DNA of 64,000 nt from Bdellovibrionales bacterium (GCA_965197855.1 OZ240230.1:301823-365822), one strand, 5' to 3'. Positions 1 through 64,000 are shown, counted from the first letter of the stretch. Translations and numbers: made by a program. The notes: a model not told the origin generated them from the letters alone.

Positions 1-107
1 CCCTAAGATTCATTCTTTCTTATTTCAACAAAATTTGATCCTTATGACCAATACTTTTTCTATTCTTCAAATATTTCCAAAAATTTAAACTGTATAAAAT
101 ATATCCA

Positions 108-2228
108 CTAGCTCCCTGTAAATACAAAAGGGAATGAAATCTCACCTGCATCTCCTTTTGTAACTGCTCCTGGAAATCTCCAATTTTTTAAACGACTTAA
201 AAGACATTGAGCTAGACTTTTACTACCTGATTCATTACTTATAACTTTGGCAGAAACAACACGATCGCCTTGAATGACCCACTTCACCTTCACTCGACCT
301 TGAATAGAAGGATTATTCTGCAACACCATGCTATGGCATCGTTCCAATTGCGCTCTATTATTCCGCACCACTCTTAAAATAGCTTCCTTATCCAAAGAGC
401 CTTCCACATCTATTTCAGAAGTTCCAAAAGACAAATTCACAGAACCTCGATTACCAAATCCTCCACCTCTTCCAAAGCCTTTAGTACCGCCGCCGCGCCC
501 CCGAGTGGCTACACCAGAAATCCCAATTAAATTTGAACCCTTTCCGCCTACACCTGCGTCTTTAAATTTTGTTCCGATACCCTCACCAGAGTAGGTCTCC
601 TTCGTTCCCGAAGAACCTGTAGCCTGATTAGCCAATCCTCCTAATTCACCAGCACCTGAATAAGCTTTATCCAATTGCTTTTGTATACCGCCTTTACCAA
701 ACACACCTAACAAACCCACTTTTGTAGGATCCGGCTTAGGACTCCTTGCCCCGGAACCTCCCTTTTTGGATTTAATGGGAGACGATCCTGAACGTGCAGA
801 AGTCACAACTTTTCTCGGTTTTTTCTTTGGCTTTTTTCTCGAAGCAACAGCTCCGATCTTACCAGGTTTCTTACCCGCTTTCTTAATTTGAACAGGTTTT
901 TTACTTTTCTTTGGAGCTTGTACAGGAATATTTTCTTTTTTTGATTGTTTTTGCTTTTGTACAGACATACGAGCTAATTTAGGCCTTGAAGGCTTAAACT
1001 GAATAGTAGCCATACGTATCACTTTTTCATCCAGTTTTTCTTCTTCCACCAAAAATCGAGGATAATAAATTCCAACAAAGAAAAAGAGAGCTAACATAAA
1101 ACAAAGTGCTAATCCTATTCCCACCAGCTCTGCTTCATTGAAATCAAAAAGTAAGGCTTTAGGCGCCTTAGTGGAAAGAGAAGTATATCGAATATACACT
1201 CTTAAAGATGGATGTAGATCCACTCTTAATACTTCCTTTTGCCCTAAAGAAAGACGGCTGGCCCCAGTTGCTGAACGAGTCATCACACCCTTTTTCAAAG
1301 CGACATTAAAGTCCACCTGTTTGTTTTCACGAATAATTTTTCCTTTCATCCCACTTTCAATATAAACCTGAGCAATTTGCCCTGCATGCACAAGGGCATA
1401 GGGTTTATTACTAAATAAATTAGGAACTTGAATCACGGCATCAGGATGATTTCCTATAGTTACTATTTCATTTTTTTTGGAATGATGAACTTCAATAATT
1501 CTTTCTTCCCAGGCAACCAAAATTTCCACGACACCTCCTCTTCCTGGAGGAATCGCGCGGTCTAAATCCTTTACCATACTGAGAGGAGCAAAAGTTTGTT
1601 TAGCCGGCTTAGTAGGCAACAAATTCTTCCAAGGGTTGGAACGAAATGACTTTCTCATTAAATCTTCCGGAGGAGCTGATTGCTCCACAGGAACTTCTGA
1701 AATACTGGCAACCGCTGGAGCCTCTTTCACAGAAGATTTCTTAGGCGGCGGTACAGGCACTGTGACTTTTTCTTTCTTAGAAGGAACTACTTTCTTTTTT
1801 GCTATTTTTTTCTTTTTTGGTTTTTTAACAGGTTTCTCTGCTTTCTCTTCAACTTCTTCAGAGGTTATTTCTACATCCTGAACAGCTTCTTCTACAGGTA
1901 CAGATGGTTTTTGAGCAGGTTTTAAGTAAGGAACACCAATAAAAAACTCAATAAGAAAATTATCAATCTGGATACGATCCCCTGCCTTCAGAGGACTCTC
2001 AATAATTTTTCGCTCATTCACAAACGTTCCCGTAGAACTGCCTAGGTCAGAAATAAAATATTCATCTCCCCTGTTTTCCACTAAGGCATGCCATGGAAGA
2101 ACATTGTCTCCATTCAAACAGATCTCCACTTCCGGACTCTGTCCAATGGATGCCTGATCCTGCCTCACCTGCTTAATACCTAGAAGCTTGTTATCTTTAT
2201 AAATTTTAAAAAAAATAGCTTGGCTCAC
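108..2228 (-). CDS. FHA-domain single-pass membrane protein with Lys/Pro-rich linkers and a TonB-C / AgmX-PglI-type C-terminal domain (GltG/GltJ-like gliding component)
   Basis: N-terminus has FHA hallmarks (SIGQSPEVEICL..WHALVENRGDEYFISDLGSSTGTFVNERKI..GDRIQI). Central hydrophobic helix LVGIGLALCFMLALFFFVGIYY. C-terminal LDKEAILRVVRNNRAQLERC..GRVKVKWVI..VVSAKV resembles the TonB-C-like tail of myxobacterial AgmX/PglI. Last gene of a TPR/OM-barrel operon. Confidence 0.6.
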   Translation of the reverse strand: MSQAIFFKIYKDNKLLGIKQVRQDQASIGQSPEVEICLNGDNVLPWHALVENRGDEYFISDLGSSTGTFVNERKIIESPLKAGDRIQIDNFLIEFFIGVPYLKPAQKPSVPVEEAVQDVEITSEEVEEKAEKPVKKPKKKKIAKKKVVPSKKEKVTVPVPPPKKSSVKEAPAVASISEVPVEQSAPPEDLMRKSFRSNPWKNLLPTKPAKQTFAPLSMVKDLDRAIPPGRGGVVEILVAWEERIIEVHHSKKNEIVTIGNHPDAVIQVPNLFSNKPYALVHAGQIAQVYIESGMKGKIIRENKQVDFNVALKKGVMTRSATGASRLSLGQKEVLRVDLHPSLRVYIRYTSLSTKAPKALLFDFNEAELVGIGLALCFMLALFFFVGIYYPRFLVEEEKLDEKVIRMATIQFKPSRPKLARMSVQKQKQSKKENIPVQAPKKSKKPVQIKKAGKKPGKIGAVASRKKPKKKPRKVVTSARSGSSPIKSKKGGSGARSPKPDPTKVGLLGVFGKGGIQKQLDKAYSGAGELGGLANQATGSSGTKETYSGEGIGTKFKDAGVGGKGSNLIGISGVATRGRGGGTKGFGRGGGFGNRGSVNLSFGTSEIDVEGSLDKEAILRVVRNNRAQLERCHSMVLQNNPSIQGRVKVKWVIQGDRVVSAKVISNESGSKSLAQCLLSRLKNWRFPGAVTKGDAGEISFPFVFTGS

Positions 2229-2237
2229 TGATTCCCC

Positions 2238-2480
2238 TTACTCAATTTCTCCTGCAGTTCTTCTCATTTCCGGCAGGAAGTCTTCCTTAAGGTCAACAAG
2301 TTTGTCATATTCCAACTGTTGTTTATTAAAAAGATGAAAAATAGTTGGATTCTTAACATGCCCTTCAATAAATTCATCTTCAAAATCTACAGTATAAACT
2401 CGCCCTTTTCTTTTCTGCGCAGATACTGACAAAGTACAAAATAATAAAATCAATAAAAGTATATATTGTTTTAATGGCAT
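2238..2480 (-). CDS. small secreted protein (occupies the GltF-like position in the operon)
   Basis: 80 aa with an N-terminal signal peptide (LLLILLFCTLSVSAQ). Tightly packed between the TPR gene and the FHA gene on the same strand. Confidence 0.4.
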   Translation of the reverse strand: MPLKQYILLLILLFCTLSVSAQKRKGRVYTVDFEDEFIEGHVKNPTIFHLFNKQQLEYDKLVDLKEDFLPEMRRTAGEIE

Positions 2481-2482
2481 TT

Positions 2483-3235
2483 TTATTTTCTCCTTTTTCT
2501 CTGATTGACAATTTTCTTTCTTAAAGATCTGATTCGATTTTGATCACTTTTATTTTGAGCTAAAAAATCAGCTTGCTCCAATACCTCCTGAGCTTCTGCA
2601 TAATCTTCAAACTGTTCCATCAAAAGTATAGCATAATTGATAAGAGATAAACTTGTCGCTTTATTTTTACGAAGTATCTGCTTATAAATTTTCCGGGCTT
2701 TTTTAAACTCTTTAGCCCAAGCCAGACTCACAGCATAATTATTGGCTATTTTAAACCAACTTCTAGATTCTTCTGCCTGATCATAAGCTCGTTCTAAAAG
2801 AGGAAGAGCCTTTGAATCACGATTTTCCAAATAAAGAGAAGACAGACTTACTAAAGAAGGAAGATAGTTTCCATTGCGACTTAAGCTTTTTTCAAAAGCT
2901 AAAACAGCTTCTTGTTTTTGCCCTTCTTTTAACGCAACCATTCCTATATTATGATGAAGTTCAGATTTCTTAGGATATATTTTTAAAGTTCGTTCAAAAA
3001 TAATTCGTGCTAAAACAAAACGTCCTCTGTCTAAATGATAAACACCTAGTTTATTTAATGCGTTAAAGTTTTTCTCATCTTCAACCAAAACCTGGAAGGC
3101 CCAACGTGTAAAACCATTACGAGATTTTGTTTTAAAGACCAGATTCATTTTCTCTTCTTTTTGAGATAAAGTGAGCTCCTCAGACAATAAAAAATGGTTA
3201 TTCAACATTAAGCAAATAATAAGAACTCTTTTCAT
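2483..3235 (-). CDS. TPR-repeat protein (GltE/AglT-like)
   Basis: Signal-like N-terminus and repeated TPR-like helical motifs (ALNKLGVYHL..ARIIFERTLKIYPK; NIGMVALKEGQKQEAVLAFEKSL). 4-nt overlap with the upstream gene. Confidence 0.5.
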   Translation of the reverse strand: MKRVLIICLMLNNHFLLSEELTLSQKEEKMNLVFKTKSRNGFTRWAFQVLVEDEKNFNALNKLGVYHLDRGRFVLARIIFERTLKIYPKKSELHHNIGMVALKEGQKQEAVLAFEKSLSRNGNYLPSLVSLSSLYLENRDSKALPLLERAYDQAEESRSWFKIANNYAVSLAWAKEFKKARKIYKQILRKNKATSLSLINYAILLMEQFEDYAEAQEVLEQADFLAQNKSDQNRIRSLRKKIVNQRKRRK

Positions 3236-6200
3236 TGTCCGACTCCAGAAAAATACAAGGAATAAAAACGTTCATTAAAACTAATAGAAGGTTTCACAAA
3301 ATTTTGATTTAACTTCTGAACTTCTCTCAGTGAACCAATATAGCCTTTAACGCTTCTGGATTTTTCAAGGGCTTGATTAAAATATTCCTGAGCGCTGTCA
3401 TTAAATGGTTTAGCTGTTTGAACCAGACCTTCCTTGTATTGCTTTCTACCTTCCCGCCCCAAGCCTTTTGGAATAGCTGATTTCAGTATAGCTTGTCCTA
3501 AATGGTGGTTAGCCAAACCCATTAATGTTAAAGAAGAAACAACTTCGGGGCCATAATTAAATCGAATGACATTTTTAATTTCATTTTTCAGTTGTTCCAG
3601 TAATTTTAATTTTCTTTGAACGGCTTGAGCTTGTAAGCTAGGATTTGCAGGAATACGAATACCAATAAATTTTTTATAAATTTGCTCCGTTAACCAAAAT
3701 TGAGATTGAGCCGCAAAAGACACACCTACTTGAAACTTCCGATGAAGACGAAGAGTTGTTTTATACCATTTCATTGCTTCTGAAACACGTCTTACACTTC
3801 GATTTAACTCAGCTAACCTAAAAGCAGAGAGAACCTGACTTAGTTTATTATTATCCGGTGACTGTAAATAACGAGTATAATTCCCAATAGCTCTGGTTTT
3901 TTGACCTCTCCTCTCATACATACGAGCTATTAAAAAATAAACCTGATTGCGCTCGATACCTTTACTTTGATTGTAGTAACTCATATATGCATTGACGGCC
4001 TCTTTATAAAAGTTAAGGCCATCAAAAATGATAGCGGCATTATACCAATACGCAGATACATTTTTTGGATATTGCTGAGCATACGACTTAAAAGCATTAG
4101 CCGCTTTTAAATACTGGCCGCTTTTTTGATAAATATCTGCTATGTCCTGCATCACTTGTTTTTGAATTTTAGGATATTGAGAGAGCCGAGAAGAACTCAC
4201 TAAAGTCTGATAGAGCCCGTTAGACTTGGGAAAGTTTTTCACTTTATTATAATTCAAAGCCGCGTTGTACAAAGCCGACACAGCTAATGGAGAGCCTTGA
4301 TTTTTTCTAAAAAACTGTTCGTACATTTTCGCGCTCTCTGCGTATTTGCCAGACTCAGCTAAATCCTGTGCTTCTTTAAATAAGGCCTGCCTTAAAATTT
4401 TGAGAATTTCTTTCCCTACAGGCAATGCGACAATATTGGATCTTTGTAAAAAAGCTTGAGCTGTTTTTTTCAAAGACTCAAAATCTTTTAATAAATTATA
4501 TGTGTCTAAAATGGAATGAATGGATCTGGAAAAATAAGGATTCTTTGAAGATGGATACTTATCTATAATACGTTTCCAATACTGAACGGCTGTATCATAA
4601 TGGCGATACTCTGAATGAAGTTTAGCCACTGTATAAAGCATATTAGGAATATTTTTTTCTTTGGGATAAAATTTGGCATATTGGTTAACAGCCATTTTAA
4701 AATTTGTAATCACTTTAGAAAATTCAATTTTCCTATTAACATTTTTTTTCTGTATAGCCTGAACTTTTTTTTCAGTAGGCAATATTTTTTCCAAAGCTAA
4801 AACACGGTTAAATGTCGCCATTTTATGATTTTTGTTTTTAGGATAGTTTTGAACTATAACATTGTACTGCTCAGCGGCCTTTTCTAATTCATTGATATCA
4901 AATAAAATTTCTCCATAATGAAATCGAATATCCGGATCAAATTTAGATTTTGGAAAAGCACGAAGATAAAGTTGATATCCTAAAATAGTTTGCTTTCGTT
5001 CACTTCTTCTCCTTGTTTTTAAAAAGGCATGGTGCATCCTAAAAGCATAATTCCTCAGAGTCACCTCCATAAGGTTTTCTGATTTTTTAATTAACTCTGT
5101 ATTAGATCTATTTCTCTTAGCCCAAACACTACCAGGCCCATAATTTTGTATCCATAAACGAAATTCTTTGTCGAAAACCTGCCGATTTCCCGCATAAGAA
5201 TAAGCTTGCACAATTTGATATTTGTAATCAAAGGCTTGAGAACTATAGGGTTCCAACTCAATAAGTAAATTAAAAATATATCTCATATTGCTGTTCTCAC
5301 CAGCATCTTTATAAGCGAATCCCACTTTTCTTAAAACAGAAACCACTTCCTTTTCACTTTTTGTTAAAGAATCAAAATAAGAATATGCTTCGCTGGCTTT
5401 CTTACTAGAATATATATAAAAACTGGATAAATCATTTAATGCTTCTGCAGAAAACCCTAAGCCGGAAGATCCTTTCATTTTACGAATGTTTTGAGCCTCT
5501 CGAATCACTCGGGTCATAAATTGCATAGCTAAATTAACTTTACCCTCATTAAATAAACACCAAGCGATTTTATAAAGAGAAAAAGAATAAAATTTGGATT
5601 GAAAACGAGAAGCACGATCATAATGAATTCTAGCAGACTTCCATTTTGCTTGATCGAAATAATATTCTCCTAAATGAAAATGAGTATCTTCCAAATAAGG
5701 GCTTTTAGGATATCCACGAATGAGTTTCTCATAATAAGTTTTTCCTATATGACTTTTATTAATTTGAAAATAACTATAGCCAAGTTGAAAATAAACTTCG
5801 GAAGCTCTACGGCTTTTTGGATATTTTTGTAAATAAATTTGAAATAAATTAATTGCTTTTTGAGAGTATTCACGCACCAAAGATAAATCTAAAGAAGGAA
5901 GTCTCTTCCTTAGGCCCCTCTTATATTTTTCCATATCTACTGTGTATTTTTCATAAATACGGCTTTCAATCAAACGGGATTGTTCCACATAAAGAGAAGC
6001 CAAACGCAATTGAATATCTGGACGCTTGCTGGTTTTAAAGAGTTCATAAAGCTGGTTAATTTCCATTTGAGTCACTTTTTCTAGCTCAGCTTCATCTGTC
6101 CCTTCATCGAAATATAAACGATTTATGGAAGGAGGTTTTACGTATTTTAATATTGCTTTCTTCTTAATTTTTCTAAAAGTCTGACGTGCTTTGGGAACAA

Positions 6201-6354
6201 CTGTCTTGCCCCTTTTTAAACGACTTCGCGCCGCCGGCTCCCTGGATAAATCTTCTGCGAATACAAATAAGCCAAAGTTAATGTACAAACCAACAAAGAT
6301 AACTAACTTAACGACAGCTTTGAGTGCCCACATAATGATAATTCCCCAATTCAT
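3232..6354 (-). CDS. large periplasmic TPR-repeat protein (GltD/AgmU-like)
   Basis: 1040 aa with an N-terminal hydrophobic segment. Many TPR-like repeats with Y..A/YP(K) signatures (QKYPKS, RGYPKSPY, QNYPKNKN, DKYPSSKN, QQYPKN). The true start is probably an internal Met because the ORF overlaps the upstream gene. Confidence 0.55.
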   Translation of the reverse strand: MNWGIIIMWALKAVVKLVIFVGLYINFGLFVFAEDLSREPAARSRLKRGKTVVPKARQTFRKIKKKAILKYVKPPSINRLYFDEGTDEAELEKVTQMEINQLYELFKTSKRPDIQLRLASLYVEQSRLIESRIYEKYTVDMEKYKRGLRKRLPSLDLSLVREYSQKAINLFQIYLQKYPKSRRASEVYFQLGYSYFQINKSHIGKTYYEKLIRGYPKSPYLEDTHFHLGEYYFDQAKWKSARIHYDRASRFQSKFYSFSLYKIAWCLFNEGKVNLAMQFMTRVIREAQNIRKMKGSSGLGFSAEALNDLSSFYIYSSKKASEAYSYFDSLTKSEKEVVSVLRKVGFAYKDAGENSNMRYIFNLLIELEPYSSQAFDYKYQIVQAYSYAGNRQVFDKEFRLWIQNYGPGSVWAKRNRSNTELIKKSENLMEVTLRNYAFRMHHAFLKTRRRSERKQTILGYQLYLRAFPKSKFDPDIRFHYGEILFDINELEKAAEQYNVIVQNYPKNKNHKMATFNRVLALEKILPTEKKVQAIQKKNVNRKIEFSKVITNFKMAVNQYAKFYPKEKNIPNMLYTVAKLHSEYRHYDTAVQYWKRIIDKYPSSKNPYFSRSIHSILDTYNLLKDFESLKKTAQAFLQRSNIVALPVGKEILKILRQALFKEAQDLAESGKYAESAKMYEQFFRKNQGSPLAVSALYNAALNYNKVKNFPKSNGLYQTLVSSSRLSQYPKIQKQVMQDIADIYQKSGQYLKAANAFKSYAQQYPKNVSAYWYNAAIIFDGLNFYKEAVNAYMSYYNQSKGIERNQVYFLIARMYERRGQKTRAIGNYTRYLQSPDNNKLSQVLSAFRLAELNRSVRRVSEAMKWYKTTLRLHRKFQVGVSFAAQSQFWLTEQIYKKFIGIRIPANPSLQAQAVQRKLKLLEQLKNEIKNVIRFNYGPEVVSSLTLMGLANHHLGQAILKSAIPKGLGREGRKQYKEGLVQTAKPFNDSAQEYFNQALEKSRSVKGYIGSLREVQKLNQNFVKPSISFNERFYSLYFSGVGQ

Positions 6355-7846
6355 CTAACCAATACTCCCCTCGGAAAGGGTAAAATTCAAATCCATTTTG
6401 AACAAAAAAATCACGACTAGTACCTTCAATAATCTGGACACTCCCAAGATGTTTAGCTGTAATTTTCTTTTTTAACTGCTCCCTCTTTCCTCTTAAACTC
6501 TCATATCTTAAATACTTTTCCTGATTCACAAAACCTTGCAATTCTTTTTGAAAAAACACCAAATGTCTTCTAACCACCCGATTAATTTGTCTTCGAGATT
6601 TACGTAAATTCTCATCCACTAATCTTAAAGCATACTGTCCCACTTTGGAAGCTCTCCATGAATAAGGAAGCCCTTTTATGGTATTTCGCTCTGATTTTAG
6701 ATACTCAATATATTGGTGCAGCCAATTAAAATCACTTTCTCTATAAATTCTTTGTGCAATCACTACAGGAAAAGTTCCTTGACCTTCCTCCAATGACCTT
6801 AAAAGTTTGGAGTAATAATGAGTAGAAGATGAAGAAAGTATACCGCGAACTTTTCCATGTACAGGAAGGTAAGTTCTTTTAAACAAAGTCAGCATCTTTT
6901 CCATCTCTTCATACTTACAAATATACATATAAATAACCGCTCTTAATAATAAAGAACCCGGTTGGTAAACATCATCATAATAATTGGAATGAAGTGTTTG
7001 AAAACCATTGAGTGCTGAACGAAACTTACCAGCCCTCAGTAAAGTCCAACTGTTTTCAAATAACATATCATGCCAAAATGATGTGTCCCTTGGAATTTGT
7101 CGGTAATACTTAATAGCTAGATCCCATTTTTTAGCTTGATAGTACACTCGAGCCATCCCCATTAAAGCCGCCACTCGAATAGGATTTGTAATCTCTTTAT
7201 TCTTAGAAAGAATTTTTGAAAACGCTCTCACAGCCTCTCTATTTTTCTTTTGTTCTGCGTAGGATAGTCCTAAATTATACATAGCTTTATTGTAAACCGG
7301 ACTCGAAAAAGAAACTTTATTCAGATACAAAGCGGCCTTTTTATAATTTCCTTTATTCATCTCATATTTGCCAAATTGGTAATAGAGAGCATCCTTATAT
7401 TTTCCTTGAACTTTTTGAGCCCCTCCTTTCTGAATAGCAAATTGTATAGTTTGTTCATTTCCAACACGAGCCGCTATTTCTGATAAACGCTCCAAACTCA
7501 AACGAGTGTAATGACGATTGCCCTTCTGCACTACAGATAAAAACTGAAAAGAAGCGGCACTTAACAACCCCATTTTCAACAATGCCATACCTAATTGATA
7601 ACGAATTTCAGAACGTCTCTTCTTATATTTGGGGCTTTGACTAATCATAAATAGTTGTTTAGACCCCTCCCGATAATCTTGTTTTTTAATGAGCTCCAAA
7701 GCTCTTACCATTTGAATATTGGCTCTGACTTTCTTGCGAACTTCACTGGCACGCTTAGAAGAATAATAACGTTTGGATTTTGGCTGAGAAAAACCAGAAG
7801 CAGAAAATAATAAACAAAAAACAACACAATATATTTGAAGTTTCAT
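6308..7846 (-). CDS. TPR-repeat protein with signal peptide (GltC-like)
   Basis: Signal peptide MKLQIYCVVFCLLFSASGFSQ followed by TPR-like repeats. Same operon. Confidence 0.5.
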   Translation of the reverse strand: MKLQIYCVVFCLLFSASGFSQPKSKRYYSSKRASEVRKKVRANIQMVRALELIKKQDYREGSKQLFMISQSPKYKKRRSEIRYQLGMALLKMGLLSAASFQFLSVVQKGNRHYTRLSLERLSEIAARVGNEQTIQFAIQKGGAQKVQGKYKDALYYQFGKYEMNKGNYKKAALYLNKVSFSSPVYNKAMYNLGLSYAEQKKNREAVRAFSKILSKNKEITNPIRVAALMGMARVYYQAKKWDLAIKYYRQIPRDTSFWHDMLFENSWTLLRAGKFRSALNGFQTLHSNYYDDVYQPGSLLLRAVIYMYICKYEEMEKMLTLFKRTYLPVHGKVRGILSSSSTHYYSKLLRSLEEGQGTFPVVIAQRIYRESDFNWLHQYIEYLKSERNTIKGLPYSWRASKVGQYALRLVDENLRKSRRQINRVVRRHLVFFQKELQGFVNQEKYLRYESLRGKREQLKKKITAKHLGSVQIIEGTSRDFFVQNGFEFYPFRGEYWLDELGNYHYVGTQSCR

Positions 7847-7847
7847 A

Positions 7848-8681
7848 CTACCTCACCTGGCGCCTTGGAAAATAAAAACTCACACCAGTCGTCATAAGTA
7901 TATCCCAGTGATGAAAAACTGGAGTTCCCCCTAAAAGTTCCCCATAGTTTCCTCCTATCAATCCTCCATAGTATTGCCAGTTAAGATCTACACGAAAAGT
8001 CATATTTCTGGATATGGCATAAGATTGTCCAATACCAAATAAAATAGTTGGTTCTGACTTTTGACGTGTTAATACCCTTGTGCCATCACGTAAATTTTCA
8101 ACACCTGTAGTTTGACATTCCCCTATATTTCCAGCCGTCCCAACAAGCTCTGACTCAGGTGAATTGGAAGAAACTTCCTTATCAGAACACCGAACACGTG
8201 TTATCCCTCCTCCAAAAAAGAAAGACATTTCAAAAGGAATAACTTTGTTATCAAACCATGCCATCTTCCCATAAATAGGAATCCATTTATAAACCAATCC
8301 CACAAAATATATAGTACGGTCTCCTACTACGGAACTCACAATTCCCAGTTTCTCTGACATATCAATCCACACACTTCTTCGGAATTCAGACGTATAAAAA
8401 CCACGAATCTCCAATCCATGTTTTTCTAAAAAATAAAAAGCTAAATTCCCGCCTACACCCGCATTGATAAAAAATTCATTGCTAAAAAGAAGCAAAGCAG
8501 ATGGAGCAATTTCAAATCGACCGGTTTTAACCAAATAACGTCTTTGAATCACCACAATATCTGAAAAAGGAGAAAGGTTATTCAAGTAAAGAGATAAACT
8601 CTTAACAGATTCCGAAGAATCTTTGAACCAATCATCTCCTGAATCCTTCGCAACAGTCCACATCGGCGTAAAAGCCAACAT
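7848..8681 (-). CDS. small outer-membrane beta-barrel protein (GltA/GltB-like)
   Basis: About 277 aa with alternating hydrophobic beta-strand pattern and a Gly/aromatic-rich C-terminal strand (MTTGVSFYFP). Paired with a second barrel of similar size. Confidence 0.5.
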   Translation of the reverse strand: MLAFTPMWTVAKDSGDDWFKDSSESVKSLSLYLNNLSPFSDIVVIQRRYLVKTGRFEIAPSALLLFSNEFFINAGVGGNLAFYFLEKHGLEIRGFYTSEFRRSVWIDMSEKLGIVSSVVGDRTIYFVGLVYKWIPIYGKMAWFDNKVIPFEMSFFFGGGITRVRCSDKEVSSNSPESELVGTAGNIGECQTTGVENLRDGTRVLTRQKSEPTILFGIGQSYAISRNMTFRVDLNWQYYGGLIGGNYGELLGGTPVFHHWDILMTTGVSFYFPRRQVR

Positions 8682-8723
8682 AAAAAATAAAATTAATACT
8701 TTACAAAAAATATATCTATCTCC

Positions 8724-9539
8724 TTAAAATAATAAAATTCCAAAACCACCACCTACAATCGTTCGAAATAAAATATCTTTCTCAGTCTTTTCATAGGGTA
8801 TCACGTCTCTTCTATTCGCATAAAGATTACAAGAATCATCACCAATGTATTCATCACCCCGTTTAATATCATTACACCAGATGGGGTTAGGCGCATGATA
8901 AATAAGAAAGTTCAAAGATCCATGAAGGTAAAACCTTCGACCAATGAAAACTTTTTGATTGAATCCTACAAGGGCGGCATAGGTCCATCTCACATCCGAT
9001 TGGTATCTATTATAATCTAAGTCCAAAGCCAAAGCTCCCAACCCAAAATATATAGATAAATTTAAATTAGTGACAACATTTGTAGCCAAAGATATTTTTC
9101 CATAAAGGGGAGCCAATACATAACTTAAAAAGAAACCAAACTGAGGATGATGAACCTTCCCAGGATCAAAGACTGTCTTGAGTTTTTTTGTTTCAGATAT
9201 GGCTAAACCAATATGAGATAACCCAGGCCAAAAATAAAGGCTAGATATACGTACACCATGAGTTTCATTAAAAAAAAACTCTACAGCTCCAGAAAAAGTA
9301 AAAGCATGCAAAAAAGGCTCATCCATGCGACCCAAAAATGAACCGCTTATTCCCAGTTTATTTTTCAACTGAACCCTGCGGTTCATAGTTACTTTTTTGT
9401 TATTTTCAAAAACAGGAAACACTGATTCAGGAGCCAACTCTTCATCTGGAAAACGAATCTCTTTAGCTTCCAAAAAAGAAAGGTAAAATAATAATAAGAA
9501 TAAATAAAAATATTTCATCTGCTGTAGCCTAAATTTCAT
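8724..9539 (-). CDS. small outer-membrane beta-barrel protein (GltA/GltB-like)
   Basis: Signal peptide (FYLFLLLFYLSFLEA). 271 aa with a beta-strand pattern and a terminal aromatic residue (GGGFGILLF), typical of OM barrels. Confidence 0.5.
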   Translation of the reverse strand: MKFRLQQMKYFYLFLLLFYLSFLEAKEIRFPDEELAPESVFPVFENNKKVTMNRRVQLKNKLGISGSFLGRMDEPFLHAFTFSGAVEFFFNETHGVRISSLYFWPGLSHIGLAISETKKLKTVFDPGKVHHPQFGFFLSYVLAPLYGKISLATNVVTNLNLSIYFGLGALALDLDYNRYQSDVRWTYAALVGFNQKVFIGRRFYLHGSLNFLIYHAPNPIWCNDIKRGDEYIGDDSCNLYANRRDVIPYEKTEKDILFRTIVGGGFGILLF

Positions 9540-9617
9540 TTTAGAAATTTATAGCAAAAAATTGTAGGCTTATTTTCAGAGATTAAAGCGAAAAGCTATT
9601 GTTTAAAAATTAGACAC

Positions 9618-10949
9618 TTAAATATTAATAAGTACAGAGACAAAACCTCGATGCAACATTTTGGCATCTTCATGAATGGAATCCATTTGCATAATATATT
9701 TAAAATCAAAAGCCATATCCTTGTTAATAAAGTAACGAGCGGCTATTTGATGGCCTGTATAACCTGTGCCCCCAACATCAGAGTCTACAAAATGACTCAA
9801 CGTTACATCTTTAGGCAACTGGAAGAAATGATATCCGAGATTCCAATGTCCCGTACGATGAGAATGACCTAAAACCCCTCCAACTATGAAACCAAAAGAT
9901 TCTGCAGATGTGAAATTGGACTCAGCACCAAAGTTTTGCGTCAACTGCAAAGATAAAGAAAGAGGAACAGGATAAAATCTAATACTTTTAATGTTCATCT
10001 GTAAAAATAAATCGATAACAGAATAGTTATACATTAATTTTCTCTGTGCAGGTATTTCGACTGCAGAAGCACTTTCCTCTACTGACTCATTTTCAACTAC
10101 TGTAGTGGAATTTCTTCTACTCTCCGACAAAGCCCCTTTAGTTTGAACATTGTGATAGCTGACACCAGTACGCAAATCATAATCATTATTAGACATCAAT
10201 GCTTGAGCAGAAGCAGAAAACATGCCTTTATTTTGAGCATCAAACCATTCTTCATCTCTAAGAAGAAATCCTAATGATTGTTTTCGACTACTTAATTCTG
10301 TGCCATCATGCCTCCTCTCCACATCCGAGGCTGTAATCTGAGGCAATACAGGATTCACAAAAAACCATGAAGTTCTAAGATCAAATATATAACGGTTTTG
10401 AACAGATTTCCGATAGTGGGCAGAAACCCCTTCAGGAGCCAAATCTTCATCCCACAGAGGATTGTAACGAAGAGAATCCAAAAAAGGACTGCGATCTAAC
10501 TTCCCGAACTTTAAAACAGCATTTTCAACAGGTGAATAGGATACATAAGCGCCACTCAACCAAATAGGTTTTCCATCAAAACCACCCACAAACTGATCTT
10601 GATCATAATTTAAAACAGGTCGATAGTTATCTCCCTGTCCTCCAGATGCTAATTTAAAACTCCAAGACATCTGAGGATTGATATGTCCTTCAAAGCCCCC
10701 TCTCACACGAAGTTGAAAAGCATGTGTCAATTCTTGTTCAAAAAAATTCATATATCGGAATCTCATATCTCCATCAAAACCAAATGAATCCTCTGAGTTT
10801 AAGGAATCTGATTCCAATGACTGTACCAAACGATTGGATTGACCGGCCATATAAGCAACAAGCAAAGAAGAATTTAAATCTCTGCTAGTCTCAGCATGAG
10901 CCATCAACCCCCACATAAAAAATAAAATAATTAACAATTTCAATTTCAT
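9618..10949 (-). CDS. outer-membrane porin-like beta-barrel protein
   Basis: Signal peptide MKLKLLIILFFMWGLMAHA and a 443-aa sequence rich in alternating aromatic/Gly strands. First gene of the minus-strand cluster. Confidence 0.4.
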   Translation of the reverse strand: MKLKLLIILFFMWGLMAHAETSRDLNSSLLVAYMAGQSNRLVQSLESDSLNSEDSFGFDGDMRFRYMNFFEQELTHAFQLRVRGGFEGHINPQMSWSFKLASGGQGDNYRPVLNYDQDQFVGGFDGKPIWLSGAYVSYSPVENAVLKFGKLDRSPFLDSLRYNPLWDEDLAPEGVSAHYRKSVQNRYIFDLRTSWFFVNPVLPQITASDVERRHDGTELSSRKQSLGFLLRDEEWFDAQNKGMFSASAQALMSNNDYDLRTGVSYHNVQTKGALSESRRNSTTVVENESVEESASAVEIPAQRKLMYNYSVIDLFLQMNIKSIRFYPVPLSLSLQLTQNFGAESNFTSAESFGFIVGGVLGHSHRTGHWNLGYHFFQLPKDVTLSHFVDSDVGGTGYTGHQIAARYFINKDMAFDFKYIMQMDSIHEDAKMLHRGFVSVLINI

Positions 10950-11235
10950 TACCTCTTAAAAAAGAACTAAACAGACTTCAAAAGCTGACAGAGTCCTTTC
11001 TAAATCAAACGGATAAATACCCTAAATCACTGAATAAATACTAGCAAATTAAGGTTAAGATTTTGTTAAGAGTACGTTAGGTTTTTGTTAATCTTGCAAA
11101 AGAGTGATAAAAACCATATAAAAAGCCCTTTCTGAAGTTGATTATTGATTTTGGAAGTGGCCGGTATATATATTTTAAACAGATAAAAATGAAAGGGCTC
11201 GTCAAGAACTCGCCAATTATTTTGAAGGAGAAGCA

Positions 11236-13338
11236 ATGGGACAAAAAAGAGATATCGAAAAAATTAGAAATATAGGAATTTCAGCGCATATTGACTCTGG
11301 AAAAACAACCTTAACAGAAAGAATCTTGTTTTACACAGGACGTATCCACACCATACATGATGTCAAAGGCAAAGATGGTGTGGGAGCGAAAATGGACTCT
11401 ATGGAGTTAGAGCGAGAAAGAGGTATTACAATTAAATCTGCCGCTACTTCCGTTCAATGGAAAGACGGCGCTATTAATATTATTGATACCCCTGGACATG
11501 TGGATTTCACCATTGAAGTGGAAAGAGCTCTTCGTGTTTTAGATGGAGCTATTTTGGTGTTATGCGGAGTTGCTGGAGTTCAATCTCAATCTATTACTGT
11601 GGATCGACAAATGCGACGTTATAAAGTGCCGCGAATTGCCTTTATCAATAAATTAGATCGAGTAGGAGCTAATCCTTTCCGTGTCACTGAAATGCTAAGA
11701 GAAAAGTTAAACCTTAATGCTGTTTTAATGCAGATTCCTATTGGATTGGAAGATAAGCATGAGGGTGTTGTAGATCTGGTTCGAGGAAAAGCTGTTTATT
11801 TTACAGGTGAACAAGGTGAAAAAATGGAATATGGGGAAATTCCAGATGATCTTAAGAAAGATTACAAAAAATACAGAAATGAAATGATTGAAAAATTAGC
11901 AGATTTTAATGATGAACTGGCTGAAAAATTCCTAAACGAAGAAGAAGTGTCAGAAGATTTAATCCACAAAGTTTGCAGAAAAGCCTGTCTTGCTTTAGAG
12001 ATTACACCTGTTTTCATGGGTTCCGCCTTTAAAAATAAAGGAGTGCAAGCTTGTTTGAATGCTGTCTTAGCTTATCTGCCCACACCTTATGATATTCAAA
12101 ATGAAGCCTTGGATATGGAACAAGAAGAAAAAGAAATTCCCGTAGCTGTAGATCCGGAAAAACCTTTTGTAGGCTTGGCTTTTAAGTTGGAAGACGGACG
12201 CTTTGGACAATTAACATATATGAGAATTTATCAAGGCACCGTAAAAAAAGGAGATTTTATTATCAACAGTCGAACGCAAAAAAAAGTCAAAGTACCACGT
12301 CTGGTTTATATGCATGCCGATGATATGGAAGATATTGAATCAGCTTCAGCAGGTGATATTGTGGCCTTTTTTGGAATTGACTGTGCTTCCGGAGATACCT
12401 TTTGTGACGACAAGATTCGCTACACGATGACCTCTATGTTTGTACCGGAGCCTGTGATGTCTTTAGCTGTATCTCCCAAGGAAAGATCAGGGTCCGCGAA
12501 TTTTACCAAAGCACTTCAAAAATTTAGAAAAGAAGACCCTACATTTTTTGTTCACAGAGATGAAGAATCCGCTCAAACCATTATCTCGGGTATGGGTGAA
12601 CTTCATTTAAATATTTACATTGAAAGAATGAAAAGAGAATTTTCCTGTGATGTGGTCACTGGGCAACCTCAGGTGGCTTACCGTGAAACCATTTCTAAAC
12701 CTATAGATTTTGATTACACTCACAAAAAGCAGACAGGAGGAGCAGGACAATTTGCCAAAGTGGTAGGAAGCCTTGAACCGATGGATCAAAACGCCGCTAA
12801 AAACTATGAGTTTGTCAGTCGAATCACAGGAGGAAAAATTCCTAAAGAGTACATTCCAGCTGTGGATAAAGGTTTTATAGAACAAATGAAAAAAGGACCC
12901 CTTATTGGCTTTCCTATTGTTGGTGTTAAAGCATGTTTAACGGATGGAGCTTACCACGATGTGGACTCTTCAGAGCTGGCTTTTAAAGTTTGTGCCATGG
13001 CCGCATTTCGTGAGGCTTACCTCAAAGCAAAACCAACAGCTTTGGAACCTATTATGAAGCTAGAGGTATCTTGTCCTGAAGAATTTCAAGGTAATGTGAT
13101 TGGAAATATTAACCAAAGAAGAGGAGTTATTAAAGGAACTCATTCCACGGATCAGTTTACAACTATTGAAGCCGAAACTCCCCTTTCAGAAATGTTCAAT
13201 TACTCCACAGAGCTTCGCTCCTCTACACAAGGCAAAGGAGAATTCACAATGGAATTTTCTCACTATAGCAAAGTCCCTCAAGTGATACAGGAACAACTTG
13301 CTAAAGAATATACAGAGAAAAAAGCAGGCTCTTCATGA
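11236..13338 (+). CDS. fusA: translation elongation factor G
   Basis: [34 protein letters not shown] and NKLDR GTPase motifs. 700 aa, with full-length similarity to EF-G. Confidence 0.95.
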
Positions 13339-13877
13339 TTTTATCCGATCATTCCATCAAGGATTTATTAAAAACAAAAAAGCTTGAAATTAGTGATGTA
13401 CCTCTCTCATCCATACAATCAGCTTCTGTAGATCTTCGCTTAGGCTCTCAGTTTGCTATTTTGAAATATTGGGAAAAAATGGATATTTTAAATTTTAATT
13501 CAGACCCTCATTATCTTAAAGTGGACTCTGATGAATTTGTGGTACCTGCTCAATCTTTTGTATTGGGTACAACAAAAGAAACAATTAAACTGCCTTCTAA
13601 CATAACTGCTTTTTTGGAAGGACGAAGTTCTATTGGACGGATGGGGCTTTTCATTCAAAATGCCGGTTGGGTGGCTCCGGGTTTTAAAGGACAAATTGTA
13701 CTAGAACTTTTTAACGCCAACACTATGCCTATTCGCCTCAAAGCAAACCACAGAATATGTCAAATTGTACTTTGTCAGATGGACCAGCCTCCTCAAAGCA
13801 TCTATAAAGGCAAATATCAAAACCAAATAGGAGTTATGGGGAGCCAAATCTCTAAGGATATTGAAAATAAAAAATAA
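13335..13877 (+). CDS. dcd: dCTP deaminase
   Basis: [38 protein letters not shown] family motifs. ATGA overlap with the fusA stop codon. Confidence 0.85.
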
Positions 13878-13982
13878 TTTGCTACAAACACCCTTTTATT
13901 GTTACTCTATTTTAAAGCTTATGCCTGAAGACTCTTCAAATTCTGATCCTTTACCCCAGTTAGTGCATTTTACGGGTTTTAA

Positions 13983-15029
13983 ATGAACCTGTTGATTTTT
14001 TTCTTTTTACTGGCGGTCGTAATTTCTTTTATCTGTTCTTTGCTGGAAGCTTGTTTTCTTTCTATCAGTGGAGTTTATATTCAATCCCAAATTAAGAAAG
14101 GGCGTCACTTTGCCTTTATCTTAAGACAGTTTAAACAGAACATGAACCGCCCCTTGAGTGCCATTTTAACTTTAAATACTCTTGCCAATACAGTGGGAGC
14201 CGCAGGAGTGGGAGCTCAAGTACATTTTTTATTTGGCAGTTCTTATGTAGCTCTGTTTTCAGGAATTTTAACTTTTGTAATTCTAATTTTTGCAGAAATT
14301 ATTCCAAAAAACTTAGGCGCTTCTCATTGGCGGTCTATTGCTCCTGCATGCGCCTATGTCATTAAATATTTAATTTATATCACTTATCCTACAGTTTGGA
14401 TTTCTGAAAAAATAAACAAGTTATTGTCCAAAAGATCAAGAACTTCAGTCACAAAAGAAGAAATTATTGCGGCGGCTGAAATAGGAGCTGAAGCGGGAGT
14501 TATTGGGCAAAAGGAAAGCCATATTATTATCAACTCTTTAACTATGGATTCTCTAAAAGTTTCTGAAATTATGACTCCAAGATCTGTCATTTTTGCTTTG
14601 GATCAAAATATGACTATCGGGGAAGTGATTAAGAAAAATAAAAATATTTCTTACTCTCGTATTCCTATTTATAACAACAATTTGGAAACTATTGAGGGTA
14701 TGATTCATCGATATAAAATTTTTGAGGCTCAGTCATTGGGTTTGTCTAATATGAAGTTATCAGAATACCGGGTGCCTTTACATGTGATCCCTGAACACAT
14801 TTCAGTTGCGGCTACAATGGATCAGTTTATAAAGAGAAAGGAACATATTTTTTTAGTTGTGGATGAATATGGAATGACAACAGGTTTAGTCACTTTAGAG
14901 GACGCTGTTGAAACTATTTTGGGTGTGGAAATTGTAGATGAATTGGATTCTGTAGAAGATCTGAGACAGTTGGCTATTGATAAATGGAAAGAGCGAAAGC
15001 AATTTCTAGGAGAGAGAACAAATAGTTAG
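13983..15029 (+). CDS. CNNM/HlyC-CorC family transporter (DUF21 membrane domain plus CBS pair)
   Basis: Four N-terminal TM helices, AEIIPKNLG motif, then a CBS-pair region (VSEIMTPRSVIFAL..; LVVDEYGMTTGLVTLEDAVETILG). Confidence 0.8.
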   Translation: MNLLIFFFLLAVVISFICSLLEACFLSISGVYIQSQIKKGRHFAFILRQFKQNMNRPLSAILTLNTLANTVGAAGVGAQVHFLFGSSYVALFSGILTFVILIFAEIIPKNLGASHWRSIAPACAYVIKYLIYITYPTVWISEKINKLLSKRSRTSVTKEEIIAAAEIGAEAGVIGQKESHIIINSLTMDSLKVSEIMTPRSVIFALDQNMTIGEVIKKNKNISYSRIPIYNNNLETIEGMIHRYKIFEAQSLGLSNMKLSEYRVPLHVIPEHISVAATMDQFIKRKEHIFLVVDEYGMTTGLVTLEDAVETILGVEIVDELDSVEDLRQLAIDKWKERKQFLGERTNS

Positions 15030-15090
15030 TACAGCAGGAAGTCTTTAAGACTTGAACGACCGCAAAAATTCACATACATATAAACGGAAA

Positions 15091-15173
15091 GCCTTGGTGG
15101 CGGAATGGTAGACGCGCATGACTCAAAATCATGTGGCCGTAAGGCCGTGGGAGTTCAAGTCTCCCCCGGGGCA
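15091..15173 (+). tRNA. tRNA-Leu (anticodon CAA), long variable arm
   Basis: Hand-folded. Acceptor gccttgg/ccggggc (two G-U pairs). Anticodon stem catga/tcatg with loop ctCAAaa. Long variable arm. T-arm gggag-ttcaagt-ctccc. No encoded CCA. Confidence 0.9.
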
Positions 15174-15177
15174 CAAC

Positions 15178-17160
15178 TTATTTAGATACTAGATCAAGGA
15201 GCTCATATCTTTTGATTTGATCACGAAGCCGAACTGCTTCTTCAAAATCCAAACGATCCGATGCTGATTTCATTTGTTTTTTTAAATCGACAATTCTTTT
15301 TGGAAGACTTTGTTTCGCAACCTGATCTTGTTTAATATTTTCTCTATCAAATCCATAAATCTCCATCAGCTCTTTTGGAACAGACTTTTGAATAGTTCGA
15401 GGTATGATATTATGATCCTGATTAAATTTTTCCTGAATTTCCCTTCTTCTGTTTGTTTCATCTATCGCTAACTGCATGGAAGAAGTGATTTGATCAGCAT
15501 AAAGAATGACCTGACCTTCCACATTTCTGGCGGCTCTTCCCATTGTTTGAATTAACGATCGAGTGGAGCGAAGAAAACCCTCCCTATCCGCATCCATAAT
15601 AGCGACTAAACCTACTTCCGGTAAATCCAAACCTTCTCTCAATAAGTTAATGCCCACAAGAACAGTAAATACACCCAGACGCAAATCTTTTAAAATAGAT
15701 GTTCTCTCTATAGTTTTAATATCACTATGCAAATAACGTGCTTTAATGCCCAATTTTTGAAAATAAGATGTCAGATCTTCCGCCATTTTTTTTGTTAAAG
15801 TGGTCACTAAAGAACGATGCCCTTTTTTATTTTGTTTTTGAATTTCTGATAAAAGATCATCGACTTGATTACGTACAGGATGTATTTTAATTTCCGGATC
15901 CACAAGCCCTGTGGGGCGAATAATTTGTTCCACAACTGTGGGGCCGCTTTTTTCCAACTCATAAGGGCCAGGAGTTGCTGACACATAAACCACACGATCC
16001 AAGAAGTTTTCAAATTCATTAAAATTTAAAGGACGATTATCCAAAGCGGAAGGCAGACGAAAACCATATTCCACTAAAGTGGTTTTTCGTTTTCGATCCC
16101 CTGCATACATACCCCCTACTTGAGGCACAGTAATATGACTTTCATCAATAACCATAAGAAATTTTTCAGGAAAATACTCCAATAAAGTGGGAGGAGGCTC
16201 TCCTGGCTTTCTTCCTGAAAAATGTCTGGAATAATTTTCTATACCGGGACACATCCCCATCTCCCGAATAATTTCCAAATCATATAAAGTTCTCTTTTTG
16301 AGACGATCCATCTCCAAAATTTTCTTCTGTGATCTTAAAACCTTTAGATGATCTTTTAACTCTTTCCGAATTTCCACAATAGCTTTTTTATGTTTCTCCT
16401 GAGTGCTGACATAGTGGCTGACCGGATAAAAAGAAACTTTTTGACACTCATAGAAAGTTTCACCTGTAATGGGATCTATACAACTCATGCGATCAATATA
16501 ATCTCCAAAAAATTCAATACGAAAAGCTTTTTGATCTTCATGGGGAGGAAAAATATCCACTGTATCTCCCCTCACTCGAAAAACTCCCCTGTGAAAATCC
16601 TCGTCATTTCTTATAAATTGAATGGATACCAAGTTTTTTAAAAGCTCATCACGCTCTATCTTTTGATTAAAAAATAAATGAATGGATAATTCTTCATAAT
16701 CAGAAGGACTTCCTAAACCATAAATACAGGAGACACTACTGACAATAATGACATCTTTTCTACTCATCAGTGCATGAGTGGCTGAATGTCTCATACGGTC
16801 AATTTGATCATTAATAGAAGAGTCTTTTTCTATGTAGGTGTCTGAGACAGGTAAATAAGCTTCCGGTTGATAGTAATCATAATAGCTCACAAAATATTCC
16901 ACAGCATTCTTAGGAAATAACTCTTTAAATTCAGAAAAAAGCTGAGCCGCTAAAGTTTTATTAGGGGCCAAAACCAAAGTAGGAATTTTTAATCTTTCAA
17001 TAATATGAGCAATCGTAAAAGTTTTACCGGAACCGGTCACCCCTAGAAGAACCTGATGATTTTTATTTTTTGTAAAGTTAAAGCATAAGGTATCAACAGC
17101 CGGCCCCTGAGACCCTGCTAAAGTAAATGAAGATTTCAGCTGAAACATATTCCCTGTCAT
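15178..17160 (-). CDS. uvrB: excinuclease ABC subunit B
   Basis: GVTGSGKTFT Walker A, DESH box (VIDESHITVPQ), helicase motifs, and a C-terminal UVR domain (LDFEEAVRLRDQI). Confidence 0.95.
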   Translation of the reverse strand: MTGNMFQLKSSFTLAGSQGPAVDTLCFNFTKNKNHQVLLGVTGSGKTFTIAHIIERLKIPTLVLAPNKTLAAQLFSEFKELFPKNAVEYFVSYYDYYQPEAYLPVSDTYIEKDSSINDQIDRMRHSATHALMSRKDVIIVSSVSCIYGLGSPSDYEELSIHLFFNQKIERDELLKNLVSIQFIRNDEDFHRGVFRVRGDTVDIFPPHEDQKAFRIEFFGDYIDRMSCIDPITGETFYECQKVSFYPVSHYVSTQEKHKKAIVEIRKELKDHLKVLRSQKKILEMDRLKKRTLYDLEIIREMGMCPGIENYSRHFSGRKPGEPPPTLLEYFPEKFLMVIDESHITVPQVGGMYAGDRKRKTTLVEYGFRLPSALDNRPLNFNEFENFLDRVVYVSATPGPYELEKSGPTVVEQIIRPTGLVDPEIKIHPVRNQVDDLLSEIQKQNKKGHRSLVTTLTKKMAEDLTSYFQKLGIKARYLHSDIKTIERTSILKDLRLGVFTVLVGINLLREGLDLPEVGLVAIMDADREGFLRSTRSLIQTMGRAARNVEGQVILYADQITSSMQLAIDETNRRREIQEKFNQDHNIIPRTIQKSVPKELMEIYGFDRENIKQDQVAKQSLPKRIVDLKKQMKSASDRLDFEEAVRLRDQIKRYELLDLVSK

Positions 17161-17166
17161 AATACT

Positions 17167-19257
17167 TTACTGTAAATCATTAAGAATAACTGTAACAATT
17201 CTATCTTGAGGCAAAAACTCTCCTGAAAAAGGAATGGAGGCGCGCACCAATCCCGAACCCTTGACTTTTAATTTCACATTAAATTCGTTTGCTTTTTGAA
17301 AAGCCTCTCTTAAACTCAAACCCACAAAATTAGGAGTCTTCTCTTTGGAAATTTTTTCATTGATCACGGGTTTAATGGGAGTTTCTGCAGACGTTAAAAT
17401 ATTTGGCTCCTCCACAAAAGAAGGAGGGATTCCAGCTCTCCGAACAGCATAAGAGCCGACAGTTGAAAAAACAGGAGCCGCAACAGTAGAGCCATAAAAC
17501 TTTGTCGTCGGTTCATCCACTGCAATATAAATAACAAAACGCGGATGATCCGCTGGCACAAATCCAATAAAACTGGAAATATATTTGCCTTTTACATACC
17601 CTCTTTTCTTGGGATCTGTCTTTTGAGCTGTACCCGTTTTACCTGCTGTCAAAAATCCTTCAATTCTTGCTCGAAAACCGGTGCCCTCTTGAGAAACAGC
17701 TTGAGTGAGCATAAAAGTTAAAATTTCAGATTGTTCCTTAGTAAAAATCCTTCTGACTAAAGAAGAACCCTCAGCCTTTTTTTTGTGTCCACCCAAATGA
17801 ATAGTGGAATGTAATATATAAGGCTTTTTCAACAAACCTCCATTAGCTATAGCCGTATAAGCTGTGGCCATTTGAAGCGGTGTCGCAGACACTCCCTGAC
17901 CAAAACCAACATTGGCTGTTAAAATATCCCTCCAAGGCAAATCTTGCAAAGCACCTCTTCCTTCGAGAGGGAAATCCACTTCCAATTTCTCACCAAATCC
18001 CATCTCTTTAAGTGAAGGATACAACACCTGATCTGTCAGTCTCAAAGCCAGCACAGCCGCCCCTACATTAGAAGAAACTGCTAACATTTTGGAAATAGAA
18101 ATTTTCTTATAACCATGATCTGCTTCCGCTTCACGAATAATATGTTTTCCAATTTTTAATTTCCCATCTCCTCCATCAAATAAAGTATGAGGAGGAATAT
18201 TTTCTTTCAGTGCTATTGCGGCAATAAAAGTTTTAAAAGTACTACCTGGCTCAAAAGAGTCTGCTATAATACGATTTCGATACAATTCAGATGAATAACG
18301 AAAGGGATTATTGGGATTGAAATTAGGAGAATGAGCTAAAGCTAAAATTTCTGATGTTTGTGCATTCAAAATAAGCCCCATAGCCGAACGAGCTTTAAAA
18401 GACTTAATAACTGTACTTAACTCCCTCTCCAAAACAAATTGCAAATCACTATCAATAGTTAAATAAATATCCGAACCTCTGGTTTTATTAATAAACATTC
18501 CCCCATCAATAAACAGAGGACGTCCTCTAGCATCTCTGGGAGTTACAATTTTTTGTTCGGTCCCGCTCAATAAATCATCATAGACAAGCTCCAATCCTTC
18601 CAAACCACGACCGTTTGCTCCTGTAAAACCCAAAATCTGAGACATTAAAGTTTCGTTCGGATAAACCCTCTTTGGCTCCTCGATAAAACCTAACCCATAA
18701 ACATTCCAGGAAAGAATTTTTTCTCTTTCCTTATCCAGAGCATGCCTTTTAATCCATACAAAACGTTTTTTCTTGTTTCTGATTTTTTTTAAGATCTTTC
18801 CTCGAGAAATTTTTATCAATCGGGATAAACGATCTGCCGTTTCAAAGGAATTCTTAATTAAAGAAGGATCCGCAAACAAAGAATGTGAGGAAACGGATAA
18901 AGCTAATTCTCTTCCATATCGATCATAAATAATCCCCCGGCGAGGTTTAATGGTAACCACTTTTTCAAATAGATTTTTTTTTGTTTTGATTATTTTTTCA
19001 TCTGGAAGTAGTTGAAGCCTAGCCCCTTTCACCCATAATAGAAGAGAACAAGCAATCATCAAAAAACATAAAATTAAAACTCTCTTGTTTTTATCAGTGC
19101 GGCTAAAAAAAATGGAGCCCCATTGAGCAGAAGTATTAGGAAGCTGTTTAGTGAATTTAAAAAACTTACTGAGGAATGGCAATTTTACCTCCAACAAGTA
19201 GAATAACCTGCCCTTTGCGAGCTCGATCCAAAGTGAGTTGAGAGCGGGCAATATCAT
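17167..19257 (-). CDS. ftsI: penicillin-binding protein / peptidoglycan D,D-transpeptidase (FtsI-like) with C-terminal PASTA-like domain
   Basis: Transpeptidase motifs (PGSTFK, SSN, KTGT) and a C-terminal PASTA-like region (NFVGLSLREAFQKANEFNVKLKVKGSGLV). Lies after ftsL. The ORF start overlaps ftsL by 92 nt, so the real start is probably further downstream. Confidence 0.85.
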   Translation of the reverse strand: MILPALNSLWIELAKGRLFYLLEVKLPFLSKFFKFTKQLPNTSAQWGSIFFSRTDKNKRVLILCFLMIACSLLLWVKGARLQLLPDEKIIKTKKNLFEKVVTIKPRRGIIYDRYGRELALSVSSHSLFADPSLIKNSFETADRLSRLIKISRGKILKKIRNKKKRFVWIKRHALDKEREKILSWNVYGLGFIEEPKRVYPNETLMSQILGFTGANGRGLEGLELVYDDLLSGTEQKIVTPRDARGRPLFIDGGMFINKTRGSDIYLTIDSDLQFVLERELSTVIKSFKARSAMGLILNAQTSEILALAHSPNFNPNNPFRYSSELYRNRIIADSFEPGSTFKTFIAAIALKENIPPHTLFDGGDGKLKIGKHIIREAEADHGYKKISISKMLAVSSNVGAAVLALRLTDQVLYPSLKEMGFGEKLEVDFPLEGRGALQDLPWRDILTANVGFGQGVSATPLQMATAYTAIANGGLLKKPYILHSTIHLGGHKKKAEGSSLVRRIFTKEQSEILTFMLTQAVSQEGTGFRARIEGFLTAGKTGTAQKTDPKKRGYVKGKYISSFIGFVPADHPRFVIYIAVDEPTTKFYGSTVAAPVFSTVGSYAVRRAGIPPSFVEEPNILTSAETPIKPVINEKISKEKTPNFVGLSLREAFQKANEFNVKLKVKGSGLVRASIPFSGEFLPQDRIVTVILNDLQ

Positions 19258-19453
19258 TCAACCTTGAACCTTGAGTGAGTTTTAAATAATTCATCAAATC
19301 TTTGTGATACCGATCTGATAAAATCTGATACTGGCGGCTTTGTCTTAAAATGGAGTAGTTGATTCGACGCGCCTCCATTTTAACAAAGACTATTAAAAAT
19401 AAAGAAACAATAATCATCATAATACTAAAGAAAGGGCGAAGGGAATCAGACAT
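19166..19453 (-). CDS. ftsL: cell division protein FtsL-like
   Basis: 95 aa with a single N-terminal TM helix, then a coiled-coil-like region. Conserved position between rsmH and ftsI. Confidence 0.55.
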   Translation of the reverse strand: MSDSLRPFFSIMMIIVSLFLIVFVKMEARRINYSILRQSRQYQILSDRYHKDLMNYLKLTQGSRLNDIARSQLTLDRARKGQVILLVGGKIAIPQ

Positions 19454-20330
19454 TGCATATCCTTTGAAAAATTCTTAGTTGAGCGCTTCGGCTTCTGGGG
19501 TTAGACAAAACTTCCTCCCTGGAAGGACGGATTACTTTCTTATTAACTAAAACACCCTCGTTTTTCAAACAAGATTGTTTAAATACTTGTTTTACAATGC
19601 AGGCTTCTAAAGAATGGAATGTAATAACAAAAATTCTTCCTTGATTCCGCAAGGATTGGATTAAAAAAGGCAAAGATTCCCTCAATCCTTCTAATTCATT
19701 ATTCACTTTTAATCTTAAAGCTAGAAAATAAGGAGTGGCAGGATGTTTATTCCTCCATGGTGTTGTTTTCTCAATGAGGCGAGCCAATTTTACAGTCGAT
19801 TCAATTTTCTGTTTTTTTCTCTCTCTTAGAATAGATCGGACTACAGGTCTGGGGTTTTTGACTTCTCCCAATTCTTTAAATATCTGAATCAATTCCTCTT
19901 CTGTAGATTGATGGATAATCTCTTCAGCAGTTTGTTGAATATCCTGATTCATTCTCATATCTAAAGGACCTTCCTTATAGAAACTAAATCCTCTTTCTGG
20001 CTCATCCAATTGAGGAGAACTAGGCCCTAAATCCAAAAGAATCATGTCCAATCCGTCCTGAATGGAATATTTTAGAAAAAATTCCTCTTTTTTAGGATGA
20101 AAATAATGAAAATTTAAATGATGAATAGAACAATTAGACAATTGAAAATGTTTTTTTCCCCAATCCACTGCTTGATGATCTTGATCTAAAGCAATGATCT
20201 TCAAATGAGGCCATCTTTTTTTCAAAGCCAAGCTATGCCCTCCCCGACCAAATGTTGCATCTAACATCGATACGTAGTTCTCTTGATAATGCATTAAAAC
20301 TTCATTGACCAACACAGACTTATGATTCAT
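19446..20330 (-). CDS. rsmH: 16S rRNA (cytosine1402-N4)-methyltransferase
   Basis: HKSVLVNEV..DATFGRGGHS..DLGPSSPQLD..RGFSF motifs of MraW/RsmH. Confidence 0.9.
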   Translation of the reverse strand: MNHKSVLVNEVLMHYQENYVSMLDATFGRGGHSLALKKRWPHLKIIALDQDHQAVDWGKKHFQLSNCSIHHLNFHYFHPKKEEFFLKYSIQDGLDMILLDLGPSSPQLDEPERGFSFYKEGPLDMRMNQDIQQTAEEIIHQSTEEELIQIFKELGEVKNPRPVVRSILRERKKQKIESTVKLARLIEKTTPWRNKHPATPYFLALRLKVNNELEGLRESLPFLIQSLRNQGRIFVITFHSLEACIVKQVFKQSCLKNEGVLVNKKVIRPSREEVLSNPRSRSAQLRIFQRICNV

Positions 20331-20343
20331 ATTTTACTCCACC

Positions 20344-20877
20344 ATGGAAAATATAAAAACATCTATCGTTTATGATCAAGACCAAATTCAAAAGTGTGTA
20401 AAAGAGCTGGCACAACAGCTCACTCAATCCTTTACAGGGAAAAGAGTCGTTGCAATCGGAATGCTAAAAGGCTCTTTTCGTTTTTATTGCGACTTGGTAT
20501 CTGCCATGGAATTGGATGTTTTATGTGATTTCTACTCCGCATCCAGCTACGGTTTACGAAATAAACCCTCTACAGAAGTACGTTTGAGTTTAGACGCACA
20601 AGTAGATTTGCAGGATAAACACGTCATTCTAGTGGAAGATATCGTAGATCGTGGGATTACATTAAATAGTGTTCTTTTCCACTTGAAAGCAAGAAAACCT
20701 CAAAGCATTACAACAGTCACTCTTATATCCAAACCAGATCAAATGCAAAAAAATGTTAAAATTGATCATGTAGGTTTTAAAATTCCAGGAGACCCTTTTC
20801 TGATCGGGTATGGCCTGGATTATCGTGAAGAGTTTAGGAATTTACCTTATATTGCCCGAATAGAAACTTTTAAATAA
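20344..20877 (+). CDS. hpt: hypoxanthine phosphoribosyltransferase
   Basis: MLKGSFRFYCDL and the PRPP-binding loop VILVEDIVDRGITL. 177 aa. Confidence 0.85.
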   Translation: MENIKTSIVYDQDQIQKCVKELAQQLTQSFTGKRVVAIGMLKGSFRFYCDLVSAMELDVLCDFYSASSYGLRNKPSTEVRLSLDAQVDLQDKHVILVEDIVDRGITLNSVLFHLKARKPQSITTVTLISKPDQMQKNVKIDHVGFKIPGDPFLIGYGLDYREEFRNLPYIARIETFK

Positions 20878-20886
20878 TACTTTTCT

Positions 20887-22128
20887 TTATTTGTCCTCAT
20901 GGAATAGAGGAAACTGACTGCATAATTCCTGAACTTCATTTTTAATTTCTAAAATCTTCTTTTCATTTTTCTGATCACAAATAGCTCGATGGATCCAGTT
21001 CGCAATCATTTCCATTTCTTTTTCTTTCATTCCCCTTGTGGTTAAAGCAGGAGTTCCAATACGAATACCACTAGTCACAAAAGGTGACCTTGTTTCTCCT
21101 GGAACTGTGTTTTTATTTACAGTGATACCTGCCTGGTGCAAAACATCGCCAACCTCTTTGCCAGTTAAATTTTTATTATTTAAATTGATGAGTATCAGAT
21201 GATTATCTGTTCCTCCTGTAACCAAATCAAAATCTTTCTGAATCAGTTTCTGCGCTAAATACTTGGCATTGTTAACCACTTGTTGAGCATAAACTTTATA
21301 TGAAGGTTCCAAAGCTTCTTTAAAAGCAACAGCTTTAGCCATCATCACATGTGGAAGAGGCCCTCCTTGTATTCCAGGAAAAACTTTGGAATCTACTTTC
21401 TTCGCCCATTCTGCTTTACATAAAATAAATCCTCCACGAGGCCCTCTTAATGTTTTATGTGTGGTAGAAGTCACCAAATCTGCATAAGGAACAGGAGAAG
21501 GATGCACACCGCCAGCCACCAAGCCGCTAAAATGCGCCATATCCACCATCAATGGGCAACCCACTTGGTCTGCAATATTTTTAAATTTTTCAAAATCCAA
21601 AAAACGAGGATAAGCACTATGACCTGCAATCAATAATTTCGGTTTGTATTTCTTCGCTAAATCTTCCAATTTATTATAATCAATAAGATGTGTTTTTTCA
21701 TCTACACCATAAAATTGAGATTGAAAAATAAATCCACTAAAATTTACAGGAGAACCATGAGTGAGGTGACCCCCTTGTGATAAATCCATTCCTAAAATAG
21801 TATCTTGAGGTTTGAGGATAGCAAAATAAACAGCCATATTTGCAGTAGAACCAGAATGAGGCTGAACATTCGCATGATCGCAATCAAAGAGTTTTTTGAG
21901 GCGATCTCTGCCAACATTTTCAATAGTATCTACATTTTCACAGCCACTGTAATAACGTTTCCCCGGGTAACCTTCAGCATACTTATTGGTAAAGATAGAA
22001 CCTTGAGCCTCCAACACTTCAGAAGACACATAGTTTTCAGAAGCAATCATTTCAAGACCAAACTTTTGCCTTTGACTCTCCTCCTGAAGGGCGGAAAAGA
22101 TTATTGAATCTTTTTTTTCCAAACTCAT
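20887..22128 (-). CDS. glyA: serine hydroxymethyltransferase
   Basis: [20 protein letters not shown] and the PLP site [14 protein letters not shown]. Confidence 0.95.
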
Positions 22129-22535
22129 AATTTTTGAATACGCCTTAAATGACGGCCTTCTTCAAATGCTGTTTCATTAAAAATCTTAAAAAGATTTTCA
22201 CACAAATCAAAAGGAATCAAGGTGCCAGGTAAACAAAGTACATTCGCATTATTATGTTTTCGAGCTAATAGAACACTTTGCTCATTCCAACAAAGAGCCG
22301 CACGAATATTTTTATAACGATTCGCCTTGATCACCATCCCTTGCCCCGTTCCACATACCAGAACCCCTTGATCCTGATCTGTTAAGTTTTCACAAAGTTT
22401 TTCAGCATAATCGGGATAGTCCACAGGAGCTGAAGAGAAAGGACCCAAATCCTGCCAGTTTTTTTGAGGAAATTTACTTTTTAAATTTTCTTTTAAGGCG
22501 AGTCCCCGATGATCTGAAGCAATCCATATTTTCAT
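22125..22535 (-). CDS. rpiB: ribose-5-phosphate isomerase B
   Basis: [40 protein letters not shown], as in the RpiB/LacAB family. 4-nt overlap with glyA. Confidence 0.85.
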
Positions 22536-22578
22536 AGTGGAATGACTCTATTTTCTTTCAAAATCACAGTCAAGCCTC

Positions 22579-23502
22579 TTACCAGGAATAAGGAGAGGAA
22601 GCTTGAGATTTAATATTGCTAAAAGCCAAAAAATGAACATCAAAACCACAATCCAATCTTTTTTTATTAAAAACATTCTTAGTAAAACCATCTAACTCAC
22701 ATTGAAAATCCTCTTCATATGAAAATGGAAAAAAAGCAACAACATCGAATCGCAAGGGACGAAACAAACGAATCACTTTATTTAAAACCGCTGAAGGATT
22801 CTGCATATTGGTTTCAAAACTGACGTAGTAACCAGGCTCTTGTGGCGTCACATGAATCGTATAATATTCCTCACCTTTTAAAGCATTTAACGAATACCCT
22901 TGAGGCTGAAAAACATGATCCTGCAGAGTAAACCCCGGAAAAGTAGATTCTAGACCCAAAGCAGATCTAATTTTTTCTGCTTCTAATGAAGATTTGAATA
23001 AAGTATTCAACTCACCTTGAATATCATACATTAAAATTTCTACAGTATGATCTTTCGGGTTAGGTAAATAGGATTGATTGAGATGAAAAAGAAAAAAATG
23101 ATGTTCGTCCAGGTGACCAAACCTCAAAGCTTTGCCCTTAAATTTTCTTCTTAATTGAATGACATCATACTCAAAACTTGTTTTTTGATTGAGAGGAAAA
23201 AGTTCATTTTTTCTTTGAAAAAATAAGGCCTGAATACTTTCTTTATCAATTTGCTTAGCCAAATATAAAACAGCTGAAGATAAAGTTGTCTTTCCACAAG
23301 TAATCAGCGTCAGCCGATGATCCCAAATAAATAAACTGGACTCAGAAAGTATAAAAGCATCACAATAAGAATTGGAAAATTGATTAACTATTTGAGTTTT
23401 TGCTTTCTTTAAGAGCCTTGGATAAAAGGAATATTTCCTTAAACTCTGAGATTGAGGATTTGATATAATCTCAATTTTTTTTTCCGAACCTTCAAAGGAC
23501 AT
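22579..23502 (-). CDS. S-adenosylmethionine decarboxylase proenzyme, eukaryote-type (class 2, pyruvoyl-dependent)
   Basis: Collinear with my recollection of human AdoMetDC: FEGSEKKIE (human FEGTEKLLE), autoprocessing site ILSESSLF (human VLSESSMF), ITCGKT (KTCGTT), FFQRKN (FYSRKN), TVEILM (TLEILM), GYSLN (GYSMN), YTIHVTPQ..YVSFETN (WTIHITPE..YVSFETN). Confidence 0.8.
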   Translation of the reverse strand: MSFEGSEKKIEIISNPQSQSLRKYSFYPRLLKKAKTQIVNQFSNSYCDAFILSESSLFIWDHRLTLITCGKTTLSSAVLYLAKQIDKESIQALFFQRKNELFPLNQKTSFEYDVIQLRRKFKGKALRFGHLDEHHFFLFHLNQSYLPNPKDHTVEILMYDIQGELNTLFKSSLEAEKIRSALGLESTFPGFTLQDHVFQPQGYSLNALKGEEYYTIHVTPQEPGYYVSFETNMQNPSAVLNKVIRLFRPLRFDVVAFFPFSYEEDFQCELDGFTKNVFNKKRLDCGFDVHFLAFSNIKSQASSPYSW

Positions 23503-23665
23503 TATTTTTCCTCTTGGAAATTTTTTGTGATATATGAATATTTGTGTATTTTATCAAAGACTAAACGTATAGCAGAGTAAATACAAGAGGAAATTAAATA
23601 GTTTTGTTCCTATATAAAGTACAAAACTTCATACACATGATTTGGTATTGAATTTCCAACACACT

Positions 23666-24439
23666 CTATTTAGTAATGTAATTGACAACATTATAGAGTC
23701 GAGCTTCATCAACAAACTCTACCGGAATATAAGATGGCTTTAAGGTAGAACGAAATTCCACACATGACTCCAGCTTTTTTCTATCACAAATCCCATTGAA
23801 TTCACAATTATCCTTATAATAGGCACAGATTCTAATCTCATATTCCAAATCATCAGTAAAGTTTTCATTCGGCATAAAAGCTAATGCATATGAGCTGAAA
23901 TTATGAAAAATCTCCTCATCACAAATAATACCATCACAACAGAATTGTCTGGAGATAATACATTGATTACCGCATCTACATGAACGATAGGATTTTCCCA
24001 TACCACAGTTAAAACCATTAAATGGCTGATTAAGTTCTATTCCTCCTCTTTCTGTACAAGAAGCACGATAAAAAACTGATTGCATCTTATTAAAAAAAAA
24101 CGGATGAGCATCAACAGTCACAACATCATAAAGCCCATCTGTATTCATAGGGTTTGAATTCACAATATCAAACTGATCCTCATCACAAACCTCCCCATTA
24201 CAGCACCATTGTCCAGATAGAATACATTGATCACCACATCTGCAATCACGATAATCCATCCCTGTAGCACAGTAACGACCTCCAATAAATGGTTCATCTA
24301 ATTTAATACCTCCTCTTTCTGTACAGGATGGAGAATTCAAAAAAGATTGAACACCTTCAACAAAAGATAAGAGTGGATTCGCATTGATTTTTGAGATAAA
24401 AGAAAATAAAAGAACAATAACAAATATAGATTTGTACAT
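23666..24439 (-). CDS. secreted Cys-rich protein with an internally duplicated module
   Basis: Signal peptide. The module SCTERGGI.L..PF.G..C..G..YR.CRCG.QCI.S.Q.CC.G..CDE..F occurs twice. Confidence 0.5.
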   Translation of the reverse strand: MYKSIFVIVLLFSFISKINANPLLSFVEGVQSFLNSPSCTERGGIKLDEPFIGGRYCATGMDYRDCRCGDQCILSGQWCCNGEVCDEDQFDIVNSNPMNTDGLYDVVTVDAHPFFFNKMQSVFYRASCTERGGIELNQPFNGFNCGMGKSYRSCRCGNQCIISRQFCCDGIICDEEIFHNFSSYALAFMPNENFTDDLEYEIRICAYYKDNCEFNGICDRKKLESCVEFRSTLKPSYIPVEFVDEARLYNVVNYITK

Positions 24440-24681
24440 GACCCTCCTTTGTCAATTTGTAACAATCCCTACATCTTATATTAAAACAGCAGTTAGAAGA
24501 ATTTCCAAAATACACCTCTAAAGGGTGTATCATTCTGATAAACTACAACACTGGAATAGACCTAAAGTGTACGATCTGTTTATATGTCACACATACTCAT
24601 TACATATGGATAAAATACATATAAACAGAATAAAAAATTCATTCTGAAAGTTAGAGCTTATACCATAAAAACATTCAAGCC

Positions 24682-26043
24682 CTAAAAAATGAGTTCAAAT
24701 AGGCCCAATGAATGCAAAAATACAATCACTATACATAAAGGAGTAATAACTCCAACAAGAGTTTTCCATAGGAAAACATATTCTTTTTTAAGATTCAAAT
24801 TTTCCACAACCACCTGGGTGGGTAACTTATATGCCACATAGAGAGCAATTAAAAAGCCGCCTAAAGGCAATAAGATTTTTTGTGAGACATAATCCACAAA
24901 ATCGAAGATCGTCATAGATTGAATAATGTGCAAATCAGACCAAATATTAAATGACAACACAGTGCCTATCCCTAAGACCCAACAGGTCAAACCAATTAAA
25001 ATAGCCATGTACAATCTTTTCACTTTATATTTTTCAACAAAAAATGCCAAAGCCGGCTCTACAAGAGAGATAGCAGAAGTCAAAGCCGCAAAACTAACAA
25101 GTATGAAAAATAAGGCTCCAAAAAAAGATCCCGCCGGTAAATTACCAAAAGCTAAAGGAATGGCTTGAAACAACAAACCAGGTCCTGCATCCGGCTGTAA
25201 CCCATTTGTAAATACTATAGGGAAAATAGCCAATCCTGCAATAAGAGCCACCAGTGTATCTAGACCAGCGATCACACCTACTGTTGACACAATGGACACT
25301 TTTTTAGGCAAGTAAGACCCATAAGCCATAATAGCTCCCATACCAACTGATAAAGTAAAAAAAGCATGTCCCATAGCAGATAACACAGCTTCAGAGCTCA
25401 AATCTTTAACATTAAAAGAAAACAAAAAGGAAAATCCTTTTACAAAATCTCCAGACACTACAGCATAACCAAGCAGAACAAACATCAACACAAATAGCAA
25501 AGGCATAGCCCACTTAACAAAAAGTTCTAAACCCCTTTTCACTCCTCGAGAAATAATAACAACAGTAATAATCATAAATAAAGTAAACCAAAACATCACT
25601 AAGGAAGGATCACTGACAAATTGAGAAAATACATCGCTCACTAACTGATTATCTGCACCTGTAAAATGGCCTTTTGACATCAGAAATATGTAATGCAAAA
25701 CCCATCCAGCTATCACTGCGTAATAGGATAAAATCATAAAACCAGCCATCACTCCCATCCAGCCAATACAAGACCAGGCAGGCGATCTTCCATATGTCTT
25801 ACTGAGGGAAAGCATTGTATTAATAGGGCTTTGACGTCCCATACGACCCAACATTACCTCAGAGATCATAATAGGAATACCAATACATGCAATACACAAA
25901 AGGTAAATGATCACAAAAGCTCCGCCGCCGTTTTCGCCTGTCATATAAGGAAACTTCCATATATTACCTAATCCTACTGCTGAGCCTGTTGCGGCAAAAA
26001 TAAAAGCCCAGCGGTTAGACCATATACCGTGTTGCGATTCCAT
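24682..26043 (-). CDS. sodium-dependent transporter, neurotransmitter:sodium symporter (SNF/NSS) family
   Basis: WSNRWAFIFAATGSAVGLGNIWKFPY signature and about 11-12 TM helices. Confidence 0.9.
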   Translation of the reverse strand: MESQHGIWSNRWAFIFAATGSAVGLGNIWKFPYMTGENGGGAFVIIYLLCIACIGIPIMISEVMLGRMGRQSPINTMLSLSKTYGRSPAWSCIGWMGVMAGFMILSYYAVIAGWVLHYIFLMSKGHFTGADNQLVSDVFSQFVSDPSLVMFWFTLFMIITVVIISRGVKRGLELFVKWAMPLLFVLMFVLLGYAVVSGDFVKGFSFLFSFNVKDLSSEAVLSAMGHAFFTLSVGMGAIMAYGSYLPKKVSIVSTVGVIAGLDTLVALIAGLAIFPIVFTNGLQPDAGPGLLFQAIPLAFGNLPAGSFFGALFFILVSFAALTSAISLVEPALAFFVEKYKVKRLYMAILIGLTCWVLGIGTVLSFNIWSDLHIIQSMTIFDFVDYVSQKILLPLGGFLIALYVAYKLPTQVVVENLNLKKEYVFLWKTLVGVITPLCIVIVFLHSLGLFELIF

Positions 26044-26190
26044 AAAATTTCTCCTTATTCAAAGCTATTATTATGGCAACATTGCTCTTTTATGAAAAAA
26101 AACAATCTACACCAAATACATAGATACTATCTATGTTGTCAATCTGAAAAGTACATCATCTCCATATCTACGTCATCTCTACATCTACGT

Positions 26191-26573
26191 CATCCCGCTC
26201 AAGATTTGCGTAGGCTCCCTTCATTCGCTAATCAAAATATCCAGTTTTGATTCTTTGTAGCAAAGGCTTTCGCCTGTGCTACAAATCGCTCATTCACTTC
26301 AAATCCCATATAGATAAAAAATAAAAGGCTTTGCAGTCCTTTTATTTTTTTAATGGGCGATCGACGGGATTCGCCCACTACAACCTTTCGCATCCCGCTC
26401 AAGATTTGCGTAGGCTCCCTTCATTCGCTAATCAAAATATCCAGTTTTGATTCTTTGTAGCAAAGGCTTTCGCCTGTGCTACAAATCGCTCATTCACTTC
26501 AAATCCCATATAGATAAAAAATAAAAGGCTTTGCAGTCCTTTTATTTTTTTAATGGGCGATCGACGGGATTCG
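26191..26573. repeat. tandem direct duplication (two 183-bp copies 100% identical by eye, 200-bp period) of the region immediately 3' of tRNA-His, including the tRNA 3' end
   Basis: 26191-26373 is identical to 26391-26573. The copies are separated by the 17 bp cccactacaacctttcg. Each copy contains hairpins (aatcaaaa/ttttgatt; tttgtagca..GAAA-type loop..tgctacaaa) and an A/T-flanked terminator-like stem. Confidence 0.9.
26354..26385 (-). pseudogene. orphan tRNA-His 3' fragment (acceptor 3' strand plus T-arm, then a degenerate continuation)
   Basis: tgggcgatcgacgggattcg is identical to the 3' end of the intact tRNA-His. The following cccactacaacc resembles cccgcaacaacc of the real tRNA after a 2-nt gap. 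Confidence 0.7.
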
Positions 26574-26628
26574 AACCCGCAACAACCAGAACCACAATCT
26601 GGCGCTCTACCATTGAACTACGACCGCC
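26554..26628 (-). tRNA. tRNA-His (anticodon GTG) with encoded G-1
   Basis: Reverse complement ggcggtcgtagttcaatggtagagcgccagattGTGgttctgg..gcgggttcgaatcccgtcgatcgccca. Has G-1:C73, U8, D-stem gttc/gagc and anticodon loop ttGTGgt. Confidence 0.9.
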
Positions 26629-26822
26629 ATCTATTAAAAATACTACACCTAATGAAATAAAATAATCAATTGATTATTTTTTCCAAATATTTATAATTAT
26701 AGATCATGACAAATTTTAAACTACATTTCAATTTCACCCACTCCTCCTCACATAAACCCCAACTCAAATTGGACCATCCATCTTCAGACAACATTATTTC
26801 TCTTCTCAAAGCATCTTAAAAA

Positions 26823-27479
26823 ATGATCCAAGTCCAAAATATACATAAAAACTTTCAACAAGCCCTGCGAACTATAGAGGTATTAAAAAATATTAGTTTT
26901 AAAGTCGACACTACAAAAAGTCTGGCCATTGTAGGTCCTTCAGGCAGTGGTAAAACTACCCTCTTATCTTTATTAGCAGGTTTGGAAAAACCAGACTCCG
27001 GAAACATCCAAATAGATAGTCAAAATATTACGCAAATGAACGAATCAGAACTAGTGCAATTTCGCTCCAACAATATTGGCATCGTTTTTCAACAATATCA
27101 TTTAATGCCCCATCTAACAGCACTGGAAAATGTCAGCTTGCCTTTAGAAATCACACGTAAAAAAAAATACATCCAAAAAGCCAAAGAGCAATTAGCTAAA
27201 GTAGGTATGGACCATCGTTTCAACCACCTACCGAGCCAAATGAGCGGAGGTGAATGCCAACGAGTCGCTATTGCTAGAGCCAGCGTCACCCATCCACGTA
27301 TTCTTCTGGCTGATGAACCTAGTGGCAACTTGGACGCTCTTTCAGGGAAAAAAGCAATGGAAGCCCTCTTTTCTCTCGCAAAAGAAACCACTCTTATTTT
27401 AGTGACTCATAATATGGATCTGGCCAATAAATGCGAGGAAAAAATACAAATATCAAATGGCTGTATTCACTCTTTTTAA
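26823..27479 (+). CDS. ABC transporter ATP-binding protein (YbbA/LolD-MacB-type)
   Basis: Walker A GPSGSGKTTLL, signature MSGGECQRVAIARA and Walker B ILLADEPSGNLD. Confidence 0.9.
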   Translation: MIQVQNIHKNFQQALRTIEVLKNISFKVDTTKSLAIVGPSGSGKTTLLSLLAGLEKPDSGNIQIDSQNITQMNESELVQFRSNNIGIVFQQYHLMPHLTALENVSLPLEITRKKKYIQKAKEQLAKVGMDHRFNHLPSQMSGGECQRVAIARASVTHPRILLADEPSGNLDALSGKKAMEALFSLAKETTLILVTHNMDLANKCEEKIQISNGCIHSF

Positions 27480-27488
27480 AAGGCGCTT

Positions 27489-29945
27489 ATGCTTATTTCT
27501 TTAGTATTTAAGGAACTCAAAAATCGCTTTGCCTTCCTCTTTGTACTCACAGGAGCTATTGGACTGACCGGTTGGATAACACTGGATATTTTCAAAAACT
27601 CCATAGACCAAGCTATACAATCCAGATCCAAAATTATGCTTGGCGCTGATCTGATTATTTCTTCTAGAAAACCTATTCCGGATCAAACCAGAAAAATTGT
27701 CTATCAACTGGGAGGATCCAATATCGAAGAATCCCAAATCACACAAACATTTTCCATGATTACAAATGCTCAAGGAAAAAGCAGACTCATTCTCATTAAA
27801 GCTGTTCAACAAAATTATCCTTTCTACGGCGCCTTAAAAGAAAATCAAGTCCTTCAAGAAAAAGAAGCTTGGGTTTATCCCGAAGTCATCAACCAATTAA
27901 ATTTTAAGTTAGGCGATTTTATTTTTATAGGCGAATCCCAATTTCGTATTTCTCAAATCATCGAAGAAGATCCTTCTCATTCCATCACAGACAATCTCGC
28001 CCCCCGCATCTATATACCCCACCAATACCTGAAAGACACTCAACTCATTAAAAGCAACCAAAGCATTGCCTTTTATTCTTATATTTATAAAATTCCTCAT
28101 ATCAAAGATTTATCCGCCTTCAGACAAAATATTTTTAAACAAATTAATGACCCGACTATCTCCGTACACACTCATACGAGTCATAGCGAAACACTGACAC
28201 GTCTAATGGGTTACTTAAATGACTTTCTATCCCTTTGTTCTTTATGTGCATTAATATTAACATGTGTAGGTATAGGTTTCTTATTTCGATCTTACTTTAA
28301 AAAGAAAATATTGGAAATGGCTATCCTTATCAGTCTTGGGCTTCGCCGAACACACACTTTTTCAATTTATCTTCTTCAAATCATCATTTTAGGCTTAACA
28401 AGCTTTTTAGTAGCTATGATTTTATCTGCCATCCTCCTTCCTGTTTTAAAAACAGCTACAAAAGATATTCTCCCTTTTACAATTCAAATCCAATGGCACA
28501 CATTTGCATCCAGTCTCATTGCTGTTCTGGTTCCTCTTTGGATCACTCTGCCCATTTTAGCTAGAATTAGAAAAATCAAAACCTCCCTGCTTCTTCATCA
28601 AAGAGTTGATTTTCAATTCGATCTTTTAAGTTTAGTGTTTTATGTTTTAGGTATTTTTATTTTATGGGGTTTGGCTGTTTGGCAATCTCATTCTATCTAT
28701 GTAGGAAGTCTTTTCACTTTAATTTTTGTCAGCTCCGCCGTCCTTTTGACAGGATTAGGATGGCTATTGCTGAAAGCAATCTCTCACCTCAAATCTTCAT
28801 CCTTTGCATGGCGCCTGGCTCTTCGTGATCTGATTCGTCACCCCTTTAGCTCTTTATCATGCTTTGTCTCCTTAAGCTTGGGAGTTCTACTCTTAAATTT
28901 AATCCCTCAAATGGAGAGAACTTTATCCAATGAAATATACAATCCAACTCAAACACGCCCCTCTATCTTTCTTTTTGATATTCAAGAGGAACAGAAACAG
29001 TGGGTGTCTGATAATTTAAAAATAGATAAAATGATCCCAATGATTCGCTCCCGCCTGTTATCTGTTAATGGAGAGACCTTTAATAAAGGAAGCGGCCAAT
29101 CCACATGGAGCCGGGAAAAAACCAGAGAAATGCACTTTAGAAACCGCAGTTTTAACTTATCTTATCAAAGTCAATTAAGCCATTCAGAAAAAGTTGTAGG
29201 AGGCCAAATGTGGACTGCAGGCACCTTTTCCAACTTACCTGAAATTTCATTAGAAAAACGTTTTGCAAAACGTTTAGGTTTGAAACTGCAAGACCGCCTG
29301 ACTTTTGAAATACAAGGTCAAGAGATTGAAGGAATAGTCCAAAGCATTCGTGAAGTTCAATGGCTTTCTTTTCAACCAAATTTTTTCATTCTGTTTCAAC
29401 CAGGTGTTTTAGAAAATTTTTCCAAAACCTATTTAGCCAGTCTCCACCCTCTCTCACCCACAGACAAACAACAAACACAAAGTACCCTGGCTCAAAAATT
29501 CCCAAACATTTCTGCTATAGATATTTCTCGAATTACAAAAAAATTCCTCAATTTAGCTCAAAATATCTTATTAGCCTTAAAAATGATGACCCTCCTGTGT
29601 TTATTAGCCTCATTTGCAGTGCTTTATTCTATCATTTCCCACCAAGTTCATAGTCGGATTAGAGATATTGGACTCTTAAAAATTTTAGGAACTCATTTTA
29701 TAGATATAAAAAAGATATTTCTTTACCAATTTGGCTTGATTGCCCTAGCGGCTCATCTCGTAGGACTCATTGGTTCTCTCGCATCTTCCTATGTTATGTC
29801 TGCTTTATTATTTGAAACGACATGGAAAACTTCCATTATCCCTTTCGTTTCAATAAGTATTACTTGGCTGTTATCTTGTACTATTATCTATATATCTTCA
29901 AAAACAGCCCTTAAAACCCCTGCTCAAACACTGTTACAAACCTAA
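27489..29945 (+). CDS. FtsX-family ABC transporter permease (YbbP-like, two FtsX modules)
   Basis: 818 aa with two clusters of TM helices separated by a large soluble domain. Adjacent to its ATPase. Confidence 0.8.
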   Translation: MLISLVFKELKNRFAFLFVLTGAIGLTGWITLDIFKNSIDQAIQSRSKIMLGADLIISSRKPIPDQTRKIVYQLGGSNIEESQITQTFSMITNAQGKSRLILIKAVQQNYPFYGALKENQVLQEKEAWVYPEVINQLNFKLGDFIFIGESQFRISQIIEEDPSHSITDNLAPRIYIPHQYLKDTQLIKSNQSIAFYSYIYKIPHIKDLSAFRQNIFKQINDPTISVHTHTSHSETLTRLMGYLNDFLSLCSLCALILTCVGIGFLFRSYFKKKILEMAILISLGLRRTHTFSIYLLQIIILGLTSFLVAMILSAILLPVLKTATKDILPFTIQIQWHTFASSLIAVLVPLWITLPILARIRKIKTSLLLHQRVDFQFDLLSLVFYVLGIFILWGLAVWQSHSIYVGSLFTLIFVSSAVLLTGLGWLLLKAISHLKSSSFAWRLALRDLIRHPFSSLSCFVSLSLGVLLLNLIPQMERTLSNEIYNPTQTRPSIFLFDIQEEQKQWVSDNLKIDKMIPMIRSRLLSVNGETFNKGSGQSTWSREKTREMHFRNRSFNLSYQSQLSHSEKVVGGQMWTAGTFSNLPEISLEKRFAKRLGLKLQDRLTFEIQGQEIEGIVQSIREVQWLSFQPNFFILFQPGVLENFSKTYLASLHPLSPTDKQQTQSTLAQKFPNISAIDISRITKKFLNLAQNILLALKMMTLLCLLASFAVLYSIISHQVHSRIRDIGLLKILGTHFIDIKKIFLYQFGLIALAAHLVGLIGSLASSYVMSALLFETTWKTSIIPFVSISITWLLSCTIIYISSKTALKTPAQTLLQT

Positions 29946-30155
29946 GAGAAAAATTTACACACCCAAAGAATCTAATATAAGATACTGTTTTTACTGATAA
30001 AAATAAACAGATATAAAAAATATACAGCTTCAGATTGACATATTGATATACTGCATTAGAATAGATAGGTAACAATGTTTTTACATAAAGTAAACAAACA
30101 TTTAAGAAAGTTCAATTAACCAAAATATTCATTTTAAATTACGAGGTCAAAAAAT

Positions 30156-30920
30156 ATGCACGTCTTACTCTATGTACTGTTATTGTCTGTAATAGCCTGT
30201 GGCCCTCAAAAATCACAAGAACCACCTGCCCCTCAAAATACAAAGAACCAGGATACAATACAAAATCCACTGCCAGCTCCATCTAAGGATAATCCAACAC
30301 CAACCCAGAAAAACACTCCTGAAGAACCAGCCCCTGCTCAAATAGTTAATCCAACCCAAAACATTCCCCCTGAGGCACCTGTTTTACAATTAAATGAGCC
30401 ATTAACAGAAGTTCAGTCAATTTTAGATCAATTAGAAGGAAATTACAGATTTGATCTAGACGTATACCAGGAAGGCTGGAGTAATTTTTGGCGGCATTTG
30501 TCTAGATCTAGCGTCCCAGTATCATTGAGTTTATTGCGAAATCCAAGGCCGCAAACAGAACAATTACTTACGTATGTTCTCTCTGAAGGAAGCCCAAATG
30601 GGCAGTTTTGCACAGTTCACTCTAATTTCATAACTCAAGATGACGCCTCTATAGATCTCCTGGTAGCTGAGCACTCCATATCTAATAATGGAAGGATTGC
30701 AGATTTATACAGCACTAAAAATTTTATTCATGTCTTTAAATCTACAGATAGGTTTAAAGTGTGGTTTTTAGGAGACAATAATTCAGAAGAGGTTATGCTT
30801 ATTCTCCCCAATAACCTGTATAACGAAGAAAATGCTAAGGATTTTGACTCATTATGTCGATCTTGTGGATTTGAAATAGGACAAAATGGTTTATGCCAAC
30901 AAAAACAAGTCAATATTTAA
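30156..30920 (+). CDS. putative lipoprotein with Pro/Gln-rich linker
   Basis: Lipobox-like LLSVIACG, then a low-complexity PAPQNTKNQ..PTPTQKNTPEEPAPAQ linker and a globular C-terminal region. Confidence 0.4.
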   Translation: MHVLLYVLLLSVIACGPQKSQEPPAPQNTKNQDTIQNPLPAPSKDNPTPTQKNTPEEPAPAQIVNPTQNIPPEAPVLQLNEPLTEVQSILDQLEGNYRFDLDVYQEGWSNFWRHLSRSSVPVSLSLLRNPRPQTEQLLTYVLSEGSPNGQFCTVHSNFITQDDASIDLLVAEHSISNNGRIADLYSTKNFIHVFKSTDRFKVWFLGDNNSEEVMLILPNNLYNEENAKDFDSLCRSCGFEIGQNGLCQQKQVNI

Positions 30921-31043
30921 CAAAGGAATGGTAGTTAAAAAAGTATACTTATTAGACAATTTATAAATAATTACTTGTCTGATAAAAAAAAATAAGGCAT
31001 AACCGTAAAAATTGATAGTTCAAGTGAACTAGTATGTTGTTTT

Positions 31044-31691
31044 TTGATAACTTGTAGGAGGGTTAAAAAGATGAGGAATGTATGGACTGTATTGGTGTTA
31101 ATGGCTTCAGCAATTTTCCTAAGTCATTGTGGTGACAGAGAAAAAGATGCAGCTACAGTAGCAGCAGAAAATTTAGGAGCAAACGCTTGTGTTGCTGGAA
31201 CGTATACTGGAGAAGGCGATATTCGTTGGAATTCTATGTGGGCTAATCAAGATTTTGAAGAGGTTGCAGTTGCCTTTGCAGATAGTTCTGCCTTAGTTCG
31301 AGTAAAAGGAGAAGCTGGTGATGTTGTGTGTACACATTATGAAGGAGTTCAAGTAGAAGCAGACGGTGTAAACAGCGTTATAAAAGCTGATAGACTGTCC
31401 AGCGTCAGAGTAGATGGAAGTGGAATCTGGAGTAATACTCTCGCTCAAAGCTTATCTAACTCTATTCAGGTTACTCAATCCACCGACGCATGTACTTTCA
31501 GCATTGGTTCTATTTCGCCAAGAGATGTAACTGATCAAGATAGTAATTCTATTCAAAGTGCAAATTTAGAAAGAGTGGGAGAAGCAGATTATAATGCACT
31601 TCTTTCAGAATGTAGTGCATTAGGAGAGTTTGTTGAAGTCCTACTCCCTGTAGAAGAAGTAGAAGAAGAAGAAACTGAAGAAGAAGCATAA
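31044..31691 (+). CDS. putative lipoprotein, paralog A (acidic C-terminal tail)
   Basis: Signal/lipobox-like AIFLSHCGD. Shares the motifs C..G.Y.G.GD.RWNS, SALVRV.GE.GD..CTHYE.VQ, SLAQSL, IGSISP and NSIQSANLER with the next gene. Probable start is the internal MRNVW. Confidence 0.45.
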   Translation: MITCRRVKKMRNVWTVLVLMASAIFLSHCGDREKDAATVAAENLGANACVAGTYTGEGDIRWNSMWANQDFEEVAVAFADSSALVRVKGEAGDVVCTHYEGVQVEADGVNSVIKADRLSSVRVDGSGIWSNTLAQSLSNSIQVTQSTDACTFSIGSISPRDVTDQDSNSIQSANLERVGEADYNALLSECSALGEFVEVLLPVEEVEEEETEEEA

Positions 31692-31801
31692 TTCAAAAAA
31701 ATCATCTATAAAAACCTAAAAAGGCAAACAGTTTAAATGTTTGCCTTTTTTTTACACATTAACTAACATTATTAGAGAAAGTAGAAAAAGGAGAAAAGAA
31801 C

Positions 31802-32497
31802 ATGAAAAACTTAAAAATATTACTTTGTCTTACTTTAGTATCGTTGTTGTTAGTCCATTGTGAGAACTCTAAAGACGATGGTCCACAGACTCCTCCAGCA
31901 GGACAAACCACTCCTCCGGGAACGGGAACGCCACCAGAGCCTCCTCCACAACAGGGTGTCTCTCAAGATATAACATGCATCACTGGAGTGTACTCTGGAA
32001 GAGGTGATCTTCGGTGGAACTCCCTAAACGGATCATTTTGGGATGGTTTCAATCAAAATATAAAAGTTGCAATTATCCTCTCTGGTAACTCTGCCTTAGT
32101 TCGAGTGGATGGAGAAGATGGTGATATTCTTTGTACACATTATGAAGATGTTCAAGGCGTAGAAGAAGATGGTATCACTACTTTAAATGCCATTAAAATC
32201 ACAAGCAGTAGAGAAGAAGGAGATGATTGGTTGTACAGTTCATCTCTTGCTCAAAGCCTAGCTGGTATTCAAATTACTCAACCCAACTATGCATGTAATT
32301 TCAACATTGGTTCTATTTCGCCCAAAAATATTAATGAGAAAAATACTAATTCTATTCAAAGTGCAAATTTAGAAAGGACTAATGACCCAGTCGATTTCAA
32401 CACACTCTTAGCTTCATGTGGTGGAATAGAAAGTTTTGAAGAAATTGCACTTCCTCAAGAAGAAGCCGAAGAGGCTGATAGTAACGAAGCTTCATAA
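31802..32497 (+). CDS. putative lipoprotein, paralog B (acidic C-terminal tail)
   Basis: Lipobox-like LLLVHCEN and a Pro-rich linker. Same motif set as 31044-31691, with near-identical DNA stretches (ctctgccttagttcgagt; aattctattcaaagtgcaaatttagaaag). Confidence 0.45.
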   Translation: MKNLKILLCLTLVSLLLVHCENSKDDGPQTPPAGQTTPPGTGTPPEPPPQQGVSQDITCITGVYSGRGDLRWNSLNGSFWDGFNQNIKVAIILSGNSALVRVDGEDGDILCTHYEDVQGVEEDGITTLNAIKITSSREEGDDWLYSSSLAQSLAGIQITQPNYACNFNIGSISPKNINEKNTNSIQSANLERTNDPVDFNTLLASCGGIESFEEIALPQEEAEEADSNEAS

Positions 32498-32668
32498 TAA
32501 ATTTATAGATTTAAGATGTCGCCAACACCTTAAATCTATTATATTTTGAAAAGACCTTAAAAAAATCATATTTTAAAAACATATCTTTCTAATGGCGTGA
32601 AATTATTACACTGTTATACAAAAAAGTAGATTTTAAATTCAAGTTCTGTTAATGTGACGCCATAACAT

Positions 32669-33019
32669 ATGAAGAAGGTTTTTAAAGTGAAAAAATGGAT
32701 TTTTATAATAGCTTTATGTTCATCATCCTATGCTTTTGCATCATGGTATCCTGTTTACGGTCACGGCCACGATCATGGACATTATCGTACTGTTTGTAAT
32801 TATTATGGATGTCGACCTATTCAAGTTCCCTGTAGTTACTTGTTTCACACATGTCCTTTAATCTCAGTGAATATAAACTTCCCTGTACTTCCTTCATGGT
32901 TTAATCCTCACGTTTCTTTATTTGGGATATGCGCACGTGATCACAATATGTGTCTTTGGAATGCTCCTCCGAATGTTTGCACATATAGATACTATGCCTG
33001 CATGGGTTACTATTACTGA
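32669..33019 (+). CDS. small secreted Cys/His/Tyr-rich protein
   Basis: Signal peptide (IFIIALCSSSYAFA), an HGHDHGHY motif, 10 Cys in the mature part and a C-terminal GYYY. Confidence 0.35.
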   Translation: MKKVFKVKKWIFIIALCSSSYAFASWYPVYGHGHDHGHYRTVCNYYGCRPIQVPCSYLFHTCPLISVNINFPVLPSWFNPHVSLFGICARDHNMCLWNAPPNVCTYRYYACMGYYY

Positions 33020-33258
33020 TATTACATACATACCCCTCTATGAAAGTGATACGAAAAGGGGAATTCAGCTTTCCTAAGAATGTGACCATTTTTACTCAAT
33101 AAATGACCATTTTTGATCGCCTGAACAAAAAATAATATATTCTCTAAATAGTCTTCAAAATGCTATTCCCCACACTTCTTTTATTCCAGAAACTAATGAC
33201 ACATCCATTTTCTTAGGCATTACAATAATTTACATCTTTTTAAGATAGATTCAAAAAA

Positions 33259-34254
33259 TTGAAACAAAAACACTTTCCGCTAACACTCTACTTATCTGTA
33301 GCAGACATAAAAGTTGCATCTCAGCTAAACATGGAATGGATAAAATATTTTGCACTCTTAAGCTGGCAAGGCCAAAAGGTTTTTATTGATGATTTTACTC
33401 AACTTCGTAAACAACACGGAGAAGTGAAATCCCCTGAAGACTTACATCCATTTTACAACAGTCCATCTACTCAAAGATATTTATTGGAAAACAAAGATTG
33501 GTGGAAAAAAGCAGAAAAACATATCAAAATATGTGAAAGGCAGAATATTCAACTGACATGGCCTGGGCAGTACGACTACCCTTCCCTTTTATATTACTAC
33601 AAGAACTCACCTGTTTTATTAAGTTATAAAGGAACTCCGGCCTGGCTTAAACATTTTCAATTTTGCGTAGTGGGAAGCAGAAAAATTCATCCCTCTACCT
33701 GCCAATGGATGGACCATTTCTTAAGCATATTTTTAAAAAAATACCCTGTATGTCTTCTCAGCGGTGGAGCTAGAGGAGTGGATCAAAAAGGACATGCTTT
33801 AGCCATCCGATCTCAAACACCTACTGTTTGTTTTCTACCCTGTGGTTTATCCAACATCTATCCAAAAAATCTCAAAGAATGGCACAAATCTATTTTACAA
33901 ACAGAAGGTGCTTTTCTCAGCCCCTTTCCTCCAGATTTTCAAGTTCAAAAATCTGCTTTTCACTATAGAAATTCTATTATGGTCCGTATGTCTCATCTGG
34001 TTTTTATACTACAAGCAGAAGAGAGGAGTGGATCTATGTTGACAGCTCAAAAAGCGGCTCACTTGGGAGTCACTTTATGCACACTTCCCGGTCCTGTCAT
34101 GAATCCCCTTTTTGTAGGAAATTTAAAACTCATTAATGAAGGAATTTTAATGATTAGAGATAACCAGGATTTAGAAACTTTATACCAAGCTCAAACTCTA
34201 TTTCACCAAAATAAAGAAAATCCCATCAACACGCAATCTATTAACTTGCTTTAA
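33259..34254 (+). CDS. dprA: DNA processing protein DprA (Smf)
   Basis: Rossmann-like core with LLSGGARGVDQKGHALAI and SGSMLTAQKAAHLG motifs. Non-ATG (TTG) start in the ORF track. Confidence 0.85.
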   Translation: MKQKHFPLTLYLSVADIKVASQLNMEWIKYFALLSWQGQKVFIDDFTQLRKQHGEVKSPEDLHPFYNSPSTQRYLLENKDWWKKAEKHIKICERQNIQLTWPGQYDYPSLLYYYKNSPVLLSYKGTPAWLKHFQFCVVGSRKIHPSTCQWMDHFLSIFLKKYPVCLLSGGARGVDQKGHALAIRSQTPTVCFLPCGLSNIYPKNLKEWHKSILQTEGAFLSPFPPDFQVQKSAFHYRNSIMVRMSHLVFILQAEERSGSMLTAQKAAHLGVTLCTLPGPVMNPLFVGNLKLINEGILMIRDNQDLETLYQAQTLFHQNKENPINTQSINLL

Positions 34255-36127
34255 ATAAATTCTTAAAAAATCCAACCTTTTTTAAAGATTGCTCTACTGC
34301 CACTAAATCGATCTTAGCATGAATAAAATCAGGTTCTAAATTTAAACATCTTTTTAACAATTGTCTTGCCAGGTGGTTTTCCTCTTTCTTCATCATAAAC
34401 AAAGCTTTACAGTAGTAATAAAGATATGAATATTTATCCTCCACACTGGTGCGCTCTACTTTATACAACACTCTATCTCTATCTTCAGCATTTTTAAACT
34501 GTTCGAAAACCTTCATATACATCCAACAGTAATAAAGATGAACCACTGAAGGGGTCCCTTTTTGATTTTGTAAAGATTCTAATATAGATAATGCGTTTGA
34601 AAATTCTTTTTTCTGAATTAAATTTTTAGCTTTACTAAATTGCACAAGCCCTTCTACAACATCTTCCTGAAAACCTGACTGAAGTCCCTTTATATACTCT
34701 TCTCTTTTACTATCACTTAACAACACACCTTTTATTTCATTGATACGTAAAATCACCTCATGACATTGTTGTTCCACAAGTAAAGAGAGTTGACCTTGAT
34801 ACTGATCAGGGTGGAAGAGACTCAGCACCTCCATAATTCTTTCTTTAATCTTACTTACAGAATCATTCGTATGTAGATTCAATAACTCATAATAATTTTG
34901 CGTTTTCATTCTTTTCTTAAAATCAAAAAGCTTTCCTTCAACATGCTTAAAACTATATGCTTCATTAGAATTTTTCTTTAAATAAAGAAATTTCATAATC
35001 AGCATATAATAGAGACAAAATTGAATTTCTTCTTTTTTAAGAGATAAACTATTTACAGAATTTCCAACGACACGAGATAAGGAATCTCCATCACGGATCA
35101 GAGAGATAATTTTTCTACACTTTTTCATCCATCCAGTACTATCTTCCTCTCTTCCTATTTCCGTCACTGCAGATCGATGAACAAAATCAGAGCCCTTCAA
35201 TTCAAAAAAATCATGAATCCAACTTGAATCTATTTTAGACCACAAAGTTTCTGCCAGCATCACCCTAATATCATTTAAACTAAAAGATTCTGAAAGAGTA
35301 TTTAAACTCAACTTCTTTAATTCGATAGAATAAGTGGCATCTTTTTGAATCAACTCACTCAATCTAATTTTAGTTTGCTCTTTAAGAATAAAATAAAGAG
35401 AATGAGGACTAGTGAACCCATATTTAATGAGTTTTTCTCCAGTCAACCCTGGTTTAGAGCTTTGAAGAACCTTCTTAATATCTTGAGCAGAAGCAAAACC
35501 ATAGGCCGCCATTAAAACCCCTAAATAAGATTTCCTATGTGGAGATGTGATACGAATAAGATTTCCATCAGAAAAAAATAATGTGGCATCAATTTCATCG
35601 TTCTTTAAGAGAATATTACCAGAAAAACGAGATAAAGCACATAAAGAATAAAGCACTGCCAATTGATGATCTTTAACAGACTCCTGCTCTTTTAATAATT
35701 TTAGAACATCCGTACTAGATAAGTGCTCTTCATAAAAAGAGGAAAGGAAACCTTCAGATTTATTATCTTTCAAATCAAGTTTTTTAAATTCTGAGATCAC
35801 TAAAGATTCATTGATAGGCTTACTTAAAAACAAACCTACCTGAGAACGAATAGAGTCTGGAAAGCTATTTTCTTTTACGACACCACTCATAAACCAAATA
35901 ACTGCTTGAGATGTATCAATACTACACCTTTCAATAATCTCCACTCCATTACTACTTCCAGGCAATAATACATCTACAACATATAAATTAAAATTTTTTA
36001 AAGATAATTGAAATCGAAAATCCTCAACATCCCGAACAGTGCAAACTTCTGTAGCGCCCAACCTGGTAAATAAATCTTTGAGCCATTTAAGAGTCAACTC
36101 ATCATCATCTAAAATCAGAATCTTCAT
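34241..36127 (-). CDS. response-regulator receiver domain protein with central DUF4388/PATAN-like region, J-domain and C-terminal TPR-like repeats
   Basis: Receiver N-terminus (MKILILDDDELTLKWL..LYVVDVLLPG). J-domain with HPD motif (NYYELLNLHTNDSVSKIKERIMEVLSLFHPDQ). The PATAN assignment rests on weak recall of the motif G.L....G....I.F..G.I. Confidence 0.6.
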   Translation of the reverse strand: MKILILDDDELTLKWLKDLFTRLGATEVCTVRDVEDFRFQLSLKNFNLYVVDVLLPGSSNGVEIIERCSIDTSQAVIWFMSGVVKENSFPDSIRSQVGLFLSKPINESLVISEFKKLDLKDNKSEGFLSSFYEEHLSSTDVLKLLKEQESVKDHQLAVLYSLCALSRFSGNILLKNDEIDATLFFSDGNLIRITSPHRKSYLGVLMAAYGFASAQDIKKVLQSSKPGLTGEKLIKYGFTSPHSLYFILKEQTKIRLSELIQKDATYSIELKKLSLNTLSESFSLNDIRVMLAETLWSKIDSSWIHDFFELKGSDFVHRSAVTEIGREEDSTGWMKKCRKIISLIRDGDSLSRVVGNSVNSLSLKKEEIQFCLYYMLIMKFLYLKKNSNEAYSFKHVEGKLFDFKKRMKTQNYYELLNLHTNDSVSKIKERIMEVLSLFHPDQYQGQLSLLVEQQCHEVILRINEIKGVLLSDSKREEYIKGLQSGFQEDVVEGLVQFSKAKNLIQKKEFSNALSILESLQNQKGTPSVVHLYYCWMYMKVFEQFKNAEDRDRVLYKVERTSVEDKYSYLYYYCKALFMMKKEENHLARQLLKRCLNLEPDFIHAKIDLVAVEQSLKKVGFFKNLFKAS

Positions 36128-36164
36128 AATATAAATTATCGGATGAATAAAGAAAATTCTTTTG

Positions 36165-38042
36165 CTATTCTTCCCCCCACTCTAGCTCTTCATCTTCATA
36201 ATCATCTAAAAAGCTTTCTTCTGTCTGATCCTCATCTGAAGATAGTGCTTCCTCTTCACTTTCCACAGGAAATAATTCAACATCTCCATCCTCTTGTAAA
36301 GTGGATTCATTTGAGACATTACCCTCTTCTTCAGTACCCTCTAAAATAGACTCTGATTCATCAAACTCCTGTACATCTTCCAAAATAGGTTCCTCTATCT
36401 CTTCTAAGTTGCCATCTATTTCATCAAAAGTATCTTCTGATTCTTGAGAAAAAGTGCCTGTTTCTTCCTCACTAGCTTCATTCATCACCTCATCTGCCTC
36501 ATAAACATCATCGTCAGTTGCAAAATCTTCTTCCTCATCATCTTCGTACGTATTATCCCGCTCATCTGCCTCATAAACATCATCTGCTTCTGAGTCAGGC
36601 ACATAACCAGCTTGGTCCAATGGATCTAAGTAATCTCCTGGGTAACTCACATCTTTTAAATGTGTTACAAACCCAGTCGAAAAATCTCCTGCAGTATGTA
36701 CAATCACCACACGTCCTAAAGCTTTTCCAAAAGCACGATCATGAAACCTGGGATTGGCCTGAATATTGAATACATCTCCCACATTCACATTATTATTACT
36801 TCCTTTATTGAGATAGATAAAAGAATGCACTGTTAACGCAAGTGAAGATTGATCATTCGGAATGGAAGTAATCTGCGCCCTGTTCTGTCCGGATCGTATA
36901 TCAGACTGAAAATCAAAAACAGATGGAGTCTCCCTAATAAGTTTAGAGTCTTCACTTATCTCATTATACATTTTTATCACTTTAACAAAATAAAGACCTT
37001 CTCTATTTGGTACAGGAGAGGTGACTCTCACCTGAGCTTGAAAAATAACCTCATAGCCAAAAGGACCTGAAATAAATAGCGATCGAGATCTGACTTTTCT
37101 CATTGGACTAATAACACTAAAAATATCTCCTGAACTAGCTGGAACATCCAATTCCACAACAATTTCAGAAGTGGGGACAGGTATTCCATCCAACACATCA
37201 AAAATATTTCCCACAATATCAATATCATTCCTATCCACCTGATAATTCACAACCACATTTTTATGAGATGTTGATAGATTTCTGCCAAGACCTATAATAT
37301 CAATCCCCTGTTCAGGAGCTAATTTAATAGGTGGTAAACTGTCCGGAATCACTCCTAAACGACCTGGAGCAATAAAAGGCTGTAACCCTGTATCCTCATC
37401 TTCTTCTTCTTGTGAAAGAAGAAAATTTTTCAACTGATCCGTGTCTTTCACTTTTCGTTCCCGCAACTTCTTTTTCATAGCTCTACATTTAACTTCACTG
37501 TCATACACACTTGTTGAGCCCTGTATATTTAGAATAATCCCTAAATCCGTCACACAAGAATTTTCTGTGGAATACTCTGCAGTTACCACAGAACTTGAAG
37601 GCGCAGATCCATTTTGCAATACAGTTGATCCACCCACAGAAGGAGGAGAAACGTCTTTCGTTTTAGTCACAGCCTGACCGTTGATAACAGCTCTTGGAAC
37701 CTGCCCCTCACTTCCCATAATAACTTGAAGTTCATAACCAATAGAAACTCGATGAGGATTTGAAAGATCTGCATTCACCGACCATAACTTAGGCCAATGA
37801 TTGGAATTGTCAAAAAGCATACGGCTAATGTCCCATAAGTTATCCCCTTTCTGCATAGTATATATATTCACGCTTTTTTGACGTATGAGTTCCTGCCATT
37901 CGTTCACAGACATTTGTTGACTATGATAAGTTTTATATATGGAATAAAACTTACTTTCATGGTCAGGATCTAAAGGAGCAATTCCTAAATTTTCCGCATG
38001 AATATAGAAACAAAAAAATAAAACAAACGAAATCCATTTCAT
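36165..38042 (-). CDS. secreted LysM-domain protein with extremely acidic C-terminal region
   Basis: Signal peptide. LysM motif YTMQKGDNLWDISRMLF..HWPKLWSVN. The last ~150 aa are dominated by D/E. Confidence 0.65.
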   Translation of the reverse strand: MKWISFVLFFCFYIHAENLGIAPLDPDHESKFYSIYKTYHSQQMSVNEWQELIRQKSVNIYTMQKGDNLWDISRMLFDNSNHWPKLWSVNADLSNPHRVSIGYELQVIMGSEGQVPRAVINGQAVTKTKDVSPPSVGGSTVLQNGSAPSSSVVTAEYSTENSCVTDLGIILNIQGSTSVYDSEVKCRAMKKKLRERKVKDTDQLKNFLLSQEEEDEDTGLQPFIAPGRLGVIPDSLPPIKLAPEQGIDIIGLGRNLSTSHKNVVVNYQVDRNDIDIVGNIFDVLDGIPVPTSEIVVELDVPASSGDIFSVISPMRKVRSRSLFISGPFGYEVIFQAQVRVTSPVPNREGLYFVKVIKMYNEISEDSKLIRETPSVFDFQSDIRSGQNRAQITSIPNDQSSLALTVHSFIYLNKGSNNNVNVGDVFNIQANPRFHDRAFGKALGRVVIVHTAGDFSTGFVTHLKDVSYPGDYLDPLDQAGYVPDSEADDVYEADERDNTYEDDEEEDFATDDDVYEADEVMNEASEEETGTFSQESEDTFDEIDGNLEEIEEPILEDVQEFDESESILEGTEEEGNVSNESTLQEDGDVELFPVESEEEALSSDEDQTEESFLDDYEDEELEWGEE

Positions 38043-38410
38043 CTTTTTATTAAAACCTAATTTGTTCTAAAATTCACTAGGAAAACTTTCATATTTAAGA
38101 TAGATCAAACGGTCATTTTTTTATGTGAATAAAAAAATATTTTTTCAAAAACTGTCTAAAAAGTTATCAGGACTTTTATCTGGGCTTTTCACTTTCAGAG
38201 ACTCTACCAATTTTAAGTGGACAGATTTATAAAAACTTCACAGATATTAAATAAAGACCAATATCAACAGTCAAGGACCATTTGTCCATGTGATCAGACA
38301 TTATAAATCAACTCAAACAACTATCTTTTTCAAATAAATAGCACAAACATTTCATTCGTATGCAATCTATCATTGACAAATGAACTATTCTTTTTTATAA
38401 AAGAAAAACC

Positions 38411-38652
38411 ATGAAAATAAAAGAACAAACTCCCTTTTCTACTACTTTAAACAAAAAATCAATGAAATCTTGGAAATACTGCAAATTAACCCTTTAAATG
38501 AAATTCTCAATATAAGAAAAATTCAAAATACAAAAAGTCACTACAGAGTGAGGGTTGGACATTATAGAATCATTCACTCTGTTCAAAAAAGACAGCTCAC
38601 TATTGAAATCATCCGAGTGGGACATCGTCAAAATGTGTATAAATTTTTCTAA
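38411..38652 (+). pseudogene. RelE/ParE-family toxin gene, apparently frameshifted at an A-run, with no adjacent antitoxin
   Basis: C-terminal part ..HYRVRVGHYRIIHSVQKRQLTIEIIRVGHRQNVY matches the RelE/StbE core (YRIRVGDYRIIY..GHRKDVY). The ATG at 38411 (MKIKEQTPFSTTLNKK..) is in a different frame and stops at 38495-38497. The two frames can be joined near the A6 run at 38453-38458. Confidence 0.55.
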
Positions 38653-39182
38653 TAAGGAAGATCGACATTAACTCCCTGACAGTCAAAAGCCTTAATCTGA
38701 TAAATTCGCCAATCTTTTTTTTCATATTTCCAATCCATTTTGATCTGACAACTCATACTTGCACTATCTGCCTGACCGGTAATTAAAAAGGAGACCTGCC
38801 CTGTTTTTTTTTCATCACTTGCTTTTGAAACCTGAGTAGTTAAATTTTCTTCTTTTACTGACTGCAATGTCAGTTTTTCCTTTGCTCCAAAATACGAACC
38901 GACCATAGAACGCATGGCGGCCGCAGATTCCCTTTCAAAAATAACTTGATCATTTTTAGAAACCTCAAACTTGACCGAAAAATGCATAGGTTCAGTCACC
39001 TTGCGCACTCGCCCTATAACAGATGCCATATTGGAAGAATCTAAAGGAGAAACAAGTAAATCAATCATTTTTAATGTTGTTTTTTTAAGATAATCCTCAT
39101 CGCTTTCCAGAAAAAAGAAATAAACAGCTCCTGCAATTCCTACAAGGATTATTAAAATTTTTGGATTTCTAAGTAAAACCAT
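38649..39182 (-). CDS. membrane-anchored hypothetical protein
   Basis: N-terminal TM helix (ILIILVGIAGAVYFFFL). 177 aa with no recognised motif. Confidence 0.4.
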   Translation of the reverse strand: MVLLRNPKILIILVGIAGAVYFFFLESDEDYLKKTTLKMIDLLVSPLDSSNMASVIGRVRKVTEPMHFSVKFEVSKNDQVIFERESAAAMRSMVGSYFGAKEKLTLQSVKEENLTTQVSKASDEKKTGQVSFLITGQADSASMSCQIKMDWKYEKKDWRIYQIKAFDCQGVNVDLPY

Positions 39183-39373
39183 ACTTTTATATTTTAATAT
39201 CTTTTAAAGACAAAAGAAAACACTTTATAAGCAAATAGTCATGACTTCTTTATTCAACAACAATGATATGATCCCCAAGATACTCTCGATCTATACATAT
39301 TGACCCATCTCTAAAAATGATTCCATCACCCTCACAACTCTCAACATTCTTATATAAGAATAGGTTTAGCTCA

Positions 39374-39934
39374 TTACTCAATCTCAGTATCATCTCCAGC
39401 AAGATCACCAGGCTCCCCAACCTCATACACATTCACCTTTATACCTTCATCTACAAAAAACACTTCATCATCATTATGACAATCATGAAACTCTACATCT
39501 ACGGGATTTGGAATAAGTACGCTACATTGAATACCATCATACACACTGCCGTCAATGTCCGCAGTAAAAGCTATTTGATCATATTGCACTTGCTCCTGTG
39601 TATTCGGATCAGGCGTATGAGGCATGATAGAAACATTATCCACTTTCTGAATAGACTGAACTTCTCTCACCATAACATTTGCAAATTTCTCCGGGTCTAA
39701 ATGAAGAGTTCTCTCACGATCACTGCTTATAGCATCTGTAACTACAAAAAAATCTGAATGTGCAAATGCAGAGGTAGATCTAACAACCATACGATCTTCT
39801 GCAAAATTAATACTTATAGTTAATCCTAAATATAGACCTATACAAAGAATGAATTGTTTCATTATACTCCCTCCTAAGTCTTTCCGTTTTACTCTATATG
39901 TCTCTATTTTACAATGATGAAATGATCTCCACAC
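39374..39934 (-). CDS. secreted hypothetical protein
   Basis: An internal Met gives the signal peptide MKQFILCIGLYLGLTISINFA, which is probably the real start (about 39862). Confidence 0.4.
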   Translation of the reverse strand: MWRSFHHCKIETYRVKRKDLGGSIMKQFILCIGLYLGLTISINFAEDRMVVRSTSAFAHSDFFVVTDAISSDRERTLHLDPEKFANVMVREVQSIQKVDNVSIMPHTPDPNTQEQVQYDQIAFTADIDGSVYDGIQCSVLIPNPVDVEFHDCHNDDEVFFVDEGIKVNVYEVGEPGDLAGDDTEIE

Positions 39935-40460
39935 CCCTAACTCTCATCTTCATGTACTCATAAAAACTACATTTTTCTGCCTTTTGATACAAGTCGTACT
40001 AATGTTCGCTAGTTAAATCATACTGATTTAACTCCCTGTATTAAATACTCCAGTGGAGTATTCAATACAGGTTGTTCACTCAAATTCTGCCTAGACAAAA
40101 AAAAGAGGGACTTATCGTCCCCTCTTCCTTATACATGTGAAAATTTATCAGTAACACTCTCAGCCCTCACCTTCATGTACTCAGAAAAGCATACTTTTCT
40201 GCCTTATATCAAAAGGCACTTAAGTGCCTTTTGATACAAGTCGTACATTCAGTCAAATTCTGCCTAGACAAAAAAAAGAGGGACTTATCGTCCCCTCTTC
40301 CTTATATATGTGAAAATTTATCAGTAACACTCTCAGCCCTCACCTTCATGTACTCAGAAAAGCATACTTTTCTGCCTTATATCAAAAGGCACTTAAGTGC
40401 CTTTTGATACAAGTCGTACATTCAGTCAAATTCTGCCTAGACAAAAAAAAGAGGGACTTA
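39935..40460. repeat. tandem 173-bp repeat array downstream of tRNA-Cys: two full units, one 3' partial unit and one degenerate partial unit
   Basis: Units 40075-40247 and 40248-40420 differ at 2 positions. Partial unit at 40421-40460. Degenerate partial copy at 39935-39999. Each unit has a 30-bp perfect palindrome (40380-40409), an 8-bp hairpin (40355-40374), and a GC-rich stem followed by a T-run on the minus strand. Confidence 0.9.
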
Positions 40461-40478
40461 CAGTTCCTCTTTTTTTTT
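40443..40478 (-). terminator. rho-independent (bidirectional-looking) terminator after tRNA-Cys
   Basis: Stem gagggact / agttcctc flanked by A8 and T9, 22 nt downstream of the tRNA 3' end. Confidence 0.7.
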
Positions 40479-40499
40479 GTTGGTCTGTGACAGAATTTG

Positions 40500-40570
40500 A
40501 GGTGGCGACCGGAGTTGAACCGATGTACGTGGATTTGCAGTCCACTGCCTAACCACTCGGCCACGCCACC
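40500..40570 (-). tRNA. tRNA-Cys (anticodon GCA)
   Basis: Reverse complement ggtggcgtggccgagtggttaggcagtggactGCAaatccac..atcggttcaactccggtcgccacct. Acceptor ggtggcg/cgccacc, loop ctGCAaa and U73 discriminator, typical of Cys. Confidence 0.9.
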
Positions 40571-40579
40571 CACATTTCT

Positions 40580-41152
40580 CTAAGAAGAAGCCTGCTTCAC
40601 CCTCTCCACATAAACACCATCACTCGTATTCACCTTCACCTCATCTCCCTCATTAATATGCAAAGGCACCTGAATAGAAAAACCCGTCTCCAACTCTGCA
40701 GGCTTAAAAGTATTCGATACCGTATTCCCCTTAAAACCAGGATCCGTCTTCTGCACCCTCAACACAACCGACTTCGGAAGCTCAACACTAATCACATTCT
40801 CATTATATAAACACACAGAAACCTGCATATCCCCTTTCAAAAAATGAACGGAATAATCCACTATATCCCTATGCACAGACACCTGCTCATAATTAGAAGT
40901 ATCCATAAAATAAAACTGCTCCCCTTCCCTGTACAAAAAAGACATATCCTTATAAGTAATATCAGGAACTTTAAATTTTTCACCAGACCGAACAGTTAAA
41001 TCCAAGTTTGAACCCGTCATTAAATTTTTTAACTTAGTACGAGTAAATTGATTCCCCTTACCCGGCTTCACATGCTGAAAATCAATAATAACATAAGGTT
41101 GATCCTTCACCAGAATCTTTAAACCTTTTTTAAAATCACTAGTGCCATGCAT
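40580..41152 (-). CDS. efp: translation elongation factor P
   Basis: DFKKGLKILVKDQPYVIIDFQHVKPGKGNQFTRTKLKNLMTG. 190 aa. Confidence 0.95.
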   Translation of the reverse strand: MHGTSDFKKGLKILVKDQPYVIIDFQHVKPGKGNQFTRTKLKNLMTGSNLDLTVRSGEKFKVPDITYKDMSFLYREGEQFYFMDTSNYEQVSVHRDIVDYSVHFLKGDMQVSVCLYNENVISVELPKSVVLRVQKTDPGFKGNTVSNTFKPAELETGFSIQVPLHINEGDEVKVNTSDGVYVERVKQASS

Positions 41153-41185
41153 ATCTATCTATCCCAATAAATCCCTTTCTAAGGG

Positions 41186-41845
41186 CTAATTAATCCGACT
41201 CATTAAATCTCTTAACACTTGTAACTTCCTCTCCCTTTCAGCTTTCATCGTAGGAAATAACTTTTTCCGAGAAACACGAGGAAAAGGAGTCAACATTTGA
41301 TCCAACAACTCTTGTTTTGAAGGCTCCATATTCATATGACACTTTAATGGACGAATCGAGGGTTTCTGATCCAACTCCCTCTGAGACAAATCCTTAGCTA
41401 CCACTTCCAAAGACTGTTCAGAAAAATAATCATAATCATCCAAATGAGCCGAATGAATCTTATTTATAATATCCTGTATCTGTACATCTTGTGGGTTATA
41501 AAGTAACAACATTTCATAAATACACAAAAGCTTTTTCACATCCTTAAACCTTATGTAAAGATCACTTAAATACCGAAGAGATAATAAATGACCAGGCTCT
41601 AAATCCAAAGATTTTTCAAAATGTCCTACCGCTTTTTTATATTTCTTAAGATCAAAATAAATACACCCTAAAACTGCATAACCTTGAGCATAGTTTGGAT
41701 ACCTCTTAATCCCTGATTCACAAACCTGCAGAGCTTTTTGAAATAAACCCTGTCTGCGATAGGCATCCGCCAAAGGAGCAAACATTCTGGGATTTTTATT
41801 CAAAACCCTTAAACTCTGATTTATAAATTTAGAAATATTATCCAT
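41186..41845 (-). CDS. TPR-repeat protein
   Basis: TPR motifs (LADAYRRQGLFQKALQVCESGIKRYPNYAQGYAVLGCIYFDLKKYKKAVGHFEKSLDLEP). Confidence 0.6.
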   Translation of the reverse strand: MDNISKFINQSLRVLNKNPRMFAPLADAYRRQGLFQKALQVCESGIKRYPNYAQGYAVLGCIYFDLKKYKKAVGHFEKSLDLEPGHLLSLRYLSDLYIRFKDVKKLLCIYEMLLLYNPQDVQIQDIINKIHSAHLDDYDYFSEQSLEVVAKDLSQRELDQKPSIRPLKCHMNMEPSKQELLDQMLTPFPRVSRKKLFPTMKAERERKLQVLRDLMSRIN

Positions 41846-42172
41846 AAATTAAGAACACTTTTTTACTTCAAACCTGGTATAAATTCATTATTATTTTATG
41901 CTCTACTACAAAATTAAACACACTAAAAATACCTCTAGCATAAAAAGGTAGAAAAAATTTATTTAAAGAAATAAAGTTGACACGCTGCTCTTAGTATGTT
42001 TTTCACTGTACATCCCATATTCAAGCTCCGTTGCATCTATCTATGTGCATAGTAAAAAAACTTAATACATATAGCCAATAAGAAGTTAATAACCCACCCA
42101 ATATATCAAAAGGTCATCTCTATAAAAAAAAGGATAATGTCAATGCTCAAAATTATTGATATATTTTTATAA

Positions 42173-42685
42173 ATGAAAATAAAAATAATGGGACTTGATC
42201 CCGGCACATTAAACATGGGTTATGGTATTTTATCTGTCGACTCCAGTTCAATTTCATGGATAGACGCCGGAGTACTTACTTCATCTAAAAAACCTGTAGG
42301 TCAAAGAATATTTGAATTAAATGACAGTTTACAAAATATTTTTAAAAAACATCAGCCTGATCACTTTGCCATCGAAAAAGTCTTTTTTGGAAAGAACCCA
42401 AAAAGCGCTTTTACCCTTGGTCAAGCTTTTAGCATCGGTCTGCTCAACGCTTATCAAAATTCATGCAAAGTTTTTGAGTACGAAACACGAGTGATTAAAA
42501 AGTCCGTCACAGGTACCGGCTCAGCTTCTAAAGAAAGTGTGGCTTTTGTTGTAAAAAATATTTTAAAAATAGAAAAAGAAATAACGCCTATGGATAAATC
42601 AGATGCCCTAGCCGTAGCTTTATGTCATGCTTATCGTTGTCAAAACCAATGGATGCAAGAACAAAGCATCTCATCAATAGGATAA
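42173..42685 (+). CDS. ruvC: crossover junction endodeoxyribonuclease RuvC
   Basis: IMGLDPGTLNMGYGIL and AIEKVFFGKNPKSAF..DALAVALCH motifs. Confidence 0.9.
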   Translation: MKIKIMGLDPGTLNMGYGILSVDSSSISWIDAGVLTSSKKPVGQRIFELNDSLQNIFKKHQPDHFAIEKVFFGKNPKSAFTLGQAFSIGLLNAYQNSCKVFEYETRVIKKSVTGTGSASKESVAFVVKNILKIEKEITPMDKSDALAVALCHAYRCQNQWMQEQSISSIG

Positions 42686-42688
42686 CCT

Positions 42689-43255
42689 ATGCTGGCATAT
42701 CTAAAAGGAACTGTGATGAGCATCTACCCAGGAGGTCGACTGATCCTGGATGTACAAAATGTAGGTTATGAAATTTTTACCCCTGCAATACCACAAATGG
42801 GCGAGTCTATTGAATTTTGGATATACACTCATGTGCGAGAAGACACCTTTTCCCTCTATGGCTTCCTAGATGAAAAAGAAAAAGAAGTTTTTATTTCTCT
42901 CATTGGAATTAACGGAGTAGGCCCTAAATCAGCCTTAAGTATTTTATCTTCAGTTCCCTATGCCCAACTCATGGAGCAAATTGAATCAGAAGACTTAACA
43001 GCCTTGTGTCAACTTCCAAAAATTGGAAAGAAAACAGCTGGACAAATGATTCTTTCCTTAAAAGGCAAATGGCCTTCTGTAAACACAACGACAATAGACC
43101 CTGTCCATCAAAATATAAAAGATGAAATCTCTACAGCACTTTTGAGATTAGGTTTTCGATCCACTGAGGTCAAACCTGTGCTAGATAAAATTGATATCAA
43201 ACAAGGAACAAAGGAAGGTCTTCGGCAAGCTCTTTCTATTTTGCAAAATTTATAA
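42689..43255 (+). CDS. ruvA: Holliday junction DNA helicase RuvA
   Basis: MLAYLKG..ILDVQNVGYEI..REDTFSLYGF and the HhH region INGVGPKSALSILS. Confidence 0.9.
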   Translation: MLAYLKGTVMSIYPGGRLILDVQNVGYEIFTPAIPQMGESIEFWIYTHVREDTFSLYGFLDEKEKEVFISLIGINGVGPKSALSILSSVPYAQLMEQIESEDLTALCQLPKIGKKTAGQMILSLKGKWPSVNTTTIDPVHQNIKDEISTALLRLGFRSTEVKPVLDKIDIKQGTKEGLRQALSILQNL

Positions 43256-43265
43256 GGTTGTTTAA

Positions 43266-44228
43266 ATGTCACAAAATAATATAAAAGAAACTCTTCGTCC
43301 TTTGAATTTTAAAGATTTTCCCGGCCAAGAAAAAATCAAAGAAAGATTAGAAATTTTTTTGACTGCATCCAAAAGAAGAGGAGAACCCTTAGACCATTGT
43401 TTATTTTCAGGACCACCCGGATTAGGCAAAACCACTTTAGCTCAGATTATAGCTCATCGTCAGGGTGTTGGTTTTCGCGCAACTACAGGCCCCGCTATTC
43501 GCAGAAAAGGAGACTTGGCGGCTTTAATCACCACTATTCAAAAAGGCACTGTTCTTTTTATTGATGAAATCCACCGCCTTCTTAAAGACGTTGAAGAATA
43601 TTTATATACAGCCATGGAAGATTTCTACATTGATGTCATGACAGGTGAAGGATTAGGGGCAAAAAGTGTACGCTTCAAGCTTCCTCCTTTTACTTTAATT
43701 GGAGCTACCACCAGAATTGGGCTATTAAATGCTCCTTTCAGAGACCGTTTTGGTATTGTTGAACGTCTGTCTTATTACAATGAAGAATCTCTACAAAGCA
43801 TCATTAAAAGATCTTCCAAATTTTTAAATGTGAATATCGATGAAACTGGAGCTTTTGAAATTGCAAAAAGATCTAGAGGCACCCCACGTGTAGCCAACCG
43901 TCTTTTAAAGAGGATACGCGATTATATGGAAGTAAAAAATTATAAAATCCTCAATCAAAAAACAGTCAATGAAGGTCTCAACAATCTGGGAGTTGATGGA
44001 AAAGGTTTAACCTATATGGATAAAAAAATTCTCCATCTCATGCAAAAAGAATTTAACTCAGGTCCTGTAGGGATTGACGCTTTAGCCTCCTCCCTGAATG
44101 AAGATACAGGAACTATAGAAGATGTTTATGAACCCTTCTTAGTGCAACAGGGTTTTATACAAAGAAGCCCAAAAGGCAGAGTCCTGACAGAATCAGGGAG
44201 ATCTTATATTAAAAAGGACGAGCTATAG
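43266..44228 (+). CDS. ruvB: Holliday junction DNA helicase RuvB
   Basis: LRPLNFKDFPGQ, GPPGLGKTTLA, LFIDEIHRL, GATTR and RGTPRVANRLLKR. Confidence 0.95.
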   Translation: MSQNNIKETLRPLNFKDFPGQEKIKERLEIFLTASKRRGEPLDHCLFSGPPGLGKTTLAQIIAHRQGVGFRATTGPAIRRKGDLAALITTIQKGTVLFIDEIHRLLKDVEEYLYTAMEDFYIDVMTGEGLGAKSVRFKLPPFTLIGATTRIGLLNAPFRDRFGIVERLSYYNEESLQSIIKRSSKFLNVNIDETGAFEIAKRSRGTPRVANRLLKRIRDYMEVKNYKILNQKTVNEGLNNLGVDGKGLTYMDKKILHLMQKEFNSGPVGIDALASSLNEDTGTIEDVYEPFLVQQGFIQRSPKGRVLTESGRSYIKKDEL

Positions 44229-45006
44229 GTTTCCCTTTTCCTAAAGAAATACGAATATGATTAAAATCCTCAGTGCTTAATAGAAGCACCCCTTTGTTAT
44301 TCAACCTTCTAACAGTTCGAAAATGGGGATGCCCATAACGCCTCTTACGAGCGCTGGCCACAGCTAAATTTAGATGAGGCAAGCTTGTTAATAAAAAATT
44401 TGAAGTGGATGAACTGCTCCCATGATGTCCGACAATAAGCACTTGAATAGGATCTTCAATTAAATGACTCCAATATTTTTCCATTCGATTATTGGAATCT
44501 CCAGGAATTAAAACTCGATTTTTAACAACAAAAATACGACTGGATTCATTGGAATTTTTAGGCTGAATTGTATCCGGCCAAAGTAATTCTTTAATACTGG
44601 AATGATTTTGAGCTATACAGGGAGGAATTCTTTGAATCATCCTGCGTTTTTTTCGACTTTGAGGAAGACCTTGTCCTGGCAACACCACTCGACAAAGAGA
44701 TGGAAATATACGTTTAGCCTGAGAGGAAAATTTAATATGATCCCAATCCCAATGTGTATAATGCACTTTATTTTTTTTATTGCGGCAAAGTTTAAAAACT
44801 TTCTTCTTAGGAAATTTCCCCTCCTCTCCTCCCATATCAAAATGGTGGCAGTATTTATCTGACAAATAAGTGACCATTTGACCTTGCCCAACAGCCCATA
44901 CAATGAGCTGATCTTCCTTAAAACTCTCTTGTTTATTGAATAAAAAAGATAAAAATAGAGGCAGTACAGGTATAAACAGAATAAACTTTAACTTTTGTGA
45001 CAGCAA
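44209..45006 (-). CDS. comEC: ComEC/Rec2 C-terminal metallo-beta-lactamase-fold domain (separate ORF)
   Basis: MBL motifs (VGQGQ..; YTHWDWDHI; GDS; VGHHGS). TTG start overlapping the upstream competence-domain ORF by 19 nt in another frame. Confidence 0.7.
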   Translation of the reverse strand: MLSQKLKFILFIPVLPLFLSFLFNKQESFKEDQLIVWAVGQGQMVTYLSDKYCHHFDMGGEEGKFPKKKVFKLCRNKKNKVHYTHWDWDHIKFSSQAKRIFPSLCRVVLPGQGLPQSRKKRRMIQRIPPCIAQNHSSIKELLWPDTIQPKNSNESSRIFVVKNRVLIPGDSNNRMEKYWSHLIEDPIQVLIVGHHGSSSSTSNFLLTSLPHLNLAVASARKRRYGHPHFRTVRRLNNKGVLLLSTEDFNHIRISLGKGKPIARPF

Positions 45007-45860
45007 ACCAACACTCCTTGGCTAATAAGAAATATTAAACCAATATAAAGCCAGATCCAATATCCTTGTATAGGATAAACATAAAAAGGTACTTGTTCCA
45101 AAAAAGGTTGTAATAATTGTAAAAATTGAATCAATTTTAGCCAGAAGTATGAAGTAATTTGATAACAAAAAGGAAAAATAAAACTCAACACAGAAAGAGG
45201 AAATAAGGTCACTGATATAATGGGATAAAAAATCCAATTCACTCCGGTCGTCAGGGGGTGAAGAGAAGTCCATTGACTTAAAACAGGTAGAATTAATATG
45301 TAGCAAAGAACACAAGAGAGAAATTTTGAATAACGGGAAGAAACGAAACCCAAAGCTCCGATCAAACTCAGTTGAAGACTTATAGATGTGACCCAGCTCG
45401 GATTAAATATTAAGCTTAAAACACCACTTAACATAATTCTCCAGTAAGGACTCCAAAAAAGCTGAAACATATTTGAAAAACGATGAAGAAAAAAAGATAT
45501 TAAAGCCCGAAAGACAGGAGGATGTAATCCTGCCATAAGAGTATAGACAATCAAAGTGAATGCAATAAATACATTCTTGAAAGGCCAATGAGGAAGTTTC
45601 GACCACATCCTTTCCAGAAAAATCAAATGAGCACCAGAAACAACCATTAAGTGAATCAGTCCCAAGTGAGTAAATACATCTCTTGTGGCACCTGTTGGAA
45701 GTCTTTTACCACACAACAAAGCCAAGTAAATATCTATCTGATCCGGATGACTTTGATAAACACGTTGAATACACCAAGAATGTAATTGTTCAGACAAAGG
45801 AAATAAAAAATCCAAATCAAAAGGATTTATAGAAATTAAAATATTAAAAATGCCCAGCAT
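44988..45860 (-). CDS. comEC: ComEC/Rec2 competence (membrane channel) domain (separate ORF)
   Basis: Polytopic membrane protein with the ComEC motif GLIHLMVVSGAHL. No N-terminal OB/DUF4131 region. Confidence 0.7.
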   Translation of the reverse strand: MLGIFNILISINPFDLDFLFPLSEQLHSWCIQRVYQSHPDQIDIYLALLCGKRLPTGATRDVFTHLGLIHLMVVSGAHLIFLERMWSKLPHWPFKNVFIAFTLIVYTLMAGLHPPVFRALISFFLHRFSNMFQLFWSPYWRIMLSGVLSLIFNPSWVTSISLQLSLIGALGFVSSRYSKFLSCVLCYILILPVLSQWTSLHPLTTGVNWIFYPIISVTLFPLSVLSFIFPFCYQITSYFWLKLIQFLQLLQPFLEQVPFYVYPIQGYWIWLYIGLIFLISQGVLVCCHKS

Positions 45861-45901
45861 TTATCTTTTAAATATTTTTAAAAAAATCATGCAAATATTC
45901 C

Positions 45902-47320
45902 CTAACAAAACCTTAATTGATGAAAAGGTTTTAAAGTTAATAAAGTGGATTTCTCAATATCCTGAGGAGTGATCTCTTCTCTTTCTTCCAAATCCGCTAA
46001 AGTGCGGGCCACACGAAGTACAGCAATCTTTCGTCTATAAGAAGAAACTGTCGAAGGCAGTATATTTTTTAAAATAAAAGGACTGATTTGATTTTTTAAT
46101 TCATTCCAGCTTAAAAGCCCATTGACTTTTGTTTGATATCTTTTCTGCCTCATAGAACCAGTTCGATCCACTTTATCTCTAATACTTTCCAAAGAGACCT
46201 TCAAAGGCCCTTTCCAAAAAGAAGAAAGAGCCAATATATCAAACCGATCCAGCATAGGACCGCTTAAACGATCCAAACAAGATCTGCATTTTCTAAGAGA
46301 ATAAGAACATGAAAAATTTTCTCCAGGTATATACGAACCACAAGGACATAAATTAGTTGCCGCTACCAGCATAAACCGAGCAGGAAAAAAAACTCCTTCT
46401 CCCTTTCGAGAAATACATATTTCACCTTTTTCTATAGGCTCTCTTAAAGCTTCCTGTACTTTGTATTGGAATTCCAAATACTCATCCAAAAATAAAACCC
46501 CTGAATGCGCTTTTGAAATTTCCCCCATAAAAGGAGGAGACCCCCCTCCAATCATCGATAGTGGTGGTGTGCTATGATGAGGAGAGATAAAGGGTCTCCA
46601 GTCCAATTGATTACCAAAATATTTAGAGATTTTCTTGGATGTTTTAAAATCCTTCTCATTAGGATTTCTAAGCAAGTAAGGAATATGTGTGGCTAGTGTG
46701 GTTTTTCCAGAACCGGCCTCCCCTCCAAGTAAAACAGAATGTTCACCACTGGCAATGACCTCTAGTAAAAAGGCTGAATTTTCTGAAAATTGGATGATTG
46801 GAAGCTCCGGTCTTTTGATCCAATGTGATAAAGGCTTAGATTCTACAAATTGAGGATTGGACAACTCTTTTAAACTTTCCACAAGATACAAATCATTAAA
46901 AAATTCTTCATCTTCTATCCTTCCAGTTAATATCGGTTGCTGGTCAATCTGAACCCAATCAGGAGGGGCCGCAACTTGGCCATCCAAAGTAACCTCTCCG
47001 TAGATAAACTGATCTTCACTCATAGAAATAGGCGGTTCAATTTGCTGGGTTTTCCAAAGTAAAGCGCAGGCAATAGCCAAGTCCAAACCTTGACTGGTTT
47101 TTTTTATATAAGCCGGACGTAAATTGATTGTAATTTGTTTTTTATTGGGCCATTTAAAATTTTGTGCATGAAAAGCAGTTTTAATACGTGAAATGCATTC
47201 CCTGATAGAAGGATCCGCCAAACCAATAATTTCTACTTTTGGAAGCCCTGAAGTTAAAGACAACTCCACTTCACATGGAATCATTCGATATCCTTCTTTA
47301 GCAAAAGAAATAATTCTCAT
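45902..47320 (-). CDS. comM: Mg-chelatase-like ATPase YifB/ComM
   Basis: N-terminal Lon-protease-like fold (EVELSLTSGLPKVEIIGL), AAA+ Walker A GEAGSGKTT, LFLDE and a C-terminal ChlI-like region. Confidence 0.85.
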   Translation of the reverse strand: MRIISFAKEGYRMIPCEVELSLTSGLPKVEIIGLADPSIRECISRIKTAFHAQNFKWPNKKQITINLRPAYIKKTSQGLDLAIACALLWKTQQIEPPISMSEDQFIYGEVTLDGQVAAPPDWVQIDQQPILTGRIEDEEFFNDLYLVESLKELSNPQFVESKPLSHWIKRPELPIIQFSENSAFLLEVIASGEHSVLLGGEAGSGKTTLATHIPYLLRNPNEKDFKTSKKISKYFGNQLDWRPFISPHHSTPPLSMIGGGSPPFMGEISKAHSGVLFLDEYLEFQYKVQEALREPIEKGEICISRKGEGVFFPARFMLVAATNLCPCGSYIPGENFSCSYSLRKCRSCLDRLSGPMLDRFDILALSSFWKGPLKVSLESIRDKVDRTGSMRQKRYQTKVNGLLSWNELKNQISPFILKNILPSTVSSYRRKIAVLRVARTLADLEEREEITPQDIEKSTLLTLKPFHQLRFC

Positions 47321-47421
47321 GCTTAGGGATATGCAATTTCCCTGACAGGCTATAAAGTGATTAAATGACTCAATAAGAAACTAAGTACGTCCAATTTTGG
47401 TCAGCAGTAGATCATTTTTGA

Positions 47422-47946
47422 TCAGTTTGGATCCTCTTGGGGTTTCCAGCGAACTTCAACATTACCAAAATCCTCTCGAATTTCTACATCTTCTAAAGAT
47501 AGGCCTTCTTGGTCTTCCTTAAAGACATCTAAATCTCTTCTGACTCTTAGTTTTTCAAACAAAGATTCATGAACCAAAGACTTCAAATTAGTATCTTTCT
47601 TAACCATACCTTCTTGGTCAATACTCTCTACTTCTGGATCAGGGACAGAAGGTTCAGGTGTTTGAGCCAATTGTCGCACCTCAGGCTCCTTGATAGTCTC
47701 TGTTTTTTTTGTTTTCATCAGTTGAAGACTTACCTGTCCTTCACTAGAAGAAGAATGTTCATTGCTTTGAATTTCCTCTACCACTTCTAATAAATCTTGA
47801 TCAGGCTGGCTTTTTTTTAACAAATTATTTTCAAGCAAATTTTTCTTTTCCACTCGTTCCTCAACTTTGGTTTTCTGAGAGGAATCCATGTTTGAAAATG
47901 CAAAATGAACTATAAATAAACTAGATATAAGGAATAAGGTTTTCAT
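47422..47946 (-). CDS. secreted acidic hypothetical protein
   Basis: Signal peptide MKTLFLISSLFIVHFAFS with Glu/Lys-rich low complexity. Confidence 0.4.
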   Translation of the reverse strand: MKTLFLISSLFIVHFAFSNMDSSQKTKVEERVEKKNLLENNLLKKSQPDQDLLEVVEEIQSNEHSSSSEGQVSLQLMKTKKTETIKEPEVRQLAQTPEPSVPDPEVESIDQEGMVKKDTNLKSLVHESLFEKLRVRRDLDVFKEDQEGLSLEDVEIREDFGNVEVRWKPQEDPN

Positions 47947-48136
47947 ATACTCCTTTTTTCGGCTTTTTCTTTAATACCCTTAAGAAAGGTCTACAGAGAT
48001 GATTCGTATCCCTCTGCATTTCAACAAGTGCATTTTATTTATCACCAATAAGAGTATAACACTTTTTAAGACAAAGGGCTAGACGAACAACAAAAACCAC
48101 AAATATTTGCAGTTTTGAAAAATTTACACGATGATA

Positions 48137-48607
48137 TTATTTCTTAAACAGACTGGATATCTTTCTAAAAAGGTTTAAAACGGGTGTGTCAGGAAGAGAA
48201 GAGAGAGCGTCTTGATTCTCTGCTGTTTTCTTAAGTAGTGATATCTTAGCATGTATTTCATCCATATTTAAAAATTGAGCAAAGTAATCCTGAACTTTTT
48301 TCAAGAAAGCCTCTTCTGAAGAAGTTAATATTTGATCTTTCCAAAAAAGCAGACGCACAAAATACACACTTTGACTGCGATCTGATAGATCTGTAATTTC
48401 AGGTAAAATTTCATCCACTGACACTGGGGTCTTTAATTCTTTTTTCAAAAGATTTAATTGTTCTTCATTAAAATCAAGCTCTGAAAGATAGTTTTCAACC
48501 ATTTTTAGTTCTGCTTCATCCACTCTGTCATCAGCATGAACAGCACTGACTACAAGCCTCCACATATTAAAATAGCTTTTTGTCATTTCTTTTTTGTTCT
48601 TATCCAT
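48137..48607 (-). CDS. hypothetical protein, possibly TerB-like
   Basis: VVSAVHADDRVDEAELKMVENYL resembles the TerB/DjlA-N helical motif. Weak evidence. Confidence 0.3.
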   Translation of the reverse strand: MDKNKKEMTKSYFNMWRLVVSAVHADDRVDEAELKMVENYLSELDFNEEQLNLLKKELKTPVSVDEILPEITDLSDRSQSVYFVRLLFWKDQILTSSEEAFLKKVQDYFAQFLNMDEIHAKISLLKKTAENQDALSSLPDTPVLNLFRKISSLFKK

Positions 48608-48711
48608 ATATTTTCCTCAACAAAGGTTTATTAACCATATAATCGGATACAATTGAAAAGTTGTTAAACTATAAGATTCTTTTTTTCAGATATTTTTGAT
48701 CTAAAACCGTT

Positions 48712-48999
48712 TTAATTTAAGGAAGGTACACACCACTGCAAAGAACCAAGGCACCTTAACATTTCCTTTTGAGTGCCTTCTGGACAGTTCTTGGGACCGC
48801 CAGGCACATTGAGAACAACATAAGAATGTTCTTTAATTGTTTCTAAACTAGCTTTACAACATCCACTTTTTGAGGAACAGAGACTATCTAGATCGACAGA
48901 TAAAGAGTTGTTGGGTTGAACTGTTTTATGTGTTTGAGAAGCACAACCAAAATAACTCAACAAACATACAGTTAATACCAATAACAGTTTCATCATCAA
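48712..48999 (-). CDS. small Cys-rich lipoprotein
   Basis: Lipobox LSYFGC with 7 further Cys in about 75 mature residues. Confidence 0.4.
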   Translation of the reverse strand: MMMKLLLVLTVCLLSYFGCASQTHKTVQPNNSLSVDLDSLCSSKSGCCKASLETIKEHSYVVLNVPGGPKNCPEGTQKEMLRCLGSLQWCVPSLN

Positions 49000-49137
49000 T
49001 GGTACCCCTTACAAAAGGTGAGAAACATATATTTTACTCATCATTAATAAGAAAGTAAAGACTTAACCTGGATTGAGTACACGAACTGTGTGCGACTATT
49101 CATTGTTAAAAAAGACTCTACTGGAGTACCTATTTGG

Positions 49138-49926
49138 CTATAAATTATCTAAAATCTGTTGAGCAGAATCTCGAATGGCAATATTTATACTGTCGTCTGT
49201 AATCAGATTTTTTAATAATGCGCTTACATCATTATTCAAGATATTCATTTTCCCTAAGAACTGAATACAGTTTATAATAATAAGAGTATTAATTTTAGAT
49301 CCACTTTCAATCTCACTTTGTATCACATTCATCAAAGTTCTGTGAATATATCTCACAACAGACTGCGCTCTACTTCGAGCTTTTCTATACTTATTCTTAC
49401 TCCACTTACCATAATTCATTCCATCCATAAACCCACTCAAAGAAATTTCTGCTTGTAATCTATCTAATTTGTCTAATCTCAAAGATTCTATAGAATAAAT
49501 AGTATTCAAAAGTTCCAAGGCCACCATACGTATTCTTGTATTGGTATTATTCTGTAACAAATCAAATAGATATCTATGCAATAAAGGATGATATTGAAGC
49601 TTTTCATCAGACAAAACGTCGATCATTCCCACCTTTATAAACGGATCTGTAGTTTGTCTATCCAAAGATTCTTGATCTTGAATGGTTTTCAAATGGTACA
49701 CTAAAATAGCTCGCAAATACTCTTCAGCCGTTTGTCGCACACTTAAGTTATTACTACTTAATAACTGCACTAAATAACTCTGTGTTTTATAATCAAATAT
49801 ATAATCTTCTTGTGTAAGAATAAGAACACGTACCTTGGTAGAAGGGTCATTTCTTAGGGCTCTGTTGAAACTTTTTTCAATTTGAGTAATCATTGTATTA
49901 ATATACATACTACTTAGAGGGTCCAC
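49138..49926 (-). CDS. HEAT-like repeat protein, C-terminal two-thirds homolog of 50378-51529
   Basis: ITQIEKSFNRALRNDPSTKVR..YLVQLL.. aligns with IGQIEKSLKRALRDDPSTDLR..YLVQFL.. of the upstream paralog. GTG start lies 1 nt after the stop of 49928-50293. Confidence 0.45.
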   Translation of the reverse strand: MDPLSSMYINTMITQIEKSFNRALRNDPSTKVRVLILTQEDYIFDYKTQSYLVQLLSSNNLSVRQTAEEYLRAILVYHLKTIQDQESLDRQTTDPFIKVGMIDVLSDEKLQYHPLLHRYLFDLLQNNTNTRIRMVALELLNTIYSIESLRLDKLDRLQAEISLSGFMDGMNYGKWSKNKYRKARSRAQSVVRYIHRTLMNVIQSEIESGSKINTLIIINCIQFLGKMNILNNDVSALLKNLITDDSINIAIRDSAQQILDNL

Positions 49927-49927
49927 A

Positions 49928-50293
49928 TCACATCTTATTTAATGCTTGTTTTCTTTTAACTAAAGTAGATACTACAATTTGACGTATCTCCGCTAAAGAC
50001 TCTGTTCTTAAAAGATTCAATAAAGACCTATGAATTCTAAAATTCATTACGTTATGTTCTTCAAAAAATTTAAGTGCTTTTTGCTTATCTTTTAGATTGC
50101 TGTCAGATTGTAATTCACTAATTTTTTGGCTGATATTTGATTTTTCGGAAAAAGAATCTTGGCAGTCTTTAGAAATAGCTTGTCCTGCACACACGTAACA
50201 AAAAACAACAATTAAAAAAACTGTATTTAATACATATCCTTTTGAATAAAGCATATTAAGCCCCTTAATATGAAACCCAATATACTTTATCAA
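49928..50293 (-). CDS. secreted N-terminal-third homolog of 50378-51529
   Basis: VFCYVCAGQAISKDCQDSF..KQKALKFFEE..LLRTESLAEIRQ aligns with VFCYAYFGQAVSEDCQTSF..KEQALKFFET..LLKREPSAELRQ. Confidence 0.45.
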   Translation of the reverse strand: MIKYIGFHIKGLNMLYSKGYVLNTVFLIVVFCYVCAGQAISKDCQDSFSEKSNISQKISELQSDSNLKDKQKALKFFEEHNVMNFRIHRSLLNLLRTESLAEIRQIVVSTLVKRKQALNKM

Positions 50294-50377
50294 GGATTCT
50301 ATAACAAGATCAGAACAAACTCCACACCCTACACTTAAAAGTCAGTATTGTAATTTTTACAAAGGCGCTAATATTGT

Positions 50378-51529
50378 TTAGAAGTTATTAGGATTAGAGT
50401 GCCTAAATGTGAGTTCGTCTAAAGCCCTCTGAGCAACATTTTGAGTTCTAATATGACTGTCATCTTCACTAAGATCTTTTAACAATCTTTCTATATCGCG
50501 ATCAAAAATACTCGTTTTTCCTAAAATCTGAATGCTACTTATAACAAGAGAAGAACGACCCTCAATCTCACCTTGTATAACATCCATCAATGTTCTTTGA
50601 ATATAACGAATAGTAGATTCAGCTCTTTTTTGAAATTTATGTTTACTGACAGCCCAACCACTAACATGTACATCAGAAACAGCTTCCTGTTGTACTTTAT
50701 GAAGTAATTGTAATTTTAAAGACTCTATAGAATGAATAATATTCAAAAGATCCAAAGCAACACTGTGTGCTTTTTTACTGGCACTCTTTTGCAAGACATG
50801 GGATAGACTTTCATGTAACAAAGGATCGTATTGAAGTTCTTTCCTAGCTAAATATGATATTGATGAACGTCCAAGTCTAGGACTGTTGGCAACATTCTCT
50901 ATAGAACCCTTTATACGCTCTAGATAAAAAGACAAAATACTCTTTAAACGTTGTTGAACCGCGTTTTGTACATCCACATTCGTATCATCTAAAAATTGCA
51001 CTAAATATTCCTGCATTCTGTGATCAGTGACATAAGGTTCTTGATCAATAATTGAGATACGCAGATCTGTAGAAGGATCATCTCTTAATGCTCTCTTTAA
51101 AGATTTTTCAATTTGCCCAATCATTACTCTGCTATACCCAATTTTTAGAGGATTTCTTTCAAGAGAAATTTTTTGATTTAACGCATTTCTGCGCTCTGCT
51201 AAAGTATATACTATGGCTTGACGTAACTCAGCCGACGGCTCTCTTTTTAAGAGGCCCATTAAAAACATATGAACATTAAGGTTGCTTAAACTACGTGTTT
51301 CAAAAAATTTAAGAGCTTGTTCTTTATATTGCAAATCCCTGCTAGATTGCAATCGACTCACCATTTGATCTGCATTTACATATTTGAAAAAAGAAGTTTG
51401 ACAATCTTCAGAGACAGCTTGACCAAAATACGCATAACAGAAAACAGCAAGTGGTAGAAATGTTTTTAAATATCCCTTTAAATGAAACATCCTTGAACGC
51501 CTTGTAATAACGTCACTGTACTCTATCAA
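50378..51529 (-). CDS. secreted HEAT-like repeat protein (full-length paralog)
   Basis: Signal-like hydrophobic segment. Collinear with the two downstream ORFs taken together. Confidence 0.5.
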   Translation of the reverse strand: MIEYSDVITRRSRMFHLKGYLKTFLPLAVFCYAYFGQAVSEDCQTSFFKYVNADQMVSRLQSSRDLQYKEQALKFFETRSLSNLNVHMFLMGLLKREPSAELRQAIVYTLAERRNALNQKISLERNPLKIGYSRVMIGQIEKSLKRALRDDPSTDLRISIIDQEPYVTDHRMQEYLVQFLDDTNVDVQNAVQQRLKSILSFYLERIKGSIENVANSPRLGRSSISYLARKELQYDPLLHESLSHVLQKSASKKAHSVALDLLNIIHSIESLKLQLLHKVQQEAVSDVHVSGWAVSKHKFQKRAESTIRYIQRTLMDVIQGEIEGRSSLVISSIQILGKTSIFDRDIERLLKDLSEDDSHIRTQNVAQRALDELTFRHSNPNNF

Positions 51530-51743
51530 TCATTTTATAACAAGATTAGAAGGTTAGAAGGGTAAAATTTACACTGCTTTTTAAAGAAAAATTTTTCTTA
51601 TTATACAGCGTATATAATCAATTCTTAATAAGATGTTAAGAAATAATAGAAAAACTAAAGACGTCATTCCTGTGACTTGGCTCAGCTGTTTTCGGTTGGC
51701 ACCTCAACCACCTCGCTCCTGCGAAAGCAGGAATCCAGTCATA

Positions 51744-51777
51744 TAAAAAAAGGGAGAACTCTCGTTCTCCCTTTTTG
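51744..51777 (-). terminator. rho-independent terminator downstream of the silent pilin cassette
   Basis: Stem agggagaac / gttctccct with loop tctc, flanked by an A-run and a T-run. Near-identical to the terminator after the expressed pilin. Confidence 0.7.
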
Positions 51778-51826
51778 AATCACACTGTGGCAACATCTAA
51801 ACAAACCACAGTCCCAATCTTATTAA

Positions 51827-52419
51827 TTAAGTACAAGTAGTACCAAAGTCAGCAGCGACCCCTTCTGAACTTTCTCGAATTACGCCATTATGATCAATTT
51901 CATTACCTATAAAAGTATTACCTGATATGTGTCCCCAAACTCCCATTTTGTAACTCGTAACGGTCAATTCACAATCAGGGTCTGCAGTAGAAGTAGCATC
52001 TCTTATTGCAGTAGCTGTTACCAGTAATGTAGAAGGCGTAGTAGCAGGTGGAATAACAGCCTGACAATTGGCATCAACTGCTGTGAATCCAATCAGATTT
52101 ATCTTTCCTGGCCCAGTTGTTGCTGGAGCATCACAATCTGTAGCTACTGTACAAGTTTGTCCCACTCTTCTGGAATTAGTACAAGCTAGTGGTGTACCAG
52201 CGCATACTCCTGCTTGTGCGGGCTGAAGATTCCCATATAATTTACTGCTTACAAGTGATCTCATACCAACATTTTGTATTGAAGCCGCAACAGGAAGTGT
52301 GTCTCTTTCACAATAAGAATCCAGTTCAACTCCAAAAGCTAACCAACCTTTATGAAGCTGTAGTAAATCAGTCTTATAAGCCGTTTTCTTAGCGGATTTT
52401 CTGTACTCATTATATGCAG
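51827..52419 (-). other. promoterless, leaderless alternative type IV pilin C-terminal cassette
   Basis: Translation ..AYNEYRKSAKKTAYKTDLLQLHKGWLAFGVELDSYCERDT.. matches residues ~31-70 of the pilin at 54379. It ends with the same ..GHISGNT..NGV....CT C-terminus and has paired Cys. It lacks the G/FSLVELM leader and hydrophobic helix. The Met-initiated N-terminal extension in the ORF track (to 52519) is not pilin-like. Confidence 0.75.
52299..52419. repeat. left inverted repeat (IR-L) of the putative pilin inversion switch
   Basis: Reverse complement of 52367-52419 equals 54467-54519 with 1 mismatch in 53 bp. Homology continues at lower identity (roughly 85-90% by eye) to 52299 / 54587. Confidence 0.85.
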
Positions 52420-52556
52420 ATATGAGTATGACCTTCTGCTCTTTAAACAGAATGTGGTTTTTTGTGTGATTTTGCATAGTTTCTGCGGTGATTTTGCTGT
52501 GAATAAACCGCAAAATCACCGCACATATAAAAACAAGAAATCAAGCCAAAAAAGGT

Positions 52557-53756
52557 CTAAACTGTATACGCAAAATCTTTTGAATGGCTTAATACATTAT
52601 AATTCGGCAAAGATTTTTTCCCCAATACACTAAAAACCTGACTGGTTTTTTGAGCTGTATCTTTTGTCAACAAAGCCACAGCCTTGGCATATCTTTCCGT
52701 CATTCGGCTAGATCGATGTCCAAGACTGGCCTGGACAGAAGCCAAATCCTTTGTGGCAAGTAAAGCCATAGTGGCATAAGAATGTCTTAAAATATGAGTT
52801 GAACGCCATGGCAGGTTTAAAGCTTGGAACCCTTGATTAAAAATTCTTTGAATAGTGACATAATTTAAAAGATCTCCATTGTCCTTTTTAAAAAGCAAAC
52901 TATTTCCTGAATCTTCCTCTCTCATTTCTTTTAAAATTTTTATTAAATCATCCGGCAAAATTAACAGTCGAGAAGAGGTGTTGGTTTTTGTAGTTTCCAC
53001 TAACTCAGGTCTTCTAGTATGAAAGTCCCATCTGATAATCCTCATCACTCTGGCTGTACCTTCTTCTAAATTAATAGCATCCCACTTCATTGCACAAGCT
53101 TCACAGATTCGAACCCCTGTGAGCAGCATAAAAATAGCAATCCTCCAGTAAACAGGATTTTCCCTGTTTTTTTTAATCCAGTCTAACCAGTTTCTGGCAT
53201 CCATAGGCCTCATAAAATAATCAGGACATCTAGGGCGAATAATTTTGTAATAACAGGATTGTTTATGTTGCTTTGTCACCGGATTATTAAAATTTTCATT
53301 CACAAAATTTTTATACCAATTCAAAACAGTGGTCAGAAGCTTTAACTCAAATTGAAAACTTTTTCTGGAAGCCGTATGAATTGTAGGATGTTTCTTCAAC
53401 CAATCAATCCAATTATGGATGTGTCTTGCGTTCAATTGATCCATTTCTACATTGCATAGAGGACTTTCCATAAGATATTTCAGTCCATTTAAGTAAGACT
53501 GCCGTGTTGGTTTTTGTAAAAAAGGAATAGCTTTCTTTTGAAATATCTTAATGCAGTCAGAAAATAAATTCACAGAGCTTTCTTTTTCTAAAGGCTCTCC
53601 TTTTAAAAACTTTCTTTTATCTTCATGCCACTGGGTAGCCTCTGATTTTGACTCAAACGTTTTGTAATAAACACGTCTTCCTTTGACGTAAATTTGAGCC
53701 TGGTAACGGACTTTTTTTTCTCCATTCTTTTTATAACATCTTCTTACTATAGCCAT
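52557..53756 (-). CDS. tyrosine site-specific recombinase (phage-integrase family)
   Basis: 399 aa. C-terminal catalytic motifs TGVRICEA.., HILRHSYATMAL.., LGHRSSRMTERYAKA (R..H-x-x-R..H/Y). Arm-type N-terminus (KKVRYQAQIYVKGRRVYYKTFESKSEATQW). Confidence 0.85.
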   Translation of the reverse strand: MAIVRRCYKKNGEKKVRYQAQIYVKGRRVYYKTFESKSEATQWHEDKRKFLKGEPLEKESSVNLFSDCIKIFQKKAIPFLQKPTRQSYLNGLKYLMESPLCNVEMDQLNARHIHNWIDWLKKHPTIHTASRKSFQFELKLLTTVLNWYKNFVNENFNNPVTKQHKQSCYYKIIRPRCPDYFMRPMDARNWLDWIKKNRENPVYWRIAIFMLLTGVRICEACAMKWDAINLEEGTARVMRIIRWDFHTRRPELVETTKTNTSSRLLILPDDLIKILKEMREEDSGNSLLFKKDNGDLLNYVTIQRIFNQGFQALNLPWRSTHILRHSYATMALLATKDLASVQASLGHRSSRMTERYAKAVALLTKDTAQKTSQVFSVLGKKSLPNYNVLSHSKDFAYTV

Positions 53757-54259
53757 AATTTAACCTCCTTTTGATTAAATTACGCTTTGTAAACGTTTAA
53801 AATGAAGAATAGAAAGACTTCTTGTTTAAATCAAAGATATTTTTCACAAGAGACATTTTATTGATTTTTTAATTAGTATTTGTTACAAATAGAGATAAAC
53901 AATAGAAGTGTCTTTAATTGATAAAATTTAAAAACGAAAACACACAAAAAATCTTAATATATTTAAAGAAAAATTTTTACTAAATGATAGAAATGTTATA
54001 GCTACTCATTTCAGCAAAGTAACTAAGACTTAGGGAGGGGTTTAAACTTAGAGGGTAGAATCTATACATCATTACAAAAAACTCAGTTCTGTTGATTTTT
54101 TAGGCAGTTAGTCTAAGCCAAAGAAGGCTAAAAGCATAATCTGTCCATAATTGTTTCAGAATGAAACAAAATAATAATTTTTTATAAGAAAGCTTAACAT
54201 ACCCAGCACTTATGATTATATTTTAGGATGAAGGAGGTCAGAATATTCAAAAAAATTAA

Positions 54260-54279
54260 GGTTTTACAATTGTAAAACC
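54260..54279. promoter_or_regulatory. perfect 20-bp palindrome upstream of the pilin gene
   Basis: ggttttacaattgtaaaacc, about 100 bp upstream of the pilin ATG and inside the putative invertible segment. Confidence 0.5.
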
Positions 54280-54378
54280 GTAAGTAAACAAAGTAATAAA
54301 AAATGGTTTTTTATTACAAACTGAAATTAACTTATAAATTTGCTATTAAAATAGCAATTTTATTATAAGGAGGAACAA

Positions 54379-55080
54379 ATGAAATTAACGAAAAAACGAG
54401 GATTTTCGCTCGTTGAGCTGATGGTTGTTGTGGCCATTATGGGAACTTTAGCTGCGATAGCAATTCCTGCATATAATGAGTACAGAAAATCTGCTAAGAA
54501 AACGGCTTATAAGACTGATATGTTGGGCTTTCATAAAGGTATGTTAGCTTTTGGAGTTGAGCTGGATTCTTATTGTGAAAGAGACACTGCACCCGAAGAA
54601 GTTTCCATATCTAATATAGGTATGGGGTCACTTGTGTCTAGTAAACTTTATGGTACTAAGGGTCTTTGTGAAATTCCAAATCCTGCAATACTAAATTGTG
54701 ATTGCAACGGACAATCAAACACAACAAGTTGTGCTGCACATATGAGTAGTGATACTATTCCTGTCGCTTGTGGTTGTACTTGGGCAAATACTGGTGGAAA
54801 TGGTCCCGGTAAACACAACTTCATAGGTTTTGGTGGTAATGGAGCCACTCCGTGTAGTGGTACAGCTCTTGTAGATACTCAAATATTAGGAACAGATACT
54901 GCAGGGGCAACTACTACCGCTGATACTAGCTGTGATCTAGGAGTTACTGAATATGAATTAGGAGTGTATGGACACATTTCTGGAAATACTGGCTTTGGTG
55001 TTTCTGTAAATCAAAATGGAGTTTTATCAAGCGAAGTAACACCCACACTTGTTGCGGCTGCGGACGCAAACTGTACTTAA
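54379..55080 (+). CDS. type IV pilin (prepilin with N-terminal methylation/cleavage motif)
   Basis: Strong RBS aaggagg. Leader MKLTKKRG / FSLVELMVVVAIMGTLAAIAIPAY (G-1, F+1, E+5). C-terminal Cys pair (..SCD....NCT). Confidence 0.9.
   Translation: MKLTKKRGFSLVELMVVVAIMGTLAAIAIPAYNEYRKSAKKTAYKTDMLGFHKGMLAFGVELDSYCERDTAPEEVSISNIGMGSLVSSKLYGTKGLCEIPNPAILNCDCNGQSNTTSCAAHMSSDTIPVACGCTWANTGGNGPGKHNFIGFGGNGATPCSGTALVDTQILGTDTAGATTTADTSCDLGVTEYELGVYGHISGNTGFGVSVNQNGVLSSEVTPTLVAAADANCT
54467..54587. repeat. right inverted repeat (IR-R) of the putative pilin inversion switch
   Basis: See IR-L. The repeat begins at pilin codon ~30 (P-AYNEYRKS) and is in frame in both cassettes. Confidence 0.85.
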
Positions 55081-55122
55081 TGGATGTGTGTTTGATTTAA
55101 TCGCTATTATAGCGTAATTCAG

Positions 55123-55152
55123 AAAGGGAGAACGAAAGTTCTCCCTTTTTTT
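55123..55152 (+). terminator. rho-independent (bidirectional) terminator after the pilin gene
   Basis: Stem aaagggagaac / gttctcccttt with loop gaaa, followed by a T-run. Shared with the convergent ATPase gene. Confidence 0.75.
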
Positions 55153-56284
55153 ATAGGGCTTTATCAACACAAAATTTCCAAAAAGGCAGTACTGTAATAC
55201 CCTTATCTACTTCAATATGCTTAGACCCTAAGTGAACCTGATAAAACTTAGGAATATTTGTTCTCTTTCTAAAATAGTGAATATGAGGAGACACAGCTCT
55301 TTCTCCGGTCTTACACTCCACAGCAAACACAGGTTTTTTATTTTTAATAACTACAAAGTCAATTTCTCTTTTGTCCACATCTCTTAAAAACCTAAGCTCC
55401 ATTTTTTCTCCTTCTGTATCCTCTAAAAAATGACAGTATTTTAATAAATGACTAGCTACCATATTTTCAAATCTAAAAGCCCGGTCTTCAATAGCACTCC
55501 AATCCCATAAATAAAGCTTTTGTTCTTTTTTAACAGCACGAATCTTCAAAGACCCAAAAGGGGCAATCCGATATGAGTAATAAATTTGATCTAAAATTTG
55601 TACCCACTGACTTAGTGTCATATGATGAACATTCAAATCATCTGCAAGATTCTTAATCGATAACGGAGACCCTACACGTTCACTCAAAGCATCTGCTAAT
55701 AATTCAATAGAAGTCAGCTCCTTTACTCGATTTAACTCTCTGACATCATCATTGATAATCCTATAAACTCTCTCCCTATGCCATAGTTTCAAGTTCTTCT
55801 CTGTTCCATTAAAAAACGGCTCTGGAAATCCTCCAAGCTTTAATAAATCTTCAACAGTACTCTCATTAGCAGATAGCTCTTTTACAGTTAAAGGATGCAG
55901 TCTTAAATAACGATAACGACCTAATAACGAATCCCCTCCTTTACGATATAAATCCAAACGCGCTGAACCTGTCACAAGAAACTTATATTTATATTTTTTT
56001 GTATCATAAAGCCCTTTTACAAGAGATCTCCAATTTTTAAATTTATGAACTTCATCAAATAACAACATTTTCTTATCAACCGGCAATTCTAAATTTTTAA
56101 TCCTATATCGAGCCTGTGGATCATCCCAATTAAGATATGCACTGTTGCTTATAGAAGGAGGATTAAGAAACTGAAGACATAATGTTGTTTTTCCTACCTG
56201 CCTAGGGCCGCCCACAAAAACCATCCTATTTCTCAAAAAAGATTTTATGGGTTTTAATAAATATCTGCTGTGAAAATTTTTCAT
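55151..56284 (-). CDS. AAA+ ATPase with C-terminal DUF4143-like domain
   Basis: Walker A GGPRQVGKTTL, Walker B LLFDEVH and the typical ~380-aa architecture of the AAA_14/DUF4143 family. Confidence 0.7.
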   Translation of the reverse strand: MKNFHSRYLLKPIKSFLRNRMVFVGGPRQVGKTTLCLQFLNPPSISNSAYLNWDDPQARYRIKNLELPVDKKMLLFDEVHKFKNWRSLVKGLYDTKKYKYKFLVTGSARLDLYRKGGDSLLGRYRYLRLHPLTVKELSANESTVEDLLKLGGFPEPFFNGTEKNLKLWHRERVYRIINDDVRELNRVKELTSIELLADALSERVGSPLSIKNLADDLNVHHMTLSQWVQILDQIYYSYRIAPFGSLKIRAVKKEQKLYLWDWSAIEDRAFRFENMVASHLLKYCHFLEDTEGEKMELRFLRDVDKREIDFVVIKNKKPVFAVECKTGERAVSPHIHYFRKRTNIPKFYQVHLGSKHIEVDKGITVLPFWKFCVDKAL

Positions 56285-56304
56285 ATTGAAGTATTTTAAA
56301 ATAA

Positions 56305-56334
56305 GAGTAAATGATAGTCAACTATCATTTACTC
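56305..56334. promoter_or_regulatory. perfect 14-bp inverted repeat (2-nt spacer) just upstream of the ATPase start codon
   Basis: gagtaaatgatagt ca actatcatttactc, followed by a third half-site-like gagtaaataatagt. Confidence 0.45.
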
Positions 56335-56573
56335 ACGAGTAAATAATAGTTGAGTATCACATGCTCATCAACGTTGTTTCCTGTCGCAAACTCATGGATT
56401 TGCTCATACAAAACTTGTAAATTCGTAGAAAAAGTATGCGAATCACTATTTCATCTTGAATCACTTTATTTCAGAAAATTTTTACTGCATTTCAATTTAT
56501 CTAAATAAATCAATAAGTTGCAACTTATTGCACCAGAACTTGCAACTATGGTTATGTAATCAAAGGAGACCAG

Positions 56574-56663
56574 ATGAAAAATAAATTAACTTTTATTGGA
56601 ATTTCCGAAGGCATGAAAATTGCCGGAGCCTTTGACACATTCTCTGAAGCAGAAGGAACATAA
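56574..56663 (+). CDS. candidate small protein (29 aa)
   Basis: aaggag RBS 5-6 nt before the ATG. Translation MKNKLTFIGISEGMKIAGAFDTFSEAEGT. Too short for the ORF track, with no homology evidence. Confidence 0.25.
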   Translation: MKNKLTFIGISEGMKIAGAFDTFSEAEGT

Positions 56664-56701
56664 GAAATTGAAATATTCTGGATTCACTCAAAAACTTAAC
56701 A

Positions 56702-57181
56702 TTATTCTCTTTCTCTCCCTGAGCAAAATCCACCTGCATAAGGTTCATCACAATGTTCTAAACCAAACACTGTCACAGTCGTTGAGCCAAAGCGCTCCAC
56801 CGGAGTTACCTCCTCTGTTGTAAAGTCCCCTACATAAGCTTCATCACCCGGACCATTAACAACTTTAGCAGAAATAAGCAATTTTGAAAAATCCACATCA
56901 GCATCTACCGAAATGGAAAAACGAATAGGAAATTCTTTAATATTATCAACTCTATGCTCTTTGACTGTTCGAGTTGTTTCCGAATCTTCCTCAACATAAA
57001 GACGAATGATAGCATGTGACTCTGAAGTAAACTTAAAATCCCCTTTGTAAGAATGCTGGCTCTGAGCAGGTATAATTTTTCCGGACACAGATGAACCAAG
57101 TATATTACAAGCAGACAATGTGGTAAGGACACATAAAAAAGATATCAAATGCAATATATAAAAATTTTTTAAAATGAACAT
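56702..57181 (-). CDS. putative lipoprotein (possibly YbaY-like)
   Basis: Lipobox LTTLSACN. 159 aa. The family assignment is only a weak recollection. Confidence 0.4.
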   Translation of the reverse strand: MFILKNFYILHLISFLCVLTTLSACNILGSSVSGKIIPAQSQHSYKGDFKFTSESHAIIRLYVEEDSETTRTVKEHRVDNIKEFPIRFSISVDADVDFSKLLISAKVVNGPGDEAYVGDFTTEEVTPVERFGSTTVTVFGLEHCDEPYAGGFCSGRERE

Positions 57182-57406
57182 ACTACAAAATGTAACATAA
57201 TTCTTAAAAAAACCAAGTCTATACAGAATTAAACAAGCTGAAAAAAAATTCGCAGTTTATTTTAGATAAGAAAGAATCTCTATGACTCCCCTTTCTTATT
57301 TAAAAACAACAGGTACATGATCCAGAAAAAAATTAAAAAATGAGAAATAAATACACGGTGAATAGAATCACTTGAATTTATAAACAAACAACCCTAGAAT
57401 TAACTT

Positions 57407-57973
57407 ATGAAATACTTTATCATCCCCTTTCTTTTTATATCTATTCATACTATATCAGCTGAAAAAAAGATCAAAGCTGATACTGTTGCCGTAAAAAAAA
57501 CAAAACAAAAACCAGTATCAAACATCAACCCACGACGTATCAATCAAATATCAGATTCTACTCTTAATCAATCTATTGATTCCGTAACAAAGCTTTTCAA
57601 TGAGCTGGATGTTGTCTGCCAAAACGATAACTCCTTAAGCCAACAAGTCACAGAGTTTCAACAAAGGCTTGTGACAATAAAACAGAAAATTCGTCAGATA
57701 AAAGAAGATTTTAGTATTAGTGACCCCTCCATACACTCTTATATACATACATTGGATTTGTATTTAAATAAATCTGAAAATTTTAATTACGAAAAAGAGA
57801 TCCCCAAAAATACAGATGAACTCAAAGAGTATGTATCTGGTCTAGCTCTTTCTTTTCAATATATGTATCAATTGGCATTTAATATTCCGGAAAATACTCC
57901 TATGAACAAGTTTCCAGAAGGCTGGGCCCAATCTATTGGGACAGCCTTAACTTGTCTGAAAAATAACCAATAG
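57407..57973 (+). CDS. secreted hypothetical protein
   Basis: Signal peptide MKYFIIPFLFISIHTISA. 188 aa. Confidence 0.4.
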   Translation: MKYFIIPFLFISIHTISAEKKIKADTVAVKKTKQKPVSNINPRRINQISDSTLNQSIDSVTKLFNELDVVCQNDNSLSQQVTEFQQRLVTIKQKIRQIKEDFSISDPSIHSYIHTLDLYLNKSENFNYEKEIPKNTDELKEYVSGLALSFQYMYQLAFNIPENTPMNKFPEGWAQSIGTALTCLKNNQ

Positions 57974-57975
57974 CT

Positions 57976-59580
57976 ATGCTAAGATATTTATTACTTGTTA
58001 GTATTTTATCGTTTTCATACTTTGCTCATTCTTCCATTTACCAAACATGTAAGTGGAGTGATCAGCCTCTCACTGATAGATTTATACAATTTAACCAAGA
58101 GTTTTTAGATGAAGACACACCACTTGAAGACTACCAATCCTGTACCAAAGTTGCTTACAACCAATATAATGAGCTACAACCTGTTACTGATGTGCTCAAT
58201 ACCGAAGAACCTTTCCTGACAGGACCTATCCCTTCTATTTGTTTTTTATCTAGCTCTGCTCGTGGAACCTCAAATAGGCCTTCATCTAAAAGCTCCTCTA
58301 GTAAATATTATCATTGTAACTCTCCCAACAATACCAACCCTAACGACAGAATGGCAGTCAAAAATCCAAATACTGGACAAACACATCATCTTTATTTAAG
58401 AAGCCCTTGTATTTCTGAAGACTATCACTCTTCTCTTGTAAAAACCTTTAATAAAATGGTTCATTGTTTTGGGTTATCTCAAAGAGAAGCAAGAAATTTA
58501 TTTGCAATTATCAATCATGAGTCTCAATTTATCCCTAATGCACAAAGCTCAACAGGAGCGCGCTGTGCTGGACAACTTACCCGACCTGCTATTACTACTT
58601 TAAATGCACACATCTTGGAAAACTATTTCCCTGGATCTCACATATACCAATCAGCAGTTAGTCGGTGTCCATCACTTATAGATAAAACTATTCCATCCGA
58701 TATTCTTTGTACAAAAACTGAATCATGCCCCCACAGCCATTTACAAACAGGGAGTCAAGCCTCAAAAGAATTAAAGTTGAGTAAATATCCCATCACTTGT
58801 AAACTTACTTCAGATCTTCCTCTTTGTTTCTTTTATACTTTTTTATATTTTAAAGAAACACTGATAAATTTTGATCAAAAATTTCAAGCCCCAAATGAAT
58901 TTGATAGCCAGGAGATACCTGATAGATTTATTCAAAAATATGGAGTTGGTTTAAATCCAAATGAAATTATTATTGCAAAAAAAGCAGATAACTCAAATGA
59001 TGCTCATCTATTTATAACCGCTCAATCTGCATATGAAGAAGTGCAAAAACATGAAAACCAATCTAACAATCCTATGTATAATTTAAACGTAGAAACAGTG
59101 TCTTTAATTTCTCCAGAAGATATGAAATATTTTAAATTTTATACAACTCAGATATCCTACAATGGGGGAAGAAGCGTCATGGACAGCCAAGTCACAAATT
59201 TTCTCACATTTCTTAAAGAACAAATTGATCAAGCTGATTGTTCAGCTCCAAACAACAAATATTGTAAGTACAGAAGACATATTCTAGAAGGAAATGCTCT
59301 AAATTTAGACTCTATCAAAGAGGATTTTAAAGCTTATCTTAGGGTCGCCAAAAATGCAAAAGGGAAATTAATGTATTCTAGAGATGAAACTTTTGTTTAC
59401 CCTGATAAGATACAAGAAAGTATCGATCATTTCCAAAATTCTAATGGCTTAGTTCGAAAAAACCTTCAAACAGTAGCAACAAAACATATAAACACCGACA
59501 AAGTTAGTCCAGAGGTTGGTCAACAAATTCGAAATACAGTGGACGATATCAAAAACCAATGCAATATTCCAATCCTTTAA
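57976..59580 (+). CDS. secreted protein with a lytic-transglycosylase (SLT)-like motif
   Basis: Signal peptide. NHESQFIPNAQSSTGARCAGQLT resembles the SLT signature ES.F.P.A.S..GA.G..Q. Confidence 0.4.
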   Translation: MLRYLLLVSILSFSYFAHSSIYQTCKWSDQPLTDRFIQFNQEFLDEDTPLEDYQSCTKVAYNQYNELQPVTDVLNTEEPFLTGPIPSICFLSSSARGTSNRPSSKSSSSKYYHCNSPNNTNPNDRMAVKNPNTGQTHHLYLRSPCISEDYHSSLVKTFNKMVHCFGLSQREARNLFAIINHESQFIPNAQSSTGARCAGQLTRPAITTLNAHILENYFPGSHIYQSAVSRCPSLIDKTIPSDILCTKTESCPHSHLQTGSQASKELKLSKYPITCKLTSDLPLCFFYTFLYFKETLINFDQKFQAPNEFDSQEIPDRFIQKYGVGLNPNEIIIAKKADNSNDAHLFITAQSAYEEVQKHENQSNNPMYNLNVETVSLISPEDMKYFKFYTTQISYNGGRSVMDSQVTNFLTFLKEQIDQADCSAPNNKYCKYRRHILEGNALNLDSIKEDFKAYLRVAKNAKGKLMYSRDETFVYPDKIQESIDHFQNSNGLVRKNLQTVATKHINTDKVSPEVGQQIRNTVDDIKNQCNIPIL

Positions 59581-59587
59581 GTTAAAC

Positions 59588-62500
59588 CTACTCTTTAGAT
59601 TTCAAACGACTGAAAACCTTTTGACAGCTTCCTTTTATAGCAGACTTTACTTGTTCAATTTTCTCCGTTGTAGAATCTGTTATTTTTTGAATTTTGTCTA
59701 CTGCAATATTTTTAAAACTTCGTCTATACTCACCATTTACTTCTTTATCGTGAATCAGCCCTCTTTTAAACATTTGATAAACAACAGTAATACCTAAAAC
59801 ATGTGTTCCTATCCAAAATAATAAATTATCCGCATTTAACCATTCAGATTGATAGGTTTTCACCAATAGACTTAGAGCTAAAACAGTAGAAAGAACAGCC
59901 CCAAAGTAAAAAATAGAAGCATTTTTACCCACTCCATTTTCTTGAGTGGGTAAAGGTGGATGTTTAGCGATCTGCTGTGAAAAGAGCTTAGATATATTCT
60001 GTATGCTTTCAATACTGTGTCTTTGAGCTAAGTCGTCAAACCTTTGTTGCTTAAACATTTCAATTTCCCCATCTGAAAAACCTATACTTTCCAGCATACT
60101 TTGAAGACGGCGACTTTGACTTTTTTCCACTACTTTCACTACCATCTGCATGAGACGAGAACGAGACTTTATTACATATAAATCAGAAAGATTAGACAAA
60201 GCTTGTCGATATTCTTCACGAACAGCTTGTTCATTAGAAGAAACTCCATTAGATACATTAACAAACTGAATGAGAACATTTTTTATTTTTTCTTCATTTT
60301 TCTTTAAATAATTATGATTTAGTTTACCTCCGCTTTGCAAAACCATCCACGGCCAGCCATATACCCAGAGAGCCGCAAAGTAAAACATCACAGCGGCCAT
60401 TGTTACTTCAGACAAAGGTTGATCCTCAACTAAGAAAGAACGCAACCCTATAAATGACAAGAGATTGAGCTGTATTAATCTCATTCTAGACTTTTCTTGT
60501 CTATATAAGACATCTCCTAAGTTATCTTGTTCCCCTCCGCTGACAAAAGGATAAAACAAACCATGGTATAAGTAAGAGAAGAATCCTTGTACATAGTCTT
60601 CTGCTTCAGGTATTGGAGTTTTATATATTTCTTGCGCTTCTTTATGGGCATCTTCAATACGACTACTGGTCTCCATAAAAGTTAAAGCTGTTCTGCCAGC
60701 AGCAATAAACAAATGTATATTCCAGTTTTGCATCATATCATTAAAATGAGGATCGCTTGAAGCAAAAAATAAGTTGGAAGAATCCTGACCAAGGGCTGTT
60801 ACATTTTCCAATTCAGCACGAGAAACCTCCCCACCATATGTAACTGAAATAGATGTAGTTGCTAAGTTGTCCCAAAAAGCTTCTGGAGCTGCACGCCCCA
60901 CAACAAACTCTAAAGGGACTCCATCTAAGTATTTTCGTTGTTGCTTATTCCAAGAAGTAACTGTTTGAGCATTTACAACATTTCTAAATTTTTTCATTTG
61001 ATCAGAATGAACAAACTTCGATACAAACCTGCCAAGTTTAGATTTAGATTTAAACCGTTCCGCCAACAACTGAGCCTTCTTATAAGATGAAATAAGCTGT
61101 TCAATCATCTGAGGATTACTAAGTTCTGTATTCCAATCGATACTTTCAATTGTCTTAAGATGATTAATTAAATTCAACATCACCCAATCCAACTCCAATT
61201 TTAAATCTTTATCACTTAAAACTTTTAATCTATCCTCCTTATTTATAGCGGCCCCGTATAATAATAATTCCTCTGGATTTATTTCTGCATGTCCAGCAGT
61301 AGCCAAAGTTGCCATAACCCATGCTATAGATTTGATAGTATTATCTTGAGTTTCATATGCATTTTGTAGTTCTCTATGTTGGTAATATCGATCTCCCGAC
61401 AACCATTTCCACCCTGGAATCCAACCTTGAGTTCCCAATAGAGTTGGTTTTGTTAATTCCATACCTTTCGATTTCATTAATTGCCCAATATTAGAATCTG
61501 GATTAATTTTTTTTAAAGGATTCAGCCCTCTTTGTAATGCTGAAAAAAAGTGAGGTTGACCTATAACATTTGTTATTCTTTCCCAAAATGGAACTATAGT
61601 AATAGCAACTGTTTTTAAACTCACACCTACAAAATTATTTAAATTCACAAAACGTTTTAATGTGGATTGTTCAGCCTCTCCTACTTTACTGACATTAAAC
61701 CATTCTTCAAATTTCTCGTTAGCTACCCCTTCACTCGGAAAATCTTTTGAGAGTAAATCTCCAAAAAACTTTATGACTTGAGCTTTCACTTTGTAGTAGT
61801 ATGGCAAACCAGAACTTAATAAAACAGCCACAGCAGGAACAAATAAACCTAATGATAAAAGGTTCACCATTGTCGTAAAAGCATAAGTCGTACCTTTATC
61901 CTGATATTGGAAAAGATGTAGCATATAATTCATTATTAAAGTGTATTGTTCAGGAAGTAATAAAGTTCCTCCATATAGAATCAGGGCAGACCAACCCATC
62001 ACTTTAGTAGTATCGTGAGTGATTATATTTTTAGATTTATTTGTTAAAAAAGCTAACTTTCGAAAAGCTTTAACTTTCACATCCTGGATCTTTTCTTTGT
62101 ATTGTTTTAATTCCGAAGTAGGTTGAGATGACTGAGTCCTACTTTCTGCTTCAACAACAGCTTCCTTTGAAAAAGCATTCTCTTGCTCTCTGAATGCCAG
62201 TACTCCTTGATTCCAATCCTCTAAAGCCAACGTATGTCTATCAGTTAAATCTAAATTCTTAAGCCTGGTAGATATTCCATCCATAGCACGAATAAACCTA
62301 CGAATAGCATGTTTCGTAAATAAAGCTGAAACAACATATTCTAATATAGGTGTATCTTTATTTTCTTCTTGTTGAACGGTAATCTCATTTACAAACTTAT
62401 CGTAACGTTTTTTACTGTTCATCAATTCAGGAGCCACAAAAGAAATCATTATATAAAGTATATTGTACGTCTCTCGAATCCATCCATAAAGTTCGCTCCT

Positions 62501-63322
62501 ATCTATATATTGATGTAAAGTTTTTTCACCTTGTGCATCTTCATAAGAAACAATTAAATCTCCAGCCTTAATGAGAGAACGTCCATTCAAATCTAAAATT
62601 GGTTTAAACTCCTCTGAAATAGCAGGAATTTCAGTACGTTGAGGAATAACAAATTCCATAGACAAACTACTCATTACGGCAGACGGATCCTTCAATGCTC
62701 TAGTTGCAATAGGAATTATAGGAATTGAAATATGCGCTAAAGATTCTTTTACCAGTGACATATCCACTAGAAATAGCCCTTTATTTTCATCCATAACCAC
62801 AAGTAATTCCGGATCCGTAATATAAGTCACGACATCGAAAGTGGGAGCATACTGCTTTAATACCACTCTGTTATTAACAATTCCTTCAAAAACTATTGCT
62901 CTTTTAGAAGGATCATACTGAACCCTGATATCAGTGACCTGTATATCAGGAGGATGTTCTGTATAGTCATTAAGAAAAAAAGTGCGATACACTCTTGGTT
63001 TTTTTACAGCAACTTCATTTTCCATGACGACATCATATTGAATAACCTCAACCCATTGTGGAGCAATCGAGTAATGATCTGCGTGCTCTTTAATTTCTGA
63101 GTGCTGTTCTAAATATGGATCAAGAGTTCCGCTCTCAATACGACTTCCTATTTCAAGAAGAAACTCACTTAACCGTATTAAATTACTGGGCCATTGAAAA
63201 TGATTATTGCCACCTTGTTCAGCCGCGTATCCTGGATAAGAACCTAAACACAGTTGTACACATATTAATAGCCGCAATAACGATTTCCATAAACTAAGAT
63301 AATTTCTAATAATCATTTGCAT
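59588..63322 (-). CDS. very large (1244 aa) polytopic membrane protein of unknown function
   Basis: Signal-like N-terminus and several clusters of TM helices separated by large soluble regions. 10-nt overlap with the upstream LRR-like ORF suggests an operon. Confidence 0.5.
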   Translation of the reverse strand: MQMIIRNYLSLWKSLLRLLICVQLCLGSYPGYAAEQGGNNHFQWPSNLIRLSEFLLEIGSRIESGTLDPYLEQHSEIKEHADHYSIAPQWVEVIQYDVVMENEVAVKKPRVYRTFFLNDYTEHPPDIQVTDIRVQYDPSKRAIVFEGIVNNRVVLKQYAPTFDVVTYITDPELLVVMDENKGLFLVDMSLVKESLAHISIPIIPIATRALKDPSAVMSSLSMEFVIPQRTEIPAISEEFKPILDLNGRSLIKAGDLIVSYEDAQGEKTLHQYIDRSELYGWIRETYNILYIMISFVAPELMNSKKRYDKFVNEITVQQEENKDTPILEYVVSALFTKHAIRRFIRAMDGISTRLKNLDLTDRHTLALEDWNQGVLAFREQENAFSKEAVVEAESRTQSSQPTSELKQYKEKIQDVKVKAFRKLAFLTNKSKNIITHDTTKVMGWSALILYGGTLLLPEQYTLIMNYMLHLFQYQDKGTTYAFTTMVNLLSLGLFVPAVAVLLSSGLPYYYKVKAQVIKFFGDLLSKDFPSEGVANEKFEEWFNVSKVGEAEQSTLKRFVNLNNFVGVSLKTVAITIVPFWERITNVIGQPHFFSALQRGLNPLKKINPDSNIGQLMKSKGMELTKPTLLGTQGWIPGWKWLSGDRYYQHRELQNAYETQDNTIKSIAWVMATLATAGHAEINPEELLLYGAAINKEDRLKVLSDKDLKLELDWVMLNLINHLKTIESIDWNTELSNPQMIEQLISSYKKAQLLAERFKSKSKLGRFVSKFVHSDQMKKFRNVVNAQTVTSWNKQQRKYLDGVPLEFVVGRAAPEAFWDNLATTSISVTYGGEVSRAELENVTALGQDSSNLFFASSDPHFNDMMQNWNIHLFIAAGRTALTFMETSSRIEDAHKEAQEIYKTPIPEAEDYVQGFFSYLYHGLFYPFVSGGEQDNLGDVLYRQEKSRMRLIQLNLLSFIGLRSFLVEDQPLSEVTMAAVMFYFAALWVYGWPWMVLQSGGKLNHNYLKKNEEKIKNVLIQFVNVSNGVSSNEQAVREEYRQALSNLSDLYVIKSRSRLMQMVVKVVEKSQSRRLQSMLESIGFSDGEIEMFKQQRFDDLAQRHSIESIQNISKLFSQQIAKHPPLPTQENGVGKNASIFYFGAVLSTVLALSLLVKTYQSEWLNADNLLFWIGTHVLGITVVYQMFKRGLIHDKEVNGEYRRSFKNIAVDKIQKITDSTTEKIEQVKSAIKGSCQKVFSRLKSKE

Positions 63323-64000
63323 TCTTCAAGCTCCTCTCTCTCAGGGTCAGGGCCAAATATTTCTTTTTCCGGAAAATACTCATGCTCACTGGCTAAATAA
63401 TAATCTTCATCATTAAAATGTTTTTTTACATTGCACACAAAATCATCTGTCAATGTACGATATAATACTACCCACTGATTGGGATGATCCCTATTGAACC
63501 CTTCCTTTTTTAGTCTATCAGATAGCCTCCACTCTCTAATAGTTTTGCCATTAATGGTTTTTTCAAGAAGATGCGTATTTAACTGACCTTGATTATAGTT
63601 TCCTTGCTCATCAAAACCTCCTTGTTCATCAAAGCCTCCCTTTGTTTTTAACCAATGATTGTAACAAACATCTCTCCCGACATCTTCTTCTTTTAAAAAA
63701 TTCATATACTCTCTATTTGTCATCGATTTATACCTTCTATAGGGTTTACCTCTTTCATATGGATACTCCCAAAACCATTCACAATCATAAAGAGATCTTA
63801 AATTTTCTTTACAATTTTCTCTAGAAATCTGATCTGTCTCATTTAAACAGCTATATAAATTATTGATATTGTCATTTTCAAAAAAATTATCTGTAAAATC
63901 CACCAACATAAGTTGAGACATTAAACGGAAAGAAAAAGGCACCATCACCAACTGATTCCCCGCCATATGAAACTCTTCCAAACTCTGAAGATAATAAATA
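63313..64000 (-). CDS. leucine-rich-repeat-like protein, 5'-truncated by the window edge
   Basis: The frame stays open to position 64000 (..LQSLEEFHMAGNQLVMVPFSFRLMSQLMLVDFTDNFF, LRR-like L..L.L..N.L). The start listed in the ORF track is a TTG and probably not the real one. Confidence 0.4.
   Translation of the reverse strand, partial: IYYLQSLEEFHMAGNQLVMVPFSFRLMSQLMLVDFTDNFFENDNINNLYSCLNETDQISRENCKENLRSLYDCEWFWEYPYERGKPYRRYKSMTNREYMNFLKEEDVGRDVCYNHWLKTKGGFDEQGGFDEQGNYNQGQLNTHLLEKTINGKTIREWRLSDRLKKEGFNRDHPNQWVVLYRTLTDDFVCNVKKHFNDEDYYLASEHEYFPEKEIFGPDPEREELEECK

Follow-up and report, generated by a model that had tools for sequence, protein, structure and literature searches.

A probable site-specific inversion switch at a type IV pilin locus of a Bdellovibrionales bacterium

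Layout of the pilin locus

The window, a 64-kb stretch of DNA analysed at its full length, comes from a small-genome Bdellovibrionales bacterium and includes a locus where a type IV prepilin gene and a tyrosine recombinase gene are divergently arranged, with a second, leaderless pilin C-terminus lying beyond the recombinase. Defence and toxin-antitoxin genes surround the locus and its paralogues. The features, numbered from the first nucleotide of the window, are as follows.

51749-51775: intrinsic terminator behind cassette L, bidirectional, folding as a hairpin of -20.9 kcal/mol (z -4.2)
51827-52419, minus strand: cassette L, a leaderless pilin C-terminus with an intact frame of 196 codons that starts at AYNEY and runs through to a stop
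52404-52419, minus strand: predicted recombination site S, comprising the conserved core and the right arm, CTGCATATAATGAGTA
52420-52433, minus strand: left arm of S, non-coding, GGTCATACTCATAT (counterpart in the related locus L004, GGTCATACTCCTAT)
52420-54466: predicted invertible segment, 2047 bp, with the left arm of S, the GTGATTTTGC block, the recombinase gene, promoters, and the pilin leader and N-terminus
52465-52523: three GTGATTTTGC-type motifs, candidate arm-type or accessory binding sites, inside the segment and adjoining S
52557-53756, minus strand: tyrosine recombinase, 399 aa (PF00589, 72.9 bits against a cutoff of 27.1)
53757-54378: divergent intergenic region between the recombinase and pilin genes
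54194-54222, plus strand: sigma-70-like promoter TTAACA-17-TATATT, with the pilin RBS in the same conserved ~230 nt
54379-55080, plus strand: full prepilin gene, 233 aa
54379-54466, plus strand: constant pilin part, leader MKLTKKRG/F and hydrophobic N-terminal helix, through Ile29
54467-54482, plus strand: predicted recombination site E, CTGCATATAATGAGTA, within the expressed pilin gene
54467-55080, plus strand: cassette R, the C-terminal part presently joined to the leader, 203 codons
55123-55149: intrinsic terminator behind cassette R, bidirectional, folding as a hairpin of -23 kcal/mol (z -5.7)

An earlier note on this DNA had claimed a prepilin leader and hydrophobic helix for the right-hand gene, and this was confirmed by matches of its N_methyl motif to two models (PF07963, 32.6 bits against a cutoff of 21.2; TIGR02532, 32.2 against 16.3); the gene also carries the class III type IV pilin signature (G/F..E5 and a hydrophobic alpha-1 helix). 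An AF2 model of the pilin includes a helix at residues 11-60 (pLDDT 89-96). The model places beta strands at 147-211, its pLDDT falls below 50 over residues 95-141, and a Foldseek search of the PDB gave no match at E <=0.001. The second C-terminal domain that had been described on the minus strand, devoid of leader, RBS and promoter, also stands. Cassette L is an intact frame that has no prepilin leader, SD sequence or promoter of its own and is silent; the in-frame residues upstream of it (..KEQKVILIS) show no resemblance to a pilin, and no N_methyl domain was found in the gene caller's product, P0001. The two cassettes are only 38 % identical in their variable part, and both have the GHISGNT..NGV motif and C-terminal Cys-Thr that had been pointed out as a common tail. 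The terminators behind them were correctly called near-identical: both fold, and both consist of GGGAGAAC-N4-GTTCTCCC flanked by A/T runs, with a T-run after the hairpin.

The two cassettes are related through an inverted repeat, whose arms (52233-52419 and 54467-54653) are 187 nt each, 81 % complementary and spaced 2047 nt apart. The first 53 nt of the arms (52367-52419 against 54467-54519) form a near-identical core with 52 of 53 positions matching, in agreement with the inverted copy from about codon 30, with one mismatch in a 53-bp core, that had been noted before. The repeat begins abruptly at codon 30 of the pilin gene (CTGCATATAATGAGTA...); the sharp 5' edge of the homology is CTGCATATAATGAG, and the DNA 5' of this edge is dissimilar between the arms. 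A 23-nt core probe found only two sites, one in each arm (0 expected, 100 shuffles), and because the site has just these two copies in the 64-kb window, a single invertible segment is predicted. The sole ORF of at least 100 aa between the arms is the recombinase, and an ORF scan found no further element genes there besides the recombinase and the pilin 5' end. The segment content given earlier, the pilin promoter and 5' end plus the 399-aa enzyme, is thereby upheld, with the GTGATTTTGC repeats as an addition. The G+C content is even, at 31-38 %, along the whole region.

Conservation is high across three genomes in the last ~230 nt of the intergenic region, and the pilin promoter and 5' UTR, which lie within the invertible segment, are kept in all three. 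By site S, three GTGATTTTGC-type motifs are found within 56 bp (five in total in the window), and this cluster, which includes a 17-bp palindrome at 52484-52523 (hairpin -25 kcal/mol, without a T-run), is also kept in L004 and in two other related loci, L003 and L002.

Recombinase and recombination sites

Among 62 homologues of the recombinase, R216, K257, H321 and R324 are invariant, while H347 and Y356 are conserved in at least 90 %. An AF2 model (pLDDT 81.7) has an N-terminal three-stranded sheet with a helix (strands 2-10, 13-24 and 27-34, helix 37-51, pLDDT 79-93), a core-binding domain and a catalytic domain; no Pfam arm-domain matched the N-terminus. The enzyme was compared with Rci and with phage integrases, a comparison that the earlier note had suggested, and the nearest folds were Tn1549 Int and full-length lambda Int, aligned over 363-382 columns. 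No NCBIfam model reached its cutoff (the best, XerA and XerC, scored 75 and 65 bits against 220 and 335), and a tblastn search of PLSDB (72,556 plasmids, rich in IncI) returned 57 generic integrase records at no more than 26 % identity. The NCBIfam scores, the plasmid search and the Tn1549/lambda-like fold rule out a relative of Rci. An integron IntI was likewise rejected (TIGR02249, 28.9 bits against a cutoff of 265), and a search of IMG/VR found no relative exceeding 25 % identity. The wider recombinase family is multicopy, with up to 7 members per genome, and about 56 of 69 copies have no pilin neighbour; since the wider family lies mostly away from pilins, we infer a dedicated invertase function for the close clade only.

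The predicted sites are asymmetric, with a variable left arm (at least five unrelated 5' arm types) followed by a conserved CTGCRTAYAATGAGTA at 11 of 11 sites. The left arm of S is kept in L004 and is dissimilar to the DNA of the pilin N-terminus. The 16-nt site CTGC[AG]TA[TC]AATGAGTA is exact in all 11 recombination-linked copies, meaning those that are leaderless, in a stub or adjacent to a recombinase, and in none of 15 stand-alone full-length paralogues, which spell AYNEY with different codons. Conservation of the site at synonymous positions is thus confined to the recombination-linked copies.

Related loci

The nearest relatives are Bdellovibrionales MAGs, which bears out the Bdellovibrio-like affiliation assumed in the earlier note; JGI metagenome contigs yielded no close relatives. 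The closest recombinase orthologues, 70-86 % identical, are those of L003, L004/L008, L006, L007 and L083, and the pilin family or its site is present at five of the five fetched loci. The recombinase of L004 is 81 % identical to that of the window, and the locus has orthologous flanks (ComM 88 %, DUF533 73 %, SLT 64 %). The chromosomal position is syntenic, the order of pilin, recombinase, GTGATTTTGC block and leaderless inverted cassette is retained, and the terminators and the left arm of S are shared. The earlier note had proposed looking in relatives for a flipped state or additional cassettes: L004 and L007 have two leaderless cassettes each, and L004 is in the same orientation state as the window.

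Seven intact leaderless cassettes were found in five genomes (one each in the window, L002 and L006, two each in L004 and L007). All are uninterrupted ORFs of 191-208 codons, with a mutual identity of only 30-47 % in the variable part, and in all seven the homology begins at one nucleotide, between ..CT and GCATAYAATGAGTAC, behind at least five unrelated upstream sequences. The same junction occurs in the proteins P0106 and P0114. The S1 copy of L004 points the same way as the nearest full-length gene, as do both cassettes of L007; no E-type site lies within 17 kb in L006 or L007, and the L003 locus has no leaderless cassette.

L002 includes a stub with promoter, RBS, leader and N-terminus that ends in AYNEYS and a stop codon (9645-9758, minus strand), and opposed to it stands a leaderless cassette (8001-8591, plus strand). 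The homology between the two amounts to a 27-nt inverted repeat, of which the exact part is 20 bp, ATTCCTGCGTATAATGAGTA. Judged by its length, this 20-bp sharing is short for RecA-type recombination, and the arrangement of stub and opposed cassette supports its reading as the footprint of an inversion.

Switching model, rival explanations and known systems

We consider it probable, on the sequence evidence, that the locus is a chromosomal, two-cassette, site-specific type IV pilin inversion switch of a shufflon- or Moraxella-like kind. The earlier note had proposed that inversion would fuse the leader and N-terminus to the alternative cassette, and the geometry for this is exact: in-silico inversion of 52420-54466 gives an uninterrupted, in-frame prepilin of 226 aa. 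This hybrid protein had no match in a database of 5.8 billion proteins. The adjacent tyrosine recombinase would exchange strands within or beside CTGCRTA and so flip the segment, so that the constant N-terminus is followed either by cassette R, the arrangement now seen, or by cassette L; the cassette displaced by the flip would turn into the leaderless one. Both cassettes retain a conserved scaffold (the terminal Cys, the motifs GPGK-NFIGF and GVYGHISG, and what remains of the alpha-1 helix) and differ in Cys-rich, low-confidence central and C-terminal regions, presumably those that the pilus displays on its surface. More speculatively, the putative arm-binding-type N-terminal domain of the recombinase may bind the GTGATTTTGC repeats, which would remain beside the leaderless site after every flip. 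Each inversion might then be an attP-like by attB-like reaction in which the same pair of site types is re-formed, and the switch could for that reason be reversible without a directionality factor.

Other processes could in principle produce such a locus. RecA-dependent homologous recombination or gene conversion might act between the 187-nt repeats, the recombinase being unrelated to it and perhaps a leftover integrase. A 53-nt core with one mismatch in a 187-nt, 81 % repeat is of sufficient length for RecA, the leaderless, promoterless copy is akin to a pilS-type silent cassette, and similarity over the first 54 nt past the site is higher within genomes (0.94, 0.91 and 0.87) than between them (mean 0.81), which suggests gene conversion. 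Such a process nonetheless predicts neither a single exact breakpoint in seven cassettes with unrelated upstream DNA nor a stub and cassette with a mere 20 bp in common. It also fails to predict site conservation at synonymous positions in 11 of 11 linked against 0 of 15 stand-alone copies, or a lasting divergent linkage to an intact, catalytically complete recombinase among genomes diverged by 14-30 %, and we think it unlikely. The thought that cassette L is a decaying remnant without a conserved inverted repeat, raised in the earlier note, is contradicted by its intact frame and by the retention of the repeat in L004. It might still be a frozen relic of an old duplication or rearrangement in a multi-paralogue pilin family, in which switching has ended; this would fit the single orientation seen, equal in the window and L004, the several full-length pilin paralogues that the family often has without any recombinase (L080, L081 and L082), and the degenerate state of L003, L006 and L007. 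Against such a relic, which seems quite improbable, stand seven leaderless cassettes intact across about 200 codons of AT-rich DNA, a recombinase that is itself intact with all catalytic residues present, and the inverted repeat, S left arm, accessory block and terminators kept between the window and L004. That the cassettes are intact despite a mutual divergence of 50-70 % in the variable part argues for purifying selection, and therefore for expression.

It is harder still to credit the recombinase as the integrase of a mobile element or prophage that targets the pilin N-terminal coding region, with the repeats as its att sites. The modelled enzyme does fold like the lambda and Tn916 integrases and shows an arm-binding-type N-domain, the family is multicopy, and toxin-antitoxin or defence cargo beside the locus varies among relatives (HicBA, AbiE, HipA, DarT), AbiE being bracketed in L004 by a 699-bp direct duplication and HicBA by ~21-bp direct repeats. 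But the recombinase lies between inverted rather than direct repeats, so that the direct att repeats contemplated in the earlier note are not what bounds it; no additional element genes lie within the inverted pair, the G+C content is uniform, the flanks in L004 are orthologous around a recombinase of 81 % identity, and IMG/VR holds no relative above 25 % identity. None of the three observations that the earlier note had named as refuting the switch was made. Taken across genomes, the comparative data support a genuine site-specific switch.

Such a switch would resemble the R64/IncI shufflon (Rci, sfx, PilV) in that a tyrosine recombinase is encoded beside its site-specific inversion switch and alternative C-termini are swapped in frame onto a constant pilin N-terminus. 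The Rci sfx sites show a like asymmetry: the left arm varies, and on the cassette side the core and the right arm are conserved (PMC11852207). The differences are considerable: the present enzyme is predicted to have an arm-binding-type N-terminal domain and not the extra C-terminal domain of Rci, there is one segment with two sites instead of four segments with seven, the constant part and recombinase ride on the segment in place of the variable cassettes, and a candidate accessory repeat block adjoins one site. Moreover, the R64 protein is a plasmid-encoded type IVb minor pilin, whereas this one is chromosomal and type IVa-style (6-8-residue leader, G/F, E5), in Bdellovibrionales. The shufflon analogy drawn earlier therefore holds for C-terminal swapping and asymmetric sites but not for the recombinase family; because the recombinase is no Rci relative, it remains an analogy with no family assignment.

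In the Moraxella inversion the variable halves lie inside the segment and the promoter and N-terminus outside, whereas here the promoter and N-terminus are inside and the variable cassettes outside. Its recombinase, Piv, is a DEDD-motif enzyme like the IS110/IS492 transposases; a Piv-type invertase is ruled out here, the sole complete gene of the segment being a PF00589 tyrosine recombinase. In Moraxella bovis and M. lacunata the tfpQ/tfpI region that inverts spans some 2 kb (Marrs et al. 1988, via PMC11868660), a size close to that of the segment here. The likeness extends to chromosomal alternative pilin C-terminal regions inverted to each other and to a coding-sequence crossover directly past the conserved N-terminus.

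Neisseria pilE/pilS variation depends on RecA and draws on many silent copies by gene conversion that is non-reciprocal (PMC11868660); it shares with this locus a 5'-truncated, promoterless silent copy that would be expressible only via recombination with the expression locus. A Neisseria-type silent-copy array was rejected here, given the single silent cassette in the window and the reciprocal geometry; the locus differs further in its precise conserved site and linked site-specific recombinase. The Int proteins of lambda and of Tn916-Tn1549 resemble the modelled recombinase in their three domains (N-terminal sheet and helix, core-binding, catalytic), and the short repeats 45-105 bp from one core site are arm-type-like candidates. 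The sequence identity to these enzymes is only 14-18 %, however, an excisionase-like gene is absent, and with inverted sites there is no element that could be integrated or excised. In the Mycoplasma Vpma/Vsa systems, inversions by a tyrosine recombinase place a promoter and 5' end before silent surface-protein genes (PMC11868660), and one expression module is similarly moved to alternative silent genes, but those systems use a simple Xer-type enzyme and many cassettes and concern lipoproteins, not pilins.

The switch probably arose by convergence with the known pilin switches. If the proposed switch is real, one pilus promoter and N-terminus could serve two very different C-termini, one at a time. 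More speculatively, the pay-off would probably be an altered pilus surface, and with it a change in phage-receptor, prey or host-surface specificity.

The pilin genes and the segment between their repeat arms

The locus is built around an inverted repeat whose 187-nt arms, at 52233-52419 and 54467-54653, are 81 % complementary, are spaced 2047 nt apart, and match at 52 of their first 53 positions. A 23-nt core probe finds only two sites in the 64 kb, both in the repeat arms, and 100 dinucleotide shuffles contained none. The similarity of the two copies sets in sharply at CTGCATATAATGAG; directly 5' of this point the right copy is still in the pilin N-terminus, ..GCGATAGCAATTC, and the left copy is in unrelated DNA, ..GGTCATACTCATAT. 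The predicted crossover site in the expressed pilin is here called site E (54467-54482, +) and its counterpart beside the silent cassette site S (52404-52419, -).

Features of the pilin locus in the window (slash, break in the leader motif)
54379-55080, +, prepilin gene (right copy), complete, 233 aa, with RBS and leader MKLTKKRG/FSLVELM; PF07963 and TIGR02532 above cutoff
51827-52419, -, leaderless cassette (left copy), an intact 196-codon frame from AYNEY to stop
52557-53756, -, tyrosine recombinase gene, divergent from the pilin gene, 399 aa; PF00589 at 72.9 bits
52465-52523, three GTGATTTTGC-type motifs between the recombinase stop and site S
54194-54222, promoter-like site TTAACA-17-TATATT, within 230 conserved nt upstream of the pilin

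The left copy has no leader, and the in-frame residues upstream of it are not pilin-like. Cassette L (this silent copy) and cassette R (the C-terminal part now expressed, 54467-55080, +) have in common scaffold motifs and a ..GHISGNT..NGV..C-T tail, with a variable part that is 38 % identical, and the same strong bidirectional terminator hairpin lies 3' of both. The recombinase gene is the only ORF of at least 100 aa between the arms. All of the sequence elements listed in an earlier note on this DNA (the repeat, the 233-aa prepilin, the leaderless cassette, the tails, the terminators and the lone recombinase ORF) are present.

Inversion of 52420-54466 in silico yields an uninterrupted 226-aa prepilin composed of the constant N-terminus and cassette L, and leaves cassette R leaderless behind the upstream sequence that formerly lay 5' of cassette L. 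The predicted junctions of the flipped state would read ..GCAATTCCTGCATATAATGAG...GATTTACTACAGC, from the N-terminus into cassette L, and ..CATACTCATATCTGCATATAATGAG...GATATGTTGGGC, from the left arm of S into cassette R. In the pilin model, residues 95-141 are Cys-rich and of low confidence, and the variable regions coincide with them and with the C-terminal third; the model is consistent with surface exposure of the variable regions. A fold search of the head domain against the PDB gave no significant match, and an Rfam scan of 50000-57000 gave only a chance-level match to MicX (E = 0.1; 22.6 bits, gathering score 75).

Conservation is high among the window and two loci from relatives, L003 and L004, over the 230 nt that precede the pilin start, and inspection by eye found no sigma-54 promoter upstream of the pilin. 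Two small palindromes occupy this 5' region (54260-54279 and 54338-54358): GGTTTTACAATTGTAAAACC, which is kept in L003 and L004, and TTGCTATTAAAATAGCAA, directly before the RBS. Both may be operator or 5'UTR structures.

The proposed recombination site and its chromosomal setting among relatives

The pilin family is large (519 matches), often with several full-length paralogues per genome. Leaderless cassettes recur within it, and the breakpoint falls at the same nucleotide in all seven.

Leaderless cassettes of the pilin family (position and strand in the window or in loci from relatives)
window, 52417 (-)
L002, 8016 (+)
L004, 4970 (-) and 9892 (+)
L006, 12713 (+)
L007, 12319 (+) and 15126 (+)

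Homology of all seven begins ..CT/GCATAYAATGAGTAC, with at least five unrelated sequences 5' of it, and all are intact at 191-208 codons, with variable parts that are 30-47 % identical among them. The same junction is found in two database proteins, P0106 (MNFNGT/AYNEY..) and P0114 (MKRT/AYNEY..). A further arrangement is seen in L002, where a stub at 9645-9758 (-), consisting of promoter, RBS, leader and N-terminus and ending in AYNEYS and a stop, lies opposite a leaderless cassette at 8001-8591 (+), the inverted repeat between them being limited to the 20 bp of ATTCCTGCGTATAATGAGTA. As read from its sequence, this pair is what inversion at the site would leave, and its repeat delimits the predicted functional site to about 16-20 bp. 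The earlier proposal that inversion fuses the constant N-terminus to an alternative C-terminal domain therefore draws support from the in-frame 226-aa product, the shared breakpoint and the L002 stub alike.

The motif CTGC[AG]TA[TC]AATGAGTA is exact in all 11 recombination-linked copies (the seven leaderless cassettes, the L002 stub and three full genes adjoining close recombinase orthologues), which are not phylogenetically independent, as against none of 15 stand-alone full-length paralogues, where AYNEY is encoded by GCT, GAA and other codons. To judge by this codon comparison, the pattern is as predicted by constraint at the DNA level. The closest recombinase orthologues (L003, 86 %; L004/L008, 81 %; L083, 70 %; L006 and L007, 69 %) all adjoin the pilin family or the site. 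L004 repeats the layout of the window, with pilin (-), recombinase (+), repeat block and leaderless cassette (+); its terminators are the same as well, and the left arm of S is conserved (GGTCATACTCCTAT). The earlier note had suggested looking among relatives for additional cassettes and for the flipped state; L004 and L007 have two leaderless cassettes each, and the syntenic L004 lies in the same orientation as the window relative to their orthologous shared flanks.

One of these orthologues, on the long-read (ptg) contig L083 from sample ERZ19489113, lies about 1 kb from the contig end (12116-12131), which falls 3' of the recombinase and within the recombination site, at ..tatggttattcCAGCATATAATGAGTA. 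The end nucleotide is where homology stops in the stub of L002, which comes from ERZ19489113 as well, and the end may be an assembly break through structural heterogeneity at the site.

Uncultured "Bdellovibrionales/Oligoflexia" MAGs, many with chromosomes of 1.3-2 Mb, account for the closest recombinase homologues and for every one of the 69 genome loci recovered. G+C is uniform across the locus (31-38 %), and the window's flanks are of housekeeping type (RuvB, ComEC-like, ComM/Mg-chelatase-like, DUF533 and an SLT-domain protein). In L004/L008 (MAG RHO3_bin_17 / ROBB21 scaffold), the pilin/recombinase locus lies between the same flanks, with matches to ComM (88 %), DUF533 (73 %), a 188/183-aa protein (72 %), a 159-aa protein (68 %) and SLT (64 %). 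The locus is accordingly a stable part of the chromosome rather than a recent insertion.

Convergent with the expressed pilin is an AAA_14/DUF4143 ATPase gene (55151-56284, -) whose product matches PDC-S01, a candidate defence family in PADLOC (E = 1e-48); L004 encodes a protein with these domains at the equivalent position, and at 20 % identity the two were rejected as orthologues that had swapped sides. Tandem paralogous HEAT-repeat genes at 49138-51529 (-) comprise a 383-aa copy (50378-51529) and a second copy split into ORFs of 121 aa (49928-50293) and 262 aa (49138-49926); the protein that L004 encodes in this place shows only 38 % identity.

Other histories could be read into such a locus. 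RecA-type recombination or gene conversion between the repeats fits the length of the repeat and also the modest degree to which the first 54 nt are homogenised within genomes, but it leaves unexplained the exact breakpoint common to the cassettes, the 20-bp repeat of L002, the synonymous-site pattern and the conserved linkage to a recombinase. The locus might also be a frozen relic that no longer switches, in keeping with the single orientation observed. That said, the survival of seven intact, highly diverged cassettes and the conservation of all cis elements contradict both a relic and the decaying left cassette that the earlier note had named as a refuting outcome. An integrated element would, as that note had it, be bounded by direct att repeats; the repeats here are inverted, composition is uniform and the flanks are syntenic, and this explanation is rejected.

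The recombinase and its putative arm-type sites

The recombinase has its catalytic residues: R216, K257, H321 and R324 are invariant among 62 homologues, and at least 90 % of these retain H347 and Y356. No NCBIfam family cutoff was reached, the best matches (XerA/XerC/XerD and integron integrase) falling far below theirs, and a translated search of 72,556 plasmids, rci-bearing IncI plasmids included, returned only generic integrases at 26 % identity or less. The AlphaFold model (pLDDT 81.7) has an N-terminal three-stranded sheet and helix (residues 1-51), a helical core-binding domain and a catalytic domain, and in structure it comes closest to Tn1549 integrase, XerA, full-length lambda integrase and XerH. 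When the N-terminus was searched in Pfam for named arm-binding domains, only a SAM-like match below threshold appeared. Because of the family and plasmid searches, the model and its structural matches, the enzyme is an integrase of lambda/Tn916 style, apparently heterobivalent, and not an Rci-type shufflon invertase. No close relative was found in IMG/VR viral contigs (generic integrases, 20-25 %) or metagenome contigs (best, a 54 % fragment), and an exact look-up of the window recombinase and of paralogue P0018 in the contig index returned no record.

Two of the three GTGATTTTGC-type motifs form a 17-bp palindrome that folds at -25 kcal/mol and has no T-run; the whole window holds only five such motifs with at most one mismatch. 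Behind the recombinase the block is kept in L003 and L004, and it also precedes the leaderless cassettes in L004 and L002. Within the predicted invertible segment it occupies the end away from the pilin N-terminus, and so would always adjoin whichever cassette is leaderless. Because the modelled N-domain resembles an arm-binding domain, we infer that the motifs are putative arm-type sites.

Defence and toxin-antitoxin (TA) genes lie near the locus and its paralogues. In L004, a 699-bp direct duplication (4280-4978 and 6832-7530, 99.7 %) of the expressed cassette and terminator brackets an AbiEi/AbiEii pair, and a HicB/HicA pair is flanked by two direct repeats of TTTTTATGTGCGGTGATTTTG, a ~21-bp sequence from the repeat block (9203-9222 and 9779-9800); both arrangements look like cassette-style insertions. 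Pilin-family paralogues and recombinases also sit in defence- and TA-rich islands in L082, L080, L001, L006 and L083, among Cas12a, RES, Shedu SduA, retron-type RT, SIR2-HerA, KAP NTPase, DarT-Macro, BrxC/D, TerB, HipA, HicBA and CBASS (SMODS + HORMA + AAA).

The wider recombinase family (40-60 % identity) is multicopy; most copies do not adjoin pilins, and a subset accompanies pilins of another family. The 1.55-Mb genome OZ245336.1 has at least three repeated modules (L039, L046 and L049, about 6550-9015 in each; 86-93 % nt identity) in which a gene of a different pilin family, conserved over its 5' ~70 codons and unrelated in its 3' part, is followed by a same-family 318-aa recombinase, and in L040 (7099-9670) the recombinase lies between two inverted full-length pilin genes. 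The pilin-recombinase partnership therefore seems recurrent in the clade. The pilin repeats of the more distant L001 (7205-12988; recombinase 47 % identical) follow another pattern, built from whole genes: five pilin genes or fragments, each with its own leader, lie in two inverted blocks around a DarT-Macro gene; the inverted repeats of 421 nt (98 %) and 253 nt (89 %) include promoter and N-terminus, and several pilin copies are frameshifted.

Proposed switching of the pilin C-terminus and its significance

We consider it likely that the locus is a functional, recombinase-mediated pilin C-terminal switch, on the basis of two inverted asymmetric sites, an in-frame alternative product, a retained linkage to an intact recombinase and a site conserved beyond coding constraint. 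The recombinase would synapse S and E, with strand exchange within or beside CTGCRTA, and the 2047-bp segment would flip, swapping the expressed cassette. More speculatively, arm-site bridging could make this an attP-like by attB-like reaction that regenerates itself, so that a directionality factor would be unnecessary.

Several observations sit less easily with switching. No evidence of a second orientation was found, either as a hybrid pilin in the protein database or in metagenome contigs: among 5.8 billion proteins, the flipped-state hybrid matched only the window's own leaderless ORF (99 %), the next best reaching 60 %. Logan contig L005, which ends inside both repeat arms, was rejected as evidence of flipping because an exact inverted repeat of 34 nt interrupts a k=31 graph in any case. 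Direct orientation is seen for some cassettes (L004 S1, the 99.7 % duplicate of the expressed cassette that brackets AbiE, and both of L007), L006 and L007 have no E-type site within 17 kb, and L003 is without a cassette; these arrangements suggest additional reactions (excision, integration, duplication) or decay.

A broader and rather doubtful reading holds that a domesticated lambda/Tn916-type heterobivalent integrase became the pilin invertase of a self-resetting switch, its arm-type sites (the GTGATTTTGC block) travelling in the segment, and that the locus possibly also acts as an integron-style platform, where the same site and enzyme may capture or duplicate leaderless C-terminal cassettes along with TA/defence genes. 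The platform is supported by AbiE between the copies of the 699-bp duplication, HicBA between repeat-block copies, the direct-orientation cassettes of L004 and L007, and the pilin paralogues embedded in defence islands. If true, variation of the pilus as phage receptor would be linked with anti-phage defence in small-genome Bdellovibrionales.

Pilin C-termini are known to undergo programmed switching on IncI-type plasmids (Rci shufflons) and in Moraxella (Piv). The R64 shufflon is functionally the same kind of device as the pilin C-terminal switch proposed here, and its sfx sites, in which a 7-bp core lies between a 12-bp left arm that varies and a 12-bp right arm that is conserved (PMC11852207), are asymmetric in like manner; the Moraxella pilin inversion (Marrs et al. 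1988, as cited in PMC11868660) is also functionally alike. The defining enzyme, however, sets the locus outside both families. The shufflon analogy drawn earlier accordingly holds for function and site asymmetry but not for the recombinase, which has no Rci-like match and a lambda/Tn916-style fold. Full-text searches of one library turned up neither pilin inversion in Bdellovibrionota nor a pilin invertase of lambda-Int type, absence there not being proof.

The switch is probably convergent with the known ones. If real, it would be a third, independently evolved pilin C-terminus switch, set apart by its recombinase lineage (lambda/Tn916-integrase-like), its phylum (small-genome uncultured lineages of Bdellovibrionota) and its chromosomal type IVa-style pilin, and asymmetric sfx-like sites would have evolved convergently in the same conserved part of the pilin gene. 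Shufflon tools in synthetic biology would also gain an invertase/site pair that is compact and possibly orthogonal. Pili in the Bdellovibrionota group are thought to mediate prey or host contact, and a real switch would mean type IV pilus surface variation in this phylum, which might serve phage evasion or altered attachment specificity.
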